The notes under the pieces: model-generated | What the model was told of the DNA's origin: nothing | Databases searched by the model: none | The model's input: only the letters and a program-made list of their open reading frames with translations | Made by a program: the position numbers and the translations under genes | Origin: Candidatus Dojkabacteria bacterium | GTDB taxonomy: Bacteria > Patescibacteriota > Dojkabacteria > B142 > OLB20 | Direction of reading: 5' to 3' | NCBI GenBank assembly: GCA_035444565.1 | Contig: DAOMOX010000005.1 | Location: 5,045-69,044, forward strand | Length of the DNA: 64,000 nucleotides | In this document: piece after piece, positions 1 to 64,000 of the stretch | Layout of the letters: every line of letters begins with the position of its first letter | How positions within the stretch are numbered: the stretch's first letter is position 1

Positions 1-1056
1 CCTCAACAGTACTCCTCTCTAGATCGTATGTTAAAAAGCCACATACTAAGCCAAATGGAAAAATACGAATTAGAAGTTATAATAGCTTTAAGGGAAGAAC
101 AAAAAGTACGGGGTTTATTATTAGTGGGTTACAAAGAAGCAAAAGCCCCTTATAATTCTCAGGAATTTAAATTACTTACAAGTATAGCCGAAACTATGAG
201 CCTTGGAATAGGTAGGGCTCTATTATATAAAGAAATTCAACAATTTAACGAAACACTACAAAAGAAAGTAACTAATGCCACGGCTGAGTTACAAAGTAAA
301 AACAAGGCACTTGAAGAAGCATTGTTAAAATTAGAAGAAGTCCGCAGACAAGAAAAAGATATGCTTGATGTTATGGGTCATGAACTTAGAACTCCAATTT
401 CTATTGCTAGAAATTCTGTAGTTACCTTACAAAAACACTTAAGTAAAAATGATACCGATCCAGAAAAACTAGCAAAATATACCAAAATGGCTGTTGAGTC
501 AATTCGCAGAGAGATTGCGCTAATCGAAACATTCTTATCTACAACAAAACTGGAAGGTGGACGTATGCAAGTGAATCCTGAAAAAGTATCTCTCAAAGAT
601 GTTATTCACGAAAGTTTGCAAGGACATATGGACCTTGCAAAAAGGAATAACACCAATATCATTTTTAATGAACCTGATAATGATATATATGTGATAGCTG
701 ACAAGATTAGAATACAGGAAGTTATGGATAATTTCCTTAATAATGCAATTAAGTATACCGGTGAAGGAAATGTAGAAATCAAAATGTATGAACTAGAAGA
801 TCTTGGTTGGATAGATGTAAAAGATGATGGAATCGGGATATCCGCTGAGAATCTTCAGAAGTTAGGTAGAAAGTTTTTCCGAGCACAAACACTTTATAAC
901 CAATCAAATAATGTAGTAAATCCTAGTGGAACTGGATTAGGTCTATTTGTGAGTTTCCAACTTATAGATTTAATGAAAGGTGAAAGGAAAATCATAAGTC
1001 AAGAAGGTCAAGGTTCGATTTTCTCATTTGGACTACCACTATATAATCAATCCTAA
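1..1056 (+). CDS. Sensor histidine kinase, 5'-partial: the frame is open to the window start and only the HisKA + HATPase_c core is seen
   Basis: H-box 'MGHELRTPISIARNSV' and G-box 'GTGLGLFVSFQLIDLMKGE' are read directly. There is no in-frame stop between nt 1 and the ATG at 28, so the N-terminal sensor part probably lies upstream of the window. Confidence 0.7.
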   Translation, partial: PQQYSSLDRMLKSHILSQMEKYELEVIIALREEQKVRGLLLVGYKEAKAPYNSQEFKLLTSIAETMSLGIGRALLYKEIQQFNETLQKKVTNATAELQSKNKALEEALLKLEEVRRQEKDMLDVMGHELRTPISIARNSVVTLQKHLSKNDTDPEKLAKYTKMAVESIRREIALIETFLSTTKLEGGRMQVNPEKVSLKDVIHESLQGHMDLAKRNNTNIIFNEPDNDIYVIADKIRIQEVMDNFLNNAIKYTGEGNVEIKMYELEDLGWIDVKDDGIGISAENLQKLGRKFFRAQTLYNQSNNVVNPSGTGLGLFVSFQLIDLMKGERKIISQEGQGSIFSFGLPLYNQS

Positions 1057-1838
1057 ATTGTATTGGTACTAACAACTTCGCGAATTTCGTTAAATATACT
1101 CGCTGTATATACATCTTTGGGATAATACTTAATTACAAAAAAGCGACTATCTATACTTAATGAACTCATTTCTATGTCAATTTCTAAAACTTTCCCATTA
1201 TATTTCAACCAGAAGTCGCTAGAAAAAGGGAGGTATTCTTTCTTGTACTCTTGAGACCATAACTTGCTCATATAGACAGTCTTTTTTAGCCTTCTGGAGT
1301 CTTCAAAATAACGTGGATGATTCCTATATTTATGTACAACAGACCTATATGTAGTTAACATTTGACCTAGTATAATTGGTAGATATTTCTTAGGAATTTT
1401 ATTTAAGATTTTAAAATCTTTGTGAAACAACACATCCCACGTGGTAAGTCCTTGAAATTTCAACGTAAGTCTCTTATCAATTTCAAAAAGTTTTAAAATA
1501 ATTTCGTTCCAATAACATATCCGGAATTGATTATCTATCATATATATTGGTACAGTTTGTTTATCAAAATTACTTTTTACCAACCCCACCACCCTCTCAA
1601 TCTCATCAACATCCGGGCTGGATTTTTGCAAGCTAATCAAATAGTTAAACTCGTCATCGTGCAAGTCCAAAACTTGGGCGATTTTTATGATGGTTTCCTT
1701 TGTAGGATTGATGTTTCCGTTTTCGATTCGGGAGAGCGTACCAAATGAAAGCCCGGCTTCGACTTCAAGTTTTGTTTGACTGAGAGAGCGATCTTCTCTC
1801 AGAACATAGATTTTCCTGCCTAAAGGTAGTTCATCCAT
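1053..1838 (-). CDS. XRE-family helix-turn-helix transcriptional regulator with a C-terminal domain of unknown function
   Basis: N-terminal 'LREDRSLSQTKLEVEAGLSFGTLSRIENGNINPTKETIIKIAQVLDL' is a typical HTH_XRE (Cro/C1-type) motif. It is convergent with the HK gene and overlaps its end by 4 nt. Confidence 0.65.
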   Translation of the reverse strand: MDELPLGRKIYVLREDRSLSQTKLEVEAGLSFGTLSRIENGNINPTKETIIKIAQVLDLHDDEFNYLISLQKSSPDVDEIERVVGLVKSNFDKQTVPIYMIDNQFRICYWNEIILKLFEIDKRLTLKFQGLTTWDVLFHKDFKILNKIPKKYLPIILGQMLTTYRSVVHKYRNHPRYFEDSRRLKKTVYMSKLWSQEYKKEYLPFSSDFWLKYNGKVLEIDIEMSSLSIDSRFFVIKYYPKDVYTASIFNEIREVVSTNTI

Positions 1839-1944
1839 GGTAAGTATTTCTTTCGGGGTAATTATACTACATTTATTACGGATTTCTTTGCGTTATGGCG
1901 CAATAAAACGCAAGTTGTAGCGTTGACTAGGATTGATAATTCTA

Positions 1945-2451
1945 TTAACTTTTCTCGTGAATTATCTTTTTAATGCTTTCTTTGCTTCTACCAAAAGCTT
2001 CTAGATACTTTGTTTCTTTATCTCTATACATATCAGCAACAGTATCAAGATAATTCTGATAGTTTTTACCATCAGGATCGTACAAATACATCCTCTGGCA
2101 ATGATTTACAATATCAACAAAATTAAAAATGACATGTTCCTTTCCAATTAAATCAATCTTCAAAACTAAATCCCACAACTTATTCATGTATTTGATATAA
2201 CCTTGCATCGTGTGAAGAGGTGTAGGATATGGCAAATCTTTATTATTTTGGATAGCATATTGATTTGATGCCCAGGCATATGCATCCGCCATTCTACTAT
2301 GCAAAACAGCCTTGTCCCCTACGAAAAGTATTTGAGCGAACTCTGAAGGATTTTTCTCTGCTTTCCAGTCATCAGAAATCGCAAATTTTAAATTTGTGAG
2401 GAATTCCGGTTCAACATTCAGAGGTTTTAATATTTCTTCAAGTTGTCGCAA
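1945..2451 (-). CDS. Hypothetical protein, probably the C-terminal continuation of the upstream HD-domain gene after a frame change
   Basis: It overlaps the upstream ORF by 25 nt in a different frame. The only available start is an unusual TTG at 2449-2451, and there is no internal ATG until about residue 54. Confidence 0.4.
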   Translation of the reverse strand: MRQLEEILKPLNVEPEFLTNLKFAISDDWKAEKNPSEFAQILFVGDKAVLHSRMADAYAWASNQYAIQNNKDLPYPTPLHTMQGYIKYMNKLWDLVLKIDLIGKEHVIFNFVDIVNHCQRMYLYDPDGKNYQNYLDTVADMYRDKETKYLEAFGRSKESIKKIIHEKS

Positions 2452-2735
2452 ACTTTTTCCCAGTGATGTTCTTCAGAACCATCCTCACCCTTTGCAGGTC
2501 TATAAACGTCATGAAATAGACCAGCGAGAAATAATAATTTGGGATTTTTATATTTATTAATTACAGCTAATTCATAGGCTTCAACAGCAACTTCCATAAC
2601 ATGCCCAAAACCATGACCAAGAGAAGAGATGGGATTTTCTTCCCAATAATCAAGTAAGGCATCGACATATTCCCTGAGTTCATTTGTCTCAACAAACTCA
2701 AGAGCTTTTTGTAAATATTCTTTATCAGTTTTCAT
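2427..2735 (-). CDS. HD-domain phosphohydrolase, N-terminal part (probably the first half of a gene interrupted by a frame change)
   Basis: Motifs 'HGFGHVMEV' and 'FLAGLFHDVYRP' (His ... HD) are present. At 102 aa it is too short for a complete HD domain, whose later His/Asp motifs are missing. Confidence 0.55.
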   Translation of the reverse strand: MKTDKEYLQKALEFVETNELREYVDALLDYWEENPISSLGHGFGHVMEVAVEAYELAVINKYKNPKLLFLAGLFHDVYRPAKGEDGSEEHHWEKVCDNLKKY

Positions 2736-2764
2736 AATTATTTGATTAAATTAATTTTTGAAAT

Positions 2765-3859
2765 TTAAAGTTTTCTTTCAATCATATAGTCTGCAATCCC
2801 CTCCAAGTAATTCACTCCTTCTTCCGTCCAGCCAGCCTCATCTTTGTATTTCAATAGTGCATTTTTTGCTTCGATCACCAAATCCAAAGCTTTTTTCTTC
2901 GAAATTTCAAGTGAACCTGTATCAAGCATGATTTCTCTCACCTTATCAACCTCACTTTTTGATACTTTCGGATTTCCAATAACCTCCTCTAATACTTTTT
3001 TCTGGTTTTTTGTAGCTTTATTATATGCATGATAAGTTAATAATGTTTGTTTCCCTTCGATAATATCTCCATCCGCTGACTTACCAGTACTCTGTTCATC
3101 CCCAAATGTTCCCAAAATATCGTCTTGAATCTGAAATGCTACACCACCAGGGATAGCGTATTTAGCAAGCATATCTAATTTTTCATCAGACGCACCAGCC
3201 AATATCGCTCCAACCTGAATGGGATTATTATAAGTGTAGATTCCGGTTTTCCAATAAAGTACATTAATAATATCTTCTTCGGTGAGTTCAGAGCGCACTT
3301 CATTCAACATATCATGTATTTGCCCGTGTCCAGTGATAATTATTTGATTATTAAGCTGATTGACTGCTTTCTTAATTAATTCTAAATCGAAGTTTGAATT
3401 ATTTATTACATTTAAAGCAATGTGATCACATATCAAACCAACATTCACGGCAATAGTATTTCCAAAATGTGTACTATCTTTTTTGTAGAGATTTTTTGCA
3501 TGCCAAACTCTGTATGTTTCATTTATCGTGGGGTAACCACGTCTCTTAGAAGCAATATCCATAAAATCGTCTTCAACAAGCAAGAAAACATGTACAAGCT
3601 CGATTGCAGCTGCGATTTTAATGATCTCTTCTTCGTTATTACCCCCACTTAATTTATATGTGTAGTAAACGAACGAAGGCCTAAGACGCTTCCCGCTGAC
3701 TAAACTAATATTTTTAAGTTCAGTCATATAGTCAACTGCAAGTTGTGTGTAGTTTTCGGCTTCCTTGATTTCTTTGTCCAATATTTCACCCAAGACATTA
3801 TCGACCTTTTCTTTGAAAATTCCTAAAGATTGTTTAGCCTGTTGTGCTTTCGAATTCAT
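2765..3859 (-). CDS. Polyprenyl diphosphate synthase (trans-isoprenyl diphosphate synthase family)
   Basis: First Asp-rich motif 'LLVEDDFMDIASKRRG' (DDxxD) and second 'FQIQDDILG' are separated by about 130 aa. The length fits the IspA / GGPPS / long-chain prenyl synthase family. Confidence 0.75.
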   Translation of the reverse strand: MNSKAQQAKQSLGIFKEKVDNVLGEILDKEIKEAENYTQLAVDYMTELKNISLVSGKRLRPSFVYYTYKLSGGNNEEEIIKIAAAIELVHVFLLVEDDFMDIASKRRGYPTINETYRVWHAKNLYKKDSTHFGNTIAVNVGLICDHIALNVINNSNFDLELIKKAVNQLNNQIIITGHGQIHDMLNEVRSELTEEDIINVLYWKTGIYTYNNPIQVGAILAGASDEKLDMLAKYAIPGGVAFQIQDDILGTFGDEQSTGKSADGDIIEGKQTLLTYHAYNKATKNQKKVLEEVIGNPKVSKSEVDKVREIMLDTGSLEISKKKALDLVIEAKNALLKYKDEAGWTEEGVNYLEGIADYMIERKL

Positions 3860-3905
3860 TGAAATAAAAGGAAATCAAAGCCAATTATAAGGCTTTTGAT
3901 AGAAC

Positions 3906-5318
3906 TTGGCAAAGCATAAATTATTACTATCTTGTGCCATGACGCGAAGTAAAAAGGCAATAAATAAATTAATATCATCTCAGAACTATTTATTAATTAT
4001 TCAGCGTATGCGAAGACACTTACTACTCCTCTTCTCTTTATTAATGCTAAGTGCAATTTTCTTTACATTCTTTCAACACATTACTACAAGTGCACAAACT
4101 ATTTCCACACCACAATTTAAACTGGAAATTACTACTGAGAACAAGGATTTAATTTCACCAGCGGCAAAGAACTCGATTTTGGATACTTTAAACAATCGTT
4201 GGCGTGGTGATATTCCCCTCGATAATATTTTCTATCTCCCAAATATCAGATGGGAGAATGATTGGGCTATAGCGGACATTCACTACAAGAAAAGTAGTAT
4301 CGACTATACAAATCCTGAGAACTCCCCAATCAATAATTCCTTCTCGGTTATCCTAGCTATAAACTCCAGAGGTGTTTGGCAATCTGCATTTACCGACGAA
4401 CCACAGGCAGCAGACATAGCGAGAATGATTCCTGACGAAGAGCTATCCTACGAGGCTAAAACAACTCTTCTCACTCATTTTCCCAGTCAGTACAAAACTA
4501 TGTCTTTAAATATTGATTATAAATTACCGTGGTCGAAATCTGGAACGAAATTTTTCTTTTCAGGAGTCAGAACAACAAACACTCAACCATGTCCAAATAA
4601 CTCAGGTTGGCATGGAGCACTGCCATATTTAGGTGGTGAGCCTTGTCATGCACTTGATTTCGCCCCCAGGCTCAGTTCTACAGTGACGAATGCAGACATT
4701 CTCTCTCCCGTTACAGGTTATGTTTATCAAATCTGTAAAAATCCAGGATCGCAAAAACAATCCGCCCTTGCAATCAAAGCTACGAATAGTAACCAAATTA
4801 TAGGAATCTGGCATCTTGATAAAGAAACAATTCCCTCACGAATCAAACAGGGTGAACTAATAAAACAAGGCGAATTTCTCGGTCAAATGGTCGAAGGATC
4901 TGTGAACGAATCAAAATCAACATGTCCCCTAGTCTCTCAGGGAACTCATATTCATCTTGTATCACCATATAGACCGTTTACTATTGATTCTTATACTTTT
5001 ACCCTTGAAGACAAAGTAATATTTAACGAGTCTGAACATACTATGAGTGCTTTCCAAAACACAGATATGGTAAGTACTAATGGGAACGAGACGTCTACTA
5101 GTTCAAACTGTAGACCACCGGTATCAGGAGATTGGGTGATTTCAGAGAATTGTGATTTGTCTTTCTCTACCTCAGTACCCAATAATATAATAATTAACGA
5201 TGGGAAATCGCTAACAATAAACAGCAATGTTACACTTGATATGAATCTAGGATATTATAGAATTCTTATAAAGCCTAACGCTAAATTACTAGTTAACTCC
5301 GGTGCTAAAATCATTTAA
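3906..5318 (+). CDS. Secreted M23-family (LytM-like) metallopeptidase; the true start is probably the ATG at 4008 (MRRHLLLL...)
   Basis: HxxxD motif in 'GEPCHALDFAP' and HxH motif in 'GTHIHLVSP'. A hydrophobic signal or anchor segment 'LLLLFSLLMLSAIFFTF' precedes them. Confidence 0.65.
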   Translation: MAKHKLLLSCAMTRSKKAINKLISSQNYLLIIQRMRRHLLLLFSLLMLSAIFFTFFQHITTSAQTISTPQFKLEITTENKDLISPAAKNSILDTLNNRWRGDIPLDNIFYLPNIRWENDWAIADIHYKKSSIDYTNPENSPINNSFSVILAINSRGVWQSAFTDEPQAADIARMIPDEELSYEAKTTLLTHFPSQYKTMSLNIDYKLPWSKSGTKFFFSGVRTTNTQPCPNNSGWHGALPYLGGEPCHALDFAPRLSSTVTNADILSPVTGYVYQICKNPGSQKQSALAIKATNSNQIIGIWHLDKETIPSRIKQGELIKQGEFLGQMVEGSVNESKSTCPLVSQGTHIHLVSPYRPFTIDSYTFTLEDKVIFNESEHTMSAFQNTDMVSTNGNETSTSSNCRPPVSGDWVISENCDLSFSTSVPNNIIINDGKSLTINSNVTLDMNLGYYRILIKPNAKLLVNSGAKII

Positions 5319-5925
5319 CAAAAAAATTATGAAAAGAATAATCATATTAACTATTGCGACAATCCTCCTTGTATATGCTGGAATGAATGCTCAAGAACTA
5401 ATTCAAAAAGAAAAAACCTCTTCACAAGAGTATGTTATTACGATTACTCCATCACCATCTATTGAAGTTCCCACACTTTCACACACTTTCGTACTTTCTG
5501 AAAATACAAATTCATCGCAGTCCAATCTAACACTAGAAAGTATTGGAAATTATAAAGGGGAAGTTATTAAATCAGAACAAACACCTTCTCAGTGGAAGTT
5601 ATCTCAAAATGACACATTTCTTCAAATTTCAACAAATCCTAGTGACACATCACCCTTTGGGGCTGACTTAGAACCTGATATTACATTATTAAATTCCCGA
5701 CTAACGGCTAATCAAATCTATAGAGTCAAAGTCGATGAAAGTTTCTACTTTTACACAAATAGATACTACAACGATTCATGTGGACAAAGATATTGTTCTA
5801 ATGGTCTTTTAAGCACCGATAGTGGCGAAGACCTGTCAATTTATTGTGTGCTTGGGGAAAGTAGTCCGGACGAACTCAGCTTCTGTGACAATATCGTAGT
5901 AAATCTAAACGATAAAAGTATTTAA
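5302..5925 (+). CDS. Secreted hypothetical protein
   Basis: N-terminal signal peptide 'MKRIIILTIATILLVYAGMNAQ' followed by a Ser/Thr-rich sequence. I recognise no other motifs. Confidence 0.45.
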   Translation: MLKSFNKKIMKRIIILTIATILLVYAGMNAQELIQKEKTSSQEYVITITPSPSIEVPTLSHTFVLSENTNSSQSNLTLESIGNYKGEVIKSEQTPSQWKLSQNDTFLQISTNPSDTSPFGADLEPDITLLNSRLTANQIYRVKVDESFYFYTNRYYNDSCGQRYCSNGLLSTDSGEDLSIYCVLGESSPDELSFCDNIVVNLNDKSI

Positions 5926-6392
5926 CCTGTGCATACATCTGGGAAGAAGAACGTAAACCCAGGGGTTCCGTCAAATTGTTGATAACAATTACTAGTACCA
6001 GAGATCATGGTCGCCATTACTGACGCGATTATCATTCTCGACAAGTAAAAAAGAACAATTCCAATCAACCACCTACCAAAGCGAGTTTTTGCGTCTTCGA
6101 TTTTGTTTGTATCACTCGTAAAGAACGAATAGGCTATGAGAATGAAATACGCCAACCATAGAAAACCACCTAGTGCCCAAGCAATATAGATGAACCTCAC
6201 CAATACAAACTCAAATGTTTGCAGTGTAGGTGGTCTACAATCAGGATTAATACTATCTACGGGACAATCATTTATAAAATCAGTCTGTCCACCTTGTGCA
6301 AGGACTGGCAAAGTACGAAAACCTAGTAAAGTTAAAGTTAAAAACAATGACAAAATTGTGCTTAAAATATATTTCTTCACAAAGCTTTTCAT
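5922..6392 (-). CDS. Paralog family member P1: secreted protein with the TM - 'TSDTNKIEDAK' loop - TM module and Cys-containing flanks
   Basis: Signal peptide ending '...LPVLAQ'. Two hydrophobic helices flank 'FFTSDTNKIEDAKTRFG', the same module as P2-P7. Cys-containing N- and C-terminal segments surround it. Confidence 0.6.
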   Translation of the reverse strand: MKSFVKKYILSTILSLFLTLTLLGFRTLPVLAQGGQTDFINDCPVDSINPDCRPPTLQTFEFVLVRFIYIAWALGGFLWLAYFILIAYSFFTSDTNKIEDAKTRFGRWLIGIVLFYLSRMIIASVMATMISGTSNCYQQFDGTPGFTFFFPDVCTG

Positions 6393-6497
6393 AACTAACT
6401 CAGTTTATCTCACGTGCAAACGAAAAACAACCTCGATGTATTAATAAAAAAAGAGTTACTAGATAGTAACTCTTTTTCTAATTTATTATGAAAGCAA

Positions 6498-7127
6498 TTA
6501 TGGAGAAGGATCAATAATTGTTGGATCAGTTCCCAACGGTGTACCTCCATTTAATGGATCTTTACAATCTGCACTCACTTGATCTTCAGTATATGTACCA
6601 GCTGCAAATAATGCATAATGTTCATTACACCATTCACACGCATTTCCTTCGACTCCTTCAGTAATACATATATTACAACCTACACTGTTAGGAGCACTTA
6701 AACAGACTTGGGTTAATGTTGGATCTACTCTTCCTGCTCCAAAGAATACGAATACCAATACAACCCCGACTATTCCTATTAACATCGCTGCTATTCCCAT
6801 AAATATAGCTTTGATTGCTTTCTGTGCTTCTTCAATTTTACCAGGGTCCCCTTGTGATTGGATGTATTTAAATGCTGCGATTAACGCATAGACTACTGCT
6901 ACAAGAATTATTAATCCAAGTGCTATGTACAATCCTGTTCGTACCCTACCTGAGATAAATGATGCTGTTCCTGAACCATCTTCTCCAAACAAATCGAAAA
7001 TTGCTTGTATTTGTTCTGGAATAAGGCTGGAGCTTGATGTTTGTGCGGACACGCCACTTGGTAAAAGCAAGATGGTGGAGAATACGCCCACAAATGCAAT
7101 CATTAATCTGCTTATATGAATTCTCAT
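6498..7127 (-). CDS. Paralog family member P2: signal peptide, TM - 'QGDPGKIEEAQKAIKAIF' - TM, then a Cys-rich C-terminal tail
   Basis: Signal peptide ending 'GVSAQ'. The N-terminal 150 aa are near-identical to P3 (7213..7782). The C-terminal tail holds nine Cys. Confidence 0.65.
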   Translation of the reverse strand: MRIHISRLMIAFVGVFSTILLLPSGVSAQTSSSSLIPEQIQAIFDLFGEDGSGTASFISGRVRTGLYIALGLIILVAVVYALIAAFKYIQSQGDPGKIEEAQKAIKAIFMGIAAMLIGIVGVVLVFVFFGAGRVDPTLTQVCLSAPNSVGCNICITEGVEGNACEWCNEHYALFAAGTYTEDQVSADCKDPLNGGTPLGTDPTIIDPSP

Positions 7128-7212
7128 GATTTGTTTTAAATAAATAAAATAATATATAAAATATTAATACATTAAGCTGATAAATTAAATTGTTATCACT
7201 TACTGTAAATAA

Positions 7213-7782
7213 TTATTGACATAAGTTATTATATTGGATTTGCTCCCCAGGATCCAAAGCTCCACCCCTTGCAATCTCTGAATACAGACCTTCACAAGTT
7301 CTGCAATCACCACCATTAATACCCTCTGCTCTACAGCTATCACAACCGACACTATTTGGTGCACTTAGACAGGTTTGGTAAAGATTTGGTTCAACTGGAC
7401 TAGTTCCAAAGAATACGAACACAAGAATCACTCCAACAATGGCAATCATCATAGCTGCGATACCCATAAAGATTGCCTTGATGGCTTTTTGGGCTTCCTC
7501 GATTTTTCCTGGATCACCTTGTGATTGGATATATTTAAAAGATGCTAGTAAAGCATAGATTACGGCAACTACAATAATCACTCCTAAAGCTATGAACAAT
7601 CCTACCCTCACCCTACTGACAATGAATGAAGCAGTACCAGATCCATCTGGTCCTAAGAGATTGAACAGACTTAAAATTTGATCTGGTAAAAAAGAGGGAT
7701 TAGTCTGAGCACTTACTCCGACCGAAAGTAGTACTAATATAAGTGGAGTCAGTAAAAGACTTGATAATACTTGTTTTTTCAT
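7213..7782 (-). CDS. Paralog family member P3, a tandem duplicate of P2
   Basis: It shares with P2 the sequence 'GSGTASFI.SRVR.GL.IALG.II.VAV.YAL.A.FKYIQSQGDPGKIEEAQKAIKAIFMGIAAM' nearly residue for residue. Its Cys-rich tail is different. Confidence 0.65.
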   Translation of the reverse strand: MKKQVLSSLLLTPLILVLLSVGVSAQTNPSFLPDQILSLFNLLGPDGSGTASFIVSRVRVGLFIALGVIIVVAVIYALLASFKYIQSQGDPGKIEEAQKAIKAIFMGIAAMMIAIVGVILVFVFFGTSPVEPNLYQTCLSAPNSVGCDSCRAEGINGGDCRTCEGLYSEIARGGALDPGEQIQYNNLCQ

Positions 7783-7850
7783 AATTTATTTATTAAAGAT
7801 AACAAATTTTAAACTAATTTAAATTAAATAGCAAAACAATTACAGCAACA

Positions 7851-8588
7851 TTATTCACATCGGAAACTGTTAGGATTATTATTCACACTACCTGTACAAG
7901 TTAGTCCTGCACAACATGACCCAACCGGATTCCCGTTATTATTACATAACTGACCACTCGATAAACATACATTTGAGACGTTACTGTTTCCGTGTGTGCT
8001 GTTCAGTGCACATCCACTTGGCATTGCACTTTGAAATTCAATGATATCGATATACTCCGTATCGCCATCTTCACAACAGACTACATAATATTGAGGCCTG
8101 GTTGATCCTGCAGACTCAATGTAATCGTCTAGCAGCTCAATATAAGATTTTCTAATCGCTTTCGAAGGATCATTGGGATCGGGTTCAAACTTGCCTTGGA
8201 AATAAAACCTCCCAGAGGCAGGACCACCTTGATTGCATTGCCTTAAGTTCTCAGCCCAATTCCAAGGTGCACCAACTCCCATAAATACAGCAGCAAAAGT
8301 AATCACTAAGAAAAACATTAGGAAATACGATATTCCGATCCATACACTTTTGATAATTTTCCATCCTTTCTCAATCTTCTGTGGATCTCCAAAACTAGAT
8401 GTAATACTAAATGCTCCATATATAGCAAATCCTAGCCATGCGACTACAAGAATTACCAAGAATAAGAACATCAATAAACCAATAGCCGAAAAAATACCAT
8501 TCGTAAAAAAGCCCCCATAAGATGGTAAATCAAAAACAAATTCAGTGCCTGGAATAGAGAATTGACTTGATATTGAGCTAAAATCCAT
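7851..8588 (-). CDS. Paralog family member P4: TM - 'FGDPQKIEKGWKIIKS' - TM with a long Cys-rich C-terminal domain
   Basis: The module sits near the N-terminus and no cleavable signal peptide is obvious. The C-terminal 150 aa hold about 14 Cys ('CCEDGD', 'SCCAGLTCTG'). Confidence 0.6.
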   Translation of the reverse strand: MDFSSISSQFSIPGTEFVFDLPSYGGFFTNGIFSAIGLLMFLFLVILVVAWLGFAIYGAFSITSSFGDPQKIEKGWKIIKSVWIGISYFLMFFLVITFAAVFMGVGAPWNWAENLRQCNQGGPASGRFYFQGKFEPDPNDPSKAIRKSYIELLDDYIESAGSTRPQYYVVCCEDGDTEYIDIIEFQSAMPSGCALNSTHGNSNVSNVCLSSGQLCNNNGNPVGSCCAGLTCTGSVNNNPNSFRCE

Positions 8589-8629
8589 ATTATTAATTTT
8601 TCAATATAATTACTAAATAACAGACTTTA

Positions 8630-9349
8630 TTACATACATTTCTTAAAACCTGCCACAGGATCAAGTACGCAGGAATCTTGTGCGTCAGCACAAACCGTAT
8701 AACCACCACAATTACCACCCCTAGGAACGACCCTTGGCTGTGGCACAATACTTATATCAAATAAACTTCCCGTCAGTCCCAATAATAATGATACTAATTG
8801 TATAATACCAACAAATGAGAGACTCAATATCACACCTACAACAGCATTTCTGAAAATTTTCACTGCCTTTTCGATTTTTTCTGGGTTATCTGCGGCCGTA
8901 GATCTTTCCCACACACCCCACATTCCCATAATAACAGTGGCAAATACTATTAAGCTTATCATGGCGTAGAACCCCAGTCGCACTAGGATAACTGTACAAT
9001 ACGGATCGTCGGCTGGTCTATCTATCGTTTCTGGATCTGGGCATAATTCTAATCCAAATATATTAAATGCTTCACTATATCTCCCAGGAATATCGTCGTA
9101 CATAATTTCAAAGGATAGATTATGACAATTGACTTGGTCTGACTCGAGACAATTTAATCCCTGGTCTACACAAGCTTTATTACACAGCGAACTACATACA
9201 ATCGGATCTTCTGGAAATCTTGTTGCGAGATATTTTGAACATTCCGGATCGATTACCAATTCTACATTAGCTCCTTGCGCATTAACATTAAATCCCTGAA
9301 TAAAGGTAACGATTAAGATTCCAAATATTAAAAATAGTAATTTCTTCAT
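8630..9349 (-). CDS. Paralog family member P5: signal peptide, Cys-rich N-domain, TM - 'ADNPEKIEKAVKIF' - TM, short Cys tail
   Basis: Signal peptide ending 'VNAQ'. About 12 Cys in the N-domain. The module is conserved. Confidence 0.6.
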   Translation of the reverse strand: MKKLLFLIFGILIVTFIQGFNVNAQGANVELVIDPECSKYLATRFPEDPIVCSSLCNKACVDQGLNCLESDQVNCHNLSFEIMYDDIPGRYSEAFNIFGLELCPDPETIDRPADDPYCTVILVRLGFYAMISLIVFATVIMGMWGVWERSTAADNPEKIEKAVKIFRNAVVGVILSLSFVGIIQLVSLLLGLTGSLFDISIVPQPRVVPRGGNCGGYTVCADAQDSCVLDPVAGFKKCM

Positions 9350-9705
9350 GAAGGATTGGTGATTAATAAATCAATGCCAAAAATTGCTCCGATTGTCGCA
9401 ATTATCAATGGTGCCAGCATAATTAATGCAAAACCAGTAGTGGAATAACCTATTATTAAAATAGCCTTTTTCGCTTTTTCTGGATCGGCACCTGCGGTCA
9501 GCCTGATATATCCAGCATAAAGAAGCATCGCTAAATAAAGCAATACTGCGACAGGACGTATCCACCGAGAAATGGTACTGATAGAAGTTGCAAAATCCTT
9601 AAATGCATCGCTGACGGGATTTATTAAGCCTACAGCCTGAATATTACTAGGAAAAATAATAAACAACGCTGAAATAAGAATTAATACTAAAAATGCTTTT
9701 TTCAT
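9346..9705 (-). CDS. Paralog family member P6: minimal 119-aa form (signal peptide + TM - 'GADPEKAKKAIL' - TM) with VirB2/TrbC-pilin-like topology
   Basis: Signal peptide 'MKKAFLVLILISALFIIFPSNIQA', then two hydrophobic helices separated by a short charged loop. It overlaps P5's start by 4 nt. Confidence 0.6.
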   Translation of the reverse strand: MKKAFLVLILISALFIIFPSNIQAVGLINPVSDAFKDFATSISTISRWIRPVAVLLYLAMLLYAGYIRLTAGADPEKAKKAILIIGYSTTGFALIMLAPLIIATIGAIFGIDLLITNPS

Positions 9706-9709
9706 TTAT

Positions 9710-10858
9710 TTATCCTAAGAAATTAATTGGCAATAACTGTAATAGATTGATACCTAAGAACCTCAGTAACGGGATGGTAACTGCTAATGTAATCAACGCC
9801 CAAATAGATGAAGTAATCATATCTTTGCCTTCCTGGATTTTTGCGGGATCGGTACTTTGTCTCAAAATTGACCCCCACATTATTCTCAACACTCCAAAGC
9901 CCCCTAACATACCGAAACCTATTTGAAAAAGTCTTGTAATGAATTCATTTTGCCTTGTATCAACACATCCGATAGAACTATAAACATAAGCTTTGGGTGC
10001 ATTTGGATCATTGGGATCGATGTTCTTCATAAAGCAGTCTAGACAGTTTTGTCTTTCACCTAAATCAAGAATTTCACTACATGAGGTGATGTCAGGATTA
10101 ATTGCAATCAATGTTAGGACAACAGGATCTTCAGCTTTCTGATAAGCACAGAATTTGCCAGAAAGCGAAACCCCATCCTGGAAAGAGCCTTTTAACGGAC
10201 TACCAACCGCAAGACATTTATAATCACCTCTTTGTTCCTCTGTAAGTGGTCTATTCGTTGTATTATTCTCTTCTAATAGTTCAGTACCCTCTATCAAACA
10301 AGCATCGGATGGACATGAGAATAATGTTGCGCCAATTTTATAAGGGAAACTAGAGGTTGTAGCTGTCACTTCTCGAGAACTTGTGCTTGGAACAGAATCA
10401 ACTTTGGTGTTATCACTTAACACACATTCGACTCCGATATCCTGTTTTGTCCCAGCTGGACAACACTTAAAACTACGTTGATTAACTGGGATCCCCACTG
10501 GGTATTCCCGAGGACAACATCCACGATCTGTATATCCTGATTCTCCAAGAACAATAGGGATGATTGAACCTGTATCACAAAACTTTACGTACCTCTCGTT
10601 TGCAGTTCCTACTGGATCATCTATTTTCGATATTTGTAAAGATCTATCTAATGTACAAATTCTAAATTCCTTGGCTTCTGTCAGTGATAAACTTATACTG
10701 CCGCTATTAGAATTTCTAAACATGTCCCTAGTAATCTCATACTCACCTACTGCATTATTACAGTAATCGGATTCTACCCAAGCCTGCTGTGCACTTACTC
10801 CCTGAGGAAATACTGCAATTAACAGAAACACCCCTATGATTAATCCTAAGAATTTCAT
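9710..10858 (-). CDS. Paralog family member P7: signal peptide, about 300-aa Cys-rich extracellular domain, TM - 'STDPAKIQEGKDMI' - TM
   Basis: Signal peptide ending 'GVSAQ'. More than 20 Cys in the N-domain and the conserved module at the C-terminus. It starts 3 nt after the ATPase stop. Confidence 0.6.
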   Translation of the reverse strand: MKFLGLIIGVFLLIAVFPQGVSAQQAWVESDYCNNAVGEYEITRDMFRNSNSGSISLSLTEAKEFRICTLDRSLQISKIDDPVGTANERYVKFCDTGSIIPIVLGESGYTDRGCCPREYPVGIPVNQRSFKCCPAGTKQDIGVECVLSDNTKVDSVPSTSSREVTATTSSFPYKIGATLFSCPSDACLIEGTELLEENNTTNRPLTEEQRGDYKCLAVGSPLKGSFQDGVSLSGKFCAYQKAEDPVVLTLIAINPDITSCSEILDLGERQNCLDCFMKNIDPNDPNAPKAYVYSSIGCVDTRQNEFITRLFQIGFGMLGGFGVLRIMWGSILRQSTDPAKIQEGKDMITSSIWALITLAVTIPLLRFLGINLLQLLPINFLG

Positions 10859-10861
10859 AAT

Positions 10862-13438
10862 TTATTTAATTGTATATTTATTTAAACTTTCTATGAATAT
10901 CGTACTTCCACTTTGTAATTTCCTCTCGATTATTAACTGAGCAACTAGATCTTCAATTGTGTCTGTCACCACTCTTCTTAATTCTCTCGCTCCGTATAAA
11001 TTATTGTAACCTAAATTTGCCAACTCTTGTAGCAAGTGTCTACTATATTCAAGTTTTATCCCTTTATCAAACAACCTATCTGCAACTGACTTCATCATTA
11101 AATTGGCTATTTCTTCTACCTCCATTCTAAGCAAAGGCTTGAACATAATCAACTTATCAAATCTATTGAGGAACTCAATCCTCAAGAAATTTCTTAAAGT
11201 TGGCATAATTGCTTCCAGAACTTCACTGTAACGGCGACCTTGAGAAATTAAATCTGCAATTTCTTTCGATGCGACATTAGAAGTTGCAATAATTATCGTA
11301 TTGGTGAAAATTACTTCTCTACCCATTCCATCAGTGATTTTTCCCTCATCCAAAATTTGCAAGAATAAATCAAGTACTCGAGGATTCGCTTTTTCGATTT
11401 CATCAAGTAGAATTAATGCGTATGGTTTTGCTTTTACCGCCTCCGTCAAATACCCTCCCACGAACTCCTCACCTTCTTGCATACCGATTAGTCTTCCTAG
11501 ATTTCTATCTTCTTGGTATTCAGACATATCGAGCCTAATCATCTTCTCTTCATCACCAAAGTATAGTTCAGCGACTGTTTTTGCCAACTCGGTTTTACCA
11601 ACTCCAGTTGGTCCGAAAAATAGGAAACTCGCAACTGGTCTGTTTTTATTGGTAAGACCAGCTCTGGATCTTCGAAGTGCAGCAGCTACCGCGTCCACTG
11701 CCTGATGTTGACCGATAACTCTCTTATGAAGTTCGATTTCGAGTTTATTGAGAAAATCTGATTCTTTCATACTAATACTTCCGATTTCTACACCAACTTT
11801 TCCTGCTACCAATTTATCCACAACCTCTCGGTCAACCACAGTCTTACCTACTGCAAGTGCACGAGAAATCGCTTCTTCTAATAAATTAATAGCTTTATCA
11901 GGTAACACCCTCTCAAAGGCAAACTTGTGTGATAACTCGACAGAACGATCCGCAGCTTCAAAAGCAATTTTGACTTTGTATGTTTTTTCAAGTTCAGGAA
12001 TGAAGTCAAATAGTATTTGAAGTGCAATTTCATCAGTAGGCACCTCCATTTTCATTTTATTAAACAAAGCATCAAGAGCTTTGTATGGTTTTATGTGTCT
12101 AGTGTATCCTTCAACAGAACTAGTTGCTATGATTCTGAGCTTGTGAACATTCATTGCATCAGTAAGTAGATTTATAATCTCTGCACTCAACTCTTTCTTT
12201 ACATTGACCAGCTCATCTAAATCATCAATCACAAGAATAATATTTTTAGCTTTTGCCACTTCTTGGACTATATTTTCGACCGTGGCTTTAAATTGTTGTT
12301 CGTTCTCAGCCAATGCATATGCCCTATTGAAATCAAAACCAACCAAACGCATATCTTGAATTATTTTGGGGACGTCCTCTACCACCATTTTAATTGCGAA
12401 GTTTTTTATAAATGTAGTTTTACCTACTCCTGGTTGCCCCAGTACTAGAGATGCACTTGATTCCCCTGACGTTACCATTGCGATTAAGTTCTTTAGTTCA
12501 TTTTCTCTTGCGTAAGATAATTCGAAATTGCCTTGGACGATTTCCGCGGTGAAATCACGTGAAAATTTAACCAAACTTGGGGAAAACACTGAAGTGTAAG
12601 CGCGATTAACCGTCGAAGTTGGTTTAAGCATGCTTTTTGTTCTGATGATTTGGAGATACCTGGCTCTCTTACTGAGATTCTGCGCCCATAGTCTCATCGC
12701 ATCAACTTCATTCTCGCCTACTTCAAGTTTCAGTAGTTCATTTTTAAGATCGGTTTTGCAAAGATGGATAAATAGAGACAACTCATCTGCCTTCTTGAAT
12801 CCATTCTCTATTGCAATAATAAAACTCTCACGCAAAACCAATGCTAATTTTTCTTCATCGAAATTCACATTATTTACTGTATGAATCAAATTATTTAACG
12901 TCTCAACACTCAATCCTAAGCGAGTACTAGCTGTTTTGACAAGTTCGAGAAAACTCAGCTCTTCTAGAATTTTCTCTAATATGTTACTTCCGTCTTTCCT
13001 TGCAAGAACTTCATCAATTAAATTTATTAAATCTTTATCAAAGTAGTCAGTAATATCTATTTCTGCTGGATTTTCTGCTTTTTCAAATTTAACACGGAGT
13101 CCGTCAAAATCTCTTTGTCCAAACTTGTCCAAAAAGACATTTCTATCTCTAACCAAATAAGCACCATAAGAGATTAATCCGAGCCCCATATAGAGAATTA
13201 ACTTTGCAAACGTGTCTACATAAATAATTTCAGAAAGAATGAATCTTGAATTGAAGTACGCCTCGTAAAGAGCAAAAATACAAATAATTACAACAGTGAA
13301 GAAAATTAATATCCACCCAATAATAAATTCGATTTTCTGGAGTTCTTTCCTCAGCCCAAACTCTTTCGATAAATAACCGAAGTTAATTTTTAATTTTGTT
13401 TTTCTATACTCACCAAGTGAGTTGATACGTTTAAGCAT
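10862..13438 (-). CDS. Membrane-anchored Hsp100/Clp-family double-AAA+ ATPase (ClpB/ClpC-like D1 + D2) with a two-TM N-terminal region replacing Clp_N; no ClpP-docking loop
   Basis: D1 Walker A 'GQPGVGKTT' and Walker B 'ILVIDDLDEL'. D2 has 'GPTGVGKTELAKT', 'ILLDEIEKANPRVLDLFLQILDEGKITDGMGREV', sensor 'IIIATSN', 'EFLNRFDKLIMFKPL' and 'GARELRRVV'. N-terminal TMs are 'IIGWILIFFTVVIICIFALY' and 'LILYMGLGLISYGAYLV'. There is no long coiled-coil M-domain and no IGF/IGL loop. Confidence 0.8.
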   Translation of the reverse strand: MLKRINSLGEYRKTKLKINFGYLSKEFGLRKELQKIEFIIGWILIFFTVVIICIFALYEAYFNSRFILSEIIYVDTFAKLILYMGLGLISYGAYLVRDRNVFLDKFGQRDFDGLRVKFEKAENPAEIDITDYFDKDLINLIDEVLARKDGSNILEKILEELSFLELVKTASTRLGLSVETLNNLIHTVNNVNFDEEKLALVLRESFIIAIENGFKKADELSLFIHLCKTDLKNELLKLEVGENEVDAMRLWAQNLSKRARYLQIIRTKSMLKPTSTVNRAYTSVFSPSLVKFSRDFTAEIVQGNFELSYARENELKNLIAMVTSGESSASLVLGQPGVGKTTFIKNFAIKMVVEDVPKIIQDMRLVGFDFNRAYALAENEQQFKATVENIVQEVAKAKNIILVIDDLDELVNVKKELSAEIINLLTDAMNVHKLRIIATSSVEGYTRHIKPYKALDALFNKMKMEVPTDEIALQILFDFIPELEKTYKVKIAFEAADRSVELSHKFAFERVLPDKAINLLEEAISRALAVGKTVVDREVVDKLVAGKVGVEIGSISMKESDFLNKLEIELHKRVIGQHQAVDAVAAALRRSRAGLTNKNRPVASFLFFGPTGVGKTELAKTVAELYFGDEEKMIRLDMSEYQEDRNLGRLIGMQEGEEFVGGYLTEAVKAKPYALILLDEIEKANPRVLDLFLQILDEGKITDGMGREVIFTNTIIIATSNVASKEIADLISQGRRYSEVLEAIMPTLRNFLRIEFLNRFDKLIMFKPLLRMEVEEIANLMMKSVADRLFDKGIKLEYSRHLLQELANLGYNNLYGARELRRVVTDTIEDLVAQLIIERKLQSGSTIFIESLNKYTIK

Positions 13439-13766
13439 TCAGTAAAAAAGATGCGAATCCGTAAATCGGAATCACAGGTAAAATCAGATAAATTATGAAA
13501 ATTATCAAAATGATAGGAAGAAGAAGTAATTCAATAAATAACCCCATCAAAACCCATGTCAAACGTATAGGAAAAGCAATAATACGACCCATCCTGGTGT
13601 AGTCCTGATAAAGTGGCTGAAATAGATTTTTAAGCATCGGTGGGACATTCAACAAATTCATCAAGAACATCCATCCACCAAAAACTTTACCCAAGATAAT
13701 CTTGGATTGGACAAGGTACCACCAAATAAAATAATTTAGAAAATATCGATTTAGTAAATTGAGCAT
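13431..13766 (-). CDS. Small polytopic membrane protein, first gene of the ATPase / paralog operon
   Basis: 111 aa with three or four hydrophobic segments. Its stop overlaps the ATPase start by 8 nt, which indicates translational coupling. Confidence 0.45.
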   Translation of the reverse strand: MLNLLNRYFLNYFIWWYLVQSKIILGKVFGGWMFLMNLLNVPPMLKNLFQPLYQDYTRMGRIIAFPIRLTWVLMGLFIELLLLPIILIIFIIYLILPVIPIYGFASFLLNA

Positions 13767-13842
13767 TTTTAGAGTTATTTCTCTAATTGTAGTTGAATTT
13801 GGTTACTCTATCAATGAAAAATCTAAACTACTATTTATAACA

Positions 13843-13873
13843 AAAAAGATCCCGCACTAAATGCGGGATCTAA
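13843..13873 (-). terminator. Rho-independent terminator of the groESL operon
   Basis: Perfect inverted repeat gatcccgca / tgcgggatc with a 5-nt loop, followed on the minus strand by a T-run. It lies just downstream of the groEL stop at 13897. Confidence 0.7.
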
Positions 13874-13896
13874 TATTCTCAGTTCGTAGGATACAA

Positions 13897-15835
<1,939 letters not shown>

Positions 15836-15877
15836 ATGATTATTGGATTAATAAATAATTTAATTAGTTGAGAGAAA

Positions 15878-15904
15878 TTAGCACTCTCGGACTTTGTGTG
15901 ATAA
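15878..15904. promoter_or_regulatory. CIRCE-like inverted repeat (candidate HrcA operator) upstream of groES
   Basis: TTAGCACTC-N9-GTGTGATAA against the consensus TTAGCACTC-N9-GAGTGCTAA. The left arm is perfect and the right arm has 2 mismatches. It lies in the groES 5' region. Confidence 0.45.
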
Positions 15905-15979
15905 GTGTGAAATTTTATGATAAATTTGTCACCTGTGTCAAGGCGACCAATCGAACTACTTATCCTGCAAGTGATTATA

Positions 15980-17848
15980 TCATTTGAAAATGATATTTTC
16001 TCTTTTAGAAGGAATTTTTCTCAAATTCTCAGGGATGTAGTCAGGTTTGTATGTGATATTGACTTTCTCAATCTGTTCTAGTTCTTCTAGATATTTTTTC
16101 GCCTCATCAATAGTTTTTCCTGAAATTTGATCTTTTTGTTCTTCTAGTTGAAGGTTTTCATTTACCTCACCTTTTGCTACTAATTCAAAGGTGATTTTTG
16201 TTCCCTCCACTTTCACATTTTTTACTTCAAAATCGTCGACTTTGATTTCGGCTTGATCGGTAGCTTTCTCACTTTTCTTGATGATTTCTTCTGCCATAGA
16301 TTTGATATCCTCTTCCTGCAACTTCACAGCGGTGACTTTCATCTTCAGGTCCACCGAGAAATTCTCTGCTTCTTCATCATTCTGAACAGTTTGTTCAAGA
16401 CTGACTTGCTCATACTTCTGTGAACCTTCAAGTAAAATCTCACCTTTAGACAACTGCGATTTTAGATTTGTTTGAAGATTGCCTTTTATTGCAGTTTCGA
16501 GACCCTGTTTAACTTTTGCAACATCATCTGCTGTTACGACGGTAATTTCTTCTGTTTTGCCTCCCGTAATATCTCTGAAACCGAAACCAATAAGTTGATC
16601 CGTAGTAAAACCCTGGATACGGAATGTTGCAGGTTCAGTTATATTATAGTTGTCTCCAAAGCCTTTAGCTTGTACTGGAATATCTTTCTCGTAAGAATCA
16701 ATTGCAATTGTAGTGTTCTCAATTAACTCATACTCTAGATTTGTTGAAATGTCTATTACGATCTGGCCCTTCGCGAGATTAACTGCCGATTCTTCGCTTT
16801 TGTTTCTCATCTCAATGATACCTTTAGCGTACTCTCCTGTTTCTTTTTTACCTGTCGCAACACCATCTCCAGAGGAAGATTCCTCCAGTCCAAGTTCAGT
16901 TCCAGGAATAATCAAATTTTCACTATCAATCTCAGTCGCAAGAGTGGAAACAGTAATCATTTCATTTATATTACCTTCGGATTGGTTGAACTCTACTTCA
17001 ATCTCAACCTTGGCCATATTTTTGTAACTATATGCAAATGCACCGCCAAAGAGCAATAGTAGTAATAGTAAAGCTAAACCGACAATTATAAGCAGTTTTT
17101 TAATATTTCTTTTTTTCTTGGGACCACTTTCTTTTAACCTTCGTGTTGCAACATTTGCAGATTGTTTCTCTTCTGTAGGTTTTTCTGGCTCAGCAATAAT
17201 TTCAGGTTTTTCGACTTCTGATTCTTTCTCGTCTTTTTTTATCTCAACTCCAGTAACTGGTGTGCTTAAGTCTTTTAATTCATTAATATCACCACCTGAA
17301 GCAATCGCGATACCTCCCAGAGTAACGATTTTCGGACTTAGTCGAGGCTTTTCCCCGAATATCTCTTTTTCCGTATGTTCGATTGGTTTAGTTATCTCTG
17401 GTTCTTTCTGTTCTTCGATTTTTTCGGTAACCTCAGGTTTCACTTCTTCAACATCCTCTGGAACAACCTCCTCCTCGACTACCTCTTCGGGCATTCTAGA
17501 AGTAAGTAATTCTTTTTTAATTCCCTCCTTATGTTCTCTGAGTTCATTCTTTATTGCTAAAGCTTCATCCCAAGCAGATTTATCCACTAGACTAATTTTG
17601 TCACGAACCACTAGATTGGCTTTACCTGCTAATTTTATGCCTGTAGGATTGTCCGTTACCAGGATTAATAATTTATTAGAGTCAATTAATTGTTTAGATA
17701 ACAATTTCAAACTAATAACGCTACTTACCACACCGCTAGTTGCTGGGATTACTAATATCACACGCGATGTTGCTGCACGTAAAATCTTCTCAACGACGAA
17801 TATGATTTCGTCATCCTGATCAACAAATATTTTCTCTATCGTCTGCAT
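15980..17848 (-). CDS. Bitopic membrane protein of unknown function, translationally coupled to ftsA
   Basis: About 250-aa cytoplasmic N-terminus containing an E/K-rich low-complexity linker, a single TM 'LLIIVGLALLLLLLLFGGAFAY' and a roughly 350-aa extracytoplasmic C-terminus. Its start overlaps the ftsA stop by 1 nt. Confidence 0.5.
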   Translation of the reverse strand: MQTIEKIFVDQDDEIIFVVEKILRAATSRVILVIPATSGVVSSVISLKLLSKQLIDSNKLLILVTDNPTGIKLAGKANLVVRDKISLVDKSAWDEALAIKNELREHKEGIKKELLTSRMPEEVVEEEVVPEDVEEVKPEVTEKIEEQKEPEITKPIEHTEKEIFGEKPRLSPKIVTLGGIAIASGGDINELKDLSTPVTGVEIKKDEKESEVEKPEIIAEPEKPTEEKQSANVATRRLKESGPKKKRNIKKLLIIVGLALLLLLLLFGGAFAYSYKNMAKVEIEVEFNQSEGNINEMITVSTLATEIDSENLIIPGTELGLEESSSGDGVATGKKETGEYAKGIIEMRNKSEESAVNLAKGQIVIDISTNLEYELIENTTIAIDSYEKDIPVQAKGFGDNYNITEPATFRIQGFTTDQLIGFGFRDITGGKTEEITVVTADDVAKVKQGLETAIKGNLQTNLKSQLSKGEILLEGSQKYEQVSLEQTVQNDEEAENFSVDLKMKVTAVKLQEEDIKSMAEEIIKKSEKATDQAEIKVDDFEVKNVKVEGTKITFELVAKGEVNENLQLEEQKDQISGKTIDEAKKYLEELEQIEKVNITYKPDYIPENLRKIPSKRENIIFK

Positions 17849-19104
17849 TATTTTTTATCTAATTCAAAATACATCCTTGCAAGTGCAAGAGGCGCTATGT
17901 CCTCAGGACCAGTTATACTTCGAGATACATCATTAATATCTTCAAGTTGCTTAGGATACAAATACTCAATCTTTGGATGTTTAGCAAAAGGCAATGTTTG
18001 TAACCATGCATATTCTTGAAGAGACTCTTTTATTTCAGGTAGCCCAGACCCTCCTCCGCAAAGATAAAATACGGTAGGATAACTATCAATATCTTCGATT
18101 TCTGAAAGTGACAACTCAACACCTTGTGCCCAAACTAAGCAGTCTTTAGTCAACATTTCTCTAATTGCTCTGCTCTGAGTTTCGTTTACTGCACCATTAC
18201 TATAATCAATTTTGATTTTTTCGGCGTCTTCAATTTGAACTTTTAATTTATTTGAAATTCTCTTTGTGAAAACTTTACCACCATAAGCGAACATTTTGGT
18301 AGCGATAACACTCCCTCGGTCAACCACAGCAATATCAGTAGTACCTCCACCAATATCAATAATCACAGCAGAGAATTTCTCACTTTTTGCGTCTTTGACT
18401 GCTCTAGCTACAGCATATGGCTCAACTTCGATTGATAAGATTTCTAATCCAAGTTGAGATGCAATTTCCTTGAGGGAATTTAAGTGCAAAGAAGGAGCAA
18501 AAGTTGAGAATACTCGATAACTTATATTCTCTCCGGTCATACCTAGTGGACGATCAACTTGAACACCATCAATGTATGTAGCATTAATTTTTGTGTTAAT
18601 TTCTTGAAGCCTTTTGGTCTCGATTCCGGTTTCCTCGGAAATGTCGTTGATAGCTTGATTAAATGAGTATTCCTTTATACTGGTAATAACTTCGTCAATT
18701 TCTTTCTGTTCAATTTTTACGTCAGGCTCTTCTCTCGAATAATCAGCAATGATAGTCACACCTTTTACAAGTTCTCCAGCGATACCTAAAAGTGCTTTTT
18801 CAGGTGCGGGAGTAACGTACTCAACACCTAATTCCTTGCTCATGATTTCATCGGCATGATTCAGTGCTTCTCCGATAGCTTTGTCACAAGCATTTACAAC
18901 GTGCTCTATGTTAATGACCATAGCGCCTTTCATTGAAGAGCCATGTTGCCTACTACGGCCATAGCCAAGTACTTTTATGGAAGAATCACCTTCTTCGACT
19001 GTGAAGATAACAGCTTTTACGAATTCAGTACCGACGTCAAGCGCCAAGAGCACTTCGTTATCTGTTTTATTTGTTTTGCTGAGAAATGGCAGTTTCATTT
19101 TCAT
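17848..19104 (-). CDS. ftsA: Cell-division actin-like ATPase FtsA
   Basis: 'LALDVGTEFVKAV', 'GYGRSRQHGSSMKGAMVINIEHVVNACDKAIGEA' (compare E. coli FtsA 'GVGSCPSRGMDKGGVNDLESVV..AI') and 'VIIDIGGGTTDIAVV' actin-fold phosphate-2 motif. Length 418 aa. Confidence 0.75.
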   Translation of the reverse strand: MKMKLPFLSKTNKTDNEVLLALDVGTEFVKAVIFTVEEGDSSIKVLGYGRSRQHGSSMKGAMVINIEHVVNACDKAIGEALNHADEIMSKELGVEYVTPAPEKALLGIAGELVKGVTIIADYSREEPDVKIEQKEIDEVITSIKEYSFNQAINDISEETGIETKRLQEINTKINATYIDGVQVDRPLGMTGENISYRVFSTFAPSLHLNSLKEIASQLGLEILSIEVEPYAVARAVKDAKSEKFSAVIIDIGGGTTDIAVVDRGSVIATKMFAYGGKVFTKRISNKLKVQIEDAEKIKIDYSNGAVNETQSRAIREMLTKDCLVWAQGVELSLSEIEDIDSYPTVFYLCGGGSGLPEIKESLQEYAWLQTLPFAKHPKIEYLYPKQLEDINDVSRSITGPEDIAPLALARMYFELDKK

Positions 19105-19140
19105 AGGTTATAGTTTAGCAGGTATCACCTCAAATTATAA

Positions 19141-19740
19141 CTATTTCATTCCTAAATTTTCATATACCAAACTTGGGATATCTTCCCAAGCCAACACTTT
19201 ATGTACATATTCTGAAGTATAGTTTTTATTCCATGGCTTGATAGGCATAATAGTAACAATATTATAATTTTTTGCCTGTTCAGCAAATATTGGTGCATCA
19301 TCAATTAGCAACGGTATCTTCTTTCCCTTTAAATAAGTTCCCTTTTTCCTTGTGAATTCGATTTCATTATTAAAATAAAGATTGTTATCTCTTAGCCACT
19401 TAATCGTTTTAGTCCTAAGTTCAAAATTTGTGAGATTATCCCTCGATGACACATATACTACCTCTACCCCTTCTTTCATCAAGTCATGTATGGACTCATA
19501 TACACCCGGGAATACAGGCATGGAAAACATTTTATTAAGATACTCTTCAGACTTGATCACAAGATTGGTTTCATCTTTATTGACCAAACCGGAATCCAGA
19601 AATTTACCCGTAATAGACTTACAAGAATTGTAGTCAAGTTCTCTATTAAAGAAATTTTCAAATACGTCACAGAATATACTTTGAGTATCTAACAAAGTAT
19701 CATCAATATCGATTGCTATCTTTTTATTCATATTAAGCAC
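19141..19740 (-). CDS. HAD-superfamily hydrolase, 5'(3')-deoxyribonucleotidase-like
   Basis: Motif I 'IAIDIDDTLLDT' (DxDxT) and motif IV 'LLIDDAPIFAEQ'. About 200 aa. Confidence 0.55.
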   Translation of the reverse strand: MLNMNKKIAIDIDDTLLDTQSIFCDVFENFFNRELDYNSCKSITGKFLDSGLVNKDETNLVIKSEEYLNKMFSMPVFPGVYESIHDLMKEGVEVVYVSSRDNLTNFELRTKTIKWLRDNNLYFNNEIEFTRKKGTYLKGKKIPLLIDDAPIFAEQAKNYNIVTIMPIKPWNKNYTSEYVHKVLAWEDIPSLVYENLGMK

Positions 19741-19810
19741 CCACTTGATAAATCACACATTATATTATATACTTTATGTCGTTATATAATACTTATATTA
19801 ATAAATCATA

Positions 19811-20398
19811 TTGAATAATACTACATTAGTCGAGATTTCTAAAGTGAGTCTACCTGTAGAAGACTTGGGGATGTTAAAGGCTACATTGTTTAGCAGAAAT
19901 GGTGATGAAGTTATGGTAATTTCCAGAGATAACATTATCAAAGCTAAAAATCCGATTATACGAATACACTCGCAATGTATTACTGGAGAAGCATTCCATT
20001 CCCTTAGATGTGATTGCAGACCCCAACTAATGGAATCATTAAAAATAATTTACAAGAATAAAGGCGCAATTATATATCTATTTCAAGAAGGTCGAGGTGC
20101 TGGGCTAAGAAAAAAGTTTATGGCGAACCATTTGGAAGACGAAGGTCTAGATACTGTTGAGGCATACGAATCACTTAACCTACCAATTGATCAACGCGAC
20201 TACGAATTGGCTGCAGACATTTTAAAATATTACAAAATCTCAAAAATAAAATTACTTACAAATAATCCAGATAAAATTGAGTGCTTAGAAAAAAATGGTA
20301 TTGTGATTAGTGAAAGAATCCCCTTAATAATTCCACCTAATAGATATAATAGAAAATATCTACAGACAAAGAAATCTAAAATGAGACATTTATTATAA
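19811..20398 (+). CDS. ribA: GTP cyclohydrolase II
   Basis: 'RIHSQCITGEAFHSLRCDCRPQL' (Zn-binding CxxxxxxxxxxCxC) and 'LFQEGRGAGL' match RibA signatures. Confidence 0.85.
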   Translation: MNNTTLVEISKVSLPVEDLGMLKATLFSRNGDEVMVISRDNIIKAKNPIIRIHSQCITGEAFHSLRCDCRPQLMESLKIIYKNKGAIIYLFQEGRGAGLRKKFMANHLEDEGLDTVEAYESLNLPIDQRDYELAADILKYYKISKIKLLTNNPDKIECLEKNGIVISERIPLIIPPNRYNRKYLQTKKSKMRHLL

Positions 20399-20415
20399 TT
20401 TATTAACTAAAAAAC

Positions 20416-21015
20416 ATGAAAATCTATTTTGTAGCATCGATATTAGGGAAAAAAAGAGATACCCACTCAGAAAGATGGCAGAAACAAATTATTAAACAGT
20501 TAAAAGATTTAGGACATGAAGTCTGGGATGGGAATTTTAATACAGAGCCTAAGCTTTTATATGAAGAAAGTGAGGACGAATATGTAAATATCTATAATCG
20601 CAATACCAAGATAATTAAAAGCTCAGACCTAGTTATCGCTGAAGTTTCTATGTCAGATAGTGGTGTAGGATATGAGATTTCTTATGCACTCAGTATCAAA
20701 AAACCTGTATTGGCTCTATACAATGAGCAATCAGTCGAACCGACTGCTCCTCCAATCATTGCAGGTAAAAGTAAATTCCTTACGTTTGTAAAGTATGATG
20801 AGAAGAACTTGAAAAGCACACTAGATAAATATATAGGACAAATAAAAAAGAATTTAGACTCAAAATTTATCCTAATAATCTCATCCGAAATTGATCGATA
20901 CCTTGAATGGTCTTCACAGGAAAACCGCATGCACAAAGCTCAAATCGTTCGAGATGCTATTGAGAAAGTGATGAACAAAGATACGGATTATAAGAAATTC
21001 TTGGAGACAGCTTAA
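20416..21015 (+). CDS. Nucleoside 2-deoxyribosyltransferase-like protein
   Basis: 'MKIYFVASI' N-terminus and 'VSMSDSGVGYEISYALSIKKPVLAL' resemble the catalytic-Glu region of the NDT-like fold. The assignment is tentative. Confidence 0.45.
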   Translation: MKIYFVASILGKKRDTHSERWQKQIIKQLKDLGHEVWDGNFNTEPKLLYEESEDEYVNIYNRNTKIIKSSDLVIAEVSMSDSGVGYEISYALSIKKPVLALYNEQSVEPTAPPIIAGKSKFLTFVKYDEKNLKSTLDKYIGQIKKNLDSKFILIISSEIDRYLEWSSQENRMHKAQIVRDAIEKVMNKDTDYKKFLETA

Positions 21016-21033
21016 CTGAAGTTATATTAGACA

Positions 21034-22167
21034 ATGTTAGGTCTCGCTGAAAATCCTTTCGCTACTGAACGACCCGAATTTGTTAAACCTTCTCCTGTCT
21101 TTAAAATCGTTACAAAAACTGACTTTCCCGAAGTTCTAAGTGATACCGACTCTTTAGAAAGGTTATATTTCGAACTTAAAGTTCCGAAAGGTTTTGTATT
21201 TAAGCCTAGACCTATTGATGGTTATACAAGAACGCTTTGTTTTCAAGGACCTGATGTGCAGAATTATTTCTTCGCAGGTTTTGGTTTTGGTATAGGTAAT
21301 ACAGAGGAAGGAGTTGAGGCAAATACATATTATTCAAAACCAGAATACGAAATTCCCTACGAAGAGCTTAATGCAATTCGACGAGTTCTTGAAGGCAGAG
21401 AAGGACTTGGGATTGGTCTCCAAATCGATAAACAAGGGAATGCCACACACCATACTTCACCTGACCTATTTGGAACTATAGGAAAAGACAGAGTTGAAGA
21501 AAAATTAAGAAAAACAGCAATAGCGAAAAGACTATTAGCTGGAAGTGGAGTAATTACACCAGAATTTATATTAACTCTCAGTACACTTGATCCAAGAAAA
21601 GCGGGTTATATATATCGGTTACCTGCGAACTTAGTATCCATTAATGAGGCCCCAAGTTTGGGTGAGGATTTATTGCTAAATTTCGTACAACAACTCGCTT
21701 TCACAATAAAAATTCTACATAAAAGAGACACTTTACATTTACAACTTCATGGTGGAAATTATCATTTGGCATTACAACCGAGTTCCGCTAAAGGTAAACC
21801 TGGAAGATTCTGTCTAACCGATTTTTCTACATTAACAGATATAAGCACGCTTTCTAATGTTGATATTGAGGGCCGTACATCTTTGTCCAAAAGAGAGTAT
21901 ATGAAGTTAGTTGATTTACATACAGCAGTAACTGGAGCATTGTACTCATTACCTTCAGTACTCACAGATAAAATACTATTAATGAAATTTTGGAACGCTC
22001 TCGCAAGTGGCTACAGCTCAGAGGAAATCACGATGAGCACACTAAGGCATTCTATAGCTGATACCAGATATAGGAACAAAGCCTATGGAACTAACTTCGT
22101 TGAAGATTTATCGACTAATATCGCAATGCAAATTATAAATGGAAATAAAAAAAAGAAGACTCACTAA
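21034..22167 (+). CDS. Hypothetical protein
   Basis: 377-aa ORF with coding-like composition. I recognise no motifs. Confidence 0.4.
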   Translation: MLGLAENPFATERPEFVKPSPVFKIVTKTDFPEVLSDTDSLERLYFELKVPKGFVFKPRPIDGYTRTLCFQGPDVQNYFFAGFGFGIGNTEEGVEANTYYSKPEYEIPYEELNAIRRVLEGREGLGIGLQIDKQGNATHHTSPDLFGTIGKDRVEEKLRKTAIAKRLLAGSGVITPEFILTLSTLDPRKAGYIYRLPANLVSINEAPSLGEDLLLNFVQQLAFTIKILHKRDTLHLQLHGGNYHLALQPSSAKGKPGRFCLTDFSTLTDISTLSNVDIEGRTSLSKREYMKLVDLHTAVTGALYSLPSVLTDKILLMKFWNALASGYSSEEITMSTLRHSIADTRYRNKAYGTNFVEDLSTNIAMQIINGNKKKKTH

Positions 22168-22182
22168 ATCTAAGATTTTCTC

Positions 22183-23433
22183 TTACGAATAAACACCAAA
22201 ATCCTCAGGAAGATACTGTCTGAAATTTTCGGGAGTTATTTCAAATCGATTACCCTGCCCTTCAACCATTTTCTTTGCGATTTTTCGCACCAGAGTAGTG
22301 ATATTTCTCTCTAACTGTCTAATTCCCGCATCGAAACCTAGAGGGCGAATCAATAATGGCCAGACACTTTCACTGAAGACGATTACATTTGGGTCGATTC
22401 CAGTTGCTTCTATAACTTTTGGAAGTAGATAGTCCTTTGCAATGTGCATTTTTTCTTCATCGGTATAGCTAGACATACGGACAATCTCCAAACGATCAAG
22501 AAGTGCAGCACTAATTCCTCCAAGGTTATTGGCAGTACAAACAAACATCACCTTCGATAAATCAACCGGGTAATCAATATAATGATCTCGGAATGTTGCA
22601 TTTTGTTCTGGATCCAAAATTTCAAGTAAAGTTGCCATTACGTCCGCTCGCACACCACCAAAGTCACTAACTTTGTCAATTTCATCCATTAATATCAGTG
22701 GATTCATCACATCAGTCCTTATGAGAGATTTGACTATTTGTCCTGGTTCGGAATCAATCTCACTACGAGATCTACCTCTCAACTCAGAAACATGAGCTAT
22801 ACCTCCAAGTGAAATCCTCACGAATTGCCGTCCCATCGCAAGTGCGATAGACTTGGCAATAGAAGTTTTACCGATACCTTGCACTCCTACTAAACAAATA
22901 ATAGGTGCATGAGCCGAACTTCCTTCAAGTTTTACCATTTTCTCAATTTGCGTAGGTACTTGCTGGACTTGTTGATTGACAGGCATCGGAGTGGATGTTT
23001 GTGGAATTTGTTGTGGGACTTGATTCATTTGAACTTGTGGGTTATTTGCAACCATTGGAACACCACCACTTTGCTGAAGTCTTTGTAGATGCAAGATTGC
23101 AATATACTCCAAAATTCTCTCTTTTACTTGTTGTAAACCGAAATGAGTTTTATCTAGCTGATTTTTTGCGTTATTAAGGTCAAGATTATCCACTGAATAC
23201 TTTTCCCATGGTATCTGGCAGATCCAAGATACATATTTAGCGATTGGTTCGTATTCTCTAGAAAAATAGCCGTATTTAGCAACTCTACGAAGCCTTGAGA
23301 CCATCGTTTTGGTCTTTTCTAGAAGATCCTTCGGTAATTGTGCCTCTGAAAGCTCCTTCTCTAATTGTAGAATTTCTTCTACTTCTTCCGAAGCTAGATT
23401 GGCTGTATTGTTGGTGAGTTGTTTTTCGTCCAT
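22183..23433 (-). CDS. Lon-like AAA+ ATPase lacking the S16 protease domain
   Basis: 'ICLVGVQGIGKTSIAKSIALAMGRQFVRISLGGIAHVSELRGRSRSEIDSEPGQIVKSL......LILMDEIDKV' matches the Lon ATPase module (Lon has 'LGGVRDEAEIRGHRRTY'). The pre-AAA helix 'IPWEKYSVDNLDLNNAKNQLDKTHFGLQQVKERILEYIAI' is also Lon-like. The ORF ends after the AAA+ alpha-helical lid, and a Q/P-rich insert is present. Confidence 0.7.
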   Translation of the reverse strand: MDEKQLTNNTANLASEEVEEILQLEKELSEAQLPKDLLEKTKTMVSRLRRVAKYGYFSREYEPIAKYVSWICQIPWEKYSVDNLDLNNAKNQLDKTHFGLQQVKERILEYIAILHLQRLQQSGGVPMVANNPQVQMNQVPQQIPQTSTPMPVNQQVQQVPTQIEKMVKLEGSSAHAPIICLVGVQGIGKTSIAKSIALAMGRQFVRISLGGIAHVSELRGRSRSEIDSEPGQIVKSLIRTDVMNPLILMDEIDKVSDFGGVRADVMATLLEILDPEQNATFRDHYIDYPVDLSKVMFVCTANNLGGISAALLDRLEIVRMSSYTDEEKMHIAKDYLLPKVIEATGIDPNVIVFSESVWPLLIRPLGFDAGIRQLERNITTLVRKIAKKMVEGQGNRFEITPENFRQYLPEDFGVYS

Positions 23434-23511
23434 AGAATTTGTAACTTCAGTATAAAGCTAATCCTAATGGAACTCAACTTCCGGATGTATTGTGACAGAG
23501 AACCAAGATTA

Positions 23512-24174
23512 TTATTCCTCTTTTGTCTCCTTGGTCTCTTCAGAACCTTTTTCTTTGGATTCCTCACCTTCAGTTTCCTCGTCTTCTTCTACGACTTCTT
23601 CTGGTGTCTCTTCCTCGATTGTTTTCTGAGGAGCTGCTATGTAAGCTACTGGAGAGTCTGATGCTACATCATTTGCGATTTCAACACCCTCTGGTAATTT
23701 GATATCAGCTACTGTTACAGAATCACCGATTTCGTTAAAGCCATCAATACTGACTTCCAAAGAAGCTGGTAAGTCGCTAGGTAAACAAGTTACTGACACA
23801 GACTGTAATGGATGTACCAAAAGTCCGATATTATTTTTAACTGCGAATGATTCTCCAACAAATGTAAGTGGGATTTCTGCTGTAATCTCTTTTTTCATAT
23901 TCACCTGATACAAATCGATGTGTGTAAACTCGTCTGTCAAAGTGTTTGCTTGCAAATCTTTAACCAAAACTTTCACTTTATCTCCTTCTAAATCTAGATC
24001 GAACAACTTTGAGTATCCAACATCCTTGAAAAGCTTTTTGAATTCAAGCGGGTCAATAGTAATATTTGTAGATTCTCTATTTGGTCCATAAAGAACTGCA
24101 GGTAATTTTTTTGCTCGTCTGAGTTGACTAACTTTTTTGCCTGTAATTTCGCGCTTTGTAGCTTTGAGTAACAT
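23512..24174 (-). CDS. rplY: 50S ribosomal protein L25 / general stress protein Ctc form
   Basis: 'MLLKATKREITGKKVSQLRRAKKLPAVLYG' plus an acidic E-rich C-terminal tail. Confidence 0.8.
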   Translation of the reverse strand: MLLKATKREITGKKVSQLRRAKKLPAVLYGPNRESTNITIDPLEFKKLFKDVGYSKLFDLDLEGDKVKVLVKDLQANTLTDEFTHIDLYQVNMKKEITAEIPLTFVGESFAVKNNIGLLVHPLQSVSVTCLPSDLPASLEVSIDGFNEIGDSVTVADIKLPEGVEIANDVASDSPVAYIAAPQKTIEEETPEEVVEEDEETEGEESKEKGSEETKETKEE

Positions 24175-24191
24175 AGTATTTATTTAATAGA

Positions 24192-24698
24192 TTATTTAGA
24201 TTTTGGGGATATTACTACCCTTCTGTTTTCACCCTCTCCAGCACTAGAAGTGAATATCCCTTTTGTTTCTTTGAGTGCCATATGCACGATTCTTCGTTCG
24301 GATGGTTTCATTGGTGACAATTCCATAGGTTGTCCTGAATTCAATACTTCATCAACAGCTCTCAAAGCATACGATACAAGGTAATCAGCTCTTTGTTTAC
24401 GGTAGTCATTAATATCTAATATTATTCTATATTTCTCAGTAACATCTTCTTTTGAAAGAGTTTTTGTGAGAATCAATCCAAGAATTGTTTGAATGGAATC
24501 TAACATATTACCTCTAAATCCAATCAATTCTCCAAGGTTTTCTCCTGTCAAAGTCACATTTAGGTAACTGAAATCCCCACTCTCTGTAGTGTTAACAGGA
24601 TCTCCAATAGTTATCTCGGCATCAAGACCTAATTGAGTAAGGAAATCTTGAATTAGCGATTCTGTTATTTTTTTAAGGTCATTTTCTTTTTTTGCCAT
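24192..24698 (-). CDS. jag: Jag/KhpB-like RNA-binding protein (KH + R3H domains)
   Basis: C-terminal R3H motif 'SERRIVHMALKETKGIFTSSAGEGENRRVVISP'. It lies immediately downstream of yidC, which is the classical yidC-jag arrangement. Confidence 0.7.
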   Translation of the reverse strand: MAKKENDLKKITESLIQDFLTQLGLDAEITIGDPVNTTESGDFSYLNVTLTGENLGELIGFRGNMLDSIQTILGLILTKTLSKEDVTEKYRIILDINDYRKQRADYLVSYALRAVDEVLNSGQPMELSPMKPSERRIVHMALKETKGIFTSSAGEGENRRVVISPKSK

Positions 24699-26004
24699 TT
24701 GATGTGTTGTCTTTTGTTTTATTAATTTTATCTAGAAATTTAGTTTTATATTCTAGAAAACTTTGTTTTGTCTTTTCTTTATTAGTTATTAACTCTTGGA
24801 TTATAACAAAGCTATTCTGTCCAGTCCAGAAAAGGCTTACTCCCGTGGGGAAAAACGCTCCAAAAAATCCCAAAGACCACACAATAGTAATCAATGGGAA
24901 AATATAAGTCATCTGCTTAGAGGATTGGGCTAGAATTTCTCCAAAATCCATATCATCTTCTTTTTTATCTTTGTTCTTTGATGACTTTGACTTAGAATCT
25001 TTCTTCTCTGTTTTTTCTTTCTTCGCTTCAGCCATCATTGGGTTCATACCCATTTGTACTTTTGATGCAAAGATTTGAGTGATACCAACAGAAATTGCAA
25101 TTAATACATATGGTGTAACCGTAGAAATATCAGAGAAACCGAAATCGGTAGCAACTTTAGACAAATCCGCTCCTAGAAATGAGAAATTAAGTGGCTCGCC
25201 TTTTGATATTTCTAGCGAATCGACTTCAATTTTCCGACCATTTAGAGCAACTTCACTCTTGTCATAATTGATTTTGGTATTAGACGGTGGACGTATGTAG
25301 GCACTAATTTTATCTAAGTCTTCTAATATTATAGGATTGTCGTTTTTGAATTCAGAAAATTCTTCAACGTAGAGCGAGATACTTGAGGTTCTCTCCTCTG
25401 AATCGTTCTCAGCTTTTTCTTCTTCACTGATTTCTCCTCTTTTCTCGTCTAATTGTTTTGTTAATTCATCTCTATTTTCATCATCAACTAGTGCGAAGTG
25501 ATACGTCTTGTTTAACTCGTAACCATTCGAAACAACTTTGTAGTCAAGTGTGTACACACCAGATTCAAGTTCTGCAGTGTCATATTTTATTGAATCTTCT
25601 GGAAGTTTCTGGCTTTCGCTATAAGCAACAGTATTAAATGCGTGTACTCCTTGATCGACAAGATTGATAATGACGTTTCTAACTTGAATTAAAAGAATCA
25701 GTGCCAAAATCATATTCAAACAGCCACCCAGTTGACCTGGTAGATATTTTGCTTGTACTTTTGCTAATTCCTGTGCTTGTTTTTCTTGGTTTTTCTTGTA
25801 TTTCTTTTTGATTGCTTCAACTTCTTTCTGGAAGACCTTATTCTTCTCAGCATTTTTCATTTGTCTACGTGTCAGTGGCAATGTTATCAATCTAGAAACG
25901 ACAGCCAAAAGGAGTATAGCAACACCCAAGTTTCCTACGATGTCATAGAAAAACATCAATAGATTAAATGTAGGCTCGTAGAATATAGTTCGTATTATTT
26001 CCAT
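24679..26004 (-). CDS. yidC: Membrane protein insertase YidC/Oxa1 family with an enlarged acidic loop
   Basis: 'LGVAILLLAVVSRLITLPLTRRQMKNAEK' is the YidC TM2 signature. It has multiple TMs, a roughly 200-aa hydrophilic insertion and a K-rich C-terminus. Confidence 0.8.
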   Translation of the reverse strand: MEIIRTIFYEPTFNLLMFFYDIVGNLGVAILLLAVVSRLITLPLTRRQMKNAEKNKVFQKEVEAIKKKYKKNQEKQAQELAKVQAKYLPGQLGGCLNMILALILLIQVRNVIINLVDQGVHAFNTVAYSESQKLPEDSIKYDTAELESGVYTLDYKVVSNGYELNKTYHFALVDDENRDELTKQLDEKRGEISEEEKAENDSEERTSSISLYVEEFSEFKNDNPIILEDLDKISAYIRPPSNTKINYDKSEVALNGRKIEVDSLEISKGEPLNFSFLGADLSKVATDFGFSDISTVTPYVLIAISVGITQIFASKVQMGMNPMMAEAKKEKTEKKDSKSKSSKNKDKKEDDMDFGEILAQSSKQMTYIFPLITIVWSLGFFGAFFPTGVSLFWTGQNSFVIIQELITNKEKTKQSFLEYKTKFLDKINKTKDNTSNGKKRK

Positions 26005-26015
26005 AGTGAGAATGT

Positions 26016-26378
26016 TTAAGTAAGTTGCGATTCTTTGGCGATGGCGTCTTTTGCAAGTCTAAGCACTTCGTCAAAATTCTTTTGTTGAAGATGATTGTCA
26101 ATTTTTGAATTGATTTCTTCTCTAAACTTTTTTTCATAATCGACCATTACAGGAACGATTACTTGTCCGAGTTCTTCGAAATGATCGTCTAGTTTGGGAA
26201 GTATTTGAATCAATTCTTCAAAAGTATAACTACCGGAGAGCTTATCCAAAATCATTTTAGCGATTTCTTTTGCTCTATCAGGCGACATCTGTCCTGTTTC
26301 TAATTTTTTTGTGATTAATTCAACGATTTTTGCTTGAACTTCAGATTTGAGTTCTTCTGGGTTTGTATTGTCTATCAT
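26016..26378 (-). CDS. Small acidic hypothetical protein
   Basis: 120 aa, helical and acidic. It sits upstream of yidC but is not RnpA-like, because it is not basic. Confidence 0.4.
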   Translation of the reverse strand: MIDNTNPEELKSEVQAKIVELITKKLETGQMSPDRAKEIAKMILDKLSGSYTFEELIQILPKLDDHFEELGQVIVPVMVDYEKKFREEINSKIDNHLQQKNFDEVLRLAKDAIAKESQLT

Positions 26379-26423
26379 TATTATTATGCTAACTCAAGAT
26401 TATAACAGATATACAAGTTTTTC

Positions 26424-27356
26424 TCAGCTTTTCAGCGCATCTTGGATATAACCTACCAACCTAACCTTATCTAGTTCACCTTCAATGTTAAATCCACACG
26501 CCCCTTTGTGACCACCCGCAGTATTGGGACTCATTTTCTTGGCAATTTCTAATAGATTTATATCGTTTTTTCCAGGGTAAAAATTATTTCTATATAATCG
26601 AATTTTACTCCAACCTTCACGTTCGTGAGGTTTCTCGACGACAATTACCTTTGAATCTGTAAACTCAGCAGTGTAAACGTAGCTAGTCATCTTTTCCTCT
26701 AATTTATAATTATTCAAACTCACGAAAACGGTATCTTTTACTTTTTCACTGTTTTGCCTAACGAATTCAGACATTTTCCCTCTCAGTGCCAAATATCTAT
26801 CAATTCTTTCTTTTATGAAAGGATGCTCACAGACTTTTCCCAAACTCATTCGAGATAATAATTCGATGAGTAATAAATTAAAATACTTTTGATCGCGACT
26901 GATTACTAATGCTAATTTGTAAGTATCGTTTGGATTTAGAAAATCCTCGAGAGAGATATTTCCAGAATCAAATTTATTAATATCGTCAATTAGTGGCTCA
27001 AAGTCTGAAAAATCAGCGACGTCTCGAAAATACGAATACACAACTTGTGCAGCACTATCTTCTGGCATCCACTCACCTATAAAAGAAGATGTCGGGCGAT
27101 TACTCTCATGATGATCAAAGAAATAACCACACAAAGGAGAATATCTCAAATCTGCCATCAATGTCTTATCAGTTATTAAATGGTCAATTTTCCCCTCTTG
27201 AATTTCGGAGGCTTTACTCTGGATAATTTCTACCTTTGGAAAGACTTTTCTCAATAATGCACCACAAATAACACCATCAAAATCACTATCAACTATTATT
27301 CTTTCAACAATGTAATTCTCAACAAAGAATTTACCTTGGGATTTTGTTTGTTTCAT
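26424..27356 (-). CDS. DHH-family phosphoesterase (NrnA-like oligoribonuclease / pAp phosphatase, DHH + DHHA1)
   Basis: 'DSDFDGVICGALL', 'FDHHESN' (DHH motif) and C-terminal 'GGHKGACGF' (DHHA1 GGGH motif). Confidence 0.7.
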   Translation of the reverse strand: MKQTKSQGKFFVENYIVERIIVDSDFDGVICGALLRKVFPKVEIIQSKASEIQEGKIDHLITDKTLMADLRYSPLCGYFFDHHESNRPTSSFIGEWMPEDSAAQVVYSYFRDVADFSDFEPLIDDINKFDSGNISLEDFLNPNDTYKLALVISRDQKYFNLLLIELLSRMSLGKVCEHPFIKERIDRYLALRGKMSEFVRQNSEKVKDTVFVSLNNYKLEEKMTSYVYTAEFTDSKVIVVEKPHEREGWSKIRLYRNNFYPGKNDINLLEIAKKMSPNTAGGHKGACGFNIEGELDKVRLVGYIQDALKS

Positions 27357-27426
27357 CTATGTTTCTAACAGATTTTGTATTATATTCTCATCTGTAACAA
27401 CTGTAAAGAAAAACCCGTGCAGTTAA

Positions 27427-28179
27427 TTATTCCTCTTCCTCACCAGGGAGAGCTTGTCTGAATTTTATTGACTCAATCACATTCATGACATCCTCTTCCA
27501 TTGAATCTGCAGTCTGACCACCCCATAGGATAATGTATTCTCCTCTGAATCCGGTATAAAAAACTTGTTTGGTCATTCCTAGTTTAGCCTTATAAATTTC
27601 AGTAATTACTGCTGGTCTATAATCAACTTGATAATCTTCCCGACTATAGAGAAAGTCTCGAATAGGTGAATATCGATTCACTTCTTTATCAATTCTTTCT
27701 AGATAATCTTCATAGGTTGTAGGTTTTTCTGGGGCAAAAGGAGAATCGTTGAGAAAAGGTAAGATGGCAATTAGTGTGCCGGTATAATCCGTCAAATTCC
27801 AAAATCCTTCCATTTCTTCAGTACTTAGAATTCCACATGTACCCAAATACCCCTTTGTCGATGAAATCCATTGAGAACCTGCTAGGAGCTCAATCTCGCA
27901 ATCAGGAAAAATATATTTCTGCGAACTTATTACTGAACTAGTTGGGCTAGGAGTATTATTTCCTTCGCTAATTGTTGGTGAGACTTCAAGCATAATCGTG
28001 GATGTTGGAATAACAGTCGGTCGGACAACCGCTTGATTGTCATCCTCCATCAAAGATAATGCATAGTAAACCAAAGCTATGACTATCAATAATAATAAAA
28101 ATAAAATTGCTAAATATTTTTTAATTGGGCTTTTCTTGCCCACAACGATTATTTTTTTATCATTTGGATTATCTTGCAT
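27427..28179 (-). CDS. Membrane-anchored hypothetical protein
   Basis: N-terminal TM 'YLAILFLLLLIVIALVYYALSL' followed by an extracytoplasmic domain. Confidence 0.4.
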   Translation of the reverse strand: MQDNPNDKKIIVVGKKSPIKKYLAILFLLLLIVIALVYYALSLMEDDNQAVVRPTVIPTSTIMLEVSPTISEGNNTPSPTSSVISSQKYIFPDCEIELLAGSQWISSTKGYLGTCGILSTEEMEGFWNLTDYTGTLIAILPFLNDSPFAPEKPTTYEDYLERIDKEVNRYSPIRDFLYSREDYQVDYRPAVITEIYKAKLGMTKQVFYTGFRGEYIILWGGQTADSMEEDVMNVIESIKFRQALPGEEEE

Positions 28180-28279
28180 TATATTTAAGTATCAAAACTA
28201 AAGAAGAGCTATATTGATTTGAAACATAGCGTTTTTTACTCTAAACTATAGTAACATTTTAAATCATTCACTGCCCAAA

Positions 28280-30637
28280 TTGAACAACGATCAAATCATC
28301 ACTGAATCCCTTTTGGTTGCAATCTCCAAATATATGCGACTTGTAAACTACATTGGAGCAGCTCAACTTTATCTCAAAGACAACTTCCTATTTGACCGTC
28401 CACTAGAAAAATCTGACATAAAAGAAAGAGTATTGGGTCATTGGGGTACAGTTCCCGGAATCAACTTTATATATGCAAATCTTAATATTCTTGCGAAAAG
28501 ACACAAACAAGAATTTATGTTAATTGCAGGACCAGGACATGGCTACCCTGCTCTTCTAGCGAATCTTTATGTAGAGGGTACTCTTGGGAAATTTTATCCC
28601 AAATATAACTACTCGAAAGAAGGTTTTTCTAGCCTAATTAAGAACTTCAGTTGGCCAGGAGGTTTTCCAAGTCATGCAAATCCCGAAACACCAGGTGTCA
28701 TCCTAGAAGGTGGTGAACTTGGATATTCACTCTCAAGTGCTTTTGGAGCATGTTTTGATAACCCAAATTTGATGGTCGCATGTATAGTGGGTGATGGCGA
28801 AGCTGAATCAGGTCCACTTAGCGCAGCCTGGCAAAGTGCAAAGTTCTTAAATCCCGCTGAAGACGGTGCTGTTTTACCAATCGTCCACGTCAACAAGTAC
28901 AAAATTTCTGGTCCCACAATTTTTGGAACCATGTCCAACGAGGAACTTTATGACTATTTCAAAGGCCAAGGTTACTTACCACTAATTGTCTCAGGAGATT
29001 ATCTGTACGAAGATATGTTAAATGCTATGGAAGAGGCATATCAACAAATTAAAAATATCCAGAGTAACCCGAATCAATCAAAACCGAGATGGCCAGTAGT
29101 CGTGTTAGTTAGCAAAAAAGGCTGGACGGGACCCGAAATCGTGAAAGGAAAGATGAACGAAGATTCATTTAGATCACATGGTGTTCCATTAGAGCACATT
29201 CATGAAGATAATAGTGAATTTTTGGAATTGTCAGAATGGTTGGAAAGCTACAATGTTTCAGAATTATTAGATGAAAATTATCGACCTATCCCCGAGATTA
29301 TGGATTTAATTCCTGATAACAAATATAAAATTGGTATGAATAAGAATTCAAACGGAGGAGAAGTTAGTAAAAAGTTAATTCTCCCGAATCTTGGATCCTT
29401 AAAGGTTCAGGAAGATTCACTTCTTTCCTCTACACGGGTTAGCAATATGATGGTACTTTCGGACTACTTGAGAGATGTTATCGTAAAAAATCCTGACAAT
29501 TTCAGAGTGATGTCACCTGATGAAACAGAATCAAATAAATTGGGCTCACTTTTCGAAGTCACAACTCGAAGGTACAATTGGCCAGTTCCGAAAGGCTCCG
29601 AGAATCTTTCGCCAAACGGACGAGTTATGGAGATTTTAAGTGAACATACGTTACAAGGATGGCTCGAAGGATATACACTAACTGGAAGGCACGGAGTCTT
29701 CATCACATACGAAGCATTTGGAATGATTGTGGCGAGTATGATTGACCAATACACCAAGTTTCTTAAACAAGCAAAAGCTGTAGAATGGAGGAAACCAGTT
29801 CCTTCCTTAAATATCGTTTTAACAAGTAGTAGTTGGAGGCAGGACCATAATGGATATTCCCATCAAAACCCGGGTTTGATTACATCGGTATTAAATGACT
29901 ATTCTAATTTTGTACGAGTACACTTCCCAGTCGATGCAAATATGCTCCTTGCAACTGCAGAGGAAGCATTTTCGACAACAAATGTTGTAAATCTAATAAT
30001 TGCAGCGAAGCGAGAACTTCCTCAATATCTATCTATCGAAGATGCAAGACAACAAATGACTACAGGAATGCACGCATGGGACTTCATAGGGAACAATAAT
30101 GACAATCCAGATGTAGTTTTCACTGCGACTGGAGATTATCCAACAAAAGAAGTGATTGCAACCATCCAAATATTAAAAGAGGATTTGCCAGAATTAAATA
30201 CAAGGTTTGTAAGTGTTTCCGAGATTACTTGTTTTGGTATTGGCGATCACCCTGTGATCAGTAAGATTAACGAAGAACAGTTCGACGAAGTATTTACTAA
30301 TAGTGCGCCTATTATCTATTCTTATCACGGCTATCCAGAAGATATTAAACAACTGATTTTTAACCATCCTTCAAGTAGAAGATTTTTCATAAGAGGTTAT
30401 AGCGAAAAAGGCACAACCACTACCCCATTTGATATGCTTGTTCAGAACAATTGCAGTCGTTTCCAAATGGCGATTGATGCAATAGAAAAAGCTATTACAA
30501 ACAAACCAGAATTGAAAGAAAAAGGAACTGAAGTTATTAACAAATACAAACAATTGCTAGACAAACACCGAGCTTATACAAAAGAACAGGGTGAAGATAT
30601 TCCCGAAGTTACAAATTTCGTTTTTAAATTCCGATAA
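28280..30637 (+). CDS. xfp: Phosphoketolase (xylulose-5-phosphate / fructose-6-phosphate phosphoketolase)
   Basis: 'GHWGTVPGINFIYANLN' and 'EGGELGYSLSSAFGA' are canonical XFP motifs. Length 785 aa. Confidence 0.9.
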   Translation: MNNDQIITESLLVAISKYMRLVNYIGAAQLYLKDNFLFDRPLEKSDIKERVLGHWGTVPGINFIYANLNILAKRHKQEFMLIAGPGHGYPALLANLYVEGTLGKFYPKYNYSKEGFSSLIKNFSWPGGFPSHANPETPGVILEGGELGYSLSSAFGACFDNPNLMVACIVGDGEAESGPLSAAWQSAKFLNPAEDGAVLPIVHVNKYKISGPTIFGTMSNEELYDYFKGQGYLPLIVSGDYLYEDMLNAMEEAYQQIKNIQSNPNQSKPRWPVVVLVSKKGWTGPEIVKGKMNEDSFRSHGVPLEHIHEDNSEFLELSEWLESYNVSELLDENYRPIPEIMDLIPDNKYKIGMNKNSNGGEVSKKLILPNLGSLKVQEDSLLSSTRVSNMMVLSDYLRDVIVKNPDNFRVMSPDETESNKLGSLFEVTTRRYNWPVPKGSENLSPNGRVMEILSEHTLQGWLEGYTLTGRHGVFITYEAFGMIVASMIDQYTKFLKQAKAVEWRKPVPSLNIVLTSSSWRQDHNGYSHQNPGLITSVLNDYSNFVRVHFPVDANMLLATAEEAFSTTNVVNLIIAAKRELPQYLSIEDARQQMTTGMHAWDFIGNNNDNPDVVFTATGDYPTKEVIATIQILKEDLPELNTRFVSVSEITCFGIGDHPVISKINEEQFDEVFTNSAPIIYSYHGYPEDIKQLIFNHPSSRRFFIRGYSEKGTTTTPFDMLVQNNCSRFQMAIDAIEKAITNKPELKEKGTEVINKYKQLLDKHRAYTKEQGEDIPEVTNFVFKFR

Positions 30638-31779
30638 TGGAACATTTACTCTCAGTAAATGCAGGAAGTACCTCAGTTAAATACAAGCTTTTCGACTCTG
30701 CTTTAAACGAAATTCTTTTCGGACATATTGAGAATATTAAAGGAAAATTTGTCTCAAAACTTGTAAAAAATGGGGAGAAGTATGTTTGGGAAATTACAGA
30801 AAGTGAATTTAAAAAACCACATCTTCTAGTAGCAAAAGAGATTGCGGGTTACGAAATTTCAAAAATTGGTTTTAGAATTGTACATGGAGGTGAGAAATTC
30901 ACAAAACCCACGAAGTTAACTGACAAAGTAATTGCCGATTTAGAGCAGTTGAACGATATGGCGCCCCTCCATAACCCCCCTGCGATTAAAATTATTCGAC
31001 AATTTAAGAAATTTTTCCCAGAAATTAACATGTATGGAGTGTTCGATACGGCTTTCCATTCGACCATAAATCCAGAACAATTTCTGTATTCTCTTCCTTA
31101 TGATTTATACCAAAAGCATAAAATCAGAAAATACGGTTTTCATGGAATTTCCCATCAATACATCTACGAACAAATCTCCACACTCGAGAAAAAGAACAAA
31201 AAAGTAATTTCATGTCATCTAGGAGGTGGTGCAAGTATCACTGCAATTAAAGATGGGGAAAGCTATGACACCTCAATGGGATTTACTCCTCTAGAGGGAT
31301 TAACAATGGCAACAAGATCTGGAGATATCGATTCAGGAATCATATTTTACCTCGTCGAGCGGAAACTCTACCCTCTCAAGGAACTCAAAAATCTGATGAA
31401 TCATTTCAGCGGACTTATGGGAATCTCTGGAATCACATCAGATATGAGAAAGTTATTGGAATTAGAAAAGAAAGGTAATAAACGCGCGCATCTAGCAATT
31501 GAAATTTATATTTACGATATTGTTAGATACATCGGTGCATATATCGTAGCACTTGGTGGGCTAGATGTTTTAGCTTTTAGTGGTGGTGTCGGATCTGGTT
31601 CGGATGTTCTTAGGGAGCGTATTTGTGAATCACTAACTGCTTATAACATACGAATATCTAGAAAAAACAAAGGAAAAATAAACGTAGAAGAAAATATGAA
31701 AATTAGCTCTAGAGGTTCGCTTCCGGTTTGGATTATTCCTACAGATGAAGAAAAAATGATTGCTAAAAGTATTATTTAG
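30637..31779 (+). CDS. ackA: Acetate kinase
   Basis: 'LSVNAGSTSVKYKLFD', 'FHGISHQYI' and 'VISCHLGGGASITAI'. Its start overlaps the xfp stop (TAATG). Confidence 0.85.
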   Translation: MEHLLSVNAGSTSVKYKLFDSALNEILFGHIENIKGKFVSKLVKNGEKYVWEITESEFKKPHLLVAKEIAGYEISKIGFRIVHGGEKFTKPTKLTDKVIADLEQLNDMAPLHNPPAIKIIRQFKKFFPEINMYGVFDTAFHSTINPEQFLYSLPYDLYQKHKIRKYGFHGISHQYIYEQISTLEKKNKKVISCHLGGGASITAIKDGESYDTSMGFTPLEGLTMATRSGDIDSGIIFYLVERKLYPLKELKNLMNHFSGLMGISGITSDMRKLLELEKKGNKRAHLAIEIYIYDIVRYIGAYIVALGGLDVLAFSGGVGSGSDVLRERICESLTAYNIRISRKNKGKINVEENMKISSRGSLPVWIIPTDEEKMIAKSII

Positions 31780-32630
31780 ACTTTCTTAATCTTTATCTCC
31801 CACCACCTTCTTTCCGTTGTGCAGTGTCTCTCCGTGGCTTGCTTGCCCTGCCGAAAGGGAGGGACCACGGAGTCTCCTCTTGTAATTCTTGATATAGTTT
31901 CAGACTTAGTACTATTCGTTTCTACTTTTTCTGTCAATATTCCTGGCTTTGGTTTTCGAGCGAGAGAAATTTGCATTGCAAGTCGAAGTAATAAAATCAA
32001 TACGATGTATACGGCTATTAAAGAACTCATTTGAGGCAGTGTATTTGCCCCATCCTTGGACCACTTAATCCAAATTTCGAAGTTTTTTATTGTAAAATGA
32101 ACCAATGCAAAAAGCAAAGCAATATACCCTACCCTCAACAATTTTCGCCATCTGACACCACCAATTTTCTTGGTAGAATAATTATTTGAAATTAATGCCA
32201 TGAGGGTGAATATTATCAACGATAAAGCACCAAGTATAAAAGGTATTCGATTGTTAATTGTTAAATTTAACACTAACCAATCTTTATGAAGTACAAACTT
32301 TTCTAAACCTGTATTTGCTAGGAAATAAAAATAAAGTGAGTTTAAACCATGCCAAAGGACAAAAAAATAACCCACCAAACCTAGATATTTTCTATAAGGG
32401 ACTTTTCTGTCGAGGAAATCCCAGTAATATCCCAAACCACTCAAAGCAAAGGACAACCCCATCAGGATGATTGCAGTTGATGCAGTAGCTTTGTTAATCA
32501 TCTCAAGGGAAAAATTATCACCTTGGAAGAAATAGTAATAGCAGACGAAGAGAAAAACCAAACCGCCAAAGCTGAGAGTGTTTAACCAAAACTTCAGAAT
32601 TGGGTTTGATTCTATTTTGGAGTCTTTCAT
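31776..32630 (-). CDS. Polytopic membrane protein with His-containing TM helices (possible ferric-reductase-like / heme-binding TM domain). Its C-terminal tail is encoded by a GC-rich repeat
   Basis: Six or more TM segments with paired His ('VLWHGLNSLYFYF', 'LFALVHFTIKNF'). The last roughly 35 codons ('RGDSVVPPFRQGKQATERHCTTERRWW') are read through the palindromic repeat at 31826..31876. Confidence 0.4.
   Translation of the reverse strand: MKDSKIESNPILKFWLNTLSFGGLVFLFVCYYYFFQGDNFSLEMINKATASTAIILMGLSFALSGLGYYWDFLDRKVPYRKYLGLVGYFFVLWHGLNSLYFYFLANTGLEKFVLHKDWLVLNLTINNRIPFILGALSLIIFTLMALISNNYSTKKIGGVRWRKLLRVGYIALLFALVHFTIKNFEIWIKWSKDGANTLPQMSSLIAVYIVLILLLRLAMQISLARKPKPGILTEKVETNSTKSETISRITRGDSVVPPFRQGKQATERHCTTERRWWEIKIKKV
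31826..31876. repeat. GC-rich palindromic repeat (hairpin ctccgtgg ... ccacggag), related to the repeats at 53.2-54.0 kb
   Basis: It shares 'gggagggaccacgg' and 'ccgtggcttg' with the 53217..53510 repeat cluster. Its GC content is much higher than the surrounding AT-rich DNA. Confidence 0.6.
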
Positions 32631-32634
32631 TAAC

Positions 32635-33387
32635 CTAGATTAACAAAAAAGAGCTAACAACCATACCTGCAGTTTCTGTCCGCAATACCGGTAAGTTCAG
32701 TTTTACTAATTTGAATCCACTTACTAATGCAGAGGATACTTCTTTTTCAGAGAAGCCTCCTTCTGGACCAATAACTATCAATACTTTATCCTTAATTTTA
32801 ATTTGTTCTTTGATTTCTTTTAGATTTATTGTTGCACCACCTTCAGAGTCAGTATGAAGTAGTAGTTTGTAATCTGCTTCTAAGTTTAACAACTCATTAA
32901 AACTTAATGCTGGTGCAACTTCAGGAATGAAATTGTTTACACTTTGTCTGGAGGCTTCTTGAACCACCTTTCCAAGCCTTTGCATTTTTTTCTCATCATA
33001 ATGTTTGGCTTTTACGACACTATAATCACTCTCGAATAAGACAAATTTTTGAACGCCGACTTCGGTGTTCATTCGTAATATCATGTCAATTTTTCCAGCT
33101 TTTGGGAGTCCCTGAGCCAAGATAATGTGCGGTCTCTCCGGGATTTCTTCAACATTTTTCTCTAGGACTTTCGCAACCAAAACTTCTTTACTTAATAATT
33201 CGACTTCGGAAAGATATGATGTGCCTTCTCCATCAAACAATATTACTTTGTCACCTTTAGATATCCGCAATACTTTTCGGGCATGTTTTAATATCTTCTC
33301 CTCTTTAAGATAATACTTACCTTTTGCATATTCGTATTCGGAAAGAAAAAATCTAGGTAATGATTTCATACAATTATTCTTTAACAA
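32635..33387 (-). CDS. rsmE: 16S rRNA (uracil1498-N3)-methyltransferase RsmE family
   Basis: N-terminal 'LPRFFL' with a PUA-like region and C-terminal 'GPEGGFSEKEV', characteristic of RsmE. Confidence 0.75.
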   Translation of the reverse strand: MLKNNCMKSLPRFFLSEYEYAKGKYYLKEEKILKHARKVLRISKGDKVILFDGEGTSYLSEVELLSKEVLVAKVLEKNVEEIPERPHIILAQGLPKAGKIDMILRMNTEVGVQKFVLFESDYSVVKAKHYDEKKMQRLGKVVQEASRQSVNNFIPEVAPALSFNELLNLEADYKLLLHTDSEGGATINLKEIKEQIKIKDKVLIVIGPEGGFSEKEVSSALVSGFKLVKLNLPVLRTETAGMVVSSFLLI

Positions 33388-34210
33388 CTGATGAATTTAA
33401 AAGGCTTGTCACCATCCTGGCTTCAAAGTGCTGCATATATACTGTCCCAACAGACAAGGCAACCGGCAACAAGAACAACCCCACACATAGTAATATGAAG
33501 AATGCAGACATATAAATCGCAAACATCACAATTGTTTGTGCAAGGAAGATAAGTCCACCCACGATTAGAATTTCTTTGAAATTTGATTTTATGGCATTTA
33601 GAACAGCATTCATATTTATTGTATCTGCAATTCTGCCCTCGTTATTTATAAATCTGGCTGTTAGCAGTGGGAAGAAAAGAAGCCTTGTCAGAAATTGCAA
33701 GAACGTTCCAAGCCATACAACCGCATTTCCTGAAATTAAAAATATCCAGTATTCCGCACTAAGTGGATCTTCGGTAGTTTCCATAAATTGTGATGAGAAA
33801 CTATTTACAAATGATCCAACAAACAGAATAAGTGTGGGAATTAGAATATAAGCTAATTGTGACAGATTCAGTTTAAAACCCTGAGTAATCCTTCTTCCGT
33901 AATCTGCTAGATGTGCAACACTTTCAATCTGCCCATCATGTTGCATTACCTTAACTAAATCTAATTTATAACCTGCCAAATAAAACTGTACAATGAGATG
34001 AGTCACTAGTAAGATTAGTCCAATAACTAAAAATAATAGGAATGCGAATAGTAGGTCACCTAGCATGAGAAATATTGTTAATGCGAATAATGCCATACCC
34101 AAAACGCTGATTATCAAGTACATACCCCCAATTCCCAGACTCCTCTGTTTCCAATCACTAAGTTTGAAGAATTCTGTAAATATTACGTTTGTGTCTATTT
34201 TGACTTTCAT
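33374..34210 (-). CDS. Polytopic membrane protein, hypothetical
   Basis: Multiple hydrophobic segments and no recognised motifs. Confidence 0.4.
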   Translation of the reverse strand: MKVKIDTNVIFTEFFKLSDWKQRSLGIGGMYLIISVLGMALFALTIFLMLGDLLFAFLLFLVIGLILLVTHLIVQFYLAGYKLDLVKVMQHDGQIESVAHLADYGRRITQGFKLNLSQLAYILIPTLILFVGSFVNSFSSQFMETTEDPLSAEYWIFLISGNAVVWLGTFLQFLTRLLFFPLLTARFINNEGRIADTINMNAVLNAIKSNFKEILIVGGLIFLAQTIVMFAIYMSAFFILLCVGLFLLPVALSVGTVYMQHFEARMVTSLLNSSVVKE

Positions 34211-34232
34211 AATGTTCCTATAAAATAATAAA

Positions 34233-34583
34233 TTAAGTTATTGCCGGGTGTTTTTTTGAACTTTTTTCTAATTTTTTGGTAATGATATCTGATACATCCA
34301 TATCAAGATGATCAGCAAGCTCAAGAGAATATATTAATATGTCTGCTAACTCCTCTTCGATTCTCTCTCTTAAATGAGATTTAGTTTTTGCCTCTTTTTC
34401 TATAACTTTGTGAGTTGTGAATAAAAACAACTGTAACAGTTCTCCCGCTTCGACAATTATTGCCTCACTTAGATTTACGGGATTGTGATGTTTCTTCCAA
34501 TCACGTTTTGACACAAAGTCAGAAATATCTTTTTGAATTGATTGGATGGTTCTCTCGTTGTCATTGTTACTTTTCATGCCCAA
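34233..34583 (-). CDS. MazG-like nucleoside triphosphate pyrophosphohydrolase
   Basis: 'EAGELLQLF' and 'EELADILIYSLELADHLDMDVSDII', the EExxE/D motifs of the MazG/HisE-type all-alpha NTP-PPase. Confidence 0.7.
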   Translation of the reverse strand: MGMKSNNDNERTIQSIQKDISDFVSKRDWKKHHNPVNLSEAIIVEAGELLQLFLFTTHKVIEKEAKTKSHLRERIEEELADILIYSLELADHLDMDVSDIITKKLEKSSKKHPAIT

Positions 34584-34670
34584 TTATAACTAATTAATCA
34601 AACAATATAAATGTAATTTGTTATTGATAAACAAATCCCATATACTAAAATAAGTAAGTTATTACCAAAT

Positions 34671-35012
34671 ATGCAGAATCCAAATTCAACACAAAATCCA
34701 GCTCCAACAGTGAATCAGAGTCAACAACAAACGCAACCTGAAACACCCGTCGCTAGTAACAGACCTGGACCGTATGACAACTATGCACTTACATCATTTC
34801 TCATGGGGACTTTTTCTATTATCACAAGTCTAGTTGTATATCCAGGGCTGGCATTCGGAATAATGTCTATCGTTTTTGGTCTTAGAGGCAAACAATCTAC
34901 AGCTAAGTCTAAATTAGCTAAAATCGGAATTATTTTGGGTGTAATTGGATTGATTTCATCAATATTCTGGGGCATTTTGAATCTGTATCTATCGGTAGTT
35001 GGAAATTCTTAA
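34671..35012 (+). CDS. Small membrane protein (DUF4190-like: Pro/Gln-rich N-terminus + two TM)
   Basis: 'FLMGTFSIITSLVVYPGLAFGIMSIVFGL' and 'IGIILGVIGLISSIFWGILNL'. Confidence 0.45.
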   Translation: MQNPNSTQNPAPTVNQSQQQTQPETPVASNRPGPYDNYALTSFLMGTFSIITSLVVYPGLAFGIMSIVFGLRGKQSTAKSKLAKIGIILGVIGLISSIFWGILNLYLSVVGNS

Positions 35013-35026
35013 ACTTCTGGGGAACA

Positions 35027-35455
35027 TTAGAAAATCAATCTGAGCAACTCAGTCAAAATCATCAAAACGATAAACACAATTATCAGCAACGTCAGGATTA
35101 TCAAAACCTTCAATGCGATATCAATTGGTTTATATGGCACTAATTCAAAATAATATATGTCATAGAATTTTGCGTATAATGCAGGATATTGCACTGTTTT
35201 GAAATAAACCCACTTTTTCTTTAAGTATTTAATAAATTTTACAAAATTTTCCTTCGTCAAAATACTTTTTCTTGGACCTCTCACTTTTTTCTTTCTTGGT
35301 TCTGCTTTTTCAGTCACCTTCTTCGTATCATATGTAGGAGTTATGATTGGGGAATAATTTTCTTCCGAAGCAATATCTTCACCGCTTACCCCAATTGGCT
35401 CGGGTTCGGTGCTTATGTATTTTTTGTTAGAAACATCTTCTGGTAAATCGAACAT
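35027..35455 (-). CDS. Hypothetical protein with a C-terminal TM anchor
   Basis: Basic K-rich middle region and a C-terminal TM 'IALKVLIILTLLIIVFIVLMILTELL'. Confidence 0.35.
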   Translation of the reverse strand: MFDLPEDVSNKKYISTEPEPIGVSGEDIASEENYSPIITPTYDTKKVTEKAEPRKKKVRGPRKSILTKENFVKFIKYLKKKWVYFKTVQYPALYAKFYDIYYFELVPYKPIDIALKVLIILTLLIIVFIVLMILTELLRLIF

Positions 35456-35555
35456 TTCTTTAATTAACTTTCTATATTCTATAATTTCCCAGATGCAAGG
35501 ACAAATTACAAGAGAAATGTTATTATGAGAATCTGTTATTTTTTAGATTGAAGAA

Positions 35556-36788
35556 ATGTCAGATAAACCTGATAAAAGGCTTCTCAACAATATCACCTTC
35601 TTCGGAGATTCAGCAATTCCTGAAGAGAGCCCAATATATAAAGACATATGGAATGCCGCTAAATTTCTTGCCCAGAAAGGCTATACCATAGTAAATGGAG
35701 GTGGTCCTGGTGTTATGAAAGCAGCCACTGATGGAGCAGAATCTGTTGATGGAAACACAATCGCAATATATTGGCAACCTAAATTGGCCTCATTTTTCGA
35801 AGGGCGTAATCTAGCAAATGTTACCGATGAATATGAAACCGCTTCAAACTATATGACTAGAACTTTGGGTTTAATAGAGAAAGGTGATGCATATCTAGTG
35901 TGTAAAGGTGGAACAGGAACTGTATCTGAGTTTGGTATGGTCTGGGCATTGGCAAAACTTTATTATGGTTGTCACAAACCAGTTATCTTGTATGGTGATT
36001 TCTGGGATCCGATTATAGAAAGCCTTCAAACAAATCTAAATATTGACGAGACTGAGTTAGCTGTACTCTATCAGGCAAATACACCAGAGCAAATTTTATC
36101 TATCCTCGAAAAACACGAACTAAAGATTGGACACTGCGCAGACAAACAAATAAGTGGGGATGAATCCGCTTTCATACTGAGCTCAAGGCATCTGACAAAT
36201 ATCGTTGCCTATGATCAAGAAGCTAGTTCATATGACGAACAATTCGCCGGCAAACCTGTATCACATATTCAGCTTGATGAGTTTATTTCTATGGTACACC
36301 CACCTGCGAAAGTTCTCGATCTCGGAACTGGGTTTGGACAAGACGCAAAATATTTATCAACTAAATACACGGTTACTGGTGTCGAAATCTCTCCTAAATC
36401 TGCAATGATTGCTAAATTTGAGAATCCTGATATGGAATTAATAGTTGACGATATGGTGAAATACGATTTCGGAAAAGATAAATTCAAAGGAATCTGGGCT
36501 CGAAATTCACTACATCACATAGAAGAACAATATCAAGATTTGATTTTCAAGAAAGCATTCGATGCACTCGTAGATGACGGAATCTTCTACTTGGTTGTTC
36601 GTGAAGGAGATGGTGAAAAAGTGGAAATCGATGAAAGAGGATATCAAAAAATAGAAAAGTTCTATCACCTATATTCAAAAGATGAAATTATCGAAAGAGC
36701 TAGAAAAGCGGGTTTTAAAGTTGAAAAAATCGACACAGTAGTCAGGAGTCATAAATGGCTTAATATAATTTTAAGAAAGAAGAATTAA
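35556..36788 (+). CDS. Fusion protein: LOG-family (TIGR00730, Rossmann-fold nucleotide-binding) N-domain + class I SAM-dependent methyltransferase C-domain
   Basis: LOG motifs 'TIVNGGGPGVMKAATDGA' and 'LVCKGGTGTVSEFGMVWAL'. Methyltransferase motif I 'VLDLGTGFGQDAKYL' and post-I 'VTGVEISP'. Confidence 0.6.
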   Translation: MSDKPDKRLLNNITFFGDSAIPEESPIYKDIWNAAKFLAQKGYTIVNGGGPGVMKAATDGAESVDGNTIAIYWQPKLASFFEGRNLANVTDEYETASNYMTRTLGLIEKGDAYLVCKGGTGTVSEFGMVWALAKLYYGCHKPVILYGDFWDPIIESLQTNLNIDETELAVLYQANTPEQILSILEKHELKIGHCADKQISGDESAFILSSRHLTNIVAYDQEASSYDEQFAGKPVSHIQLDEFISMVHPPAKVLDLGTGFGQDAKYLSTKYTVTGVEISPKSAMIAKFENPDMELIVDDMVKYDFGKDKFKGIWARNSLHHIEEQYQDLIFKKAFDALVDDGIFYLVVREGDGEKVEIDERGYQKIEKFYHLYSKDEIIERARKAGFKVEKIDTVVRSHKWLNIILRKKN

Positions 36789-36789
36789 C

Positions 36790-37695
36790 ATGAAAGGGAT
36801 AAAAAACATTTTTAATGGCATTATTATGGGAATTGCAGAAATAGTTCCTGGAGTTAGTGCCTCTACTGCCACGCTCTTACTAGGTATTTATGATGATTTT
36901 CTCAACTTATTAGAAGGTGTAACAAACTTTGTTAGAGATCTTCTACAATTCATAATCAGAAAAATCTCGAAAGATAAATTAATTAAATCATTTAAAAAGA
37001 TAAACTTTGCTTATGGTATTCAACTATTCATAGGAATGGTTATCGGAATAGTTCTCTTCTCTAATATCGTGGACTATTTCTACGAGAACAATAAAACGAT
37101 AGTACAAGCAATATTTTTTGGAATCATCCTTGCTTCAATTATCATCCCAATTAAAGTTGTAAAGAAACCCAATTTAACGGATTTATTATTCTTAATCATA
37201 GGATTTGTTGCATTTTTCTCAGTTTTAAAGATGGGGCAAGTAAGCAATGCAGATTCTATTCCACTTTGGTTAATTTTCATCGGAGGGACAATAAGTGTCT
37301 CGGGGATGGTGCTACCTGGAGTAAATAGCTCTTTTGTTCTAATTCCATTGGGGGTTTATGAATTAATCTTAAAAATGGTAAAAGAATTTAGTAGACTCAA
37401 CTTCACTTTTGAATTAATCACTCAGGCGTTAGTTTTTGGTTCTGGTGTAGCATTTGGATTAATTAGTTTTGTAAAAGTTCTAAAATACGCTTTTAAAAAT
37501 CATATCACTAAACTATTCTCTCTAATTGCTGGCATTATGCTTGCGTCCTTGATTAGTCTATGGCCTTATCAAAATATTGATTATACGAGCAAAGATTCAC
37601 TAATAATCTCAGTATTATTAATCATCTCACTAATATTAACTCTAGGATTTATACTAAAGACTAAACCTGAAGAAGAGGTTACACTAAAGCGTTAA
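36790..37695 (+). CDS. DUF368-family polytopic membrane protein
   Basis: 'GIIMGIAEIVPGVSASTATLLLGIY' and a second 'GMVLPGVNSSFVLIPLG' repeat resemble the duplicated DUF368 motif. Its start is 2 nt after the preceding stop. Confidence 0.45.
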   Translation: MKGIKNIFNGIIMGIAEIVPGVSASTATLLLGIYDDFLNLLEGVTNFVRDLLQFIIRKISKDKLIKSFKKINFAYGIQLFIGMVIGIVLFSNIVDYFYENNKTIVQAIFFGIILASIIIPIKVVKKPNLTDLLFLIIGFVAFFSVLKMGQVSNADSIPLWLIFIGGTISVSGMVLPGVNSSFVLIPLGVYELILKMVKEFSRLNFTFELITQALVFGSGVAFGLISFVKVLKYAFKNHITKLFSLIAGIMLASLISLWPYQNIDYTSKDSLIISVLLIISLILTLGFILKTKPEEEVTLKR

Positions 37696-37750
37696 TTTGT
37701 GATTCTCCAGTATATTCAATATAATAAGTTACTAATTATTCTCAATTAAG

Positions 37751-38089
37751 ATGGAAACTGCCAAATCCTCAAGTAGCTTGTTATTGAAACTTTCTGTTGC
37801 TTTTTTCTTTTTTTCACTAATTACTACACTAATAGTAGTCGGATTATTAATCTCTAGAAGCTCAGGGAAAACCTGTAACTATAACGGAACAATTTATAGC
37901 AATGGTGAAGGATTTATGGATGACTGCAATAGTTGCAGTTGCAGTGATGGAGATGTGGCCTGCACAACTATGGCTTGTGAGGTAGGTGATGAAGACATAT
38001 TCTACCCTGAGTCAGACTACGAAGATGACGAGGCTGTGGTTGATGATGAATATCCAGAAGTTACCGAAGCATTATCAGAAACCCCTTAA
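37751..38089 (+). CDS. Small secreted Cys-rich protein with an acidic tail
   Basis: Signal or anchor 'LSVAFFFFSLITTLIVVGLLI', then 'CNYNGTIYSNGEGFMDDCNSCSCSDGDVACTTMACEV' (8 Cys in 37 aa), then a D/E-rich tail. Confidence 0.45.
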   Translation: METAKSSSSLLLKLSVAFFFFSLITTLIVVGLLISRSSGKTCNYNGTIYSNGEGFMDDCNSCSCSDGDVACTTMACEVGDEDIFYPESDYEDDEAVVDDEYPEVTEALSETP

Positions 38090-38091
38090 TT

Positions 38092-38463
38092 TCAAATAAA
38101 CAAATCCAAAATTTTCGGAAGAAAGATTAAAATTGCCACATTAACAGAGAATATTGCTGAGATAAGTACTGCCCCAGCAGCTAGGTCTCTTGCATTTTTT
38201 GTAGAGTCATAACTCAAACCCAGATCATCTCTTAATTTATTACAGATATCCTCTAAAACAGTATTCACAGTTTCTAGGCTCATCACGAGGCTGAAACAGA
38301 TAAACACTGCAATCCATTCCATTAATGAAATATTGAAAAGAAGTCCGGCTACAGTGACTACTACCACAGCAATAATGTGGACACGCATATTTCTCTCTTT
38401 CGAGACCAGCGAAAGACCTCTTATTGCATGTGGGAAGCTTTTGAAGACTTTTTTAATATCCAT
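38092..38463 (-). CDS. dgkA: Diacylglycerol kinase / undecaprenol kinase family (DgkA)
   Basis: 123 aa with three TM. 'SLETVNTVLEDICN' (E..NTA.E-like) and 'KNARDLAAGAVLISAI' match DgkA catalytic motifs. Confidence 0.65.
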   Translation of the reverse strand: MDIKKVFKSFPHAIRGLSLVSKERNMRVHIIAVVVVTVAGLLFNISLMEWIAVFICFSLVMSLETVNTVLEDICNKLRDDLGLSYDSTKNARDLAAGAVLISAIFSVNVAILIFLPKILDLFI

Positions 38464-38472
38464 AGAAAAATT

Positions 38473-39840
38473 TTAGTCTGGAACGGTTATCTGTTCGACA
38501 TCTTTTGTGCTATTTTTTGGAAGCCAGCCTGTTTGGCCATTCGATAATTCAATCCTGTACCATTCTGCTGTTTCTTGGATCATTTTAAATTGTTCCCCTT
38601 CTTCGGCTAAGTAAATAACATTTGCACTCAAGCTGTTCGTCTCGTACACACGATATTTTGAATCCTGAGTGGTTAAACCGACATTTAGTTCGTCAAAAGT
38701 GGTTTGTGACTCATCGGTTTTCTCTGTTTCAGCTCCTTGCACAGAAGATGATGGCTCAACAGATGGTGTATTTGTTGCCTCTATTTGATCACTCTCTGAA
38801 TTTTGAGTAGGTGGGACAAGTTCCATCCAGCATTTTCTCTCCATAACACCAATCACATCTTGTATGAAGACTAAGTACATCAAAATCATAAAGAATAAGA
38901 AAGCTAGAAGATTGATTAATTTTTTATTCTTTTTCATTTTCTTGTTATTTTTCATTTCCTTGAATGTATAGTAAGCAGTCAATGCCAGGCCTATTAATGA
39001 TACCCCGACAAATATTGGTAATCTATTATTACTGATTACCTCTGGAGCTCCTGAACAAACTTCTTCGAAAACCTTCTCAGGAAGGACATTAAATACCACT
39101 CTATTTTCATAGAGTGATTCACCACCTACGAAAACCTTTATATTTCCATAATATTCTCCAGCAACAAGACCATGGTTTTTAATTATTGCTTTGACATCGG
39201 AGAATACATACGCTGGTGCTTGTTCAATTATATCCGTCTCTAACACAGCAATTTCTTTTTCGAGTAGATTTTGAACCGTAACTTCAACTTTCGATGGAGC
39301 AAGGTTTGTATTTCCGTTATTTTGTATCTTCAAATCAACAGTCATTTCCTCTTTCTCGTAAGTATCTGGGATACTTGCAGCTCTAATTTCTAGGTCAATT
39401 AAACTATCTTCCGTAGTGGCTAATTTAATATCAACCCTCGCACCTTTAACTATAGAAACACCTTTTACTTTTTCTTTTGGTGTAGCTAAAATTCTAAACA
39501 ACCCCGTATAATTTTTGGTTGCAGCGTCGGCTGGAATATTAACAATTACTTTTATTGGCACCCTTGTTTCCCCTACAGGTAATGTTACGTTCATACTCGG
39601 TTCAAATGTCACCCATCCATTCAATTCACCTAAGTCAGGTTCTATTATCGCTACAAGCTCTTCATCTGGATCAGACCTGGAGATAATCATATCTTGAACG
39701 TATTGTGTACCTTTCTTAAGTGAGCTATTTGTAACACCAGCAGGAGAAATTCCAAAGCCAGCATGTACAGTCTCAGGCAAGAACAAGAGTAAACTGAAAC
39801 TAAATAAGATTGTAATTAATAATTTTTTCATTGTTACCAT
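38473..39840 (-). CDS. Membrane protein with an extracytoplasmic N-domain, a central TM and a C-terminal bacterial SH3-like domain
   Basis: Signal peptide 'LLFLPETVHA'. TMs 'LPIFVGVSLIGLALTAYYTF' and 'LLAFLFFMILMYLVFI'. C-terminal 'AEWYRIELSNGQTGWLPKN' is SH3b-like. It overlaps the upstream gene by 7 nt. Confidence 0.5.
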   Translation of the reverse strand: MVTMKKLLITILFSFSLLLFLPETVHAGFGISPAGVTNSSLKKGTQYVQDMIISRSDPDEELVAIIEPDLGELNGWVTFEPSMNVTLPVGETRVPIKVIVNIPADAATKNYTGLFRILATPKEKVKGVSIVKGARVDIKLATTEDSLIDLEIRAASIPDTYEKEEMTVDLKIQNNGNTNLAPSKVEVTVQNLLEKEIAVLETDIIEQAPAYVFSDVKAIIKNHGLVAGEYYGNIKVFVGGESLYENRVVFNVLPEKVFEEVCSGAPEVISNNRLPIFVGVSLIGLALTAYYTFKEMKNNKKMKKNKKLINLLAFLFFMILMYLVFIQDVIGVMERKCWMELVPPTQNSESDQIEATNTPSVEPSSSVQGAETEKTDESQTTFDELNVGLTTQDSKYRVYETNSLSANVIYLAEEGEQFKMIQETAEWYRIELSNGQTGWLPKNSTKDVEQITVPD

Positions 39841-41591
39841 TGAACTAATTCTCCAAGTACTGATAATACGGTATTTGTTCCATTATATACACCTGGAGGA
39901 ATACCAGTAGGAATTTCTAGACCCCACCAGATGTTTTCTATTTCAGGTGAAGATGAAGATGTGGTTTTTAAAATATTAATTTCGTATTCTGTTGCTGTAG
40001 TACTTAATACAGACCCACTAGCATAAGCAGTACTGGCTGCAAGTGCGTGTTTTTGATATCCTACACCTATTACTCCACTTCCACCATCTGTCATATCAGT
40101 TCCAGACAAATCCGTATCAATACCTGTATTTCCAGTGTTTGTAACTGCTGTAATTTTATCCAATGGATCATTTTTCTGGCCTACGTCCAGTGAGCCGTAG
40201 TTTATACTGCTGGTTACATCTAAGCCTGAAACTGTGGCCACCTCTACTCCTGCACCAACTTCTACTGCATGTGTTGCTGCATCATCATCGATTGCGTTCA
40301 CTGTGTTTAACCAATTTTGTGCTGGATACTGTGAATTCGCATCTGTAGGATCAGCATGATATTGGACAACCACCGTACATGTATAGTCTGCAGTTTCATC
40401 GGTACTTCCAGAACATGTGGCACCTACAACTGTACAAGAGACTTGTGCATAGCAATAATTGTCATTGTCCTCTGCATTAGTATCGCAACCTGAGTAAGCA
40501 ATTGCACTTCTATATAAACTTGTTTCAACTGTTGTAATATCTTGACAGCTATTTTTATCTTGAACGGTTGCTGTGACGGGAACATTCAATGTATCACCTT
40601 CAGGAACTGAAATATTTGCTGCTCCATTAAGCGTTACAGAACTAACCACAGGTGCGAGATTGTTTATAATATAAGCACCTGTTCGATAATTCGATACTGA
40701 AGCAAAACTGTGACTATCAAATACATAAGCATAGTAGTTAATTGTGGTATCGGGTGCTACTGCGGCAATACTAATCTGACAGCTAGGATTTGACGCGGTA
40801 TTCGTCGATGCACAAATTTGTGTACCAGCACAGCCCGATGCGGTCGCACCAGTCGTATCTGCACAAACTACCAACTTAACAGTATCCTGAACCGTATCAC
40901 TATCTCCATCTGAGGCTGTCGCTGTGAAGGTCATAGTTCCTCCTGGATTTGCTCCCGAGTCTGCTCCACCTCCACCGTTATCTGAAACAGCTGAGAATGA
41001 AGGGTCATGGTTGACTTTGAATGGGGAACCTGTAGCACCAGTACCATCATCACCTGGGGTAGAACAACTTGCTGATGATGAGTTATTGTCGCAAACGAAT
41101 GCATACCAGTCATTGCTTTCCACATCAGTTCCTTGAGTTGTATAGGTACATGAAGCTTGAACACCTGAATCAGTTGCAGTAGAGACACACCAAGTGCTAC
41201 TTGCAGCACAAGTTGGTGCAGCGCCTCCAACTCCTGCAGTAATTGCATCGGTTTTACAAATCGCAAGATAATAATCTTCTGCATTGGAGTCTGTCGCTGT
41301 AGCTTGGAATACTACATTCGAGCCTTCGTTTGTAGGGGTTGTACCATCGCTGGCAGTACTCTCAGCAGGACCTGCTGTAAAACTCGGTGCTGAGTTTCCT
41401 ACTGTCACAGTAGTTGTGACAGTTTCGGCATGTACCAATATCTTAAAACTTAAAAGCAAAACAACTAAAAAGACAAAAAGTCCAAGGGTAATATACACAA
41501 AATTTCTTATCTTCTCTGTCGTCATCGAAATAAATATGTGTGAACTAAAATGTACCATAATTAACAATGTACTACAATCATCTAAATACAA
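39834..41591 (-). CDS. Surface protein, paralog A of the giant-protein C-terminal domain family (the likely start is the internal Met 'MTTEKIRNF')
   Basis: Signal-anchor 'ITLGLFVFLVVLLLSF'. It shares 'AEDYYLAICKTDA', 'CDTNAEDNDNYCYAQVSCT' and 'GIPPGVYNGTNTVLSVLGEL' with 41595..43292 and with the C-terminus of the 3266-aa protein. Confidence 0.6.
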   Translation of the reverse strand: MYLDDCSTLLIMVHFSSHIFISMTTEKIRNFVYITLGLFVFLVVLLLSFKILVHAETVTTTVTVGNSAPSFTAGPAESTASDGTTPTNEGSNVVFQATATDSNAEDYYLAICKTDAITAGVGGAAPTCAASSTWCVSTATDSGVQASCTYTTQGTDVESNDWYAFVCDNNSSSASCSTPGDDGTGATGSPFKVNHDPSFSAVSDNGGGGADSGANPGGTMTFTATASDGDSDTVQDTVKLVVCADTTGATASGCAGTQICASTNTASNPSCQISIAAVAPDTTINYYAYVFDSHSFASVSNYRTGAYIINNLAPVVSSVTLNGAANISVPEGDTLNVPVTATVQDKNSCQDITTVETSLYRSAIAYSGCDTNAEDNDNYCYAQVSCTVVGATCSGSTDETADYTCTVVVQYHADPTDANSQYPAQNWLNTVNAIDDDAATHAVEVGAGVEVATVSGLDVTSSINYGSLDVGQKNDPLDKITAVTNTGNTGIDTDLSGTDMTDGGSGVIGVGYQKHALAASTAYASGSVLSTTATEYEINILKTTSSSSPEIENIWWGLEIPTGIPPGVYNGTNTVLSVLGELVQW

Positions 41592-41594
41592 TAA

Positions 41595-43292
41595 TTACCA
41601 TTCTGCCAACTCACCTTTAACTGCAGTCACAGTGTTGGTTCCCGTATATACTCCAGGCGGAATTCCCAAAGGAATTTCCAGACCCCACCAAGTATTTTTT
41701 GTTTCTGGTGCTACTGCGGATGTAGTCTTGGGAACGTTTAATTCATACTCTGTCAACACAGTAGTTAGAGTAGTTCCGCTAGAGTAAGCAGTTCCAGAAT
41801 TTAGGGAGTGTTTTTGATAATTTACTCCTATAACTCCACTGCCCCCATCTGTCATATCTGTACCTGCTAGTTCTTGATCCAACCCCACATTTCCAGTGGC
41901 AGTTACAACAGTGATTTTGTCTAATGGGTCATTCTTATCTCCAATGTTTAAAGAGCCGTAGTTAATTACACTCGTGACATCGAGAGCATTCGTTGTCAGT
42001 ACCTCAACACCTGCCGGGACTTCCAGGTCATGACTTTGTGAATTATCATCGATAACTTTTACTGTGCCCAACCAGTTCTCTAGTGGGAATAAACTATCTG
42101 TAAAAGTGGAGTCAGCGTGATATTGCATATCTACATTACAATCATAATCAGCAAATTCGTCAGTACTCCCGGTACAAGTTCCTCCCGTTAACGTACACGT
42201 CACTTGGGCATAGCAGTAATTATCATTGTCTTCTGCATCGGTATCACAGGCTGGATACCCTATCCCAGAACGATAAATATTCGTTTCCACTGTGGTGACA
42301 TCCTGGCAACTGTTCAGGTCGCTAATATTTGCATTGACTGGAACACTTGTAGTAATCCCTTCCGCTAATGAAATATTTAGCGAATTGTTTAAAAACAGAG
42401 AAACAACTGTAGGTGCAACGTTGTTAATTGTGTATGTTCCAGTTTCGTAGTTTGACAATGACGCGAAGCCATGGCTATCAAACACATATGCATAATAATT
42501 ATAATTTCCATCAGGAGCTACATTTGGAATATTAATCTGACAGGTCGGATTTGATGAGACATAAGCCGAATTACAAAGTTCAACTCCGGAGCAACCAGAG
42601 GCTGTTGCACCAGTGGTGTCCGCACAAACAACTAATTTGACTGTATCTTGAAGTGTATCGACATCGTCATCATTGGATGTACCTGTGAATGTGATTGTTC
42701 CTCCTGGATTTGAGCCAGTGTCTGCCCCACCCCCACCGTCATCTGTAATCGCTGTGAAAGTTGGGTCATGGTTAACCTTAAAAGGGGAACCAGTACTCCC
42801 TGAACCTGTCGCTCCCGGTGAAGAACAACTTGCATACGTTGCGTTGTTGTCACAAACGAAGGCATACCACTCATTACTCTCTGCATCGCTATCTTGTGTG
42901 GTGTATGTACATGATGCCTGGACACCAGAATCTGTCACCGGAGACACACACCAGCTTCCACCACTACAAGTAGGCGGAGCACCTCCTACTCCAGGAACAA
43001 CTGCATCAGTTTTACAAATTATAAGATAGTAATCCTCCGCGCTAGCATCAGTTGCAGTCGTTTGGAACGTTAAATCAGCTCCGACATTTATAGGATTATT
43101 TCCATCACTAGGAGTACTAGTCTCAGGTCCAGAAGTTATAACTGGAGAGGCATTCCCAGCAGTCACAATCGTGATTACGGTCTCTGCATAGACTGCAACC
43201 TTAAACACAGCCAAAAACAAACCAATGATGATTAGATTTGTTAGTAGATTTGATTTTTTAATTTTTAAAATTCTCAATTTATTAATTTCCAC
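41595..43292 (-). CDS. Surface protein, paralog B of the giant-protein C-terminal domain family
   Basis: Signal-anchor 'LIIIGLFLAVFKVAVYA'. It aligns along its full length with 39834..41591 ('VTAGNASPVITSGPETSTPSDG', 'CDTDAEDNDNYCYAQVTCT', 'GIPPGVYTGTNTVTAVKGEL'). Confidence 0.6.
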   Translation of the reverse strand: MEINKLRILKIKKSNLLTNLIIIGLFLAVFKVAVYAETVITIVTAGNASPVITSGPETSTPSDGNNPINVGADLTFQTTATDASAEDYYLIICKTDAVVPGVGGAPPTCSGGSWCVSPVTDSGVQASCTYTTQDSDAESNEWYAFVCDNNATYASCSSPGATGSGSTGSPFKVNHDPTFTAITDDGGGGADTGSNPGGTITFTGTSNDDDVDTLQDTVKLVVCADTTGATASGCSGVELCNSAYVSSNPTCQINIPNVAPDGNYNYYAYVFDSHGFASLSNYETGTYTINNVAPTVVSLFLNNSLNISLAEGITTSVPVNANISDLNSCQDVTTVETNIYRSGIGYPACDTDAEDNDNYCYAQVTCTLTGGTCTGSTDEFADYDCNVDMQYHADSTFTDSLFPLENWLGTVKVIDDNSQSHDLEVPAGVEVLTTNALDVTSVINYGSLNIGDKNDPLDKITVVTATGNVGLDQELAGTDMTDGGSGVIGVNYQKHSLNSGTAYSSGTTLTTVLTEYELNVPKTTSAVAPETKNTWWGLEIPLGIPPGVYTGTNTVTAVKGELAEW

Positions 43293-43345
43293 ATTTCTAA
43301 ATTTCTACATTTAATCTCCTTTCTCAATATCTTAATTTCTACATT
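43289..43345. repeat. Three tandem copies of a roughly 14-bp AT-rich motif (aatttc[c/t]acattt) in the gap between the giant gene and paralog B
   Basis: 'taatttccacattt', 'taaatttctacattta' and 'ttaatttctacattta' read directly from the sequence. Confidence 0.5.
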
Positions 43346-43348
43346 TAT

Positions 43349-46300
43349 TTACGGGATGTTATCATTCTTCGCTAATACAGTATTCACACCATCATACTCC
43401 CCCAAATTCTGTCCCAGATCCAGACCGAGCCGCCAATATAAGTTTTTCGTTTGAGTTGATGGTGAAGCTGTCGGTTTTGCGAGATTAAACTGAATCCTAA
43501 AAGCAGAAGAAGTTAAATCAGTTCCACTTCCGTACGTAAAAGTACTCATAGAGTATTCCTGTTGTCCTACAGCGATTGAATCTCCTGCACATGTGGGGTA
43601 ATCAGTACACATACTGTCTCCCAGTAATTCTAAGTCAAGGATTATATTCCCTTCATTCGTCACCAAAGTAGTTTTCTCCGAACTACTATCTCCCGCCAAC
43701 ATCAAACCATAGTCAATCGAGGTAACAATATCAAGTGCAGAGAGACTTTCTACATCAGGAGCATTTGTAGCACTAAATTCGCTTCCAGTATCACTGTGAC
43801 TATCAGTTGCTTCCATCCACCCTCTCCAATATTCTGACGGCATGGTGCTATTAGCGTCTGTCGCATCAGCATGGAAATACATTGCTGCAGTACAAGTCGC
43901 AGTACAAGTATTTCCAGAACAACCAGTTAAATCACATACTGCATCTGCATAACAGTTGTTATTATCTGGTGTACAGGCTTCCGCCCCCGCAACTCCTGAT
44001 CTATATAATTTGCCAGTCACTCCTGCAATTTCTGCATTTCCATCCAAGTCGGTTATTGTTGCAGTCCAACTAACATTATGTGTCGAACCTGCAGTAAGGC
44101 TAATATTTGAAGCTCCATTTACCACGACATTCGATATTGTAGGTGCGTTATTTGTCGTACCTGATAAAACCGTTTCCCAACCAATATTATAAGGTGATAA
44201 ATCTCCGATTGAGTATATTGCTCCTACTTTTCCATTTCCTGTGTTGTTTGCATTGTAATTCGTAAAGATTTCCGTCGCATCCGTAACAAGTGTAGTACTA
44301 GTACCCCACGACCAACTCGGACCTGCGGAATAAGTAGATTTTTTAGTAAAGATATCATCGCTCGTTGAGCCAATGTATCCGAGATAAACATCATTTGTTG
44401 CAGTATCTTTGGACAATCCTAAATAGGTGTTATCTGTGTTTGCATCGAGTGAAGCATTAGTAAAATCCCAATCTCCATCATATCGATCATAATAAATATT
44501 TCCTGACGAATTTACATACGCTAGGTGAACATAATCAATAGTGCTGATAGTTTGGCCGACAGTAGAGATATTTTTATGTAGACCTGTCGGGAGACCTGTC
44601 ACGATAGAATCCTGAACTCCGGGGACGGAAGCGGCTCCGAGTAATAGGCGGTTATAGAAGACATCTGTCCCATCTGAGTAGAGATAGTCGATCTCGTTTT
44701 GAGCGTCAGGATTTGTGGATTCAACCAGTATTTCTATCTTTCCAATATAATGATTCTCAACGTTTGCTTCATTCCAAATGCGTGTACTAATAGATTGCAC
44801 CTCGTTCCATGTCCATCCGCCACTTGGGGTAGTCAAAGTGGTGTAACTTGTCCAAGAAGGTGAATTTACTGATAGATAAAGGTCGTTATAACCGCTAGAT
44901 GTATTAACTCTAATGTATGTATCACTAGGAGAAACAGAATAGCCATATGCACGTGCCTTTACCGAAACAATAGTACTAGTAGTACTTGGTGCGTTTGTAC
45001 CATCAGCACGTAAATAGTTTGTTGTTGAACTACCAAGTGCTGTAGCATAGGCGTATGTGGAATTGTCCCCATCAAATGCATTTGCATCATCTGTCCACAC
45101 ACTATCGGGGTCTTGACAGCTCGATCCTGCAGTACAATTATCAGAGTTGTCGATATAATACGTATTCGTCTGAACTGGTGCCACACCGGTTGAATCGTAA
45201 TTATTTACATAACTCCATTTCGTTTTCACGTCTTGTAAAACTCCATGTGATTCGAGTACCGTCTCACCATTCCAACTCGTACCATTATATATATCATATA
45301 CCACGTCATCTTGATCATCCTTGTAAATTACATAAATATCTGAGCCGTATATGGCAATTGAAGGTTCGTACCCAACATCAGTTTTCGAGGTAATATTTGA
45401 CCAGTTACTAGTCCAAGTAGCCCCTTCATGCTTTGCTAACGTAACATAGTTTGTTGAACTCTCTACATAGGCTATCCAAGTATCTCCCGTCTCAGGGGAA
45501 ACCGCAATCGAAGGAATTCTCTGTCCATCAGTTATATTTACACTTGAATCAACTTGGTAATTAGTAAAGCTGGTCGCATTTGTTTGATTTCCAACAACTG
45601 CATTTAATGTACCATTCGCTCTTAAAAACACTATTTCAGGAATGTTAGAATCATTTATAGTAATATCTACATCACCTGTGGGTTGCGGTGTTCCAGATGC
45701 AATCTGAACACTTGTTTGCCAAATATTATTTGTTTTATTTTTATATTTAACAGAATAGGCACCACTAAAAGTACCCTGCTCAACCCATGCAATATGCACT
45801 TCCCCATTTTGGTCTATTGTCAATGCAAGTTCTTGTAACAAGAGATTGTTATTACCCGACAATTGAATTGTAGTTCCGAAAGTATCGGTATCGATAGAAT
45901 ATGTTGTACTTTCTATAAGATTTTGGACTGCGTTGTCTGGATATATGACTTGAATATTATCGTCACTATCAATCGCAGCAGCGATAGGTCCGCCTGAATC
46001 ACATTGTTCATTATCAGTGAGAGTCCAATTAGTTCCGTCTATACTTTTCCACATCTCGCAGTTTCCACCATCATTTAGAAAATTATACAACACTCCGCTA
46101 CTAGATCTAATGATCTGTCGTCCTGCCCCAGGCATAGTTCCAAAATCACTCACATCATCTACATTCGTCGGACTCCTCCTCAAATAAAGCGAATCGTAGT
46201 AAACATCCGTCCCATCAGAATATATGTAATCTATCGTATTGGGGCCGTAGTTATTCCATTCAAAAGCTGACTTTACTTTTACATTCTGGAAAGTGCCTTC

Positions 46301-49300
46301 ATGCAACACGGTTTCGCCTGCCCAATCTGTGCCATCATATACATCATATGCGATATCATCTTGGTCATTTTCATAGAAAACATACACATCCCCATTACCT
46401 GCAATTACTAAGGATGGTTCGTAACCTGCGTTTGTATTTGATGTAATAGTTGTCCAAGTAGACCAACTATCGGCATCAGCATGTTTCGCAAGTGCAATGT
46501 AATTATTAATATCAACATACGCTGTCCATGTATCACCAGTTATTGTATTAACTAACGAAGATGTTCCTCTCTGATTCATAGTATCATTCACATCAGTATC
46601 AACATCTTGCAATGTCCACTGACCTGCACTGTCGGGATTATTATCACTACCCAAAGCTATTGTAAGATCGTTGTCTAATCCATTTATAAAGGAAATCTCA
46701 GGGATGTCTTCGTCATTTATCGTAATACTACTCGAATGACCAGCTCCTGAAATCGTCTCTATCATGACAGAGTTGGTTAACCAAGCTGTGCTTACTCGAT
46801 TATTATAATATACTTCAGATGATAAAAATTCCACTAGGAAGGCGATATGAGGCTTATTACTACTATCTATTGTGATATCTAGATAACTAATATTCAATAG
46901 AGTGTCAGAGGAACCAACTTGTTCAGGAGTATTGAACAAATCGACACCTGTCAAATAAGTAACATACCATAGTTGATCACTAAAAGAATCATCAACAATA
47001 TATGTAGCATGTATAGTATCGTTTGAATCAATTGCAATACTTACTGGTCTATCTTGCTTACAAGTTTCACTGTCCCACCCTACCCAGACTATACCATCTG
47101 TACTTTTCCACATTTCACATCTTCCGCTATCATTCACGAAAGAATAAAGTACTCCCGATTTTGTACGTACCAATTGCCTTCCTGTATTACGGAGAGCTCC
47201 AAAATCACTCGCATCGTCGATATTGACTGAATCCGGTTGGAGTTGATAGAGTTTTGCGACTTCTTCCCCAGTTATTGCTCTATCGTAAACACGAACTTCA
47301 TCTATATATCCATTCCATGGTTCACCCGCGTCTGATTCAGCTCCTATCGTAAAATTCACTGAGTTTATTAAACTATTTACATCTGCTATTGTTCCTGTTG
47401 TCGAAGATTTTGAATCAACACCATTTATATAGATTGTAGAGTTTGTTGCGCTATCGTCATCAAAAACTACTGTAACTAGATTCCATCCACTAGTTGTCAT
47501 AGTAGTTGTTGTTTCAATTAAGAATTCATCTGAACCATCAGAAACCATAAATCTAACATCATCTAAATCTCCACTTCCGTCATTTCCATCGACCCATAAT
47601 AAATACCCCACCTCTGCAGTACTCTCACTATTTCTTTTTGCGATTATCTGATCATCACCCGTAAATGTTGTTCTGTTTACCCATGCTGAAAGAGTAAAGT
47701 CAGTTGAGTCTCCAAAATTAAGTACATTACCCATTGATACATAATCTCCTGTGCCATCAAAAGTTCCGCTCTTTCCAAATCCCGAGGATATTGTAGTTGC
47801 ATCTCCTATTCTTGTACCATCATAATTGTTCAATGTTTGATCAACTACCTCTCCTGAAGTACCATTCCAAGACACTTCATTCATTTTCCAATAACCTACG
47901 AGACCTTCTTCTAGAGAATCGAAATATTCCGACTCACCACCTCCACCTATTGTCGGGAGACAAGACGCACCTGTTCCGTCCTCCCACATCGTATCTGAGT
48001 CGTCCCACCTACACCCCAATAATCCAGTATCAACTACAAATGTCGCATACATATCTTCACTAGATAGCGCAGTCAATGTTCCGTAAACATTTAAGGACGT
48101 TTGGGCGTTAGAGAGCTGATATGGAGTAGTAGTCCAAGTCCAGGTTGATGGATCTGTTGAAGCTGCTTCTGCAGAGACGACGGTTTTGTAGACATAGTCA
48201 CTTCCGTCATTATATGTTGCACCCACCCAGATATGATTTGCAGAATCAAATGATATATAAGGTCTTGAATATGTGCCAGTTTCATCCATAGCGATGGATA
48301 CGTCAGTATCCCAAGTAACATCCGTTCCACTCAAAGTACCCTGGCGGAGCTTAATACTCCCGCCATCAGCTACGGCAACTACTATATACTCAACTGTACT
48401 TATTGACCTCCACCACACTGAAAAGTCATTTGTGTCATATGGAAGTCGACCACTTGCAGTCGTTGCTGGATTTGTCCAAGTTGAACCCTCATCACTAGAA
48501 TATTTCACCTCTATCTCATCTCCATCATGATTGAAACTCCAGTATCTGGAATTTTGATCATCATAGATTACCTTTCTCTGGAAAGATGAGCCTGTTGTGT
48601 CTTGGTTTGTGGAAGTTCCAATACAACCGTTGGGGGATATTGTCCAGTTTGCACTGTTATTGCCTGAGTTGACTGAGTTGCCTGCAGTTACGGATTTTGT
48701 TGTTAAATTAATATCTTGTAAATCAACATGCGAGACCGATGCACTTGCTGATACATCTACAGCTAAAGTCGCTTGAACTCCATTTGCAGAAGTCCTAAAA
48801 CGCATCATATTGGAACAATCCGTTCCAGTCAGAGTGAGAGAACCATTAGCAACAATAGATTTTGTACCTGCAGTCCCCAACTTTACTTCTCTATCACCAG
48901 TAGCGATTTCGAGAGTGTGGAAAGAAACTGCACCATTCAAACTTTGAGATGTGTCTACTGCACTATCGAGGATTACCTTGCCATCGTTGTGTGTGAAGGT
49001 TCCATTATTAGTGAAATCTCCTGCTACACTTAGAGGTGCCGCTTGGTTTGAGGACGCTGAATATGTACCATAAGTGTTAACAAGTATATCTCCTTCAACT
49101 GTTACTTCAGCATCGTTGGTGTTTATGTCAAAAACAAGTGTTGATGGTGCTGTAGATCCAATAGTTAGATTATTCGAAACATTTAGAGTGCCAGAATTAA
49201 GAGTATAAGTCACATTTGTTAATCCAAGACTAGTACCTACCTCTAAATTATAATAATTTAGTGCAGGTATTGAAATATCATCGTATACATTGTATTTTAC

Positions 49301-52300
49301 TGTCGATGTTGAGGGAGTAAATGTACCATTAATGATAAATGGGGTACTTGTTCCCTGGAGCAATATCAGATTCCCCCCAGCATTAAATGTTCCTGCATTA
49401 ATTGTAAAAATATCTGTGATAGTTAAATTCCCACTCGAAGTGAATGTAGTCCCTGTTTGGTTTAGGGTGAGGTTATTATATGTTTCGGCTTGGATTTCCG
49501 TAGCAGATCCCCCTGCATACTCGATAGTTGAATTTGTACCCTCATTTAAATTACCCGATATAATAAATGGTCGAGAAGAGCCTGTCCCAGAACCTGTTAT
49601 TTTTAAATTATAACCGGACGATTGAAGGTTTAACGCACCAGTTTCGCCAATATTTATCCTAGTTAGAGTTATAGAACTCCCTAGTTGAACTGTTTTATTA
49701 GCTTCCAATATTCCTAAATCCTGCTTAGTACTATTATTGTCGGTTATAACAATACTATTCGTGCCACCCAGAATTGTCTCTTGATTATTCTTTATCCAAG
49801 TAGAATTATTATTCAGGGTAATGTTCCCCCTTATTGTTGAAAATCCTCCGGAAGATATCCAATCTATACTAACAGGATTAGTTCCATCTCCGATTGATAT
49901 ATCGTTCATAATTAATTGGTTGCCAGAACTATCCATTATATATGTAGGGTTTCCTACTGCTGAAGGTTTTATCTCGAGATTATGGTATGTAAGTTCTGCA
50001 ACGGAAACATTTGAGTTAGAAGTATATTTAAAAGTCGAGGTATCCTCATTCAGCGTTCCCCCTGTTATGACAAGTGGGGAACCACCTCCTGTAAGATTAA
50101 TAGTATTACCATCCGCTATTAATATCCCTACTATCCGCAGTGCTTTAGTTGTAATATTCCCAGAGCTTGTTGAGTCCGGTCTATATGTATTTCCACTTTT
50201 TATATATATTTCAGCTGAGCTTTTGCTAGTATCATTAAGAGTCAAATCGTTTGAAGCATCAACATCGTAAAATATATCTTCGTCTGCAGAGACACTGTTA
50301 TCGTACTGACTTAGGTTAGCATTTGTTATTGTTCTATTGTCAGAATTTCCTATAGAGAGTCTTTGTTCTATCAGCTCTACTCCAGCGACATTCCCACTTC
50401 CATCATATGTGGTCACAGCAACCGCTTCGTCAGCCTCTCCAGCTCCATCAATAAATACAGTTATCACATCACCATTATTTGGGCTTGTTAATCCTGAAAT
50501 TGTCCAAGTTCCCGCAACAGTGTTTTGAACTTGTGCTTGTATAGAACCATTAATAGCTACCTTTATCGTCCCTGTATCTGTACAATTTGTTGTTTGGTCA
50601 TCTTGTTTACATGTTCCCGAAATATCTATCGCTGGGCTCGCGACATTTACCGTTGGATGTGATGAAATATTTGTCAAGGTCCCCCCAGCATCAAATCTAG
50701 TCCTTGTAGTGAATTCATCAATACCACTAGTGCTAGGCACATCTGCACCACTTGTTCCACCTCCGGCACCGTAAGTCACAGTAACCGTATCCGTTGATGC
50801 AAGATCTAAAAATCTTGCACGTATATCCACATCAGGGCCATTTGCCACAAACGTGGGACTTCCAGGTCCTACCATCACCTCATCAAGCCAAAATGTATTA
50901 CTGTCACAACCGGTAGTATCACATATCAGTCCAAAAGCCGTGATTGCAGTACGAGTACCTGTCATATCAAAAACGAAATATGTCCAAGTATTTGCAGATA
51001 CGGTACCTGTATCGAATATCGCTACTGGAGAACCAAATATTGCATTATTGTCGTAGCCGAAGTCAATTCCGGCAGCGCTAGTCAGTGCTTTAGTTGATCT
51101 CAACCAGAAAGATATCTGAGTATAGCTACTCCAATTTTGTGCGGACGCATCAAATGAGAAAGTATCCGTATCGTCAGGTAGTGCTGAGCTTGAGTTATTA
51201 CACTGTATTGCACCAGCACCTTCCTTTTTTGTAGTTGTATCCACAAAAGGACTAGCGGTTGTGTTGCACATATCAGAATCATCCTCTGTTAATGTCCAAA
51301 CACCCTGGGAAGTACTGTCTCCCGATACGAGTACATTCCCAATAGTCGTATTCCCAGATCCTGAAACAGTAGTGTATCCTGCAGTTCCTGCACTACCTTG
51401 TGGTGTCGACCAACCCCTACTTGTGGGAACTTTTATTGCCAACTCACCAGAATTAAGAACTTCTGATGGATCGTAAGTGAAAGTAAATGTCTGATCTGTT
51501 GAACCCATCAAAACACCTGTTGGAACAACCACATTTGTTCCGCTTCCGTCTGCATCACTTGCTATTTGCCACATTCTGACCTCTTGATAATCACCTATTG
51601 ACAGGGGACCTGTCAGGTAGAGAAATGGACTTATATCTGGGGCATCAAAAAAGTAAGAGTATGTAGTGTTTTCTCCTTTTTTGAGATCCACATCCCAAGT
51701 TATTGTTTGCCATGTTTCTTCGCTTGTTGTTTCAAATCCTTTTATTAAAAACCCTTTTGGCACTCTTTCAGTGATTTTACCAATGAAATCCTGATTCGCA
51801 ATCACTGTGATTTCCATAGGATACGCTACAAAAGGATATATTCTACTTGGCCCTTTCCTCTCGATTGAGTATGGGACTTCTGCCCGAACTTCATAAAAAT
51901 CTTCAATCTGATAACCATTATCTTTGTTTACCAGTGTCATTTTGTGTTTTCCAACTCCCTCAGCTTTGTGTGATGCTAGATAATCTGGGACATTAGTTAC
52001 ATTGTCTCTTTCACAAAAACCACTTTGTTTCACTTCGGGATTTGATTCTTTTCCTGACGGACTAGTAATTTTCAATTCTAAATCTGCGTCACAAATTGTG
52101 TGTCCATCGTGCTTCAGAGCTCCCATATTTAATGTGATTTCTTCACCAGGAATAAATGTCGCTTTATTCGTGTTTACGGAAAGAACTCCATAGGTAAAAT
52201 CTTTCTCCTGCTGGTAATACACTCCATCTTTGTATACTTCAAGTAGTGCCTCGTAAGCTCCGGGAGGGATTTTGTTTCGCGCAATCCTGACCGAGAAGGA

Positions 52301-53149
52301 TTTTTCACCTTCTCGGTCTACAACGAACTGTGGATTGAGCTTTTTGCCATCGTAATCCGTGAGTACCAATTGAGGTTGATTCTCATCCGAAGCGAAGGCT
52401 GGATGGATAATGTATTTCAAAATTTTTGTTTTTGTAGATAACTCGTAATCGTATTCAAAAACCAAGTCTGTATCAGCAGTAGCATTGATATTTACGGCTT
52501 TTTCATCTCCTGGAACTTTTTGGGTGATTTTGATTCTGTCCAGTTGGTCTTCGACAATAAACGCTCCAAATAAGAAAAATACAAGGATTAGTAACTTGTT
52601 GAAATTTGGAGAATGTATTGTTTTATCAATTAATTGATAACCTGTTTTTACGAATTCCGATAACAAAGAGTAAACCTTTTTGATACTTAGGTTTATTTTG
52701 TTTAACTTCGGAAGGATAGTATTTAGTGATTTTAAACTATTAAGACTTAATCCAAGATTTAGTCTTTCCTTGATTAAATTCAAGTTATTAAGACCGGATT
52801 TAAACTTTATACTTCTTTTAAATAGAAATTCCATAACTTCTAAATCTCTCAATTTCTTAATTTTTACATTTTCCTTAGACCTGGCTTTAAATTGAATTTT
52901 AAATTTCCTGAATCTGCGCTTTATATTGATAATTTCACCAATATGGTCTTCCTCGAACTTTACTCGGAAAGTCTTGTAGCGACCAACCAAGTTTTTACTG
53001 AATAGATTCGTAGTTTTGAAAAGAAACGTTGTATAAATTGGGAGGTTTTTTGTGAGGAATTTCTTGCCAACAAGAAAAAAGGTTTGGGCCATTGAAAGCA
53101 ACCTACGACAGTATATACGAATGTTTCGCCTAATTAAACGAATGTGCAA
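43349..53149 (-). CDS. Giant (about 3266 aa) membrane-anchored surface protein with LamG-like, BNR/sialidase-like and beta-helix-like repeat regions. The true start is probably downstream of 53149, for example Met-106 at 52834
   Basis: TM 'LLILVFFLFGAFIV' near residue 186. LamG-like 'GLVGYWKMNEVSWNGTSGEVVDQTLNNYDGT...DFTLSAWV'. BNR-like 'YSSDEGSTWTNP', 'WKSTDGIVW' and 'WKSIDGTNWTL'. Long NxT/G-rich stretches. The C-terminal roughly 270 aa are shared with the two downstream paralogs. The first roughly 100 codons are K-rich and look like translated AT-rich leader. Confidence 0.8.
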   Translation of the reverse strand: MHIRLIRRNIRIYCRRLLSMAQTFFLVGKKFLTKNLPIYTTFLFKTTNLFSKNLVGRYKTFRVKFEEDHIGEIINIKRRFRKFKIQFKARSKENVKIKKLRDLEVMEFLFKRSIKFKSGLNNLNLIKERLNLGLSLNSLKSLNTILPKLNKINLSIKKVYSLLSEFVKTGYQLIDKTIHSPNFNKLLILVFFLFGAFIVEDQLDRIKITQKVPGDEKAVNINATADTDLVFEYDYELSTKTKILKYIIHPAFASDENQPQLVLTDYDGKKLNPQFVVDREGEKSFSVRIARNKIPPGAYEALLEVYKDGVYYQQEKDFTYGVLSVNTNKATFIPGEEITLNMGALKHDGHTICDADLELKITSPSGKESNPEVKQSGFCERDNVTNVPDYLASHKAEGVGKHKMTLVNKDNGYQIEDFYEVRAEVPYSIERKGPSRIYPFVAYPMEITVIANQDFIGKITERVPKGFLIKGFETTSEETWQTITWDVDLKKGENTTYSYFFDAPDISPFLYLTGPLSIGDYQEVRMWQIASDADGSGTNVVVPTGVLMGSTDQTFTFTYDPSEVLNSGELAIKVPTSRGWSTPQGSAGTAGYTTVSGSGNTTIGNVLVSGDSTSQGVWTLTEDDSDMCNTTASPFVDTTTKKEGAGAIQCNNSSSALPDDTDTFSFDASAQNWSSYTQISFWLRSTKALTSAAGIDFGYDNNAIFGSPVAIFDTGTVSANTWTYFVFDMTGTRTAITAFGLICDTTGCDSNTFWLDEVMVGPGSPTFVANGPDVDIRARFLDLASTDTVTVTYGAGGGTSGADVPSTSGIDEFTTRTRFDAGGTLTNISSHPTVNVASPAIDISGTCKQDDQTTNCTDTGTIKVAINGSIQAQVQNTVAGTWTISGLTSPNNGDVITVFIDGAGEADEAVAVTTYDGSGNVAGVELIEQRLSIGNSDNRTITNANLSQYDNSVSADEDIFYDVDASNDLTLNDTSKSSAEIYIKSGNTYRPDSTSSGNITTKALRIVGILIADGNTINLTGGGSPLVITGGTLNEDTSTFKYTSNSNVSVAELTYHNLEIKPSAVGNPTYIMDSSGNQLIMNDISIGDGTNPVSIDWISSGGFSTIRGNITLNNNSTWIKNNQETILGGTNSIVITDNNSTKQDLGILEANKTVQLGSSITLTRINIGETGALNLQSSGYNLKITGSGTGSSRPFIISGNLNEGTNSTIEYAGGSATEIQAETYNNLTLNQTGTTFTSSGNLTITDIFTINAGTFNAGGNLILLQGTSTPFIINGTFTPSTSTVKYNVYDDISIPALNYYNLEVGTSLGLTNVTYTLNSGTLNVSNNLTIGSTAPSTLVFDINTNDAEVTVEGDILVNTYGTYSASSNQAAPLSVAGDFTNNGTFTHNDGKVILDSAVDTSQSLNGAVSFHTLEIATGDREVKLGTAGTKSIVANGSLTLTGTDCSNMMRFRTSANGVQATLAVDVSASASVSHVDLQDINLTTKSVTAGNSVNSGNNSANWTISPNGCIGTSTNQDTTGSSFQRKVIYDDQNSRYWSFNHDGDEIEVKYSSDEGSTWTNPATTASGRLPYDTNDFSVWWRSISTVEYIVVAVADGGSIKLRQGTLSGTDVTWDTDVSIAMDETGTYSRPYISFDSANHIWVGATYNDGSDYVYKTVVSAEAASTDPSTWTWTTTPYQLSNAQTSLNVYGTLTALSSEDMYATFVVDTGLLGCRWDDSDTMWEDGTGASCLPTIGGGGESEYFDSLEEGLVGYWKMNEVSWNGTSGEVVDQTLNNYDGTRIGDATTISSGFGKSGTFDGTGDYVSMGNVLNFGDSTDFTLSAWVNRTTFTGDDQIIAKRNSESTAEVGYLLWVDGNDGSGDLDDVRFMVSDGSDEFLIETTTTMTTSGWNLVTVVFDDDSATNSTIYINGVDSKSSTTGTIADVNSLINSVNFTIGAESDAGEPWNGYIDEVRVYDRAITGEEVAKLYQLQPDSVNIDDASDFGALRNTGRQLVRTKSGVLYSFVNDSGRCEMWKSTDGIVWVGWDSETCKQDRPVSIAIDSNDTIHATYIVDDSFSDQLWYVTYLTGVDLFNTPEQVGSSDTLLNISYLDITIDSSNKPHIAFLVEFLSSEVYYNNRVSTAWLTNSVMIETISGAGHSSSITINDEDIPEISFINGLDNDLTIALGSDNNPDSAGQWTLQDVDTDVNDTMNQRGTSSLVNTITGDTWTAYVDINNYIALAKHADADSWSTWTTITSNTNAGYEPSLVIAGNGDVYVFYENDQDDIAYDVYDGTDWAGETVLHEGTFQNVKVKSAFEWNNYGPNTIDYIYSDGTDVYYDSLYLRRSPTNVDDVSDFGTMPGAGRQIIRSSSGVLYNFLNDGGNCEMWKSIDGTNWTLTDNEQCDSGGPIAAAIDSDDNIQVIYPDNAVQNLIESTTYSIDTDTFGTTIQLSGNNNLLLQELALTIDQNGEVHIAWVEQGTFSGAYSVKYKNKTNNIWQTSVQIASGTPQPTGDVDITINDSNIPEIVFLRANGTLNAVVGNQTNATSFTNYQVDSSVNITDGQRIPSIAVSPETGDTWIAYVESSTNYVTLAKHEGATWTSNWSNITSKTDVGYEPSIAIYGSDIYVIYKDDQDDVVYDIYNGTSWNGETVLESHGVLQDVKTKWSYVNNYDSTGVAPVQTNTYYIDNSDNCTAGSSCQDPDSVWTDDANAFDGDNSTYAYATALGSSTTNYLRADGTNAPSTTSTIVSVKARAYGYSVSPSDTYIRVNTSSGYNDLYLSVNSPSWTSYTTLTTPSGGWTWNEVQSISTRIWNEANVENHYIGKIEILVESTNPDAQNEIDYLYSDGTDVFYNRLLLGAASVPGVQDSIVTGLPTGLHKNISTVGQTISTIDYVHLAYVNSSGNIYYDRYDGDWDFTNASLDANTDNTYLGLSKDTATNDVYLGYIGSTSDDIFTKKSTYSAGPSWSWGTSTTLVTDATEIFTNYNANNTGNGKVGAIYSIGDLSPYNIGWETVLSGTTNNAPTISNVVVNGASNISLTAGSTHNVSWTATITDLDGNAEIAGVTGKLYRSGVAGAEACTPDNNNCYADAVCDLTGCSGNTCTATCTAAMYFHADATDANSTMPSEYWRGWMEATDSHSDTGSEFSATNAPDVESLSALDIVTSIDYGLMLAGDSSSEKTTLVTNEGNIILDLELLGDSMCTDYPTCAGDSIAVGQQEYSMSTFTYGSGTDLTSSAFRIQFNLAKPTASPSTQTKNLYWRLGLDLGQNLGEYDGVNTVLAKNDNIP

Positions 53150-53216
53150 TTTTATAAAATGAAAATCAACCTCAATATCAGTCTAGAGAAAATTGAGGGA
53201 TATGTCTACCTCCTTT

Positions 53217-53510
53217 GTCACTCCGCGGCTTGACCGCGGAGTCCCGTTTTTCCCATAAGTGCGCCACAGGGAGGGACCACGGGATTCCGTTTTTCCCATA
53301 AGTGCGATATACCGGGCATACGAGATTCCGTGCTTAAAGCACGGAATGACCTCAGGGGTTTCGTTGCCCCGCTGTCACTCCGCGGCTTGCCTGCCACGAG
53401 GAATATCCCACCCGGAAGTCATCCCGTGGCTTGACCACGGGATCCCGTTTTTCCAATTAATCGTTTGAGCAGATAGTTCAGGACTCCGTGGTCAAGCCAC
53501 GGAGTGACGA
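53217..53510. repeat. Cluster of GC-rich palindromic repeats upstream of the GIY-YIG gene. It contains 'gtcactccgcggcttgaccgcggagtc', the hairpin 'gattccgtgcttaaagcacggaatgacct' and the 'ccgtggcttgaccacgg' variants
   Basis: Several inverted-repeat units with 8-10 bp stems, read directly. The same units recur at 53857..54028 and partly at 31826..31876. Confidence 0.7.
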
Positions 53511-53553
53511 CGAAAATTCACAATTATTCCAGAACATTCAATTACAATTCACT

Positions 53554-53844
53554 ATGAAAACCTACTTCGTTTACATAACCACTAACAGAAAACGTGGCGT
53601 TCTCTACATTGGTGTAACTAACGACTTAGTTCGTAGAATCTATGAACACAAACACAAGATAAAATGTAAGTTTTCCGCTAGATATAATGTTAACAAGTTA
53701 GTCTATTACGAGATTCACTTCAGAGCGATGAGCGCTATACATAGAGAGAAAAGATTAAAAGAATGGAAGCGAGACTGGAAAATCGAACTTATTGAGAGGT
53801 CGAATCCATTGTGGGAGGACTTGTATGAGTCTATTTCGTGCTGA
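53554..53844 (+). CDS. GIY-YIG nuclease family protein (small YhbQ-like)
   Basis: 'MKTYFVYITTNRKRGVLYIGVTNDLVRRIYEHK' is a canonical GIY-(10-11)-YIG N-terminus. The upstream in-frame extension to 53488 is encoded by the repeat and is probably not translated. Confidence 0.7.
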   Translation: MKTYFVYITTNRKRGVLYIGVTNDLVRRIYEHKHKIKCKFSARYNVNKLVYYEIHFRAMSAIHREKRLKEWKRDWKIELIERSNPLWEDLYESISC

Positions 53845-53856
53845 ATGTATATACGG

Positions 53857-54028
53857 GATTCCGTGCTTAAAGCACGGAATGACCTCGAGGGATTCGTCAC
53901 TCCGCAGGTTGACCTGAGGAATTCCCCACACCTCTGTCACTCCGCGGTTTAACCGCGGAGTCCCGTTTTATCTATAAGTGCGATATATCGGACATACGAG
54001 ATTCCGTGCTTAAAGCACGGAATGACCT
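53857..54028. repeat. Second copy of the composite GC-rich palindromic repeat (two copies of the hairpin 'gattccgtgcttaaagcacggaatgacct' plus 'gtcactccgcggtttaaccgcggagtcccgtttt...ataagtgcgatata')
   Basis: It is a direct repeat of the 53217..53352 unit, with about 85-90 percent identity by eye, on the other side of the GIY-YIG gene. Confidence 0.7.
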
Positions 54029-54040
54029 ATGGGAGCGATT

Positions 54041-54706
54041 TCAATTCCGAATCTCCACCCCACCAAACATTGCAGTACCAGTTATAACGAGTTTACCCAC
54101 AGGGGTTCCAGTAGTTTCTGTTTTATCCTCGACTCCACCTAAAATAGCAGTGATATTACTAATTACCTCAATATTTTCGGGAACTCGAAGTTCAACCCCT
54201 CCGAAAATCACACTAATATTCATCTCAGCACCATTTTTATCGATTTTTACTTTGCTTAAATCGTATTCAACTCCTCCGAATAAACAGTTGATATTTCCAC
54301 CTTCAAAATTTTCGCTTGAGATTTTCTTTTCGCTCCCCCAGAAAACTGCGCTTGCGTCCACGTTTCTTCCGGATTCTTTAACCTTATTTCCGTTGAAAAG
54401 ATTTCCCCTAAACAAAACTAACAAGCCTGCTCCGATGATAAATAATGGCCAAATCATTGCCCACACATTCCAACTTAATAGAGTAGAAAGTAAGAAAATT
54501 GCACCTAGAACAGTAAAAATCATCCCACCAGTTCGATTTCCTTGTGTGTAGAAAGAAACTCCTAATACGATTAGGAACAATGGCCACAAATTACTAAAAA
54601 ACCAGCCAACATTTAAATATCCACCAAGTCCAGTTTGGTCGAAGAGCAATCCCACTCCCAGCAATACAATGAACGTACCAATTATTAGTCTTGTTTGATC
54701 TTTCAT
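54041..54706 (-). CDS. LiaF-like / DUF2154 'toast-rack' membrane protein
   Basis: Four N-terminal TMs, then 'GGNINCLFGGVEYDLSKVKI', 'ISVIFGGVELRVPENIEV' and 'ILGGVEDK...GTAMFGGVEIRN' repeat strands. Confidence 0.5.
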   Translation of the reverse strand: MKDQTRLIIGTFIVLLGVGLLFDQTGLGGYLNVGWFFSNLWPLFLIVLGVSFYTQGNRTGGMIFTVLGAIFLLSTLLSWNVWAMIWPLFIIGAGLLVLFRGNLFNGNKVKESGRNVDASAVFWGSEKKISSENFEGGNINCLFGGVEYDLSKVKIDKNGAEMNISVIFGGVELRVPENIEVISNITAILGGVEDKTETTGTPVGKLVITGTAMFGGVEIRN

Positions 54707-54730
54707 TTGAGTAATTTAAAAATAAAATAA

Positions 54731-55774
54731 TTAATAATATTTAATCTCGAATTTACCAACACCGACATTTACATCGAGTTCGAGTCGCACTTCTGTATCC
54801 TCATAATCATCAGAAACAACTTCACCCTCTTTTCCCAAACCAGAAAATTCCTCTCCAAAAATTCTTGCCTCACCTACCCCGACATCATACTTAACTTTGT
54901 ATTCGGTACCTCTTGGAACATAAATTGTTAAATCTCCTGTTCCTACTTCAACTTTTACAGGATTTTTTGGTATGGAATCCTCGCCAAGTTCTACTTCTAG
55001 TTTACCCGCACCAACTTCTAGGTTTAATTCTTCAAGTATTAATTTTGTAAAACTTACTTCTCCCTCACCTGCACCCAAATTCAAATCCAGCTTCCTAACC
55101 GGTTTTACATCGGGTAATTGTAATGTGTACTCTGGTCCTCTACTTTTGAAACCCCAAATTTCGAAATTATCCTTTTGTGAGAAATCTAACTCCAAAGTAC
55201 GATCATCAATTTCCGAAGAGTAGTCAGGTTCACCCATATTTTCAAAATATTTTGAGTTGAAAACAACTTCAGATGAGTCAGAATTATCACTTAAGGAAAA
55301 TTTTCCTAAACCTACATTCAAATCCAAGTCGATCTCGTCAACTTCTTCCTCTACTAACTCAAAAGAATCTTCTGATGATTTCAAGTCTCCTGGATCTTTT
55401 AACAATACATTGTTCACCCTTTCTCTCCATGCAGGTCTGATAACATTATTCCCTCTTATGGTTAATCCAGTGGAAATAATTGCAAATATTGCTATGACTG
55501 TATAAATAACTAAAGCGATTACTCCAATAGAAATTGCACCAAATCTCGTTTTCCCTAAGATTATCTGAATCCCTGCAATAATTATGAAAACAGGCCAAAA
55601 CCTAAGTAACAATAACCAGACAGACCACGAAAGTGCTCCTGTAGTATTTAATAAGAAAATTGTTCCAATGATGATTAAGAAAACTGCACCAGAGTATTTA
55701 TCTGCATCGCCTTTGAACTTAACCTCTTTTTCTTTGTGGGATTTCACTTTGACTTCGTTCACTTCGGTTGTCAT
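54731..55774 (-). CDS. Membrane protein with a C-terminal DUF4097-like (toast-rack) beta-repeat domain
   Basis: N-terminal TMs. C-terminal 'LEVGAGKLEVELGE', 'VKVEVGTGDLTIYVP' and 'DVNVGVGKFEIKYY' repeated G-x-G beta-strand motifs. Confidence 0.45.
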   Translation of the reverse strand: MTTEVNEVKVKSHKEKEVKFKGDADKYSGAVFLIIIGTIFLLNTTGALSWSVWLLLLRFWPVFIIIAGIQIILGKTRFGAISIGVIALVIYTVIAIFAIISTGLTIRGNNVIRPAWRERVNNVLLKDPGDLKSSEDSFELVEEEVDEIDLDLNVGLGKFSLSDNSDSSEVVFNSKYFENMGEPDYSSEIDDRTLELDFSQKDNFEIWGFKSRGPEYTLQLPDVKPVRKLDLNLGAGEGEVSFTKLILEELNLEVGAGKLEVELGEDSIPKNPVKVEVGTGDLTIYVPRGTEYKVKYDVGVGEARIFGEEFSGLGKEGEVVSDDYEDTEVRLELDVNVGVGKFEIKYY

Positions 55775-55950
55775 TATTTAAAAATAATAAATAATATACG
55801 TCGATTTAACCTCTATCATAGGAATATGGGGTTATTTGGATATTAACACCTTGAGATTTTTGCGTCAATATTTCGTGATAGCTGGAAATATACTTATAGA
55901 GTATCGTTCGAATCTGGGCTAATATTATAAAGCATAATTTGAATCCAAAT

Positions 55951-56619
55951 TTAATTTTCTTTTTTCCTTTTGTTTTTCATATCAAGTTCCCATAATAATT
56001 TATGAGAGTCAAAGATATATGCAAAAATTCCGACAGCACATGTAGCCACCGCAATCATAAGTAAAAATTGTGCGAAATACATACCTGTAGTAAAAAATAC
56101 AATATTAATTATCACTAAAAGTAATCTAATCTCTGTAGCAGGGATGCCTTGGGTACTTATATTAAATTGCTTCATTGTGATAGCCCTCATCATTACTGCT
56201 TGAAACATGAAAGATATCAGAATGACAATCACAGCGACATATAAATCAAGCGACTTGGGGAAGATAATAAAATAGCCGATTCCTAAAGAATGTAAGAATA
56301 CATAGTCAAGAAAATGATCCATGAAGAAACCCCAAAGTACTAATCCAGTATTTCTCGCTCTACCCACAGCTCCATCCAGAAGATCTGTAAGATATTGAAG
56401 GATGACTAAGATAGCAATGAGCAAGTACACAAACCTAGAATCGCCAAAGACGTAGGATACTATTATTACCAAAAAACTCCAAATAATTGTTAATAGAGTC
56501 AAATGATAAGTTTGTAGGAATCCTGGGACAGTAGGTTGTAATTTATCTACTAATACTTTATCTAATGGGTATAACAAATGATTAGTTTTCGACTTCTTTA
56601 AGTACTCTGTACTGCTCAT
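55951..56619 (-). CDS. CDP-alcohol phosphatidyltransferase family protein
   Basis: 'DLLDGAVGRARNTGLVLWGFFMDHFLDY' matches D-G-x2-A-R-x8-G-x3-D-x3-D. It has multiple TMs. Confidence 0.7.
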   Translation of the reverse strand: MSSTEYLKKSKTNHLLYPLDKVLVDKLQPTVPGFLQTYHLTLLTIIWSFLVIIVSYVFGDSRFVYLLIAILVILQYLTDLLDGAVGRARNTGLVLWGFFMDHFLDYVFLHSLGIGYFIIFPKSLDLYVAVIVILISFMFQAVMMRAITMKQFNISTQGIPATEIRLLLVIINIVFFTTGMYFAQFLLMIAVATCAVGIFAYIFDSHKLLWELDMKNKRKKEN

Positions 56620-56735
56620 CAGTAAATTTACAAAATTAAGAGTAGATAGATCATATTAACAAATCAATAAAGTTGTTATGTTTATCTCAAAAAGTGTTGT
56701 CATTCCTTAGCATGATTATCTATATCATGTTTGTC

Positions 56736-58139
56736 CTACATTATCTTCGATATTTTTAATGATTTTATCAAATCATCACAAGTTGCTGATGCATCTGATA
56801 AATCAGGATCAAATGTGCATGATGCTTGAATTTGAGCGCTTACTCCTTTTATTTTTAGTTTATCAGAAGTACAACCTACATAGTTCTCTACTAACATATC
56901 TGAGGGTAAATTTTTATAACAGACAGTTTTATCAGGATCAGGATAATACATTCTGTACGAGAATGATTTTTTTACTTGATAACCATTTACAACTCTTTCG
57001 TCACTCCTAATCAAATTAATAAATACTTGTGTGGATTCTATATCAAATGACGGTGGTGCTGCTTTTTGATCCGAAAAACTGATATCTGCAAAATCATCTG
57101 TCGGTTCAAATATACTAAATAGTAAAGTCGCATTTTGTCCTACAACACTGAAGGAATTCCAAGATGAATTTATGTATGTCCCTTGAGGATAATCCTCAAT
57201 ATAGAATCTGTATTTACCTAACAATTCTGCTGTTGTTTGATTCCTAAGTTCTAGAATTGCTTCTAGTTTCGGTTTTTCATATTTCTCATTTTCTTCAAAT
57301 TTCTTTTCAACACTATCAAAGAATCGAAATATCATTTGTTTACAATACTCATACTCATCTGGTGTTTCGGTAATACACTTCAATCCTACAAAATTCCCGA
57401 ATTCAGTACCCTCAGAAAATTCACCCATAAAGCCTAAATTAACCCAAGCACCATTATTAACACTAACATAGTTGCCATCGTCGTCCATACTCATTAAGTA
57501 CAGGCTATCCATTTCATCCACTTGTAACAAATAGAGAGGATAATTTGGAAGCTTCTCGATAGTAGGTGCCTTTACTAATTTTGTCTCCTTTTGTTCCATT
57601 GTTAGTGTAGCTTCATTAAATCTATCCTGGAACAAAGATAGTGCTTTAGTATCGATCTGGACATAAGGAAATTCCCCACCCTGAAGTAGATAAATGAACT
57701 CGAGTTTCGTGTCTTCAGATTTGCTTATTGATAGATATTGAACACCGTTAATCGTTTTCCCTTCCACTTCTGGATGGTAATTTATTCCTCCAATCAACTC
57801 TACTTTCGTATCAGAAGGGTGTTCAAACTCAAGATAGTCATCTGAATACAACTCGAAAGCGATTGTAGGTAAAACGGTCACTGTAGGCAATGGCGTGCTG
57901 TCGTTGTTGTCTGTATTGGTTGCATTTTCTTCTGGTTTGAAAAACATTAGATAAACAACAACTATCAAAGCCCATACAAGGACTAATAAGGTAGAGACGA
58001 TAAACAACTTTTTATAATTCACTTTTTTCTTTGTAACAGTTTTATCTGTCGGTTTGTCACTTTTACCAGTAGTTACCTTAGCACTAACCTGATTAGGAAC
58101 CGGTGTGACTTCCATTTCATTTTGAATATCTTCACTCAT
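56736..58139 (-). CDS. Membrane-anchored extracytoplasmic hypothetical protein
   Basis: K-rich N-terminus and a TM 'LFIVSTLLVLVWALIVVVYLMFF', then a roughly 400-aa domain containing several Cys near the C-terminus. Confidence 0.4.
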   Translation of the reverse strand: MSEDIQNEMEVTPVPNQVSAKVTTGKSDKPTDKTVTKKKVNYKKLFIVSTLLVLVWALIVVVYLMFFKPEENATNTDNNDSTPLPTVTVLPTIAFELYSDDYLEFEHPSDTKVELIGGINYHPEVEGKTINGVQYLSISKSEDTKLEFIYLLQGGEFPYVQIDTKALSLFQDRFNEATLTMEQKETKLVKAPTIEKLPNYPLYLLQVDEMDSLYLMSMDDDGNYVSVNNGAWVNLGFMGEFSEGTEFGNFVGLKCITETPDEYEYCKQMIFRFFDSVEKKFEENEKYEKPKLEAILELRNQTTAELLGKYRFYIEDYPQGTYINSSWNSFSVVGQNATLLFSIFEPTDDFADISFSDQKAAPPSFDIESTQVFINLIRSDERVVNGYQVKKSFSYRMYYPDPDKTVCYKNLPSDMLVENYVGCTSDKLKIKGVSAQIQASCTFDPDLSDASATCDDLIKSLKISKIM

Positions 58140-58219
58140 TTTAGTTAGAATAATATTCTTTATTCTATGTAAATTTCATAAGTAAGGCAATTCAGTTAAA
58201 CTCAGGAGATAGTTCAGCT

Positions 58220-58762
58220 ATGAATACAATTTCAACAAATCGATCACTGGTTAATACTATAATAGCCATATTTCTCTTAATCTTTGCTGCCTTTATTTCA
58301 GACTCAAAAATTAATCCAAATTTATCGAGAGACGTTTTAGGGACAGATACCACTTTATACAACGTAACTTCTATTGTCGATGGTGATACCATCAAGGTTT
58401 CAGATTCTCAGGAACAATTCACAGTTAGATTGATTGGTATTGATACGCCAGAAACAAAAGACCCCAGAAAAGAAGTCGAATGTTTTGGAGAAGAAGCCAC
58501 ACTTTATCTGACTAAACTATTAGATGACAATTCCATTATTTTAAAATCTGACAGCACTCAGGACGATGTCGATAGATATGGAAGACTACTCAGATATGCT
58601 TTCCTCCAAGACGGTACAAATGTAAACAAAACGATGATCCAAGATGGTTACGCATATGAATACACCTATTCCAAGCCTTATTATTACCAAAAAGAATTCA
58701 TCGACGCACAACACTTCGCCCGGAATGGAAGGTTAGGGTTATGGAGTGGGGTTTGCGATTAG
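58220..58762 (+). CDS. Secreted thermonuclease (staphylococcal nuclease, SNase-like)
   Basis: 'VDGDTIKV...VRLIGIDTPETKDP...ECFGEEAT' and 'DRYGRLLRYAF' match the SNase catalytic core. It has an N-terminal signal or anchor. Confidence 0.75.
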   Translation: MNTISTNRSLVNTIIAIFLLIFAAFISDSKINPNLSRDVLGTDTTLYNVTSIVDGDTIKVSDSQEQFTVRLIGIDTPETKDPRKEVECFGEEATLYLTKLLDDNSIILKSDSTQDDVDRYGRLLRYAFLQDGTNVNKTMIQDGYAYEYTYSKPYYYQKEFIDAQHFARNGRLGLWSGVCD

Positions 58763-59071
58763 CATCTATCCATATTGATTAATTATATACTCACTCGTGA
58801 AGGTATGTCAACCAACAGACATTTTATGGCTAAATAATCATCACTGCCAAGATGACAGGATTTCAAATATATGGTTTAATATTATTAATTAGTTAAATCA
58901 TATGATAGCAAATAAAGAATTTCCGAAAAAAGAAGATGATTTTGGATCGGATGCCGAAAATATAATAATTCCTAAAGATGTAGTTGATTTCCTAGAAGAT
59001 TTAGCGCTCACGAATAGACCTGACGAGGGAGCTAAAAAGATGGGCGCATTAGATGACGAGGGAAGTGAAGA

Positions 59072-59569
59072 TTAAACCCAAAACCTCAAAGACCCCTCTT
59101 TCTCACCCTCGAGTATTCCTCCATTTTTTTCAATCACTCTTCTAGATGCAACATTGGAGCTATAGCAAGTCAATCGCACTTTATCTATCCCTAACTTTTT
59201 TGCCTCTATTAGAGCTAATTCAAGCATTTTCGTTGCATAGCCTTTCCCTCTGAATTCAGGCGCGATTGTATAACCAATGTGCCCGCCTATTTCTTTTAAT
59301 CGGTCATTGAGATAATGTCGAACTTTTATAAACCCGACGGGTTTATCATCAACAAAGAACCAATAAGTTGTTTGTGGAACTCGGTCAGGTTTTATATTAA
59401 CTCCTAATGATTCATCATATCTATCTTTCAGCTCAGCTTTAAATTCCTCGAAACTCATACCATGGTAACCATTTTGAAATGAGTTCTCTTCTCTAGGAAT
59501 CTTTTGGAGCATATCATATATCTCTTTCCCGTCTGATGGGGAGAGTTTTTGGAGTTTGAACTTTGGCAT
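59072..59569 (-). CDS. GNAT-family N-acetyltransferase
   Basis: 'HIGYTIAPEFRGKGYATKMLELALIEAKKLGIDKVRLTCYSSNVASRRVIEKNGG' (acetyl-CoA binding motif A). Confidence 0.7.
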   Translation of the reverse strand: MPKFKLQKLSPSDGKEIYDMLQKIPREENSFQNGYHGMSFEEFKAELKDRYDESLGVNIKPDRVPQTTYWFFVDDKPVGFIKVRHYLNDRLKEIGGHIGYTIAPEFRGKGYATKMLELALIEAKKLGIDKVRLTCYSSNVASRRVIEKNGGILEGEKEGSLRFWV

Positions 59570-59645
59570 AATAGAATCGAAAATTAACGAATATCCCTAA
59601 GAAGTTTAATTTATGTAGACATCAGAAATTTAATAACGCTAAGTC

Positions 59646-60755
59646 TTAAGTGCATGCACCACTACTACACCCATTTTCACAAGCTCGGGTAGTGTATTCG
59701 TAAGCATCGTACCACCCCTCGTAGTCTGATTTAACACAGAAGAATTTCACTGCAGTGTCATCAACACAATAATCCTGGAGGGATAATTCGTTCATATAAA
59801 CCGTATTACTATCTTTGTAATCAACTACTTCACTTGGAGAAGTTTCCAAGCAACTTCTATCTACTACTTTGTCACGTACATTGACGAAAGAATAACTTAT
59901 TGAATTATTGTTCGAATTAGTGTCACCATCGTAACTCATGGTAAATTTGAAGTTTGTTGTATCACCCACTAATTGTGCATTGTTTGTATACTTCCAAGTA
60001 TACGCTGTATTGATAAAGGGTCCGAATTCACCAGCTTGTACTTTTATTGGAGAGGTCGTCCGAACTACTTTATCGTTAATGCTGTGTTCAAATACAATAG
60101 CTTTTTCAGTATCACTAGTGTTTTTAACTAGTGGCATAAATGCATTCTCAACATCAATACTAATCTTATCACCATAAGTATAAAGAGCCACAATTTCAAC
60201 ATCACCAGTCTCCAAATCAGTAAATTTATTAGTACCGGATGATGATATAGATACTGTGGGACTTACAATTCGTGTGGGAGCGGGTATACTTGTTGGCTGA
60301 GGTTTGTAATAGTATGGGTCATATGGATTTGAAAGGACCTCGAACTCCAAGCAATCATATCCTTCATCATGAACCAAAGTTTTTACCTCTGAATTATCAT
60401 AAAAGTAATAGTAACGATGATTTTCAATGTCTTTCTCATCCGCACTCATAGGAAAGTCTGTACATATTTTATAATTGAATTCATCTAATTTCCGATACTC
60501 ATAATGTTTTCCAGTTTTATCATTTTTGTATTGCTCAGAATCACTGTCATAATAATCCAAATCGTCAATCTGAAAAGGCAGGGAAGATTTTTGTCTATAA
60601 TGAGATTTGATGTTTTCACTGATATTTCTTATCTCCTTAACTATCGCTTTATCATAATTCATCTTGACCAAGTCAAATGGGTTACCTATTAATGCAAGGA
60701 CTAATACACTAGCAAATATCCATAGGATTATCACAAACGTATAGTAATTTTTCAT
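59646..60755 (-). CDS. Membrane-anchored secreted hypothetical protein with a Cys-rich C-terminus
   Basis: N-terminal TM 'FVIILWIFASVLVLALIG'. C-terminal 'CVDDTAVKFFCVKSDYEGWYDAYEYTTRACENGCSSGACT'. Confidence 0.4.
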   Translation of the reverse strand: MKNYYTFVIILWIFASVLVLALIGNPFDLVKMNYDKAIVKEIRNISENIKSHYRQKSSLPFQIDDLDYYDSDSEQYKNDKTGKHYEYRKLDEFNYKICTDFPMSADEKDIENHRYYYFYDNSEVKTLVHDEGYDCLEFEVLSNPYDPYYYKPQPTSIPAPTRIVSPTVSISSSGTNKFTDLETGDVEIVALYTYGDKISIDVENAFMPLVKNTSDTEKAIVFEHSINDKVVRTTSPIKVQAGEFGPFINTAYTWKYTNNAQLVGDTTNFKFTMSYDGDTNSNNNSISYSFVNVRDKVVDRSCLETSPSEVVDYKDSNTVYMNELSLQDYCVDDTAVKFFCVKSDYEGWYDAYEYTTRACENGCSSGACT

Positions 60756-61423
60756 TCTATTTTTCTGTCTTCTTTAGTTTGATTTAGTGCATACATGAAG
60801 ATTAGTGCGCTTATTCCGACAATGATAAGCGTATCAAAAACCGCCTCTAAATTTATCTCCCCACCTAAAAACCTGGTTAGAACAATGATTAAATCAACTA
60901 TGACAACTATACTAGTGATAATCATCGTTATGTAAACAAGAACTAGTCTCAGCGTTTTTCTTTTCAATTCAGGATAGAGCTTTGTTCTCTTTGTGACCCT
61001 AATAAAGAAAAACGAGAAAATCGGAACCACAACAATTAGCGCAGCTACATATATTTCCATCCAACCCGTACTGTAATAGCGCATGGCCGATTCTTCAAAA
61101 AATAAAGTCTGATCTATGAACATGTTCAATAACACCCCACTCGCAATTGCTGTAATTCCCATCGTTACGAACATCATCACATTTTCAAAAGCATCCCATA
61201 GGGTATACCTCACCGGCTTTTTCCCTGTATCTGTTTCTTCACTAGATGGATTCTGGTCGTTTTCGTCACTTAAGCTACTTTGTTTTGTGGGGATATTCTC
61301 GTAATCTTTTGGAGGCAGAGGTACTCCATTATTTAGAGATTCGAATGTGTGTCGAATATCCTCCATTTTCCATCCTGATGTACTTAACAGATTCTCTATC
61401 TCTTGGTCACTTTTTCCTTCCAT
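60752..61423 (-). CDS. Polytopic membrane protein, hypothetical
   Basis: Acidic N-terminal roughly 70 aa, then four or more TM segments. It overlaps the downstream gene by 4 nt. Confidence 0.4.
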   Translation of the reverse strand: MEGKSDQEIENLLSTSGWKMEDIRHTFESLNNGVPLPPKDYENIPTKQSSLSDENDQNPSSEETDTGKKPVRYTLWDAFENVMMFVTMGITAIASGVLLNMFIDQTLFFEESAMRYYSTGWMEIYVAALIVVVPIFSFFFIRVTKRTKLYPELKRKTLRLVLVYITMIITSIVVIVDLIIVLTRFLGGEINLEAVFDTLIIVGISALIFMYALNQTKEDRKIE

Positions 61424-61665
61424 TCGCTGCTTCTTTACGAAATCAACAATTTTATGTATAAATTTTCACTACACTCTTATATAATTAGGTCTATTCTATG
61501 AGAGTATTAAGCAATAAATTGTATCTTTAAATTAACTATATGCCAGAAATATCATCAGATAATCCACTAATCCATAAAGTGAGGCAGCTTAATATGGCTG
61601 TTCCCCTCAGAAGAAAATCTTTATTGACAAAGTGGGCAAATGATTAGGGTATAACTCCACAAGAA

Positions 61666-62181
61666 ATGTTACAACTATTATCGAGAGCTGAGGTCTCAAG
61701 GATTCGTGAATTAGAGAAAGGTCCTCTTTATCATTATCACACTATGCCCTTTTCCAGATTAGAAGATGCGCTTCAAGATGGTGCTTTGGAATCAATGAAC
61801 ATTCAAAAAGAAAGAGGTAGAGAATTCGAATCAAGTGGTTCTAGGCCAGATGTCGTTCAGTTTACGAGAGATAGATACAAAGCTAATGGTGAGCTATCGG
61901 AATGTGGGGTTAATAGCGCTATTAAAGCAACTGGCGATATGTGCGTCTTGGTTTTTGACCCTAGAATTATGGATCTTCCTGATTATGACATCACCGGAGA
62001 ATACCCATCGATACCCAGGATTAGTCTTAATAATGGGACACTGATTGCATGTTTATATCATAATCCCCAGCAAGCAAGGGAATTATTTACAAATCTAGCA
62101 GAAGAAAATCCGGGGTTAATCTTTGCTACACCTGAGGAGTGGATGGGGAACATCGAAAATCCTAAAATGACAGACGTGTGA
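61666..62181 (+). CDS. Hypothetical protein
   Basis: 171-aa ORF with no recognised motifs. It is adjacent to the tmRNA-proximal GIY-YIG gene. Confidence 0.35.
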   Translation: MLQLLSRAEVSRIRELEKGPLYHYHTMPFSRLEDALQDGALESMNIQKERGREFESSGSRPDVVQFTRDRYKANGELSECGVNSAIKATGDMCVLVFDPRIMDLPDYDITGEYPSIPRISLNNGTLIACLYHNPQQARELFTNLAEENPGLIFATPEEWMGNIENPKMTDV

Positions 62182-62199
62182 TTTATAACCTTTTCATAC

Positions 62200-62508
62200 T
62201 TATCGCATCCCGGAGGACTTATTGTTTTGATTGTTTATTTTGGTTGACTTGCAATTACTTTTTAAATATTCTCTCAGTATTTTCTTTAATGTTCTTCTTC
62301 CATAACCAGACTTTAAATATCTCTCATATCTTTTAGCATCACTTTTGTTTGGAAGTGCAAAATAGCAGATTGGGTTGTATGGCAGGTGTTTTCGAGTATA
62401 TATAAATTCACCTCTGTTGTGTTGGTTTATTCTCCGAGTCAAATCCATCGTATAGCCTATATACCAAGACTGATCCTTTTTACTTTGTATGACATATACG
62501 AAAAACAT
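62200..62508 (-). CDS. GIY-YIG nuclease family protein (small YhbQ-like), second copy in the window
   Basis: 'MFFVYVIQSKKDQSWYIGYTMDLTRRINQHN' is a canonical GIY-YIG N-terminus. Length 102 aa. Confidence 0.7.
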   Translation of the reverse strand: MFFVYVIQSKKDQSWYIGYTMDLTRRINQHNRGEFIYTRKHLPYNPICYFALPNKSDAKRYERYLKSGYGRRTLKKILREYLKSNCKSTKINNQNNKSSGMR

Positions 62509-62610
62509 TCAATAATGGTATACGGAGAGAGAGTAATGCTATTTATTTAGATACCAAGTTTAAATTTGGGAGTAATTTATAGTCACGTGATATTTTTCAC
62601 TTCGTTCAAA

Positions 62611-62700
62611 ATAAACGTGACCCATTGAGTTTAGCTTTTGAGATATAATTGTCAAGTAATATCCTCCCTTTGGTCGGATAAACGTGACTCATTGCGTTTA
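62611..62700. repeat. Two roughly 23-bp direct repeats (ataaacgtgac[c/t]cattg[a/c]gttta) between the tmRNA 3' end and the GIY-YIG gene
   Basis: Copies at 62611..62633 and 62678..62700, about 21/23 identical. A related 'tcacgtga' lies at 62583. Confidence 0.5.
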
Positions 62701-62727
62701 AATTTGCGTAGCAAATTTATCACGCAA

Positions 62728-63187
62728 TGGAGATGGCGGGAATCGAACCCGCGTCCAAACGATACTGCGACCTACATACTACAAGCTTAGTTGATTTAAT
62801 TTGAAACAGTTTGATCAAAATCAACAAAAGCCAAACTGCTTTGATTTATAAGTGCTTCGGTTCTAAGCATAAATCAAACTTAAAACCTGCAACTTGACTA
62901 AGTTTCTCCCCAAACCTCCCGCCAAGTGAGGAGAGAATGAGAAGGTTGCTTACTTGTCCGCCGAAGCTTACGCGAAGGCGGGATTAATTAGGCAACAGCA
63001 AAGTTGAATTGAGGTTCGACATTGAAAAATGCTACTACTCTATCAACGAAGCCTTGAATTTTGGTTTTGACGCTTAAGTCAATTTCCGATTGCTCGGAAT
63101 ATCCTCCCGTTTTTAGCGAAGTGGCAGGATAAAGCACTTCGGCTTGCGGTAAATCACGGTCATCATCTGTCGAAGCCGATCATCCCC
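62728..63187 (-). ncRNA. ssrA: tmRNA (ssrA, transfer-messenger RNA)
   Basis: Minus-strand 5' end 'GGGGATGATCGGCTTCGACAGATG...' is the canonical tmRNA 5' 'GGGG.TGA..GG.TTCGAC'. The 3' end '...GACGCGGGTTCGATTCCCGCCATCTCCA' carries a tRNA-like T-arm 'GGTTCGATTCC'. The 7-bp acceptor stem GGGGATG/CATCTCC has G3-U70 (Ala identity) and a discriminator A, and CCA is not encoded. A candidate tag reading frame is '...GCA TTT TTC AAT GTC GAA CCT CAA TTC AAC TTT GCT GTT GCC TAA'. Local GC content is high. Confidence 0.8.
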
Positions 63188-63210
63188 TTATTATCAACAT
63201 AAACTATATA

Positions 63211-63239
63211 TTGACAAACAGTGAATATCCATAATTATA
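63211..63239 (+). promoter_or_regulatory. Candidate sigma70-like promoter for the downstream + strand ORF
   Basis: TTGACA at 63211-63216 with an A/T-rich -10-like 'ATTATA/TTATAA' 17-18 nt downstream, about 85 nt before the ATG at 63324. Confidence 0.3.
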
Positions 63240-63323
63240 ACATGTAATGAATTGTGTGGTTATTGATTCTTATCTCTACTTGATAAAATGTATCAAAGAC
63301 GTATAGAATGAATTAAATTAATG

Positions 63324-64000
63324 ACAAAATCAAATGATGCCACCTACTCTTCCAATTATTGATTCAACGCCACAAACACCTATAGATCCAAAAAAAGAAT
63401 TATTAAAACCCTTTAATAGTAGTGAAAAAGCGACTGAAGCTGTGAGAGAACTTTTCAGAACTATTCCTCCAGAGAAATTTGATAGTCTTGTAGGCAATGG
63501 TGTTTTACCCAGAATATTGGAACACGTACCTGACCAAACATTTGATACTACCCCAAATGTTTTAGCTCATGCATGGACAGCGGGTGAAGATTTAAAACGA
63601 CAAACTGCCAACTCGATACCACGAACTATCATCGACACACATCTTACAAGAACACGCCCTAGCAACCAAAGCGGAGCATTTGCCACCATGGATTTTTCAC
63701 AAAAAGGGCTTAATGGAGAAAACTTATATAGTGAAAGAAATCCTGGACTTGTACTTACTGCGAGATTACTCGCTGTTGCTGCAGGTATGGACAATGTTCC
63801 AGTTCTAAAAACAAATTATGCTGGGAGAATAGATCCCAAGGCAGCCAACGGATTGTTGGCCGCAAGGATAATCACTATAGCAAATGGTTTACCTGAAGGT
63901 TTTTCAGACACCATGCCACCTCAAAAAAGACAACTCTTTCCAAATCTTGAACCTACCCCTGCTTTAGAAAATGCCGTTTATGAAATAATGAGAGCAAGAT
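63324..64000 (+). CDS. Hypothetical protein, 3'-partial (the frame is open to the window end)
   Basis: Translation 'MMPPTLPIIDSTPQTPIDPKKELLKPFNSSEKATEAVRELFRTIPPEKFDSLVGNGVLPRILEHV...' runs uninterrupted from 63324 to 63998. It is absent from the ORF track only because no stop lies within the window. Confidence 0.5.

Follow-up and report, generated by a model that had tools for sequence, protein, structure and literature searches.

A tandem array of VirB2-like pilin genes is linked to a membrane-anchored ClpC-like ATPase in Candidatus Dojkabacteria

The chromosomal operon analysed here, which belongs to a genome of Candidatus Dojkabacteria (Patescibacteria/CPR), joins an array of seven VirB2-like pilin genes to a pair of genes for a small membrane protein and a ClpC-like ATPase not docking ClpP, and we assign a probability of roughly 0.5 to the reading that the two parts work together, the ATPase perhaps serving as a dislocase of the pilins. 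The present analysis establishes which families the proteins belong to, how the ATPase is built, that the order of the genes is conserved and that they are closely spaced. The nearest homologues of the ATPase are named Candidatus Dojkabacteria sequences, the pilin P6 and the small membrane protein exhibit 100% identity to proteins from Dojkabacteria MAGs, and the operon is flanked by housekeeping genes, with an even GC content.

The operon spans positions 5922–13766 of the window (the whole 64-kb stretch of DNA that was analysed) and, according to the list of its open reading frames, comprises nine co-directional genes, all on the minus strand and with tight first junctions, just as the initial annotation had described. 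The gene for the small membrane protein (13431–13766, 111 aa) overlaps by 8 nt the ATPase gene (10862–13438, 858 aa), which is followed after a 3-nt gap by P7 (9710–10858, 382 aa) and, 4 nt further on, by P6 (9346–9705, 119 aa); P5 (8630–9349, 239 aa) overlaps P6 by 4 nt. The remaining genes are P4 (7851–8588, 245 aa), P3 (7213–7782, 189 aa), P2 (6498–7127, 209 aa) and, as the last gene of the array, P1 (5922–6392, 156 aa), with gaps of 41, 68, 85 and 105 nt, respectively, in front of them. The promoter and terminator assignments that we could make are consensus matches only: a promoter-like site (TTGATA-17-TACAAT, 10 of 12 matches in the consensus scan; 13786..13814, minus strand), situated 20 nt upstream of the ATG of the small membrane protein gene, is the likely start of the operon, and a perfect 13-bp palindromic hairpin with A and T runs at its sides, found by the terminator scan between P2 and P1 (6448..6477), may be an attenuator or a terminator acting on either strand, with P1 partly uncoupled from the other genes. 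The adjoining groESL, whose proximity was originally singled out as worthy of attention, looks like a separate HrcA/CIRCE-controlled transcription unit: a strong intrinsic terminator (six GC pairs in its 11-bp stem, then a T run; 13847..13871, minus strand) lies 26 nt past the groEL stop codon, outside the operon, and the sole CIRCE-like operator in the window (15878–15904) lies upstream of groES.

All seven proteins encoded downstream of the ATPase contain two hydrophobic helices around a DPxKI-type loop, which reads DPAKI in P7, DPEKA in P6, NPEKI in P5, DPQKI in P4, DPGKI in both P3 and P2, and DTNKI in P1; among 81 modules compared, the loop retains the lysine in 67, D/N in 62 and I/L/V in 66. 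When an HMM derived from the seven modules was iterated on related loci, it matched exactly P1–P7 in the window (E-values from 4e-25 to 8e-16), and the next best ORF reached by its un-iterated version had only E = 0.006, so the resemblance exceeds chance. PF18895 (T4SS_pilin, VirB2-like) matches at the position of the module in every paralog; only P6 clears the curated cut-off (36.8 bits versus 26.6), the other six being below the gathering threshold and linked to P6 by the local HMM. Six of the seven also show a sub-threshold match to NF045849, a pilin-like conjugal transfer family, and the pilin ortholog from one related locus (L016) matches TrbC (PF04956) as well. On this profile evidence the array is best classified as a set of VirB2-like T4SS_pilin (PF18895) paralogs, so the VirB2/TrbC-like topology noticed at the outset is borne out. 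A signal-like N-terminal helix, ending in ..SAQ, NAQ, LAQ or QAV (‘..VSAQ’ in the initial annotation), is present in all paralogs except P4. The numbers of cysteines from P7 to P1 are 16, 0, 12, 10, 6, 6 and 4, every one of them even.

P6, consisting of a signal peptide and a helical hairpin with zero cysteines, represents a minimal VirB2-like pilin and is a candidate major subunit; its named homologues all carry PF18895. The AlphaFold2 model of P6 is a hairpin (helices H36-70 and H75-108), and the Foldseek match with the highest probability (0.87; TM 0.69, E 1.7) is 8dfu, a conjugation pilus of Aeropyrum pernix, although fold searches of this type are non-specific and do not separate a pilin hairpin from other helical hairpins. 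P7 has a signal peptide, an ectodomain of ~280 aa with its 16 cysteines and a C-terminal pilin module (residues ~305–375). In P5, a signal peptide and an N-terminal Cys-rich ectodomain precede the module (~127–198) and a short tail with Cys, P4 has the module at residues ~30–110 and a C-terminal Cys-rich domain, and P1 has short Cys-containing segments on both sides of the module, following its signal peptide. P3 and P2 share the order signal peptide, module and C-terminal Cys-rich domain and are 67% identical; P3 is a recent duplicate of P2.

The ATPase begins with two hydrophobic helices (residues 32–64 and 71–89), after which domain searches identify AAA, AAA_lid_9, AAA_2 and ClpB_D2-small, so that in overall layout a TM hairpin and a divergent Clp_N-like domain precede two rings, D1 being degenerate and D2 intact, and the D2-small domain. 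Scoring motif conservation over 84 family members, we found that the residues most often standing in place of the Walker B glutamate of D1 are D (57) and N (22), with E not among these top two, and that the D1 pore-loop tyrosine is absent, while Walker A and B of D2 are invariant and the aromatic residue of the D2 pore loop is conserved (F in 78, Y in 3). The M-domain is missing, and the ClpP-docking loop [ILVM]G[FLM] occurs in 0 of the 84 members, in contrast to canonical ClpC sequences aligned with them as controls, which have one. An N-terminal TM segment was found in 82 family members, with six exceptions, of which five are truncated sequences and the sixth is a 940-aa protein (P0073) with TM helices at residues 124–183. 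TM helices also occur in relatives from other Patescibacteria, several of which carry the Pfam Clp_N domain, and hhalign relates the N-terminal region of the Dojkabacteria ATPase to theirs with 99.9% probability. Judged from these sequence features, the protein is the Dojkabacteria ortholog of a membrane-anchored Hsp100/ClpC-like ATPase widespread in Patescibacteria, and it is predicted to work neither with ClpP nor as a disaggregase coupled to DnaK.

The family of the small membrane protein (111 aa) has neither a name nor a Pfam model; its invariant residues are W15, W16, Y17, N47, P51, G60, R68 and P97. Its AlphaFold2 model (pLDDT 94.3) has helices at residues 2–38, 41–46, 58–95 and 98–110, and rather than polytopic, as originally labelled, the protein is better described as combining a putative amphipathic helix at the N-terminus with a hairpin of hydrophobic helices. 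Throughout Patescibacteria, genes of this family immediately precede those for membrane-anchored ClpC-like ATPases: the two genes are adjacent in all 11 Dojkabacteria loci whose sequence includes the upstream DNA and in seven of eight outgroup loci, including Falkowbacteria, Parcubacteria and others.

A survey of gene neighbourhoods, covering the window and 12 further Dojkabacteria loci (L001–L011 and L016; ATPase identities of 34–96%), demonstrates that the ATPase–pilin linkage recurs. In 13 of 13 loci an array of five to nine module genes lies directly downstream of the ATPase on the same strand, with no module genes elsewhere within 10 kb. The first of these genes usually encodes a large protein with the P7 layout (at the orthologous position in L001, L002, L004–L011 and L016), followed in most loci examined by a P6-like module protein of ~112–129 aa. 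The distance from the ATPase stop to the next start is 3 nt in the window and at most 4 nt in six of the 12 other loci; genes past the array differ from locus to locus, and the copy number of the pilins varies even among close relatives (seven in the window versus nine in L004). No pilins accompany the ATPase and small-protein pair in any of the eight loci from other Patescibacteria, where it adjoins unrelated envelope and other genes (Glycos_transf_4, VanZ, QueH, T2SSE or others). The ATPase and the pilins are neighbours in one class-level lineage only, and the pair is older than its link to the pilins. It is thus clear that the ATPase has a function independent of adjacent pilins; its membrane anchor is not a pilin-specific adaptation, and the linkage could reflect inherited co-regulation only.

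In the dislocase reading, Sec would insert the pilins as helical hairpins, with the lysine-rich [D/N]-P-x-K-[I/L/V] loop on the cytoplasmic side and both termini and the disulfide-bonded Cys-rich domains outside; P6, devoid of an extra domain, would be the major subunit, and P7 and P1–P5 would be variable subunits, either minor or bearing adhesins. N-terminal hairpins would tether the ATPase hexamer to the membrane, thereby directing its substrate-entry face (the N-domain and D1 side) toward the bilayer, and the D2 ring only would hydrolyse ATP and thread substrates. Such a membrane-tethered geometry combined with D2-only threading would make a dislocase, acting from the cytoplasmic side to extract membrane proteins from the bilayer, the most likely role. 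The abundant hairpin pilins would be its main co-expressed clients in Dojkabacteria, handled so as to supply a VirB4-type T4SS encoded elsewhere or to remove surplus or mis-inserted subunits. As a membrane-facing threading motor would pull substrates into the cytoplasm, quality control fits better than outward assembly.

A possible, if somewhat unlikely, alternative is that array and pair are co-located without any direct mechanism, the array serving a VirB4/VirB6-type T4SS elsewhere and the pair being general membrane-proteostasis housekeeping, with a shared promoter owing to co-regulation or inherited synteny. The pilin-free pairs of other Patescibacteria agree with this, as do published data: those Dojkabacteria assemblies that appear in Table S1 of one study are scored VirB4 = Yes, and of 1,948 VirB4-containing assemblies with VirB2-like pilins just 1,135 have a pilin near virB4 (PMC12102498). 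However, the block has stayed intact in all 13 loci despite the extent of ATPase divergence and rearranged flanks, and the start and stop codons at the ATPase–pilin junction overlap or nearly touch in most of them. When prokaryotic genes keep their order and lie so close to one another, their products usually act together. The same conservation and spacing would suit a self-contained undescribed apparatus, in which the ATPase and the small protein extract, thread or polymerise the hairpins into a pilus or surface layer, independently of VirB4 or replacing it. VirB4, VirB6 and VirB8 are indeed, as first reported, missing near the operon in the window, and neither VirB4, VirB6 nor VirD4 was found in the window or within 10 kb in the 12 related loci; the ATPase, which would neither partner ClpP nor act as a disaggregase with DnaK, needs another job; and some secretion machines have an Hsp100 motor of their own, namely ClpV in T6SS and HSP101 in PTEX, both of which figure among the sequence relatives. 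We nevertheless regard such an apparatus as decidedly improbable, given that other Patescibacteria classes have the ATPase and its partner without pilins, that the operon encodes no channel, VirB6-like or cell-wall-spanning component, and that the motor geometry favours inward pulling, not export. Moreover, because VirB4 is reported elsewhere in Dojkabacteria genomes, at least those in the table mentioned above, the missing T4SS ATPases in the window do not show independence from a T4SS.

We also think it unlikely that the module is a mere membrane anchor, building no filament and displaying variable disulfide-rich ectodomains of adhesins or host-interaction proteins. Six of the seven paralogs do carry extra Cys-rich domains of ~30–280 aa at either end, their numbers of cysteines being even, and it is difficult to imagine how a helical pilus would pack a bulky domain on each of its subunits; the variable copy number and recent duplicates suit variable surface proteins, and fold searches lack the specificity to decide. 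Against this stand the conservation across loci of a domain-free P6-like subunit passing PF18895 and a loop motif conserved in all paralogs, which points to some interaction that they have in common, such as assembly, lipid binding or recognition.

The pilin array itself is of a known kind: tandem arrays of 2–11 VirB2-like pilin genes have been published for Patescibacteria (PMC12102498), as has an essential pilin series in Southlakia epibionticum (PMC10633639), so the original view of the array as an undescribed system is ruled out. What looks new is its linkage to the ATPase. A Clp machine dedicated to extracting pilins is conceivable, and the pairing kept across the Dojkabacteria lineage suggests, short of proof, an ATPase motor that handles pilins.

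The ORF list of the window places nine consecutive co-directional genes on the minus strand between 5922 and 13766, in agreement with the layout and the tight first junctions proposed in the initial annotation. The first gene (13431-13766) encodes a small membrane protein of 111 aa and overlaps by 8 nt the gene for an ATPase of 858 aa (10862-13438), which is followed by seven paralogous genes, numbered in reverse order as P7 to P1. P7 (9710-10858) comes after a 3-nt gap and P6 (9346-9705) after a 4-nt gap, P5 (8630-9349) overlaps P6 by 4 nt, and the gaps before P4, P3, P2 and P1 measure 41, 68, 85 and 105 nt, respectively. The closest homologues of the ATPase carry the name Candidatus Dojkabacteria, P6 and the small membrane protein are each 100% identical to proteins from Dojkabacteria MAGs, and the contig JAJTYI010000005.1 shows 96% identity to the ATPase over its first 336 residues. 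The window represents ordinary chromosomal DNA, its other genes including those for a histidine kinase, a polyprenyl synthase, groES/groEL, an FtsA-like gene, YidC, L25, phosphoketolase, acetate kinase, a DUF5671 gene and a gene for a 3266-aa surface protein. A phage or mobile element as the origin of the locus finds no supporting sign, GC content being even along the window. The window contains no tRNAs, Rfam yielded no matches in 5000-17000, and PHROGs gave no credible match for the small membrane protein, the paralogs or two convergent downstream ORFs.

The latter two ORFs (plus strand, 3906-5925; 470 and 207 aa, each hydrophobic at the N-terminus) belong to no Pfam or PHROG family, and the second overlaps the stop of P1 by 4 nt. 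Elsewhere in the window, the giant 3266-aa ORF (43349-53149, minus strand) has as its sole Pfam match a Laminin_G_3/concanavalin-like lectin domain at residues 1798-1965 and probably encodes a surface adhesin; just downstream of it lie two ORFs of 585 and 565 aa (39834-43292, minus strand) without a Pfam family. A 416-aa protein (22183-23433, minus strand) with AAA and Lon_lid domains, in which the Lon protease domain was not detected, may be a Lon-like ATPase devoid of the proteolytic part.

The position of the operon directly downstream of groESL, initially regarded as notable, loses its significance when transcription signals are considered. The window has a single CIRCE-like operator (15878-15904), which is located upstream of groES; a strong terminator hairpin (13871-13847) follows the groEL stop, and a promoter-like site TTGATA-17-TACAAT (13814-13786) precedes the ATG of the small membrane protein gene. 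On these elements we rejected a heat-shock operon continuous with groESL. As judged from consensus matches, groESL is a separate transcription unit, so its proximity to the array is not evidence for a common function. Between P2 and P1 there is a perfect 13-bp palindromic hairpin with A5 and T5 flanks (6448-6477), which could be a bidirectional terminator or an attenuator of read-through into P1.

The initial annotation ascribed to all seven downstream proteins one module of two hydrophobic helices around a DPxKI-type loop. A motif scan combined with hydropathy indeed locates the loop in every paralog between two hydrophobic helices (from P7 to P1: DPAKI, DPEKA, NPEKI, DPQKI, DPGKI, DPGKI and DTNKI), and an iterated module HMM, seeded from the seven and extended on related loci, retrieves exactly P1-P7 from the window (E 4e-25 to 8e-16); in the search before iteration, the best-scoring window ORF other than these seven had only E = 0.006. 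The shared module is real, well beyond chance. The loop consensus from 81 modules of related loci reads [S/A]-x-G-[D/N]-[P/E]-x-K-[I/L/V]-x-x-[A/G/S]-x-K. A signal-like N-terminal helix occurs in six of the seven paralogs, P4 being without a signal peptide. Cys-rich segments are placed before or after the module, and the Cys counts (16, 0, 12, 10, 6, 6 and 4 from P7 to P1) are all even. The positive-inside rule predicts that the Lys-rich loop is cytoplasmic with both termini outside, which would allow Cys-rich domains at either end and would fit the even counts.

The suggested VirB2/TrbC-like pilin topology is supported by profile searches. P6 matches PF18895 (T4SS_pilin) with 36.8 bits (E 4e-9) against a curated cut-off of 26.6 bits, and the model is carried by 15 of the 16 P6 homologues found. 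The other six paralogs reach sub-threshold scores of 12.7-20.5 bits at the correct position and are linked to P6 by the local module HMM with E 8e-16 or better. NF045849 (NCBIfam, pilin-like conjugal transfer) gives a sub-threshold match in six of the seven, and an ortholog in one related Dojkabacteria locus (L016) additionally matches TrbC/VirB2 (PF04956). The AF2 model of P6 consists of a helix at residues 2-17 followed by a hairpin (36-70/75-108). We consider the assignments of family and architecture, those of the ATPase below included, very probable. DUF4013, the family of a membrane protein encoded at 33374-34210 (minus strand), also weakly matches the hairpin region of P4 (E 0.0023), most likely because both are hydrophobic. 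For nine related proteins encoded by the large first gene, Pfam revealed no known adhesin or enzyme domain in the ectodomain.

P2 and P3 share 67% identity and are recent duplicates. In the locus L004, from a 96%-identical relative, four paralogs of the P2/P3 type (pilins with a C-terminal Cys-rich domain; 15668-18375) correspond to two at 6498-7782 in the window, and module genes number nine versus seven. Array copy number turns over fast between near-identical genomes.

Arrays of this kind have been described before. A survey of 3,035 Patescibacteria genomes with the same Pfam model reported 441 arrays, each with 2-11 divergent VirB2-like genes and a mean identity of about 25% (PMC12102498), and an essential pilin series belongs to the T4SS cluster of Southlakia epibionticum, the sole lineage with genetic tests (PMC10633639). 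The pilin array itself is therefore of a known kind: it belongs to the same family, comprises seven highly divergent tandem paralogs with a signal peptide and a helical hairpin, and is chromosomal with no relaxase nearby. Unlike the published arrays, however, it is situated away from virB4, virB6 and virB3, shares its operon with the genes of a small membrane protein and a Clp-type ATPase, and consists mostly of members bearing Cys-rich ectodomains. The survey makes no mention of a Clp or AAA+ association with pilin arrays, the word 'Clp' being absent from it (PMC12102498). The absence of VirB4 and VirB6 genes noted at the outset holds: Pfam families of VirB4, VirB6, VirB3 and VirD4 are missing among the scanned window ORFs of at least 110 aa, and no T4SS core families occur within 10 kb in the Dojkabacteria loci with gene calls. 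The preprint nevertheless counts Dojkabacteria among T4SS-bearing lineages, and Dojkabacteria assemblies in part of its Table S1 are scored VirB4 = Yes (PMC12102498), so the window pilins may serve a T4SS encoded elsewhere in the genome.

The ATPase was proposed to be a membrane-anchored Hsp100/Clp-type AAA+ protein, and this reading stands. Pfam identifies PF07724 (7e-51), PF00004 (two stretches), PF17871 and PF10431, i.e. two AAA+ modules, AAA_lid_9 and ClpB_D2-small, and matches to ClpB and ClpC structures reach about 360 bits (E about 1e-107). Of the family members, 82 have a TM segment at the N-terminus; among the six exceptions, five are truncated sequences and one (P0073, 940 aa) has TM helices further in, at 124-183. 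PF02861 (Clp_N) gives no Pfam match in the window ATPase; hhalign nevertheless aligns residues 16-332 with 99.9% probability to the N-terminal region of Patescibacteria relatives in which Pfam does detect Clp_N, and the N-domain is, on this alignment, homologous to theirs but divergent, probably a Clp_N-like domain. Motifs were counted over 84 full-length family members. D1 retains its Walker A, its Walker B Glu position is most commonly D (57) and then N (22), neither being E, and the pore-loop Tyr is absent, replaced by N or S. In D2, both Walker motifs (A and B) are invariant and the pore-loop aromatic is conserved (F 78, Y 3). From these motifs the ATPase is predicted to be a membrane-anchored unfoldase with a single active ring.

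Several characterized Hsp100 identities were weighed against these features. E. coli ClpB aligns in two pieces that overlap in the ATPase (286-572 and 490-850), with the ClpB segment of about 445-483 lacking a counterpart, whereas ClpA, which has no M-domain, aligns in a single stretch; this indicates that the coiled-coil M-domain is absent from the ATPase. The M-domain, inserted in D1 of ClpB/Hsp104 disaggregases, couples to DnaK. The ClpP-docking [ILVM]G[FLM] loop occurs in 0 of the 84 family members, whereas canonical ClpC in the same alignment has LGF or IGF. NCBIfam equivalog cut-offs are all missed widely: 449 versus 1232 bits for ClpB (TIGR03346), 379 versus 993 for ClpA (TIGR02639) and 380 versus 885 for ClpV-TssH (TIGR03345). 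The missing M-domain, ClpP loop and equivalog scores argue that the protein is neither a ClpB-type disaggregase, nor a protease partner of the ClpC/ClpA type, nor ClpV, the last being further contradicted by the lack of T6SS families, including the TssB/TssC sheath, in the window. The ATPase shares with ClpB, ClpC, ClpA and ClpV the two AAA+ modules, AAA_lid_9, ClpB_D2-small and probably a divergent Clp_N-like domain, and it resembles ClpB and ClpV in having no ClpP-docking loop and ClpA and ClpV in having no long M-domain. It differs in its N-terminal TM hairpin and in a D1 without the catalytic Glu and pore Tyr; T6SS genes and ClpP are missing from the window, and the protein itself has no domain for DnaK coupling. 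We found no relevant literature on membrane-anchored Clp/Hsp100 proteins in CPR, which, given the incomplete search base, is weak evidence of novelty.

The linkage of the ATPase to pilins recurs in relatives, as the initial annotation had asked. In the window and in all 12 related Dojkabacteria loci, the ATPase is followed immediately by five to nine co-directional module genes, with ATPase identity across the linked loci ranging from 96% down to 34%; no module genes occur elsewhere within 10 kb of these loci. Most loci keep the order of a large C-terminal-module protein, a minimal pilin of about 112-129 aa and variable members, while genes beyond the array vary. The distance from the ATPase stop to the next start is at most 4 nt in six of the 12 loci and 3 nt in the window. 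A locus search with a narrower N-terminal ATPase alignment yielded eight loci. Pilins stand beside the ATPase in none of eight outgroup loci from other Patescibacteria, where PF18895 is absent from precomputed Pfam calls, and the module HMM has no match among 855 ORFs in the seven outgroup loci with DNA. The claim of an undescribed system can hence be upheld only in part: pilin arrays of this kind are published (PMC12102498, PMC10633639), and no description was found for the ATPase pair or the pilin-ATPase operon. What does look new is the conserved Dojkabacteria operon in which array and pair are combined.

The small membrane protein, for which no Pfam model exists, has homologues in at least 548 clusters. 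The pair can be defined as a small protein with WWY and N-x-F-x-P-x-Y motifs whose gene immediately precedes that of an ATPase bearing a TM hairpin at its N-terminus, as found in the window. The next-best ATPase homologues, from other Patescibacteria, are about 895-925 aa long, with a Pfam-detected Clp_N and one or two N-terminal TM helices, and they likewise have a degenerate D1 and no ClpP loop. They often begin with a CxxC...CxxC zinc-ribbon ahead of the TM; such a zinc-ribbon-like motif is seen at many non-Dojkabacteria ClpC-like N-termini among the homologues P0089-P0104 and not in the Dojkabacteria family. The same adjacency of homologous small protein and ATPase is found in Falkowbacteria RIFOXYB2_FULL_34_18 and Parcubacteria GCA_002869165.1, which differ from Dojkabacteria in these ATPase features and in having no pilins after the pair. 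The pair, whose ATPase is a variant Hsp100, is widespread in Patescibacteria and, as far as we found, undescribed. The outgroup ATPase is typically followed by Glycos_transf_4, VanZ, QueH and T2SSE genes. In Falkowbacteria, Parcubacteria and related loci this recurring set comprises Glycos_transf_4 (MraY/WecA family), VanZ, QueH and one or two T2SSE (PilB/PilT-like) genes (L014, 9604-16294; L015, 9623-14142; L017, 9001-15973; L018, 9001-16362; L019, 9001-17670). This is a second conserved neighbourhood of the ATPase, and it may point to a function related to the envelope or to pili in those loci as well. A Cas12a (Cpf1)-Cas4-Cas1-Cas2 cluster upstream of the pair in L014 (1-4870) and a diversity-generating-retroelement-like pair (bAvd and reverse transcriptase) downstream in the outgroup locus L013 (14969-16373) are probably incidental.

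What the ATPase might do for the pilins can be approached through its geometry. N-terminal TM anchors set the entry face of the AAA+ ring to the membrane in FtsH, Msp1/ATAD1 and Bcs1 as well, and in FtsH and Msp1 this arrangement serves to pull membrane proteins from the bilayer. The analogy is functional only; the ATPase belongs to another AAA+ clade, being a two-ring Hsp100 without a protease domain and not a classic single-ring AAA protein. For VirB4, a role as dislocase of membrane-embedded VirB2 has been put forward. In the most likely mechanism, the ATPase hexamer would be anchored by its N-terminal TM hairpins so that the N-domain and D1 entry face abut the bilayer, and with D1 inactive and D2 active the protein would work as a dislocase of membrane proteins. 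The co-translated pilins would be its obvious clients in Dojkabacteria, P6 being the candidate major subunit and P7 and P1-P5 possible minor or adhesin-bearing variants; subunits would be passed to a T4SS, or surplus ones would be cleared. We put the probability of a direct relationship between the ATPase and the pilins at roughly 0.4-0.5. Outgroup homologues with the same anchor and adjacency show that the anchor is not specific to the pilin locus. The main rival, co-regulation of the two without direct action, we find rather unlikely. The most specific form of a direct relationship, in which the ATPase and its small partner act as a dedicated pilin dislocase or assembly motor gripping the cytoplasmic [D/N]-P-x-K-[I/L/V] loop and drawing subunits out of the bilayer, for assembly or retraction of a pilus or for transfer to the T4SS, is more doubtful still and is offered as a speculation.

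Should the linkage reflect co-regulation alone, the locus would be an ordinary member of the known class of pilin arrays. If the dislocase or assembly reading is true, it would be the first case of a conjugation-type pilus served by a Clp-family motor, and the pair would stand for a novel type of bacterial extractase for membrane proteins throughout Patescibacteria. These bacteria account for a large part of the bacterial diversity not yet in culture and live in attachment to their hosts, and we know of no mechanism by which a monoderm T4SS, normally pilus-less, builds a pilus. A lineage-wide operon tying a pilin set to a membrane-facing unfoldase is a testable candidate for the missing pilin-handling step, and the unannotated pair with its dead D1 might serve bacteria with minimal proteostasis networks as a general machine for the extraction of membrane proteins.

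Follow-up and report, generated by a model that had tools for sequence, protein, structure and literature searches.

In the 64,000-nucleotide stretch of Dojkabacteria DNA analysed here (the window), a gene for a surface protein of more than 3,000 residues heads a run of five genes on the minus strand, raising the question of whether the five work together and how so large a protein is held at the cell surface. We tentatively propose that the locus is a Patescibacteria-wide surface display or fibre cassette, usher-less and dependent on a chaperone or anchor, with the giant protein as its mosaic adhesin.

Gene Order and Coordinates

Open reading frame (ORF) calling in the window confirmed the five-gene minus-strand run, with intergenic spacing of −7 to +56 bp; the five co-directional genes with short gaps or overlaps described in an earlier note on this DNA are present exactly as it had them. 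The giant (43349..53149, 3266 aa from the first TTG) is followed by the paralogues parA (41595..43292, 565 aa) and parB (39834..41591, 585 aa from TTG), a gene for a 455-aa PapD-like/SH3b protein (38473..39840) and a dgkA-family lipid kinase gene (38092..38463, 123 aa). The giant gene probably starts at the ATG at 53092, because the GenBank protein (HRP51834.1, annotated “LamG domain-containing protein”) has 3247 aa, and parB probably at the ATG at 41525, giving a 563-aa product that matches the relative L004.

The dgkA assignment of the earlier note was borne out by a match to the DAGK_prokar family (E=5e-24; 84.6 bits against a gathering cutoff of 22.3), and the hydrophobic stretches at residues 24–70 and 93–123 indicate a small polytopic membrane protein. 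Separated from the cassette by a 9-bp gap, dgkA is probably cotranscribed with it. Its product was thought to couple envelope remodelling to adhesion, a suggestion left unsupported because the link is not conserved (dgkA adjoins the cassette only in the close relative L004 and is non-adjacent at 2 of 77 loci) and because the gene lies beside an undecaprenyl-phosphate-translocase-like gene in the window. Judged by gene neighbourhoods, dgkA is a passenger and no conserved part of the cassette.

The Giant Surface Protein

The 9.8-kb ORF is not an assembly artefact. Its protein recurs at 90% identity or more in four assemblies (three GenBank metagenome-assembled genome records and one JGI contig), its orthologues on other contigs are of similar length (3254–3268 aa, 56–83% identity), and the ORF has no internal DNA tandem repeats except a two-copy 34-bp unit near its 5′ end. 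To call it one of the largest conceivable bacterial ORFs was an overstatement, 3266 aa being large and not near the bacterial maximum; relatives that share its C-terminal module are as long as 5531 aa.

The protein begins with a Lys-rich extension of ∼160 aa followed by a hydrophobic segment (together 52538..53092, minus strand). This segment, residues 180–204, is the only one in the protein and, by its sequence, is a signal anchor or an atypical signal peptide, in keeping with the N-terminal anchor noted earlier. Unlike the giant with its long extension, its relatives mostly start with a signal peptide that is short and ordinary. Next comes a membrane-proximal module of ∼300 aa (residues 240–535; 51545..52432, minus strand) that is common to many other giant CPR proteins at 31–46% identity and gave weak Pfam hints only (MG2, Ig-like). 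Residues 900–1560 (48470..50452, minus strand) are degenerate internal repeats with a putative beta-solenoid-like look; the beta-helix claimed earlier comes down to the repeats in residues 900–1500, with no family match in support. The claim of repeated BNR motifs likewise did not hold, as the protein has a single canonical S-x-D-x-G-x-T-W (SSDEGSTW, residues 1551–1558; 48476..48499, minus strand), against 0.01 expected by shuffling, and two near-motifs (STDGIVW and SIDGTNW), and segment searches gave no Pfam BNR match even at E≤5.

The best-defined part is a LamG (concanavalin-like lectin) domain at residues 1798–1965 (47255..47758, minus strand), which covers the whole Laminin_G_3 profile (1–151) at E=1e-27 and 97.5 bits, well above the gathering cutoff of 27.6, and matches 4qvs (1e-8), 5hon, and 3flp in a PDB profile search, upholding the LamG module reported earlier. 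A match to the Sialidase N-terminal (lectin) family is sub-threshold and overlaps it. Two tandem repeats of ∼355 aa follow (residues 1965–2320 and 2320–2680; 45110..47257, minus strand), which are ∼40% identical to each other and may be beta-propellers, since each has six to seven blade-like sub-repeats; segment family searches gave no propeller match for residues 1965–2680. The protein is rich in T (11.7%), S (10.1%), G (8.5%), and N (7.8%), as the earlier note observed, and in D (8.1%). Searches with Pfam and NCBIfam (full length), Pfam (segments, E≤5), PDB profiles, and PHROGs found no catalytic family.

Orthologues differ chiefly in the centre of the protein. The LamG and tandem-repeat region (residues 1800–2800) is hypervariable at 22–58% identity, the tandem repeats (1965–2680) most of all, and residues 1000–1400 are also variable (∼50%), whereas the flanks are 80–94% identical (84–91% for residues 200–1000 and 80–89% for 2800–3266). 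A hypervariable centre between conserved flanks is as expected of a ligand-binding part, and an attachment role for the giant is plausible on these features.

A Module Shared by Three Proteins

The C-terminal part of the giant (residues 2979–3260; 43370..44215, minus strand) is homologous to residues 274–557 of ParA and 294–577 of ParB at 32–37% identity (E down to 1e-45), and the similarity continues weakly back to residue 2892, taking in the last ∼280–370 aa of the giant in all. The corresponding window positions are 41622–42473 in parA and 39861–40712 in parB. ParA and ParB are 66% identical, as fits the paralogue pair recognised earlier, and have Cys contents of 2.8–2.9%. In ParA a signal peptide and a conserved orphan strand at the N-terminus are followed by four Ig-like beta-sandwich domains (D1–D4), with 16 invariant Cys; D3 and D4 are the shared module. 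In an AF2 model of ParA, D3 (residues 295–424) has eight to nine strands and is joined by a linker to D4 (437–559), which has seven strands and looks like a complete N-terminal sandwich of the GH123 kind. The module contains just one conserved (Y/W)-W-G-(I/L), and the terminal Trp is invariant in the ∼560-aa family, whose members retain 45–83% identity between lineages with different phylum-level names.

The module matches 1181 cluster representatives, 832 of them at E≤1e-10, and among the 150 best of these matches it sits at the extreme C-terminus in 131, in proteins of 158–4157 aa. Some module-bearing proteins are little beyond a signal peptide and the module, and others carry Peptidase_M23 or DUF2341/Ig_Rha78A_N domains. 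Because the giant's relatives mostly have ordinary signal peptides, nothing visible in them other than the module would keep them associated with the cell.

At its mature N-terminus the ∼560-aa family hardly varies (A36, T41, V43, N47, and P50 in ParA). In the family alignment, residues 36–50 of ParA, AETVITIVTAGNASP (43143..43187, minus strand), correspond to the consensus DxVxTSVTVGNSAP, and residues 33–44 fall short of a pLDDT of 50 in the monomer model. Being similar to the last strand and linker at the D1–D2 and D2–D3 junctions, the peptide is a candidate donor strand. Small module-only proteins have it too, ahead of the module; the giant lacks it.

A Membrane-anchored PapD-like Protein

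The 455-aa protein was earlier called an SH3b protein. An SH3b domain is indeed present (residues 395–441; 38518–38658, minus strand; SH3_3 at E=4e-7 over residues 397–441), but the bulk of the protein is something else: a signal peptide (residues 1–27), two beta-sandwich domains modelled with a PapD-like/WxLIP-like fold (28–264; 39049–39759), and a transmembrane hairpin (273–326; 38863–39024), all on the minus strand, with a disordered linker between hairpin and SH3b. The structure model matches PapD-like folds (FimC, CsuC, and PapD) and the enterococcal WxL-interacting protein, although HMM searches found no sequence-level homology to PapD_N, DUF916, DUF3324, WxL, or fimbrial families in the cassette proteins. 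Only 33 of 62 homologues carry the SH3b domain; the second transmembrane helix and outward-facing SH3b describe the protein of this lineage. Going by the model, we consider it primarily a membrane-anchored two-domain PapD-like/WxLIP-like protein to which SH3b is an add-on.

Conservation across Patescibacteria

At 34 genome loci a parA-like gene could be evaluated, each having 3 kb or more of flanking sequence to either side. A PapD-like gene is present at 33 of these and another module-bearing protein (up to 5531 aa) at 26, and the syntenic loci span Dojkabacteria/WS6, Shapirobacteria, Doudnabacteria, WWE3, Paceibacterota, Kaiserbacteria, and Sungbacteria. Cluster members of ParA and of the 455-aa protein occur on many contigs from several sources. 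As far as gene order can tell, the trio of a large module-bearing protein, a ∼560-aa protein, and a PapD-like protein is syntenic across Patescibacteria. Comparison among related genomes, which the earlier note had proposed, accordingly revealed a cassette that is Patescibacteria-wide and a giant whose centre varies while its flanks are kept. That note had seen in the locus a prime candidate for attachment machinery; for the giant this is plausible (LamG domain, hypervariable centre, no catalytic family), but what it saw as functionally joining the genes was wrong or incomplete, and it overlooked both the CPR-wide synteny and the C-terminal module that the giant has in common with ParA and ParB. 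The link of the giant to a conserved assembly cassette through this module was not found in the literature searched.

Proposed Mechanism and Alternatives

The cassette consists of three kinds of secreted protein, namely a membrane-anchored PapD-like protein, one or two ∼560-aa four-Ig proteins, and a large lineage-variable protein, the latter two kinds ending in the same two-domain module of ∼280 aa. We predict that Sec export comes first and that the PapD-like protein then captures the shared module by beta-strand complementation. The ∼560-aa proteins would polymerise in donor-strand style through their orphan N-terminal strand into a short stalk or fibre, its base held by the PapD-like protein, tethered to both membrane and peptidoglycan. 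Having the module without the orphan strand, the giant would be the distal adhesin, following the logic of FimH and PapG, and would bind a host or substrate ligand through its hypervariable LamG and tandem-repeat region. The cassette probably builds or anchors the attachment structures of these ultra-small bacteria.

One feature of the giant in this clade counts against the proposal: 180 aa of N-terminal extension are present, and the hydrophobic segment lacks an obvious signal-peptidase site. If residues 180–204 are an uncleaved anchor, a tip position becomes awkward.

Static anchoring without a polymer is possible and, in our view, only somewhat less likely than the fibre. Here the tethered PapD-like/WxLIP-like protein would be a permanent receptor binding the module one-to-one, displaying the ∼560-aa proteins and the giant non-covalently on the surface of the CPR cell, in the way suggested for WxLIP and its WxL partners in Firmicutes. 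The cassette mirrors the commonest WxL cluster (one WxLIP with small and large proteins that have a common C-terminal domain), small proteins of signal peptide and module exist as do small WxL proteins, the wall-binding SH3b domain of the 455-aa protein fits a stationary anchor, and D4 of ParA looks like a complete sandwich. However, the WxL, DUF916, and DUF3324 HMMs have no match, static anchoring leaves unexplained the near-invariant orphan strand and the strong conservation of the ∼560-aa family (45–83% identity, 16 invariant Cys), and the sole CPR system solved by experiment in which PapD-like proteins are membrane-anchored forms a polymer (bioRxiv 10.64898/2026.03.03.709456).

An S-layer or envelope lattice is improbable. 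Its subunits would be the ∼560-aa proteins, with the giant as an embedded accessory having a lattice or anchoring domain in common with them and the 455-aa protein as a tether to membrane and wall. A survey describes putative S-layer proteins from Patescibacteria (bioRxiv 10.1101/2024.05.28.596244). A domain common to several surface proteins, as found here, is typical of S-layer-associated protein families, and the occurrence of ParA and 455-aa cluster members on many contigs from several sources would also suit such a lattice. S-layer proteins are typically Cys-poor, though, and the ∼560-aa proteins are Cys-rich (2.8–2.9%, 16 invariant Cys); their identity of 45–83% across lineages is unusually high for S-layer proteins, the partner protein has a chaperone-class fold, and in Pfam searches neither SLH nor any other domain known to anchor S-layers turned up.

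Marginally less probable still is a degradative or attack complex, in which the large module-bearing proteins would be displayed glycan- or wall-degrading enzymes directed against a host or polymer and the repeat, solenoid-like, and LamG parts of the giant would be catalytic or substrate-binding. Glycoside hydrolases and lyases are often found on beta-helix and propeller folds, and some module-bearing relatives do have Peptidase_M23 or DUF2341/Ig_Rha78A_N domains, but the giant has no catalytic family match anywhere in the Pfam, NCBIfam, PDB-profile, and PHROGs searches and its propeller and beta-helix folds are themselves putative. That the five are unrelated surface or envelope genes adjacent by chance is very improbable: the loose linkage of dgkA fits this, but synteny argues strongly against it (a PapD-like gene beside the ∼560-aa gene at 33 of 34 evaluable loci in many CPR lineages), as do the homologous module common to the giant and the paralogues and the intergenic gaps of −7 to +56 bp.

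Comparison with Known Systems

The usher-less fibre cassette that we favour has a close CPR counterpart in the Pam pili of Candidatus Mycosynbacter amalyticus (Saccharimonadia), which use membrane-anchored PapD/FimC-like chaperones and donor-strand exchange and whose pilins have a nine-strand N-terminal domain, a donor linker strand, and a truncated Ig-like C-terminal domain into which the strand of a neighbour fits (Troman et al., bioRxiv 10.64898/2026.03.03.709456). [quoted passage not shown] The likeness is one of layout and description, the PamA and PamB structures (25PZ and 25QA) not being among the PDB matches listed. Pam pilins have two domains and two to three Cys pairs, in contrast to four Ig domains and 16 conserved Cys in the cassette subunits; unlike in Pam, a protein of several thousand residues bears the subunit module, and the chaperone-like protein carries an additional transmembrane helix as well as SH3b. 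No equivalents of PamT, PamE, or PamR were found in the five-gene operon, nor the ATP synthase genes of Pam-type neighbourhoods among the ORFs scanned ∼15 kb to either side.

WxL clusters comprise one WxLIP (DUF916-DUF3324-TM) with small and large WxL proteins that have a common C-terminal domain (Hassan et al. 2023, PMC10599100). By analogy the cassette has the same composition, with one PapD-like protein, two ∼565-aa proteins, and one giant, the module being in the latter three. In both, a membrane-anchored two-Ig-domain protein is encoded beside a small or mid-sized and a large protein with a common C-terminal domain, the large protein has N-terminal binding domains, and the partners are predicted to interact by strand insertion. 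The cassette differs in its two-domain ∼280-aa module without the dual W-x-L signature, in belonging to Patescibacteria rather than Firmicutes, and in cargo of 3000–5500 aa; neither the giant (whole or C-terminal segment) nor any of 64 ParA-family members matches the WxL Pfam family.

Chaperone-usher pili (Fim, Pap, and Csu) offer a similar division of labour. Their two-domain tip adhesins (FimH, PapG, and CsuE) join an N-terminal receptor-binding part to a C-terminal subunit-like domain without a donor strand, as in the giant, and ordinary subunits have a conserved N-terminal strand, its exchange being a proposal in our case. Unlike these systems, the cassette has no outer membrane to cross, its chaperone-like protein is membrane-anchored, its subunits have four domains instead of single truncated Ig domains, and its adhesin is ∼10 times larger; no usher family match was found in the five operon proteins or the scanned flanking ORFs.

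Other Patescibacteria giants (2000–5500 aa) resemble this one in having a signal peptide, lineage variability, and Ig-like, LamG, or solenoid-like parts, and many have the ∼300-aa membrane-proximal module (residues 240–535 here). Unlike them, the present giant belongs with a defined, conserved assembly cassette, to which a specific C-terminal module links it. It is possible, if rather doubtful, that the cassette represents a third, Patescibacteria-wide class of usher-less, PapD-like-dependent surface assembly, evolutionarily linked to the Pam, WxL, and chaperone-usher systems, in which a universal ∼280-aa “plug”, C-terminal and of two domains, mounts interchangeable mosaic cargo of up to 4000–5500 residues on a conserved four-Ig stalk. 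The cargo would then include lectin/propeller adhesins here and M23 peptidases elsewhere, and these episymbionts would have their main host-contact effector repertoire in the more than 1000 protein clusters that bear the module.

The Operon and the Giant Gene

All five co-directional minus-strand ORFs described in the earlier note are present in this Candidatus Dojkabacteria (Patescibacteria/CPR) MAG: a giant surface protein (3266 aa from the first TTG; window 43349-53149), the paralogues parA (565 aa; 41595-43292) and parB (585 aa; 39834-41591), a 455-aa protein (38473-39840) and dgkA (38092-38463). Intergenic gaps are 56 bp (giant/parA) and 3 bp (parA/parB); parB and the 455-aa gene overlap by 7 bp, and dgkA follows after another 9 bp. 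The giant is 100% identical to GenBank HRP51834.1 ("LamG domain-containing protein"), and because that record is 3247 aa long the gene likely starts at the ATG at 53092. parA is 100% identical to HRP51833.1 ("hypothetical protein"), and the 455-aa protein shares a cluster of at least 90% identity with HRP51831.1 ("SH3 domain-containing protein"). The suspicion that the 9.8-kb ORF might be a collapsed-repeat assembly artefact is ruled out by the near-absence of internal DNA tandem repeats, the sole example being a 34-bp unit present in two copies towards the 5′ end, and by recurrence in other assemblies. The giant recurs at 90% identity or more in four assemblies, orthologues of 3254-3268 aa (56-83% identity) are found on contigs of 29-129 kb, and the complete five-gene arrangement is repeated in L004, a close relative ∼70% identical; we regard the ORF as genuine.

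A Shared C-Terminal Module and Its Conserved Partner

A C-terminal module common to the giant and its paralogous neighbors was missed in the earlier account of the locus. Residues 2979-3260 of the giant are homologous to residues 274-557 of parA and 294-577 of parB (32-37% identity, E down to 1e-45), and the similarity reaches back more weakly to residue 2892, giving ∼280-370 C-terminal residues in all. A phmmer search with the giant C-terminal segment against 1.84 billion cluster representatives returned 1181 proteins, 832 of them at E ≤ 1e-10. Among the best 150 of these 1181 matches (158-4157 aa, median about 1080 aa), 131 have a module that ends no more than 25 residues from the C-terminus, and the largest module-bearing relatives reach 5531 aa. 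Large proteins of the same cassette in other lineages carry the peptidoglycan endopeptidase domain Peptidase_M23, DUF2341 or Ig_Rha78A_N (compared locus L002, 1626-9950; compared proteins P0016 and P0020), and therefore the cargo mounted via the module is not always a lectin-type adhesin.

The 455-aa protein had been described as an SH3b protein, and it does contain that domain (E = 4e-7), but what is conserved across the family is a signal peptide followed by two beta-sandwich domains and a transmembrane helix; only 33 of 62 homologues go on to a second helix, a linker and SH3b. Its predicted model (pLDDT 85) matches the PapD-like/MSP/ASH fold class, with structural matches to FimC (11.1), CsuC (10.2), SafB (10.2), YadV (10.0), EcpB (9.7), PapD (9.6), CfaA (9.6) and CupB2 (9.5). 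The family has no sequence-level match to PapD_N, DUF916 or DUF3324. In the predicted topology the PapD-like domains lie outside the cell, as does the SH3b domain.

Synteny was assessed across 77 non-duplicate loci from named Dojkabacteria/WS6, Shapirobacteria, Doudnabacteria, WWE3, Paceibacterota, Kaiserbacteria, Sungbacteria and Parcubacteria genomes, with loci considered evaluable if they had at least 3 kb on both sides of the parA-like gene (34 loci). The PapD-like gene lies near the parA-like gene in 33 of the 34, and a second module-bearing protein, usually directly upstream and 1000-5500 aa long, is present in 26. The full cassette (large module-bearing, ∼560-aa and PapD-like genes) is also found on contigs titled 'uncultured Gammaproteobacteria', 'Pseudomonadales', 'Caldisericales' or 'Deltaproteobacteria' (loci L010, L014, L025, L035, L038, L040, L060, L066 and others). 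Most of these contigs have a GC content of 0.34-0.39, low like the named Patescibacteria loci, and their labels may be wrong; if the labels are right, the cassette is not restricted to the CPR.

The assignment of dgkA holds (DAGK_prokar, E = 5e-24). The envelope role coupled to the surface proteins proposed for it in the earlier note is not supported, its adjacency being unique to the close relative, and on synteny we reject it as a functional member of the cassette. Because dgkA is adjacent only in that relative and adjoins, on the opposite strand, a VCA0040-like (undecaprenyl-phosphate-translocase-like) gene (36790-37695, plus strand), we infer that it is a lipid-carrier housekeeping passenger. 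The nearby VCA0040-like gene suggests that dgkA works in the recycling of lipid carriers, perhaps as an undecaprenol kinase, and not with the surface proteins.

Domains and Variability of the Giant

The LamG domain claimed for the giant is clear (Laminin_G_3, E = 1e-27, residues 1798-1965), and PDB profile matches are to LamG-type domains only. The putative N-terminal membrane anchor corresponds to a single hydrophobic segment (residues 180-204), preceded by a Lys-rich extension of ∼160 aa that is conserved in close relatives only and, at 31-98% identity among orthologues, forms the least conserved end of the giant. The 34-bp tandem repeat lies within the part of the gene encoding this extension (window 52862-52929). 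The repeated BNR motifs previously reported reduce to one canonical motif (SSDEGSTW at 1551) and two near-motifs, with Pfam BNR absent. Pfam searches of nine giant segments at E ≤ 5 found no BNR, beta-helix, propeller or enzyme families, giving weak hints of MG2, Ig-like and CBM_11 only, and NCBIfam and PHROGs returned nothing. In PDB sequence searches, the giant, parA, and the parA-family and giant-orthologue profiles matched LamG and SH3b only. Enzymatic rather than adhesive content, raised as a possibility in the earlier note, was thus checked by Pfam, NCBIfam, PHROGs and PDB profile searches, and no enzyme family was detected anywhere in the giant. As to the beta-helix, residues 900-1500 contain degenerate internal repeats and look solenoid-like at the sequence level, but match no supporting family. 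Residues 1965-2320 and 2320-2680 are two repeats ∼40% identical to each other, whose blade-like sub-repeats make them candidate propellers.

Conservation along the giant is uneven among four orthologues, with identities of 84-91% at residues 200-1000, about 50% at 1000-1400, 79-94% at 1400-1800, 22-58% at 1800-2800 and 80-89% at 2800-3266. For one orthologue, identity is 96-100% over residues 300-900, yet only 22-33% over 1800-2200. This mosaic looks like that of a ligand-binding cassette under diversification or recombination, and we nominate residues 1800-2800 as the putative specificity determinant in this organism.

Genomic Neighborhood

GC content is 0.36-0.42 across the operon (window 38000-54000), with the maximum of 0.42 over parA and parB, and 0.34-0.36 in the flanks; either a Thr/Gly/Ala/Asp-rich composition or foreign origin could be the cause. 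The intergenic region upstream of the giant (53190-54060) is full of short GC-rich palindromic elements, e.g., GTCATTCCGTGCTTTAAGCACGGAAT and ACTCCGCGG(N)CCGCGGAGT, several of which score as terminator-like hairpins. These elements flank a GIY-YIG nuclease ORF (53488-53844, plus strand; Pfam E = 2e-14), and the whole resembles a REP/MITE-type insertion that carries a homing-type nuclease. Immediately upstream of the operon, on the same strand, lie two tandem LiaF-like/toast-rack membrane proteins of a cell-envelope stress sensor family (54041-55774, minus strand), syntenic in L004 (7864-9596). Convergent with dgkA, and also present in L004, is a gene for a 112-aa protein with eukaryote-type Cys-rich modules (37751-38089, plus strand; Pacifastin_I E = 6.5e-9, VWC E = 1.5e-7, RECK FnI E = 5e-7), modules of a type unusual in a CPR genome. 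The window further encodes a fusion of SLOG/LOG-like (Lysine_decarbox/LDcluster4) and class I methyltransferase domains (35556-36788, plus strand), as well as a phosphoketolase (XFP) and acetate kinase gene pair and a tmRNA gene (Rfam RF00023, 111 bits) at window 28280-31779 (plus strand) and 62725-63187 (minus strand). No tRNA genes were found in the 64-kb window.

A Proposed Assembly Mechanism

The mature N-terminus of the ∼560-aa family is nearly invariant (consensus DxVxTSVTVGNSAP), and despite this conservation residues 33-44 of parA are modeled at pLDDT below 50. The peptide resembles the last strand and linker at the junctions between the first and second (D1-D2, PFKVNHxPxF) and second and third (D2-D3, YTVNNVAPVV) Ig-like domains of parA, and by sequence and model would in effect be a terminal strand without its domain. 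Small proteins made up of a signal peptide, this N-terminal strand and the module occur elsewhere; the giant has the module and lacks the strand. Per-member Pfam scans of both accessory families found no DUF916, DUF3324, PapD_N, WxL, SCPU or fimbrial families, the weak matches being CopC, TcfC E-set, CARDB and GH123_N only.

Pam pili and WxL clusters follow the same logic, and on this basis we propose strand complementation as the means by which the 455-aa protein would capture the shared module. parA and parB would polymerise into a stalk via the orphan N-terminal strand, the base of the stalk would stay on the membrane- and wall-tethered PapD-like protein, and the giant, placed distally because it has no orphan strand, would serve as the distal adhesin following FimH/PapG logic. 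We infer each of these interactions, and the whole fibre, with parA/parB stalk, PapD-like base and distal giant, is a tentative reading, though our preferred one, to which we give somewhat less than an even chance. Two features count against it: the fourth Ig-like domain of parA (D4) resembles a complete sandwich, and the giant of this clade may keep its N-terminal anchor, although most of its relatives carry ordinary signal peptides. The main rival is a static WxL-like anchor without polymerisation, which we consider somewhat less likely again.

An attached life on other cells is assumed for Patescibacteria, and for most of them type IV pili and the recently reported Pam pili are the only means of contact known. 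The locus offers an annotation-free handle on this contact, in that the module (about 1200 cluster representatives, almost always terminal) and its conserved PapD-like partner flag the surface-displayed repertoire of a genome.

Comparison with Known Systems

By analogy, the cassette would work like Pam pili, WxL clusters and chaperone-usher pili, yet can be filed under none of them. The Pam pili, known from a CPR bacterium, are filaments built by donor-strand exchange (bioRxiv 10.64898/2026.03.03.709456). Their ATP-synthase neighborhood and accessory genes are missing here, and the Pam structures 25PZ and 25QA are not among the PDB sequence-search matches listed. An overlap between the cassette and the "language-model" PamA homologues reported in Microgenomatia is a real possibility. 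In the WxL clusters of Firmicutes, a single WxLIP, which has two Ig domains and a transmembrane helix, accompanies two proteins, one small and one large, with a C-terminal domain in common; a WxLIP strand is predicted to insert into that domain (PMC10599100). HMMs for WxL, DUF916 and DUF3324 find no match here. Unlike chaperone-usher pili, the cassette includes no usher. No account of it turned up in the literature searched. Our findings suggest that chaperone-type assembly by beta-strand complementation is widespread among bacteria that lack an outer membrane. Such assembly would link chaperone-usher pili, WxL clusters and Pam pili, each so far described on its own.

Follow-up and report, generated by a model that had tools for sequence, protein, structure and literature searches.

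The CPR/Patescibacteria account for a large part of the diversity of bacteria, and they live attached to other microorganisms. Little is known about the way in which their many giant surface proteins are displayed. For one system of this group, Pam, a preprint has shown experimentally that two-domain Ig-fold pilins with Cys pairs, exported by the Sec route, assemble into donor-strand pili; it also predicts membrane-anchored PapD-like chaperones (bioRxiv 10.64898/2026.03.03.709456). In Candidatus Mycosynbacter amalyticus, the system comprises the pilins PamA and PamB, PamC and PamD as chaperones anchored in the membrane, the anchor PamR, and the tip PamT, the references for PamA, PamB or PamE being WP_260763287.1 and WP_260763280.1, and PDB 25PZ and 25QA (bioRxiv 10.64898/2026.03.03.709456). 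According to the same preprint, the pam operon encodes two chaperones together with PamR, PamT, and either three or four pilins, and lies in an ATP-synthase neighbourhood; by MMseqs2, PamA was detected in 88 genomes and PamB in 344, most of them from Saccharimonadia, and the family is reported as far as Microgenomatia (bioRxiv 10.64898/2026.03.03.709456).

A second system with a bearing on the present locus is found in the WxL clusters, the minimal unit of which consists of a large protein with adhesin-like passengers and a C-terminal WxL domain, a small WxL-only protein with a signal peptide, and WxLIP, a protein with two Ig-like domains and a C-terminal transmembrane helix. As monomers, WxL proteins are believed to bind to peptidoglycan. 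Insertion of a strand between WxLIP and WxL has been predicted, and a complex of the two is deposited as 9i25.

The window, i.e., the whole stretch of 64,000 nucleotides analysed here, carries a giant open reading frame (ORF) followed by two shorter paralogs, B and A, all co-directional on the minus strand. The ~270-aa C-terminal domain common to the 3266-aa giant and the two paralogs is referred to as DomX. The features are as follows.

38473..39840, minus strand: partner protein, 455 aa (ORF; Pfam SH3_3, AlphaFold, Foldseek, synteny)
39834..41558, minus strand: paralog A (S-class), 574 aa from the ATG at 41558 (HRN86766.1)
39834-40694, minus strand: DomX of paralog A, ORF aa 300-585 (profile)
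41385..41426, minus strand: mature N-terminus of paralog A, ETVTTTVTVGNSAP, ORF aa 56-69 (orphan strand)
41595..43292, minus strand: paralog B (S-class), 565 aa (ORF)
41595-42452, minus strand: DomX of paralog B, aa 281-565 (profile)
43143..43184, minus strand: mature N-terminus of paralog B, ETVITIVTAGNASP, aa 37-50 (from sequence; orphan G-strand-like peptide)
43349..53149, minus strand: giant (T-class, i.e., large and lacking the N-terminal orphan strand), 3266 aa (ORF)
43349..44161, minus strand: DomX of the giant, aa ~2997-3266 plus the stop codon (alignments, profile)

The ORF of paralog A extends over 39834..41591, giving 585 aa from a TTG at 41591. The partner ORF is a fourth component of the locus that the first-pass annotation had missed.

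A C-terminal domain shared by all three proteins had been proposed in that annotation, and the alignments bear it out. Residues ~2997-3264 of the giant (window ~43352-44161) align with the C-terminal ~280 aa of A and B with identities of 37 and 35%, respectively, over 294 columns, the corresponding E values in composition-adjusted BLASTP being 2e-41 and 4e-38, and the DomX profile recognizes aa 2997-3264 of the giant with an E value of 3.5e-92. The Smith-Waterman scores of the giant DomX against A and B are 420 and 392, compared to 48 ± 9 and 45 ± 8 for the shuffled sequences (z of 42 and 45 versus 300 shuffles), and a purely compositional similarity is therefore excluded. When the three sequences are aligned together, 76 columns are invariant, four of them with Cys, and each protein has six Cys in one common loop region in the N-terminal half of DomX. 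In an alignment of 89 family members, five of these Cys columns are filled in 85-93% of the sequences and the sixth in 62%. Since a Cys pattern is conserved, the scenario of a similarity without one, which the annotation had named as refuting its proposal, does not apply. The motifs that it quoted are all present where it placed them. The full-length sequences of paralogs A and B share 64% identity, and the common N-terminal ~250 aa that it had assigned to them are thus real as well.

Among the most conserved blocks of DomX is the linker between its two sandwiches, NTLxALxVTxSIxYG. A single conserved W-x-L/I motif is found, for which the consensus is YWGI; it reads WGL in A and B, and WRL in the giant. 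The other invariant Trp, W120, is located in the other subdomain.

DomX is a large unannotated CPR family. The profile matches 3,265 cluster representatives, 1,606 of them with E ≤ 1e-30, while a scan of the four window proteins and 89 DomX sequences gave no Pfam or NCBIfam family above threshold for DomX. The domain is readily detected in all CPR classes, and wherever the source is named it is CPR/Patescibacteria, apart from a single metagenome-assembled genome labelled 'Gammaproteobacteria', which is probably mis-assigned. Among the matches listed, the host proteins range from 263 to 7,169 aa and DomX lies at the extreme C-terminus in about nine out of ten, such that the earlier view of a modular family, in which one and the same C-terminal domain is joined to very different N-terminal passengers, holds well beyond the window. 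DomX defines thousands of proteins and a conserved operon, though it has no Pfam or NCBIfam model, and it can help to annotate the giant adhesins of CPR and the partners of these proteins.

The operon is conserved in the following way. Of 42 related loci, 34 show the order of a large DomX gene, a shorter DomX gene, and a gene for a secreted two-Ig protein with a membrane helix, which is the partner. The partner gene directly follows the last DomX gene in these 34 genome loci, in three out of three further loci, and in the window, where there is a 7-nt overlap between its start and the stop of paralog A. The genes of the partner-DomX loci are all encoded on one strand and are separated by gaps of -13 to 195 nt, and the remaining eight of the 42 loci have a large DomX gene without an adjacent partner. 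Cohesin-like and dockerin proteins come after the partner in half of the loci; a search for such genes within the window found none. The window ORFs scanned include no sortase gene, and the window and the inspected loci contain one partner gene each, with neither an ATP synthase nor a single-domain pilin gene.

This arrangement bears on one reading of DomX, namely that it is a generic Ig-like stalk pair with no special function that has spread by local duplication and shuffling. The generic beta-sandwich fold of the domain and its weak PDB matches are compatible with such a role, and so are the N-terminal halves of A and B, which hold further copies of the same kind of Ig domain. However, a terminal position that is fixed in about nine-tenths of the listed members, motifs that are strongly kept between distant CPR classes, and a synteny with a single partner family that holds strictly in 34 of the 42 loci are unexpected of a generic spacer. 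This reading is disfavoured on these grounds, and we consider it very improbable.

The two shorter proteins of the window have the same architecture: a signal peptide, an orphan beta-strand, two extra Cys-rich Ig-like domains, and DomX. The orphan strand directly follows the predicted signal-peptidase site in B (VYA↓E) and likewise follows the predicted cleavage site in A (VHA↓E), and aa 21-152 of A match the part of the DomX profile that covers signal peptide, strand, and NTD (E 1e-5). Signal peptides are found in A, in B, and in stand-alone DomX members. A conserved orphan strand immediately after signal-peptide cleavage characterizes the S-class in general, while the T-class is without it: a regular expression finds it in 26 of 36 complete partner-adjacent DomX genes, with several more recognized by eye, as opposed to 1 of 22 complete upstream DomX genes. 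Its pattern mirrors the last strand and junction of the Ig domain that precedes DomX in the multi-domain members.

The short paralogs had been suggested as possible caps or competitors of the giant. Against this, the pairing of a large and a shorter DomX protein is the rule across CPR rather than a local duplication, and the shorter class has its own conserved orphan strand and adjoins the partner gene. These two features make the proteins look like co-operating subunits, i.e., shaft or adaptor plus tip, and not like competitors.

The passenger of the giant contains a LamG/concanavalin-like lectin domain at aa 1798-1965 (Pfam Laminin_G_3, E 1.1e-27), a ~330-aa unit that is duplicated at aa 1970-2301 and 2323-2651, and repeated beta-helix-like segments; its internal repeats are 40-43% identical. 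Its sole hydrophobic segment spans aa 185-204 and has no obvious cleavage site.

The AlphaFold monomer model of DomX (pLDDT 96.2, pTM 0.88) consists of two beta-sandwiches joined by the conserved linker. The N-terminal half is disulfide-rich with conserved acidic motifs, and the C-terminal half is Ig-like, with the motifs TVTNTGN and G-x-Y-x-G-x-N-T-F-T-A. The model is complete and confident without a donated strand. A Foldseek search against the PDB yields no close relative, only generic tandem beta-sandwiches with TM ≤ 0.38. The highest values belong to two-domain pilus tip adhesins, CsuE (0.38) and FimH (0.35), and the list also includes RbmA and, as a weak match, the basal pilin EbpB. Profile searches of PDB sequences with DomX and the partner gave chance-level matches only, and a profile-profile comparison of the two revealed no relationship beyond a common F-G hairpin motif.

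A weak structural match at rank 37 is a Deinococcus S-layer chain. We have considered whether the short DomX proteins could be subunits of a CPR S-layer or other two-dimensional lattice, with the partner as a membrane stalk and the large proteins as accessory adhesins inserted into the lattice. SlaB holds SlaA in the Sulfolobales S-layer in a comparable manner. The very wide distribution of the system in CPR would suit a lattice, the gene for a membrane-anchored Ig partner is, by its position, co-transcribed, and the cohesin-like and dockerin proteins of half of the loci could form a scaffold. Yet no S-layer family or SLH domain was matched, the best structural matches of DomX are pilus proteins, and a two-Ig unit of ~270 aa whose orphan strand is directional points to assembly in a line rather than in a plane, which makes a lattice unlikely, although less so than a mere stalk.

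The partner begins with a signal peptide, after which comes the invariant mature N-terminus GFGISP (GFG[IV]SP in the family). Two Ig-like beta-sandwiches (aa ~29-263; pLDDT ~90 for the Ig part of the AlphaFold model) are followed by a membrane hairpin of two helices (aa ~267-326), then by a disordered linker and, at aa ~396-441, by a bacterial SH3 domain (Pfam SH3_3, E 4.3e-7). A top Foldseek match of the partner is WxLIP bound to a WxL protein (9i25, chain 9i25_C; probability 1.0, E 7.2e-10), with a second WxLIP match in 9i1y (E 5e-9). The chaperones FimC/SafB are likewise among its top matches (probability 1.0, E ~4e-9, TM of 0.45 on the target), and RbmA is matched as well. Given the low TM values and high rmsd, the similarities of DomX and of the partner are at the fold level only. 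At the sequence level, no match of the partner to chaperone or WxLIP families was found with Pfam or in the profile search of PDB sequences, and a search with the 34-sequence partner profile returned close relatives only. No Pfam or NCBIfam family was above threshold for these 34 sequences; WxLIP_HBD matches two of them below threshold (E 0.031), and PapD families, PapD_N and PapD_C included, are absent from their Pfam matches. Their alignment contains no invariant Arg or Lys, to be compared with Arg8/Lys112 of PapD-type chaperones, and the partner lacks the NQIDKxxxYFDLK motif of WxLIP.

These results have to be weighed against a reading without polymerisation, in which DomX is a WxL-like docking domain and each DomX protein, whether large or small, binds one membrane-anchored partner, the cell wall, or both through insertion of a strand. 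The passenger of the giant would then be displayed on the cell surface without a fibre, with the small DomX protein stabilising or regulating the complex. The operon logic identical to that of the WxL clusters, the top structural matches of the partner (9i25 and 9i1y), its cell-wall-type SH3 domain, and the nearly invariable C-terminal position of DomX all agree with docking. At the same time, the 89 DomX and 34 partner sequences have no above-threshold WxL or WxLIP Pfam match, DomX lacks the dual WxL motif, and no WxL chain is found among its top 50 structural matches. In addition, the restriction of the orphan strand to the short class is more naturally explained by an ordered head-to-tail assembly. 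Docking is a less probable arrangement than the one we prefer.

Our preferred reading is that DomX most likely serves to attach surface fibres bearing giant adhesins, or to polymerise them. In its more specific form, to which we give about an even chance, DomX is the common assembly and attachment module of a CPR-specific, Sec-dependent surface fibre or display system that operates by strand complementation, with the giant at the distal end. The system would be encoded by the stereotyped operon, with a T-class DomX gene, one or two S-class DomX genes, and then the membrane-anchored two-Ig partner. After Sec export, the subunits would join by beta-strand complementation, the exchanged strand being either the N-terminal orphan strand of the S-subunits or the conserved inter-domain linker, as in Pam pili. 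The giant, with its lectin, propeller-like, and beta-helix passenger, would accept a strand without being able to donate one, which is the reason for placing it, as the adhesin, at the distal end. The shaft or adaptor would be formed by paralogs A and B. The 455-aa partner may serve as membrane-bound chaperone and/or basal anchor, where its invariant N-terminal GFGISP strand could plug the last subunit and its SH3 domain could hold the cell wall. Several features fit poorly. The monomer model of DomX needs no donated strand to be complete, the partner has neither invariant basic residues of the PapD kind nor sequence matches to chaperone or WxLIP families, the structural similarities are confined to the fold level, the operon differs in content from pam, and eight of the 42 loci have no adjacent partner. 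Moreover, as the giant segment at aa 185-204 has no obvious cleavage site, the N-terminus might stay anchored in the membrane, which is at odds with a distal tip. The model is testable with respect to the exchanged strand, the tip, and the anchor.

Among the roles proposed earlier for the C-terminal domain, anchoring and oligomerisation both fit a conserved operon with a membrane-anchored partner. Receptor binding by DomX, in contrast, is unlikely, because DomX is the conserved part of these proteins and the passengers are the variable one.

As far as can be judged from the description of Pam, the two systems have much in common: both are confined to CPR, use Sec signal peptides, and involve neither an usher nor an outer membrane. 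Their subunits are two-sandwich or Ig-like, with a highly conserved linker and two or three Cys pairs, and the operon partners resemble PapD/FimC or RbmA and have a C-terminal membrane helix. The conservation of the DomX linker matches what the preprint reports for its donated linker. In contrast to Pam, however, the DomX operon has a single partner, no PamT-like single-domain pilin, and no ATP-synthase neighbourhood was seen, whereas the DomX operons of other lineages contain cohesin/dockerin genes. DomX is further fused C-terminally to proteins as long as 7,169 aa, an arrangement undescribed in the Pam preprint, and the candidate donor strand is N-terminal rather than in the linker. Finally, DomX is detected in all CPR classes, while the PamA/PamB matches are mostly from Saccharimonadia.

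With the WxL/WxLIP system (Csc) of Enterococcus, Listeria, and Lactiplantibacillus, the locus shares the three-gene logic, an analogy of organization rather than proof of homology, and a partner with two Ig-like domains and a transmembrane segment, for which WxLIP is a top structural match. DomX differs from WxL in having two subdomains, a length of ~270 aa, and no pair of Trp-x-Leu motifs on adjacent strands, and the WxL family (PF13731) is absent at E ≤ 1 from the matches of the 89 DomX sequences, where 25 of the 44 matched families are listed. The partner differs from WxLIP (DUF916 + DUF3324; PF06030, PF11797) in that neither of the models WxLIP_PGBD and WxLIP_HBD matches it above threshold and GFG[IV]SP replaces NQIDKxxxYFDLK. 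The host lineages also differ, Firmicutes for WxL versus CPR for DomX. DomX offers a point of comparison for both Pam pili and these poorly understood clusters of Gram-positive pathogens.

Chaperone-usher pili (Fim, Pap, Csu, Saf) likewise combine Ig-fold subunits with a two-domain Ig-like chaperone-type protein, and in both systems the tip adhesin joins a passenger to a pilin-type domain at the C-terminus that has no donor strand, whereas an N-terminal extension is present in the subunits that come next. The DomX system, on the other hand, has no usher, outer membrane, or chaperone Arg/Lys pair and no sequence similarity to these proteins, its partner is membrane-anchored, and its subunits have two or more domains.

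A bolder proposal, which we put forward only tentatively, is that DomX and the partner form a distinct system present in all CPR classes and much wider than Pam, in which giant adhesins of up to 7,000 aa would be incorporated into, or suspended from, a fibre held together by strand complementation, using a C-terminal acceptor, the S-class proteins would donate their N-terminal orphan strand, and the partner would both chaperone the subunits and terminate the fibre, with a cohesin-dockerin scaffold added in many lineages. If true, this system would be the main way in which ultrasmall episymbiotic bacteria present host-binding proteins, and the chaperone-usher, WxL-WxLIP, and Pam systems would be versions of one Ig-chaperone principle.

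Two other types of fibre were considered and dropped. Sortase pili resemble the DomX system in having a tip adhesin, a backbone, and a basal subunit made of Ig-like domains, and in requiring no outer membrane. However, A, B, the giant, and the partner contain no LPxTG-type motif ([LIV]Px[TSA]G) or C-terminal sorting signal, and DomX ends the protein. A TasA/camelysin-type fibre was set aside as the DomX sequences give no PF12389 signal.

Members of the DomX family are labelled 'hypothetical protein' in public collections, and the exact sequence of paralog B is itself deposited under that name for Candidatus Dojkabacteria.

The genes for the giant protein (3266 aa), its two shorter downstream paralogs, A and B, and a fourth protein, here called the partner, form a cluster of four co-directional minus-strand genes at 38.4-53.2 kb of the window, with gaps of 56, 36, and -7 nt. 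The ~270-aa C-terminal domain common to the first three proteins is referred to as DomX.

43349..53149, minus strand: giant, 3266 aa, ORF
41595..43292, minus strand: paralog B, 565 aa, ORF
39834..41591 as ORF, minus strand: paralog A, 574 aa in its deposited form, which starts at 41558
38473..39840, minus strand: partner, 455 aa, ORF

The cluster is flanked by ordinary cellular genes, among them those for diacylglycerol kinase, phosphoketolase, acetate kinase, GroEL, ClpB, YidC, and ribosomal protein L25. Sequences identical to A, B, and the partner are on deposit from MAGs of Candidatus Dojkabacteria, annotated as 'hypothetical protein' or 'SH3 domain-containing protein', and another CPR MAG contains a locus (L005) of 97% identity. 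Over the DomX genes (40000-44000) the GC content reaches 0.42, compared to 0.34-0.37 in the flanks, which is probably caused by the Thr/Ser/Gly/Ala-rich proteins encoded there rather than by foreign DNA.

Paralogs A and B are 64% identical from end to end, and residues ~2997-3264 of the giant align with their last ~280 residues at 37% and 35% identity, respectively (composition-adjusted E = 2e-41 and 4e-38). The local alignment scores lie 42-45 SD above those of shuffled sequences (n = 300), 76 columns are invariant in the alignment of the three proteins, and each of them has six Cys residues in the same loop region. In an alignment of 89 family members, five Cys columns are occupied at 85-93%. 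The similarity is therefore not a matter of low complexity, and the Cys pattern is conserved, in agreement with the first-pass annotation, which had proposed a common Cys-containing C-terminal domain.

Neither the window proteins nor any of the 89 relatives match a Pfam or NCBIfam model. A word-indexed search with DomX returned 101 relatives with E-values down to 1e-118, many of which are ~300-aa proteins consisting solely of a signal peptide and DomX; every named source is a Patescibacteria lineage. An HMM scan of 1.84 billion cluster representatives gave 3,265 matches (1,606 at E <= 1e-30). Among the best 150 of these, the host proteins range from 263 to 7,169 aa, and DomX lies within a few residues of the C-terminus in about nine out of ten, so that the modular family suggested in the first-pass annotation is borne out. 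A genome scan with one genome per species yielded 42 loci, from Paceibacterota, Kaiserbacteria, Saccharibacteria-labelled MAGs, WWE3, Kerfeldbacteria, Spechtbacterales, Peregrinibacteria, Gracilibacteria, and Peribacteria. DomX is thus a large, unannotated family, restricted to the CPR wherever the source is named.

The AlphaFold2 model of the DomX of A, obtained with the 89-sequence alignment, is very confident (pLDDT 96.2, pTM 0.88) and shows two beta-sandwiches with a short linker between them. The linker, NTLxALxVTxSIxYG, is among the most conserved blocks, together with LTEN, TVTDxNGC, and ADPTD of the N-terminal half, in which the six Cys residues are also found, and TVTNTGN, YWGIxIP, and GxYTGxNTFTA of the C-terminal half. 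A Foldseek comparison with the PDB gave generic tandem Ig-like proteins only. The highest TM-scores were those of CsuE (0.38) and FimH (0.35), two-domain pilus tip adhesins, and RbmA, integrin legs, and a basal pilin were also matched. Such folds would be found in a generic Ig stalk as well, a reading that we consider very improbable; DomX is a terminal module, and it has an obligate membrane partner of chaperone/WxLIP-like fold.

The partner was recognized by calling the ORFs of all fetched loci and scanning them with two profiles, one of DomX and one of the gene next after it. The order large DomX gene, one or two shorter DomX genes, partner is found in 34 of the 42 genome loci, as well as in the window and in three loci from the exact look-up, the genes being co-directional and spaced by -13 to 195 nt. 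Partner proteins have in common an invariant start of the mature chain, A|GFG[IV]SP, a pair of Ig-like domains, and a membrane helix; those of the Dojkabacteria type have a second helix and a bacterial SH3 domain in addition. Sequence-level searches with the partner gave no matches. The Ig part of its AlphaFold model is confident (pLDDT about 90), and among its best matches in the PDB are the E. faecium WxL-interacting protein, both free (9i1y, E 5e-9) and bound to a long WxL protein (9i25, E 7e-10), the pilus chaperones FimC and SafB (E ~4e-9, TM 0.45 on the target), RbmA, and ASH-type Ig domains. In roughly half of the loci, the partner is followed by three further conserved genes, one for a dockerin/Big_6 protein and two for cohesin-like proteins that have membrane helices at the C-terminus (L001:9776-13522, L002:11215-12633, L004:9911-11892, L047:11820-15662, and ~20 others); these genes are absent from the window.

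The DomX gene adjacent to the partner codes either for a ~300-aa stand-alone protein or for one of 560-630 aa with extra Ig domains, as in A and B. Immediately behind the signal-peptidase site, these proteins open with a conserved strand, D/E-T-x-S-T-S-V-T-V-G-N-x-x-P, which reads ETVTTTVTVGNSAP in A and ETVITIVTAGNASP in B. Because this pattern copies the last strand and the junction of the Ig domain preceding DomX in multi-domain members (e.g., TGAYIINNLAP), it represents a strand without its domain. A strict regular expression finds this orphan strand in 26 of the 36 complete partner-adjacent genes, with several more recognizable by eye, and in only 1 of the 22 complete upstream DomX genes; the large first-gene proteins, the giant included, lack it. 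It is thus restricted to the short DomX class. Residues 21-152 of A match the part of the DomX profile that comprises signal peptide, strand, and first sandwich (E 1e-5), and A and B therefore seem to be stand-alone subunits in which the first sandwich has been multiplied. The suggestion that the short paralogs cap or compete with the giant found no support.

We propose that the subunits would first be exported by Sec and then join through beta-strand complementation. The giant, presumably able to accept but not to donate a strand, would serve as the adhesin at the distal end, with A and B as shaft or adaptor, and the partner may act as chaperone and/or base anchor, its SH3 domain gripping the wall. 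We give this assignment about an even chance. An S-layer-type lattice built from the same proteins is unlikely. The main rival is a WxL-like one-to-one docking with no polymerisation. The WxL clusters of Firmicutes follow the same gene logic (large WxL protein, small WxL protein, WxLIP), and WxLIP is a structural match of the partner (9i1y, 9i25); Pfam models and motifs for WxL and WxLIP recognized neither DomX nor the partner. We regard such docking as possible but the less probable option, strand-complemented assembly being preferred. The DomX operon is best classed with Ig-fold surface-assembly systems, its partner being membrane-anchored and chaperone-like.

The closest description is that of the 'Pam' pili of the CPR bacterium Ca. 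Mycosynbacter amalyticus, solved in a 2026 preprint (bioRxiv 10.64898/2026.03.03.709456). Pam pilins are Sec-exported, two-domain proteins with Cys pairs, which donate a strand from their highly conserved linker; the predicted chaperones are PapD/FimC-like with membrane helices, and the operon codes for an RbmA-like membrane anchor that inserts its N-terminal strand (same preprint). At the level of description, the DomX system resembles Pam in its Sec-exported subunits of two domains with Cys residues and a conserved linker, and in its membrane-anchored, PapD/FimC-like partner. However, operon composition and neighbourhood differ, and DomX is joined to giant proteins, an arrangement that the preprint does not describe. 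Pam is confined to the CPR, where it has distant homologues in Microgenomatia, and MMseqs2 found PamA in 88 and PamB in 344 genomes, mostly Saccharimonadia (same preprint), whereas DomX is easily found in every CPR class. We take these detection ranges as an indirect sign that the DomX family is distinct from Pam and more widespread. The system is thus partly anticipated by the preprint, but goes well beyond Pam in distribution and architecture.

The passenger of the giant contains a LamG-type lectin domain, a ~330-aa unit in tandem duplicate, and repeated beta-helix-like segments, all typical of adhesins; the protein has no LPxTG motif. At the start of its ORF (aa 1-204, window 52540-53149), ~180 Lys/Arg-rich residues precede the sole hydrophobic segment (aa 185-204). 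No obvious signal-peptidase site is seen there, and the N-terminus may stay in the membrane. The C-terminal subdomain of its DomX carries an extra Cys pair, MCTDYPxC (window 43580-43620), also present in 43 of the 89 relatives; A and B have GTDMTDGGSG in its place. In four proteins, three large and one of 642 aa, DomX is split by a 50-335-aa insertion just before the last two strands, so that the final hairpin is far in sequence from the rest of the domain (L016:1-5820, L018:4063-7650, L035:2119-6168, L045:4152-6080). Many large DomX proteins have a conserved 'YCFRV'-containing domain immediately upstream of DomX (L009, L012, L015, L018, L020-L022, L025, L029, L034, L038, L039, L041), from which the corresponding region of the giant differs.

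Elsewhere in the window, five small ORFs (156-245 aa) follow one another at 5922-9349 on the minus strand, without Pfam matches except for a sub-threshold T4SS_pilin hit in the last one (8630-9349). Upstream of the giant gene, a ~900-nt non-coding stretch (53150-54040) is dense in GC-rich palindromic hairpin repeats, organised as 52-82-nt families and without above-threshold Rfam matches. One type reads ACTCCGCGG-N5-CCGCGGAGT, followed by CCCGTTTT, and the other ATTCCGTGCTTAAAGCACGGAAT. The four matches to the first type in the 64 kb all fall within this stretch, against 0.03 expected by chance. The next genes upstream of the giant, at 54041-55774 and also on the minus strand, code for two membrane proteins of the LiaF-like/toast-rack, cell-envelope stress type.

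Follow-up and report, generated by a model that had tools for sequence, protein, structure and literature searches.

The locus lies in a 64-kb stretch of DNA from a Dojkabacteria genome (64,000 nucleotides), which was analysed as a whole and is called the window in the following. A GC-rich block of ~815 bp (about 53214-54030) encloses a small gene for a GIY-YIG nuclease, ssn, and contains an oriented hairpin repeat, of which seven copies are intact and three or more are degenerate. The array has the order F R F′ F R - ssn - R F′ F R, with four intact copies upstream and three downstream of the gene. The repeats form GC-rich islands, as the original prediction had claimed, with a GC content of 0.51 at 53201-53600 vs. 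about 0.36 for the window. They are named SRM here, after the published Ssn-related motifs (see below). The features are the following:

31826..31876, plus strand: outlying SRM, long-loop variant, between convergent genes for acetate kinase and a membrane protein
53216..53246, plus strand: SRM hairpin F1, TGTCACTCCGCGGCTTGACCGCGGAGTCCCG, an exact match to the published SRM pattern
53255..53297, plus strand: internal insertion or duplication of 43 nt inside the first doublet, direct-repeat family D2
53321..53351, minus strand: SRM hairpin R1, GGTCATTCCGTGCTTTAAGCACGGAATCTCG on the minus strand, a perfect palindrome with two mismatches to the published pattern
53373..53410, plus strand: degenerate SRM F′, 5′ half TGTCACTCCGCGGCTTGCCTGCC intact, 3′ half decayed
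53417..53447, plus strand: SRM hairpin F2, AGTCATCCCGTGGCTTGACCACGGGATCCCG, two mismatches to the published pattern
53479..53509, minus strand: SRM hairpin R2, CGTCACTCCGTGGCTTGACCACGGAGTCCTG on the minus strand, overlapping the spurious GTG start of a 118-aa ORF
53554..53844, plus strand: ssn gene, encoding a single-domain GIY-YIG nuclease of 96 aa, Ssn family by sequence
53854..53884, minus strand: SRM hairpin R3, beginning 10 nt past the ssn stop codon
53886..54028, no strand assigned: unit of 143 nt, F′-F3-R4, with boundaries within the R3/R4 direct repeat
53895..53927, plus strand: degenerate SRM F′, CGTCACTCCGCAGGTTGACCTGAGGAATTCCCC, direct-repeat family D4 (77%)
53935..53965, plus strand: SRM hairpin F3, TGTCACTCCGCGGTTTAACCGCGGAGTCCCG, an exact match to the published SRM pattern
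53997..54027, minus strand: SRM hairpin R4, followed after 13 nt by the stop codon of the LiaF-like gene (54041), which is convergent

The repeats were recovered at the positions that had been predicted, both by exact searches and by searches allowing up to two mismatches, while none was expected by chance. The hairpin GATTCCGTGCTTAAAGCACGGAATGACC is present in three exact copies (at 53324, 53857, and 54000), and the hairpin GTCACTCCGCGGCTTGACCGCGGAGTCC was found with at most two mismatches at 53217 (plus strand), 53936 (plus strand), and 53481 (minus strand); the chance expectation is 0 in both cases. A variant of the second hairpin is located at 53417-53447. A generic regular expression for the hairpin retrieved seven copies in the 64-kb window, all of them at this locus, vs. 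0.015 in shuffled sequences. The two composite units that had been proposed are real and align with 87-88% identity, but the proposed length of ~110 bp did not hold. The first unit (53216-53351) comprises 136 nt, due to the internal insertion or duplication of 43 nt, and the F-R doublets span 93-136 nt. The 43-nt segment includes GGGAGGGACCACGG, which is the 3′ half of the SRM variant with the long loop, and it shares an exact match of 15 nt with positions 31856-31870. The degenerate upstream F′ copy belongs to direct-repeat family D4 and is 91% identical to F1 over 22 nt.

The consensus of the local SRM consists of GTCA, a stem of 9-10 bp, a loop of 3-5 nt, and TCYCG. Three stem variants (CTCCGCGG, TTCCGTGC, and TCCCGTGG) and the additional long-loop variant were found. 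For all tested copies a stable ssDNA hairpin was predicted in which the GTC and the C stay unpaired. The predicted energies were -11.9 kcal/mol for F1 (z -4.6), -10.4 kcal/mol for R1 (z -8.4), -10.4 kcal/mol for F2, and -12.4 kcal/mol for F3 (z -6.3), and the outlying copy yielded -12.5 kcal/mol (z -2.8).

Ssn nucleases and their SRM have been described by Chenal et al. (Nat Commun 2025), including SsnA of Neisseria meningitidis and its repeat, the SRM being named NTS in Neisseria (PMC11893778). The four Ssn homologs tested are site-specific endonucleases that are active on ssDNA only, and they bind the oriented hairpin as ssDNA and cut a few nt 5′ of it (PMC11893778). Mutagenesis of the SRM revealed that three 5′ nucleotides are critical for cleavage and the 3′ C for binding, and that the stem sequence affects cleavage (PMC11893778). 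The residues mutated in SsnA were Y6, Y17, and E64, and in Neisseria the activity of Ssn lowers the integration of repeat-bearing incoming DNA (PMC11893778).

The ORF that had been listed for the nuclease comprises 118 aa and starts with the GTG at 53488. It was verified that this start lies inside a repeat, as had been noticed before; however, all homologs begin at the ATG at 53554, and therefore this is the true start of ssn. With respect to annotation, the hairpins give rise to two artefacts at this locus: gene calls of 118 aa and 151 aa run too far into the repeats, and neighbouring ORFs gain spurious C-terminal tails from them.

In a Pfam search the GIY-YIG domain covered residues 4-77 of the protein (E 1.1e-14) and was the sole significant domain; the only other match, T5orf172, was weak and remained under its cut-off, and no HUH-Y1 domain was found. 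A search of NCBIfam yielded no model for the Ssn family, and a sequence search of the PDB yielded no solved relative. When 7.3 Gb of sequence were searched with tblastn, the N. gonorrhoeae ortholog of SsnA was retrieved at E 1e-22. In the pairwise comparison the two proteins are 52% identical over 89 aa (E 4e-33), which lies well below the published threshold for homology to Neisseria SsnA of E < 1e-10. The reference used was this N. gonorrhoeae ortholog, read from a chromosome that PLSDB lists among the plasmids, and not the N. meningitidis protein; it comprises 94 aa and has Y6, Y17, and E64 exactly as published. The equivalent residues of the Dojkabacteria protein are Y7, Y18, and E65, with identical spacing. 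In an alignment of 29 Ssn family sequences Y7, Y18, R28, H32, E65, and N84 were found to be invariant, and the C-terminal block KxWxRxWKxxLIExxNPxWxDL, which is specific for Ssn, was identified in the Dojkabacteria protein. Judged from its sequence, the 96-aa protein is thus a member of the Ssn family, which corresponds to cd10448 (GIY-YIG_unchar_3) (PMC11893778), and the Slx1-like identity that had been considered for it was not borne out. With YhbQ/UPF0213 it has in common that it is a small stand-alone GIY-YIG domain, but it differs from these proteins by its apparent Ssn-specific C-terminal block and probably belongs to another subfamily.

The repeats could likewise be compared with the published system. 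Exact matches to the published SRM pattern occur only twice in 64 kb, at 53216 in the 5′ flank of ssn and at 53935 in the 3′ flank, while 0.13 matches were expected. Five further perfect palindromes at ssn match the pattern with two mismatches, and in F2 both mismatches represent one compensated stem change from C-G to T-A. As the pattern also has 36 non-palindromic matches elsewhere in the window at two mismatches, it is unspecific at this level, and exact matches together with the requirement for a palindrome were relied on. All seven intact copies have retained the GTC that precedes the palindrome and the C that directly follows it.

The resemblance to the Neisseria system extends to the whole arrangement. 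In both cases the protein consists of one GIY-YIG domain (94-96 aa) with the same catalytic residues, SRM lie on both sides of the gene, and the repeats are clustered in mosaic arrays. Further copies may be dispersed between genes here as well, given the single additional copy in the window. R3 has the canonical downstream position and orientation. The differences include the host, which is a CPR bacterium and thus belongs to a group that is unmentioned in the main text of PMC11893778, the presence of F-R doublets and of the long-loop variant in Dojkabacteria, and the nearest upstream copy (R2), which has the reverse, non-canonical orientation here. In addition, the Dojkabacteria stems (ACTCCGCGG, ATTCCGTGC, and ATCCCGTGG) comprise 9-10 bp with CTTGA, TTTAA, or TTAAA loops, whereas the Neisseria NTS (ATTCCCGC) has a stem of 8 bp and a GNRA-type loop. 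Because the stems differ from the NTS and the stem sequence matters, the specificity of the nuclease would have to have co-diverged with the stem, and this is assumed here. The functional link between nuclease and repeats that had been suggested earlier is supported and corresponds to the published pairing of Ssn and SRM.

A different view is that the hairpins serve the neighbouring genes as ordinary regulatory elements or terminators, and that their placement around a GIY-YIG gene is incidental. Three plus-strand copies, including F1 and F2, are followed by T-runs and reach a terminator-like score, vs. 1.3 expected, and copies elsewhere also lie between convergent genes (at 31.8 kb in the window and in the loci L009 and L012). 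To this extent the terminator function that had been proposed for the hairpins is plausible, but neither the four minus-strand copies nor those of L009 fit it. The minus-strand copies that face the LiaF-like gene are devoid of a T-run, there is no plus-strand gene upstream that the upstream plus-strand copies could terminate, and conservation of the T-run extends neither to L009 nor to the copy at 31.8 kb.

A further argument against this view is the family-wide association of nuclease and repeats, which was determined with 80 metagenome loci of Ssn relatives from genomes of 30-69% GC, the flank counts being based on 69 of them and the SRM collected from the relatives being filtered for perfect palindromes. 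An SRM was present within 150 nt of ssn in 49 of the 69 loci (71%) and on both sides in 31 of them (45%); the published figures for the same association are 71% and 42% (PMC11893778). The SRM density was 4.6 per kb in the flanks of ssn vs. 0.17 per kb elsewhere. The published association of nuclease and SRM has been reproduced independently in 80 metagenomic relatives. The original prediction had named a repeat with no enrichment near GIY-YIG genes as the contrary case, whereas a 26-fold enrichment was found in these independent loci. Hairpins with oriented GTC and C flanks thus track the ssn family across phyla, and a local terminator role is insufficient as an explanation. It is regarded as improbable that the hairpins are nothing but regulatory structures of the neighbours.

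Elsewhere in the window, the related copy that had been noticed at 31.8 kb is real; it is the long-loop variant at 31826-31876 and has no GIY-YIG gene nearby. The long-loop variant also occurs in the related MAG DTUPAT2 (L009, 2547-2587), which has two SRM loci without an ssn gene nearby. GTDB species representatives were scanned for hairpin variant B only. Four stretches were obtained in all, two of them in one related MAG and two being probable chance palindromes in Bacteroidales, showing that this variant is not present in high copy number in any reference genome. The predicted second GIY-YIG gene beside the tmRNA could also be confirmed (62200-62508, minus strand). The tmRNA (62725-63187, minus strand) was detected with Rfam at 111 bits and was missed by ARAGORN. 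Over 65 residues, the product of the second gene shares only 35% identity with SsnA; it lacks the C-terminal block of Ssn, and the gene has no SRM nearby.

The GIY-YIG fold is common to Ssn and the homing endonuclease I-TevI, and the N-terminus of Ssn has a weak similarity to the group I intron endonuclease family TIGR01453. A free-standing or intron-borne homing endonuclease, in line with the homing-like module that had been suggested, was thus weighed as well. Enzymes of the I-TevI type join the nuclease domain to a linker and a DNA-binding domain and usually reside in a group I intron. However, the TIGR01453 score of 21 bits is far below the cut-off of 56 bits, Ssn is a single domain of 96 aa without a DNA-binding extension, and its gene is intergenic and does not interrupt a host gene. 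When the region 53100-54100 was searched against Rfam at E <= 10, only sub-threshold chance matches were obtained, indicating that it contains no known structured RNA or intron. The homing reading is effectively refuted by the low score, the single domain, and the missing intron, and its probability is close to nil.

The history of the locus could be followed in related Dojkabacteria. The module occupies the same site, between a giant gene and the LiaF-like gene, in lineages with Ssn identities of 100, 84, and 80%. In more distant relatives, with LiaF identities of 58-64%, the gene order is the same and the site is empty. The locus is thus not identical in all relatives, which the original prediction had considered as a sign of an ancient fixed feature. 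Between strains the repeat arrays vary by deletions of whole units. The 143-nt unit F′-F3-R4 is also present in GCA_035445245.1 (L001) and is absent from the strain contig L002. As the relative with 84% identity (L003) likewise has the R-F′-F-R layout, the absence from L002 is a derived deletion.

Filled and empty sites would also be expected of a mobile element, and the original prediction had envisaged a selfish cassette. F-ssn-R would then be autonomous, resembling an IS element and moving via ssDNA intermediates, and Ssn would mobilise the F-R doublets as non-autonomous derivatives akin to MITE or REPIN. Several observations are in line with this idea. A cassette in which one small nuclease gene is enclosed by inverted hairpins, with F upstream and R downstream, is kept in 27 of the 31 loci that are flanked on both sides (346-463 bp), and BLASTN homology between loci of unrelated context stops ~40 nt outside the gene, just past the hairpins. 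Ssn has ~60% protein identity across phyla, which suggests horizontal transfer. In S. meliloti a full copy is adjoined by an F-delta-ssn-R copy with an internal deletion, the replicons of S. medicae contain 2-4 truncated copies each, and an analogy to IS elements and RAYT was raised in the discussion of PMC11893778.

Several other observations argue against movement. There is one ssn copy in the window, and records of a plasmid collection show ssn at one or two places per replicon. The module has kept its position in lineages of 80-100% identity, and the array layout is common to the relative with 84% identity, so that the differences between strains are deletions and not insertions. The check for target-site duplications, proposed together with the cassette, revealed no consistent duplication around the 27 canonical cassettes, and the 80 loci included no pair of near-identical cassettes in different contexts. 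In addition, strand transfer or ligation is not a known activity of a hydrolytic GIY-YIG nuclease of 96 aa, and no experimentally observed transposition is known. Of the features of a MITE, the F-R doublets have inverted SRM ends, their copies in the available sequence are clustered, and a consistent target-site duplication is absent. In some canonical cassettes the inverted repeat merely extends by a few bases. An active selfish cassette is therefore judged to be unlikely. The stronger formulation, that F-ssn-R is now or was recently an autonomous GIY-YIG-based transposon of ~360 bp with SRM doublets as its internally deleted, non-autonomous derivatives, is met with the same doubt; the homology confined to the cassette across phyla, the filled and empty sites among Dojkabacteria, and the F-delta-ssn-R copy in S. 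meliloti would agree with it. If it were true, it would be the smallest known transposon, and it could persist in uptake-dependent, genome-reduced CPR bacteria since Ssn also edits incoming ssDNA.

Comparison with known repeat families places the module further. Like REP/BIME or REPIN elements with their RAYT, it combines a single-copy, vertically inherited nuclease gene with flanking ssDNA hairpins, has its repeats between genes as inverted doublets and as mosaic clusters, and follows the logic of a domesticated element. In contrast, RAYT is an HUH-Y1 transposase related to IS200/IS605, whereas Ssn is a hydrolytic GIY-YIG nuclease for which no covalent intermediate, strand transfer, or repeat mobilisation is known. 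The palindromic core of the NTS is the dRS3 element of Neisseria (ATTCCC-N8-GGGAAT), and the dRS3/NIME arrays resemble the ssn locus in that repeats and short spacer units alternate. The sequences are only distantly alike, and dRS3 has hundreds of copies, in contrast to two loci in the 64-kb window.

Taken together, the locus is very probably an Ssn/SRM module, comprising the ssn nuclease and the lineage's own SRM hairpins, which was acquired at this site and has been inherited vertically since then. The analysis shows the family membership of the protein, the identity of the repeats, the architecture, and the history of the locus, whereas the enzymatic activity and the cellular role of the Dojkabacteria Ssn are proposed by analogy with the tested homologs. 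When the DNA of the locus becomes single-stranded during uptake, replication, or repair, the hairpins would extrude and Ssn would bind to the extruded SRM. The GTC before the stem and the C behind it would determine the strand, and Ssn would introduce a nick upstream of the hairpin. The acquisition occurred in an ancestor of the Dojkabacteria sub-lineage to which the window belongs; thereafter, the module was passed on vertically, and recombination between the copies has been eroding the repeat arrays.

The Ssn/SRM system itself had already been described, and the Dojkabacteria copy is real but of a known kind. It extends the system, described in 2025, to a lineage of the Candidate Phyla Radiation with a small, AT-rich genome. 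It also supplies a diverged pair of enzyme and hairpin, with stems of 9-10 bp, three stem variants, and a long-loop variant, and diverged pairs are wanted by the authors of the original description as new specificities for cutting ssDNA (PMC11893778). Finally, the filled and empty sites in syntenic relatives, the deletions of whole units between strains, and the internally deleted Sinorhizobium copy are material for the question of whether Ssn/SRM modules are domesticated mobile elements.

The AT-rich window (about 36% GC) contains a block of about 815 bp with 42–51% GC between a giant gene and a LiaF-like gene, and an identical locus is present in the metagenome-assembled genome (MAG) GCA_035445245.1. 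NCBI lists the GIY-YIG protein of the locus under Candidatus Dojkabacteria. The block carries the GIY-YIG gene ssn (Pfam match with E 1.1e-14) and an array of hairpin repeats, the Ssn-related motifs (SRMs). The features are listed here (F, plus copy; R, minus copy; F′, degenerate copy).

43349–53149, minus strand: giant gene, 3266 aa as counted from the most upstream possible start, TTG 53149
53216, plus strand: F1, upstream of ssn
53321, minus strand: R1, upstream of ssn
53373, plus strand: degenerate F′, upstream of ssn
53417, plus strand: F2, upstream of ssn
53479, minus strand: R2, upstream of ssn
53554–53844, plus strand: ssn, 96-aa ORF from ATG to stop
53854, minus strand: R3, downstream of ssn
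53895, plus strand: degenerate F′, downstream of ssn
53935, plus strand: F3, downstream of ssn
53997, minus strand: R4, downstream of ssn
End at 54041, minus strand: LiaF-like gene, bounding the GC-rich block
62725–63187, minus strand: tmRNA, Rfam 111 bits, full-length model

As noted originally, a 118-aa ORF from GTG 53488 starts within a repeat; homologs show that ATG 53554 is the true start of ssn. Such ORF extensions arise where SRM hairpins are translated (31776–31880 and 53488–53553): two Ssn entries of the database (P0002, P0003; 118 and 151 aa) begin in upstream repeats, and a 284-aa membrane-protein ORF (31776–32630, minus strand) reads through a long-loop SRM, so that its C-terminal tail is likely to be spurious. 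Orthologs of the giant ORF have 3254–3621 aa with Laminin_G_3 and Gly_rich_2 domains, and in each relative examined the giant ORF is conserved beside the LiaF-like gene pair, whether the ssn module is present or not.

All repeats of the original prediction were found, hairpin B in three exact occurrences and hairpin A in three with at most two mismatches. Hairpins A and B represent a single motif, B being its reverse complement, and the common oriented unit consists of 5′-GTCA, a GC-rich stem of 9–10 bp, a loop of 3–5 nt, the complementary stem and TCYCG-3′. The predicted "composite units" are F–R pairs, the first with an internal insertion of 43 nt. A generic hairpin regular expression yielded seven copies in 64 kb, every one in the ssn block (0.015 in shuffles). 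Folded as single-stranded DNA, each copy tested forms a stable hairpin (−10.4 to −12.4 kcal/mol, z −4.6 to −8.4), and the GTCA and TCCCG ends are unpaired. The related copy predicted at 31.8 kb is a long-loop SRM variant at 31826–31876 with convergent genes on either side, and the related MAG DTUPAT2 has repeat clusters at two loci, again flanked by convergent genes and not close to any GIY-YIG gene; judged by these additional copies, the repeats are probably dispersed, like SRMs. Several related Dojkabacteria contigs, and many metagenome loci, terminate in or just past SRM arrays (the hairpin 3′ of the ssn stop is where L004 and L005 break off, and L008 ends just beyond it), which points to a break-up of short-read assemblies by the repeats or by their variation between strains.

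The pairing of nuclease and palindromic repeats matches a published system. SsnA of Neisseria meningitidis is a single-domain GIY-YIG protein of 94 aa (CDD cd10448), and its target is the hairpin repeat NTS, CGTCATTCCCGCGMAVGCGGGAATCYRG, the core of which is the dRS3 repeat (Chenal et al., 2025; PMC11893778). Its binding is restricted to single-stranded DNA and to one of the two strands, and it cuts a few nucleotides 5′ of the repeat; cleavage depends critically on three nucleotides 5′ of the palindrome, binding on the C immediately 3′ of it, and cutting is lost in Y6A, Y17A and E64A (PMC11893778). Four homologs have been demonstrated to cut their own SRMs, and in Neisseria the system decreases transformation by NTS-bearing DNA (PMC11893778).

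As SsnA reference, the N. gonorrhoeae ortholog was used, taken from a chromosome filed in a plasmid collection. It has 94 aa, Y6, Y17 and E64, and canonical NTS copies on its flanks, and the window Ssn shares 52% identity with this ortholog across 89 residues (E 4e-33). The corresponding Y7, Y18 and E65 are invariant across the family alignment. The published degenerate SRM pattern, HGTCWYN(0-2)YYVSBRHN(0-5)WNVSBRGN(0-2)RNCYNB (PMC11893778), matched exactly only at 53216–53246 and 53935–53965 in the window (0.13 expected). The remaining five palindromic copies have two mismatches each, which in the CCGTGG/CCACGG copies are the two sides of one compensated stem change; GTC and the 3′ C are kept in 7/7 copies. 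PLSDB labels N. gonorrhoeae chromosomes of 2.17 Mb as plasmids (e.g., NZ_CP119140.1), and ssnA in these records has a non-canonical arrangement, with R about 110 nt upstream and F, F, R downstream.

More than 1500 relatives of the window Ssn are found in the database, with about 60% identity in many phyla. In 80 metagenome loci encoding relatives (30–69% GC), perfect hairpins were 9-fold denser in the 250-nt gene flanks than in the remainder of the loci. A shared consensus, GTC-ATTCCNGC-GNRA-GCNGGAAT-CCAG, lies 6–40 nt 5′ of the start codon and recurs as reverse complement 4–40 nt past the stop. Under a strict definition (GTC plus perfect palindrome), the density was 4.6 per kb in flanks versus 0.17 per kb elsewhere; 49/69 loci (71%) had a copy within 150 nt and 31/69 (45%) copies on both sides, 27 of these 31 with F upstream and R downstream. 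The published values, at least one SRM in 71% and SRMs on both sides in 42% of Ssn homologs across bacteria (PMC11893778), were thus reproduced on independent loci. The unit measures 346–463 bp between the outer edges of F and R, and BLASTN homology among loci of unrelated contexts ends about 40 nt outside the gene.

A second GIY-YIG gene indeed lies beside the tmRNA (62200–62508, minus strand). Its product, which belongs to a different subfamily, has 35% identity to SsnA across 65 residues, resembles the window Ssn in the first 29 residues only and is devoid of the C-terminal block of Ssn; the vicinity of the gene is free of SRMs. The tmRNA is unusually long (463 nt versus a 374-position model) and was not detected by ARAGORN. 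Between the gene and the tmRNA 3′ end (62560–62710) ATAAACGTGACyCATTGmGTTTA occurs twice in direct orientation (~62612 and ~62679), and a GTCACGTGA palindrome related to it lies at ~62581; these repeats are unrelated to the SRM family. Integration sites are common at tmRNA 3′ ends.

Comparison with relatives revealed both filled and empty sites. The module occupies the same site in contigs with 100%, 84% and 80% identical Ssn. The window and the 84% lineage (L003, L004) have a common layout, F-R-F′-F-R ... R-F′-F-R, and therefore the array is old. A strain contig (L002) is devoid of a 143-nt unit (53886–54028), with its left junction matching R3 and its right junction R4, and about 75 nt of L004 are missing from L003; because the layout is shared, these differences are deletions between repeat copies and not new insertions. 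Relatives with the same gene order and a 58–64% identical LiaF-like protein have an AT-rich spacer of 140–440 nt at this position; ssn was not found in them (tblastn E ≥ 0.95), nor were GC-rich palindromes seen on reading the intergenic sequences. Because the site is filled in the 80–100% lineages and empty in these relatives, the block was gained in an ancestor of the window's sub-lineage and then inherited vertically.

The NTS-ssnA-NTS layout has been likened, as a hypothesis, to IS elements and RAYT/REP (PMC11893778). That the cassette is an active mobile element would fit the restriction of homology to the cassette, the filled and empty sites, and, in Sinorhizobium meliloti, an internally deleted F-Δssn-R copy beside a full copy, as well as the truncated copies of S. 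medicae. However, the single copy, the stable synteny, the absence of consistent target-site duplications and the lack of any known joining activity argue against current mobility, which is thus unlikely. In S. meliloti Ak57 (CP090106.1; locus positions ~860–1022, ~1143–1508 and ~1637–1665) three elements lie in tandem with a repeated spacer of about 120 nt: an F SRM with only the last ~27 ssn codons and an R SRM, a full F-ssn-R cassette, and an additional F SRM. In S. medicae replicons, 2–4 places each match only the F SRM and the first ~90 nt of ssn (86–87% identity). These partial copies resemble cassette derivatives, either decayed or MITE-like.

The proposed terminator function of the hairpins would fit only the plus copies with T-runs, and a pure terminator role is very improbable. 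While the predicted association of nuclease and repeats stood, its homing-like reading did not: the protein consists of a single domain, its model score is sub-threshold and an intron is absent, which excludes a homing endonuclease and leaves next to no credence for this reading.

The locus is very probably an Ssn/SRM module that acts where single-stranded DNA extrudes the hairpins; its enzymatic step is extrapolated from the four characterized homologs. Editing of incoming single-stranded DNA, autoregulation or leftover selfishness are possible cellular roles. The system was already described in 2025; new is its member in a CPR host, Candidatus Dojkabacteria, with a diverged hairpin.
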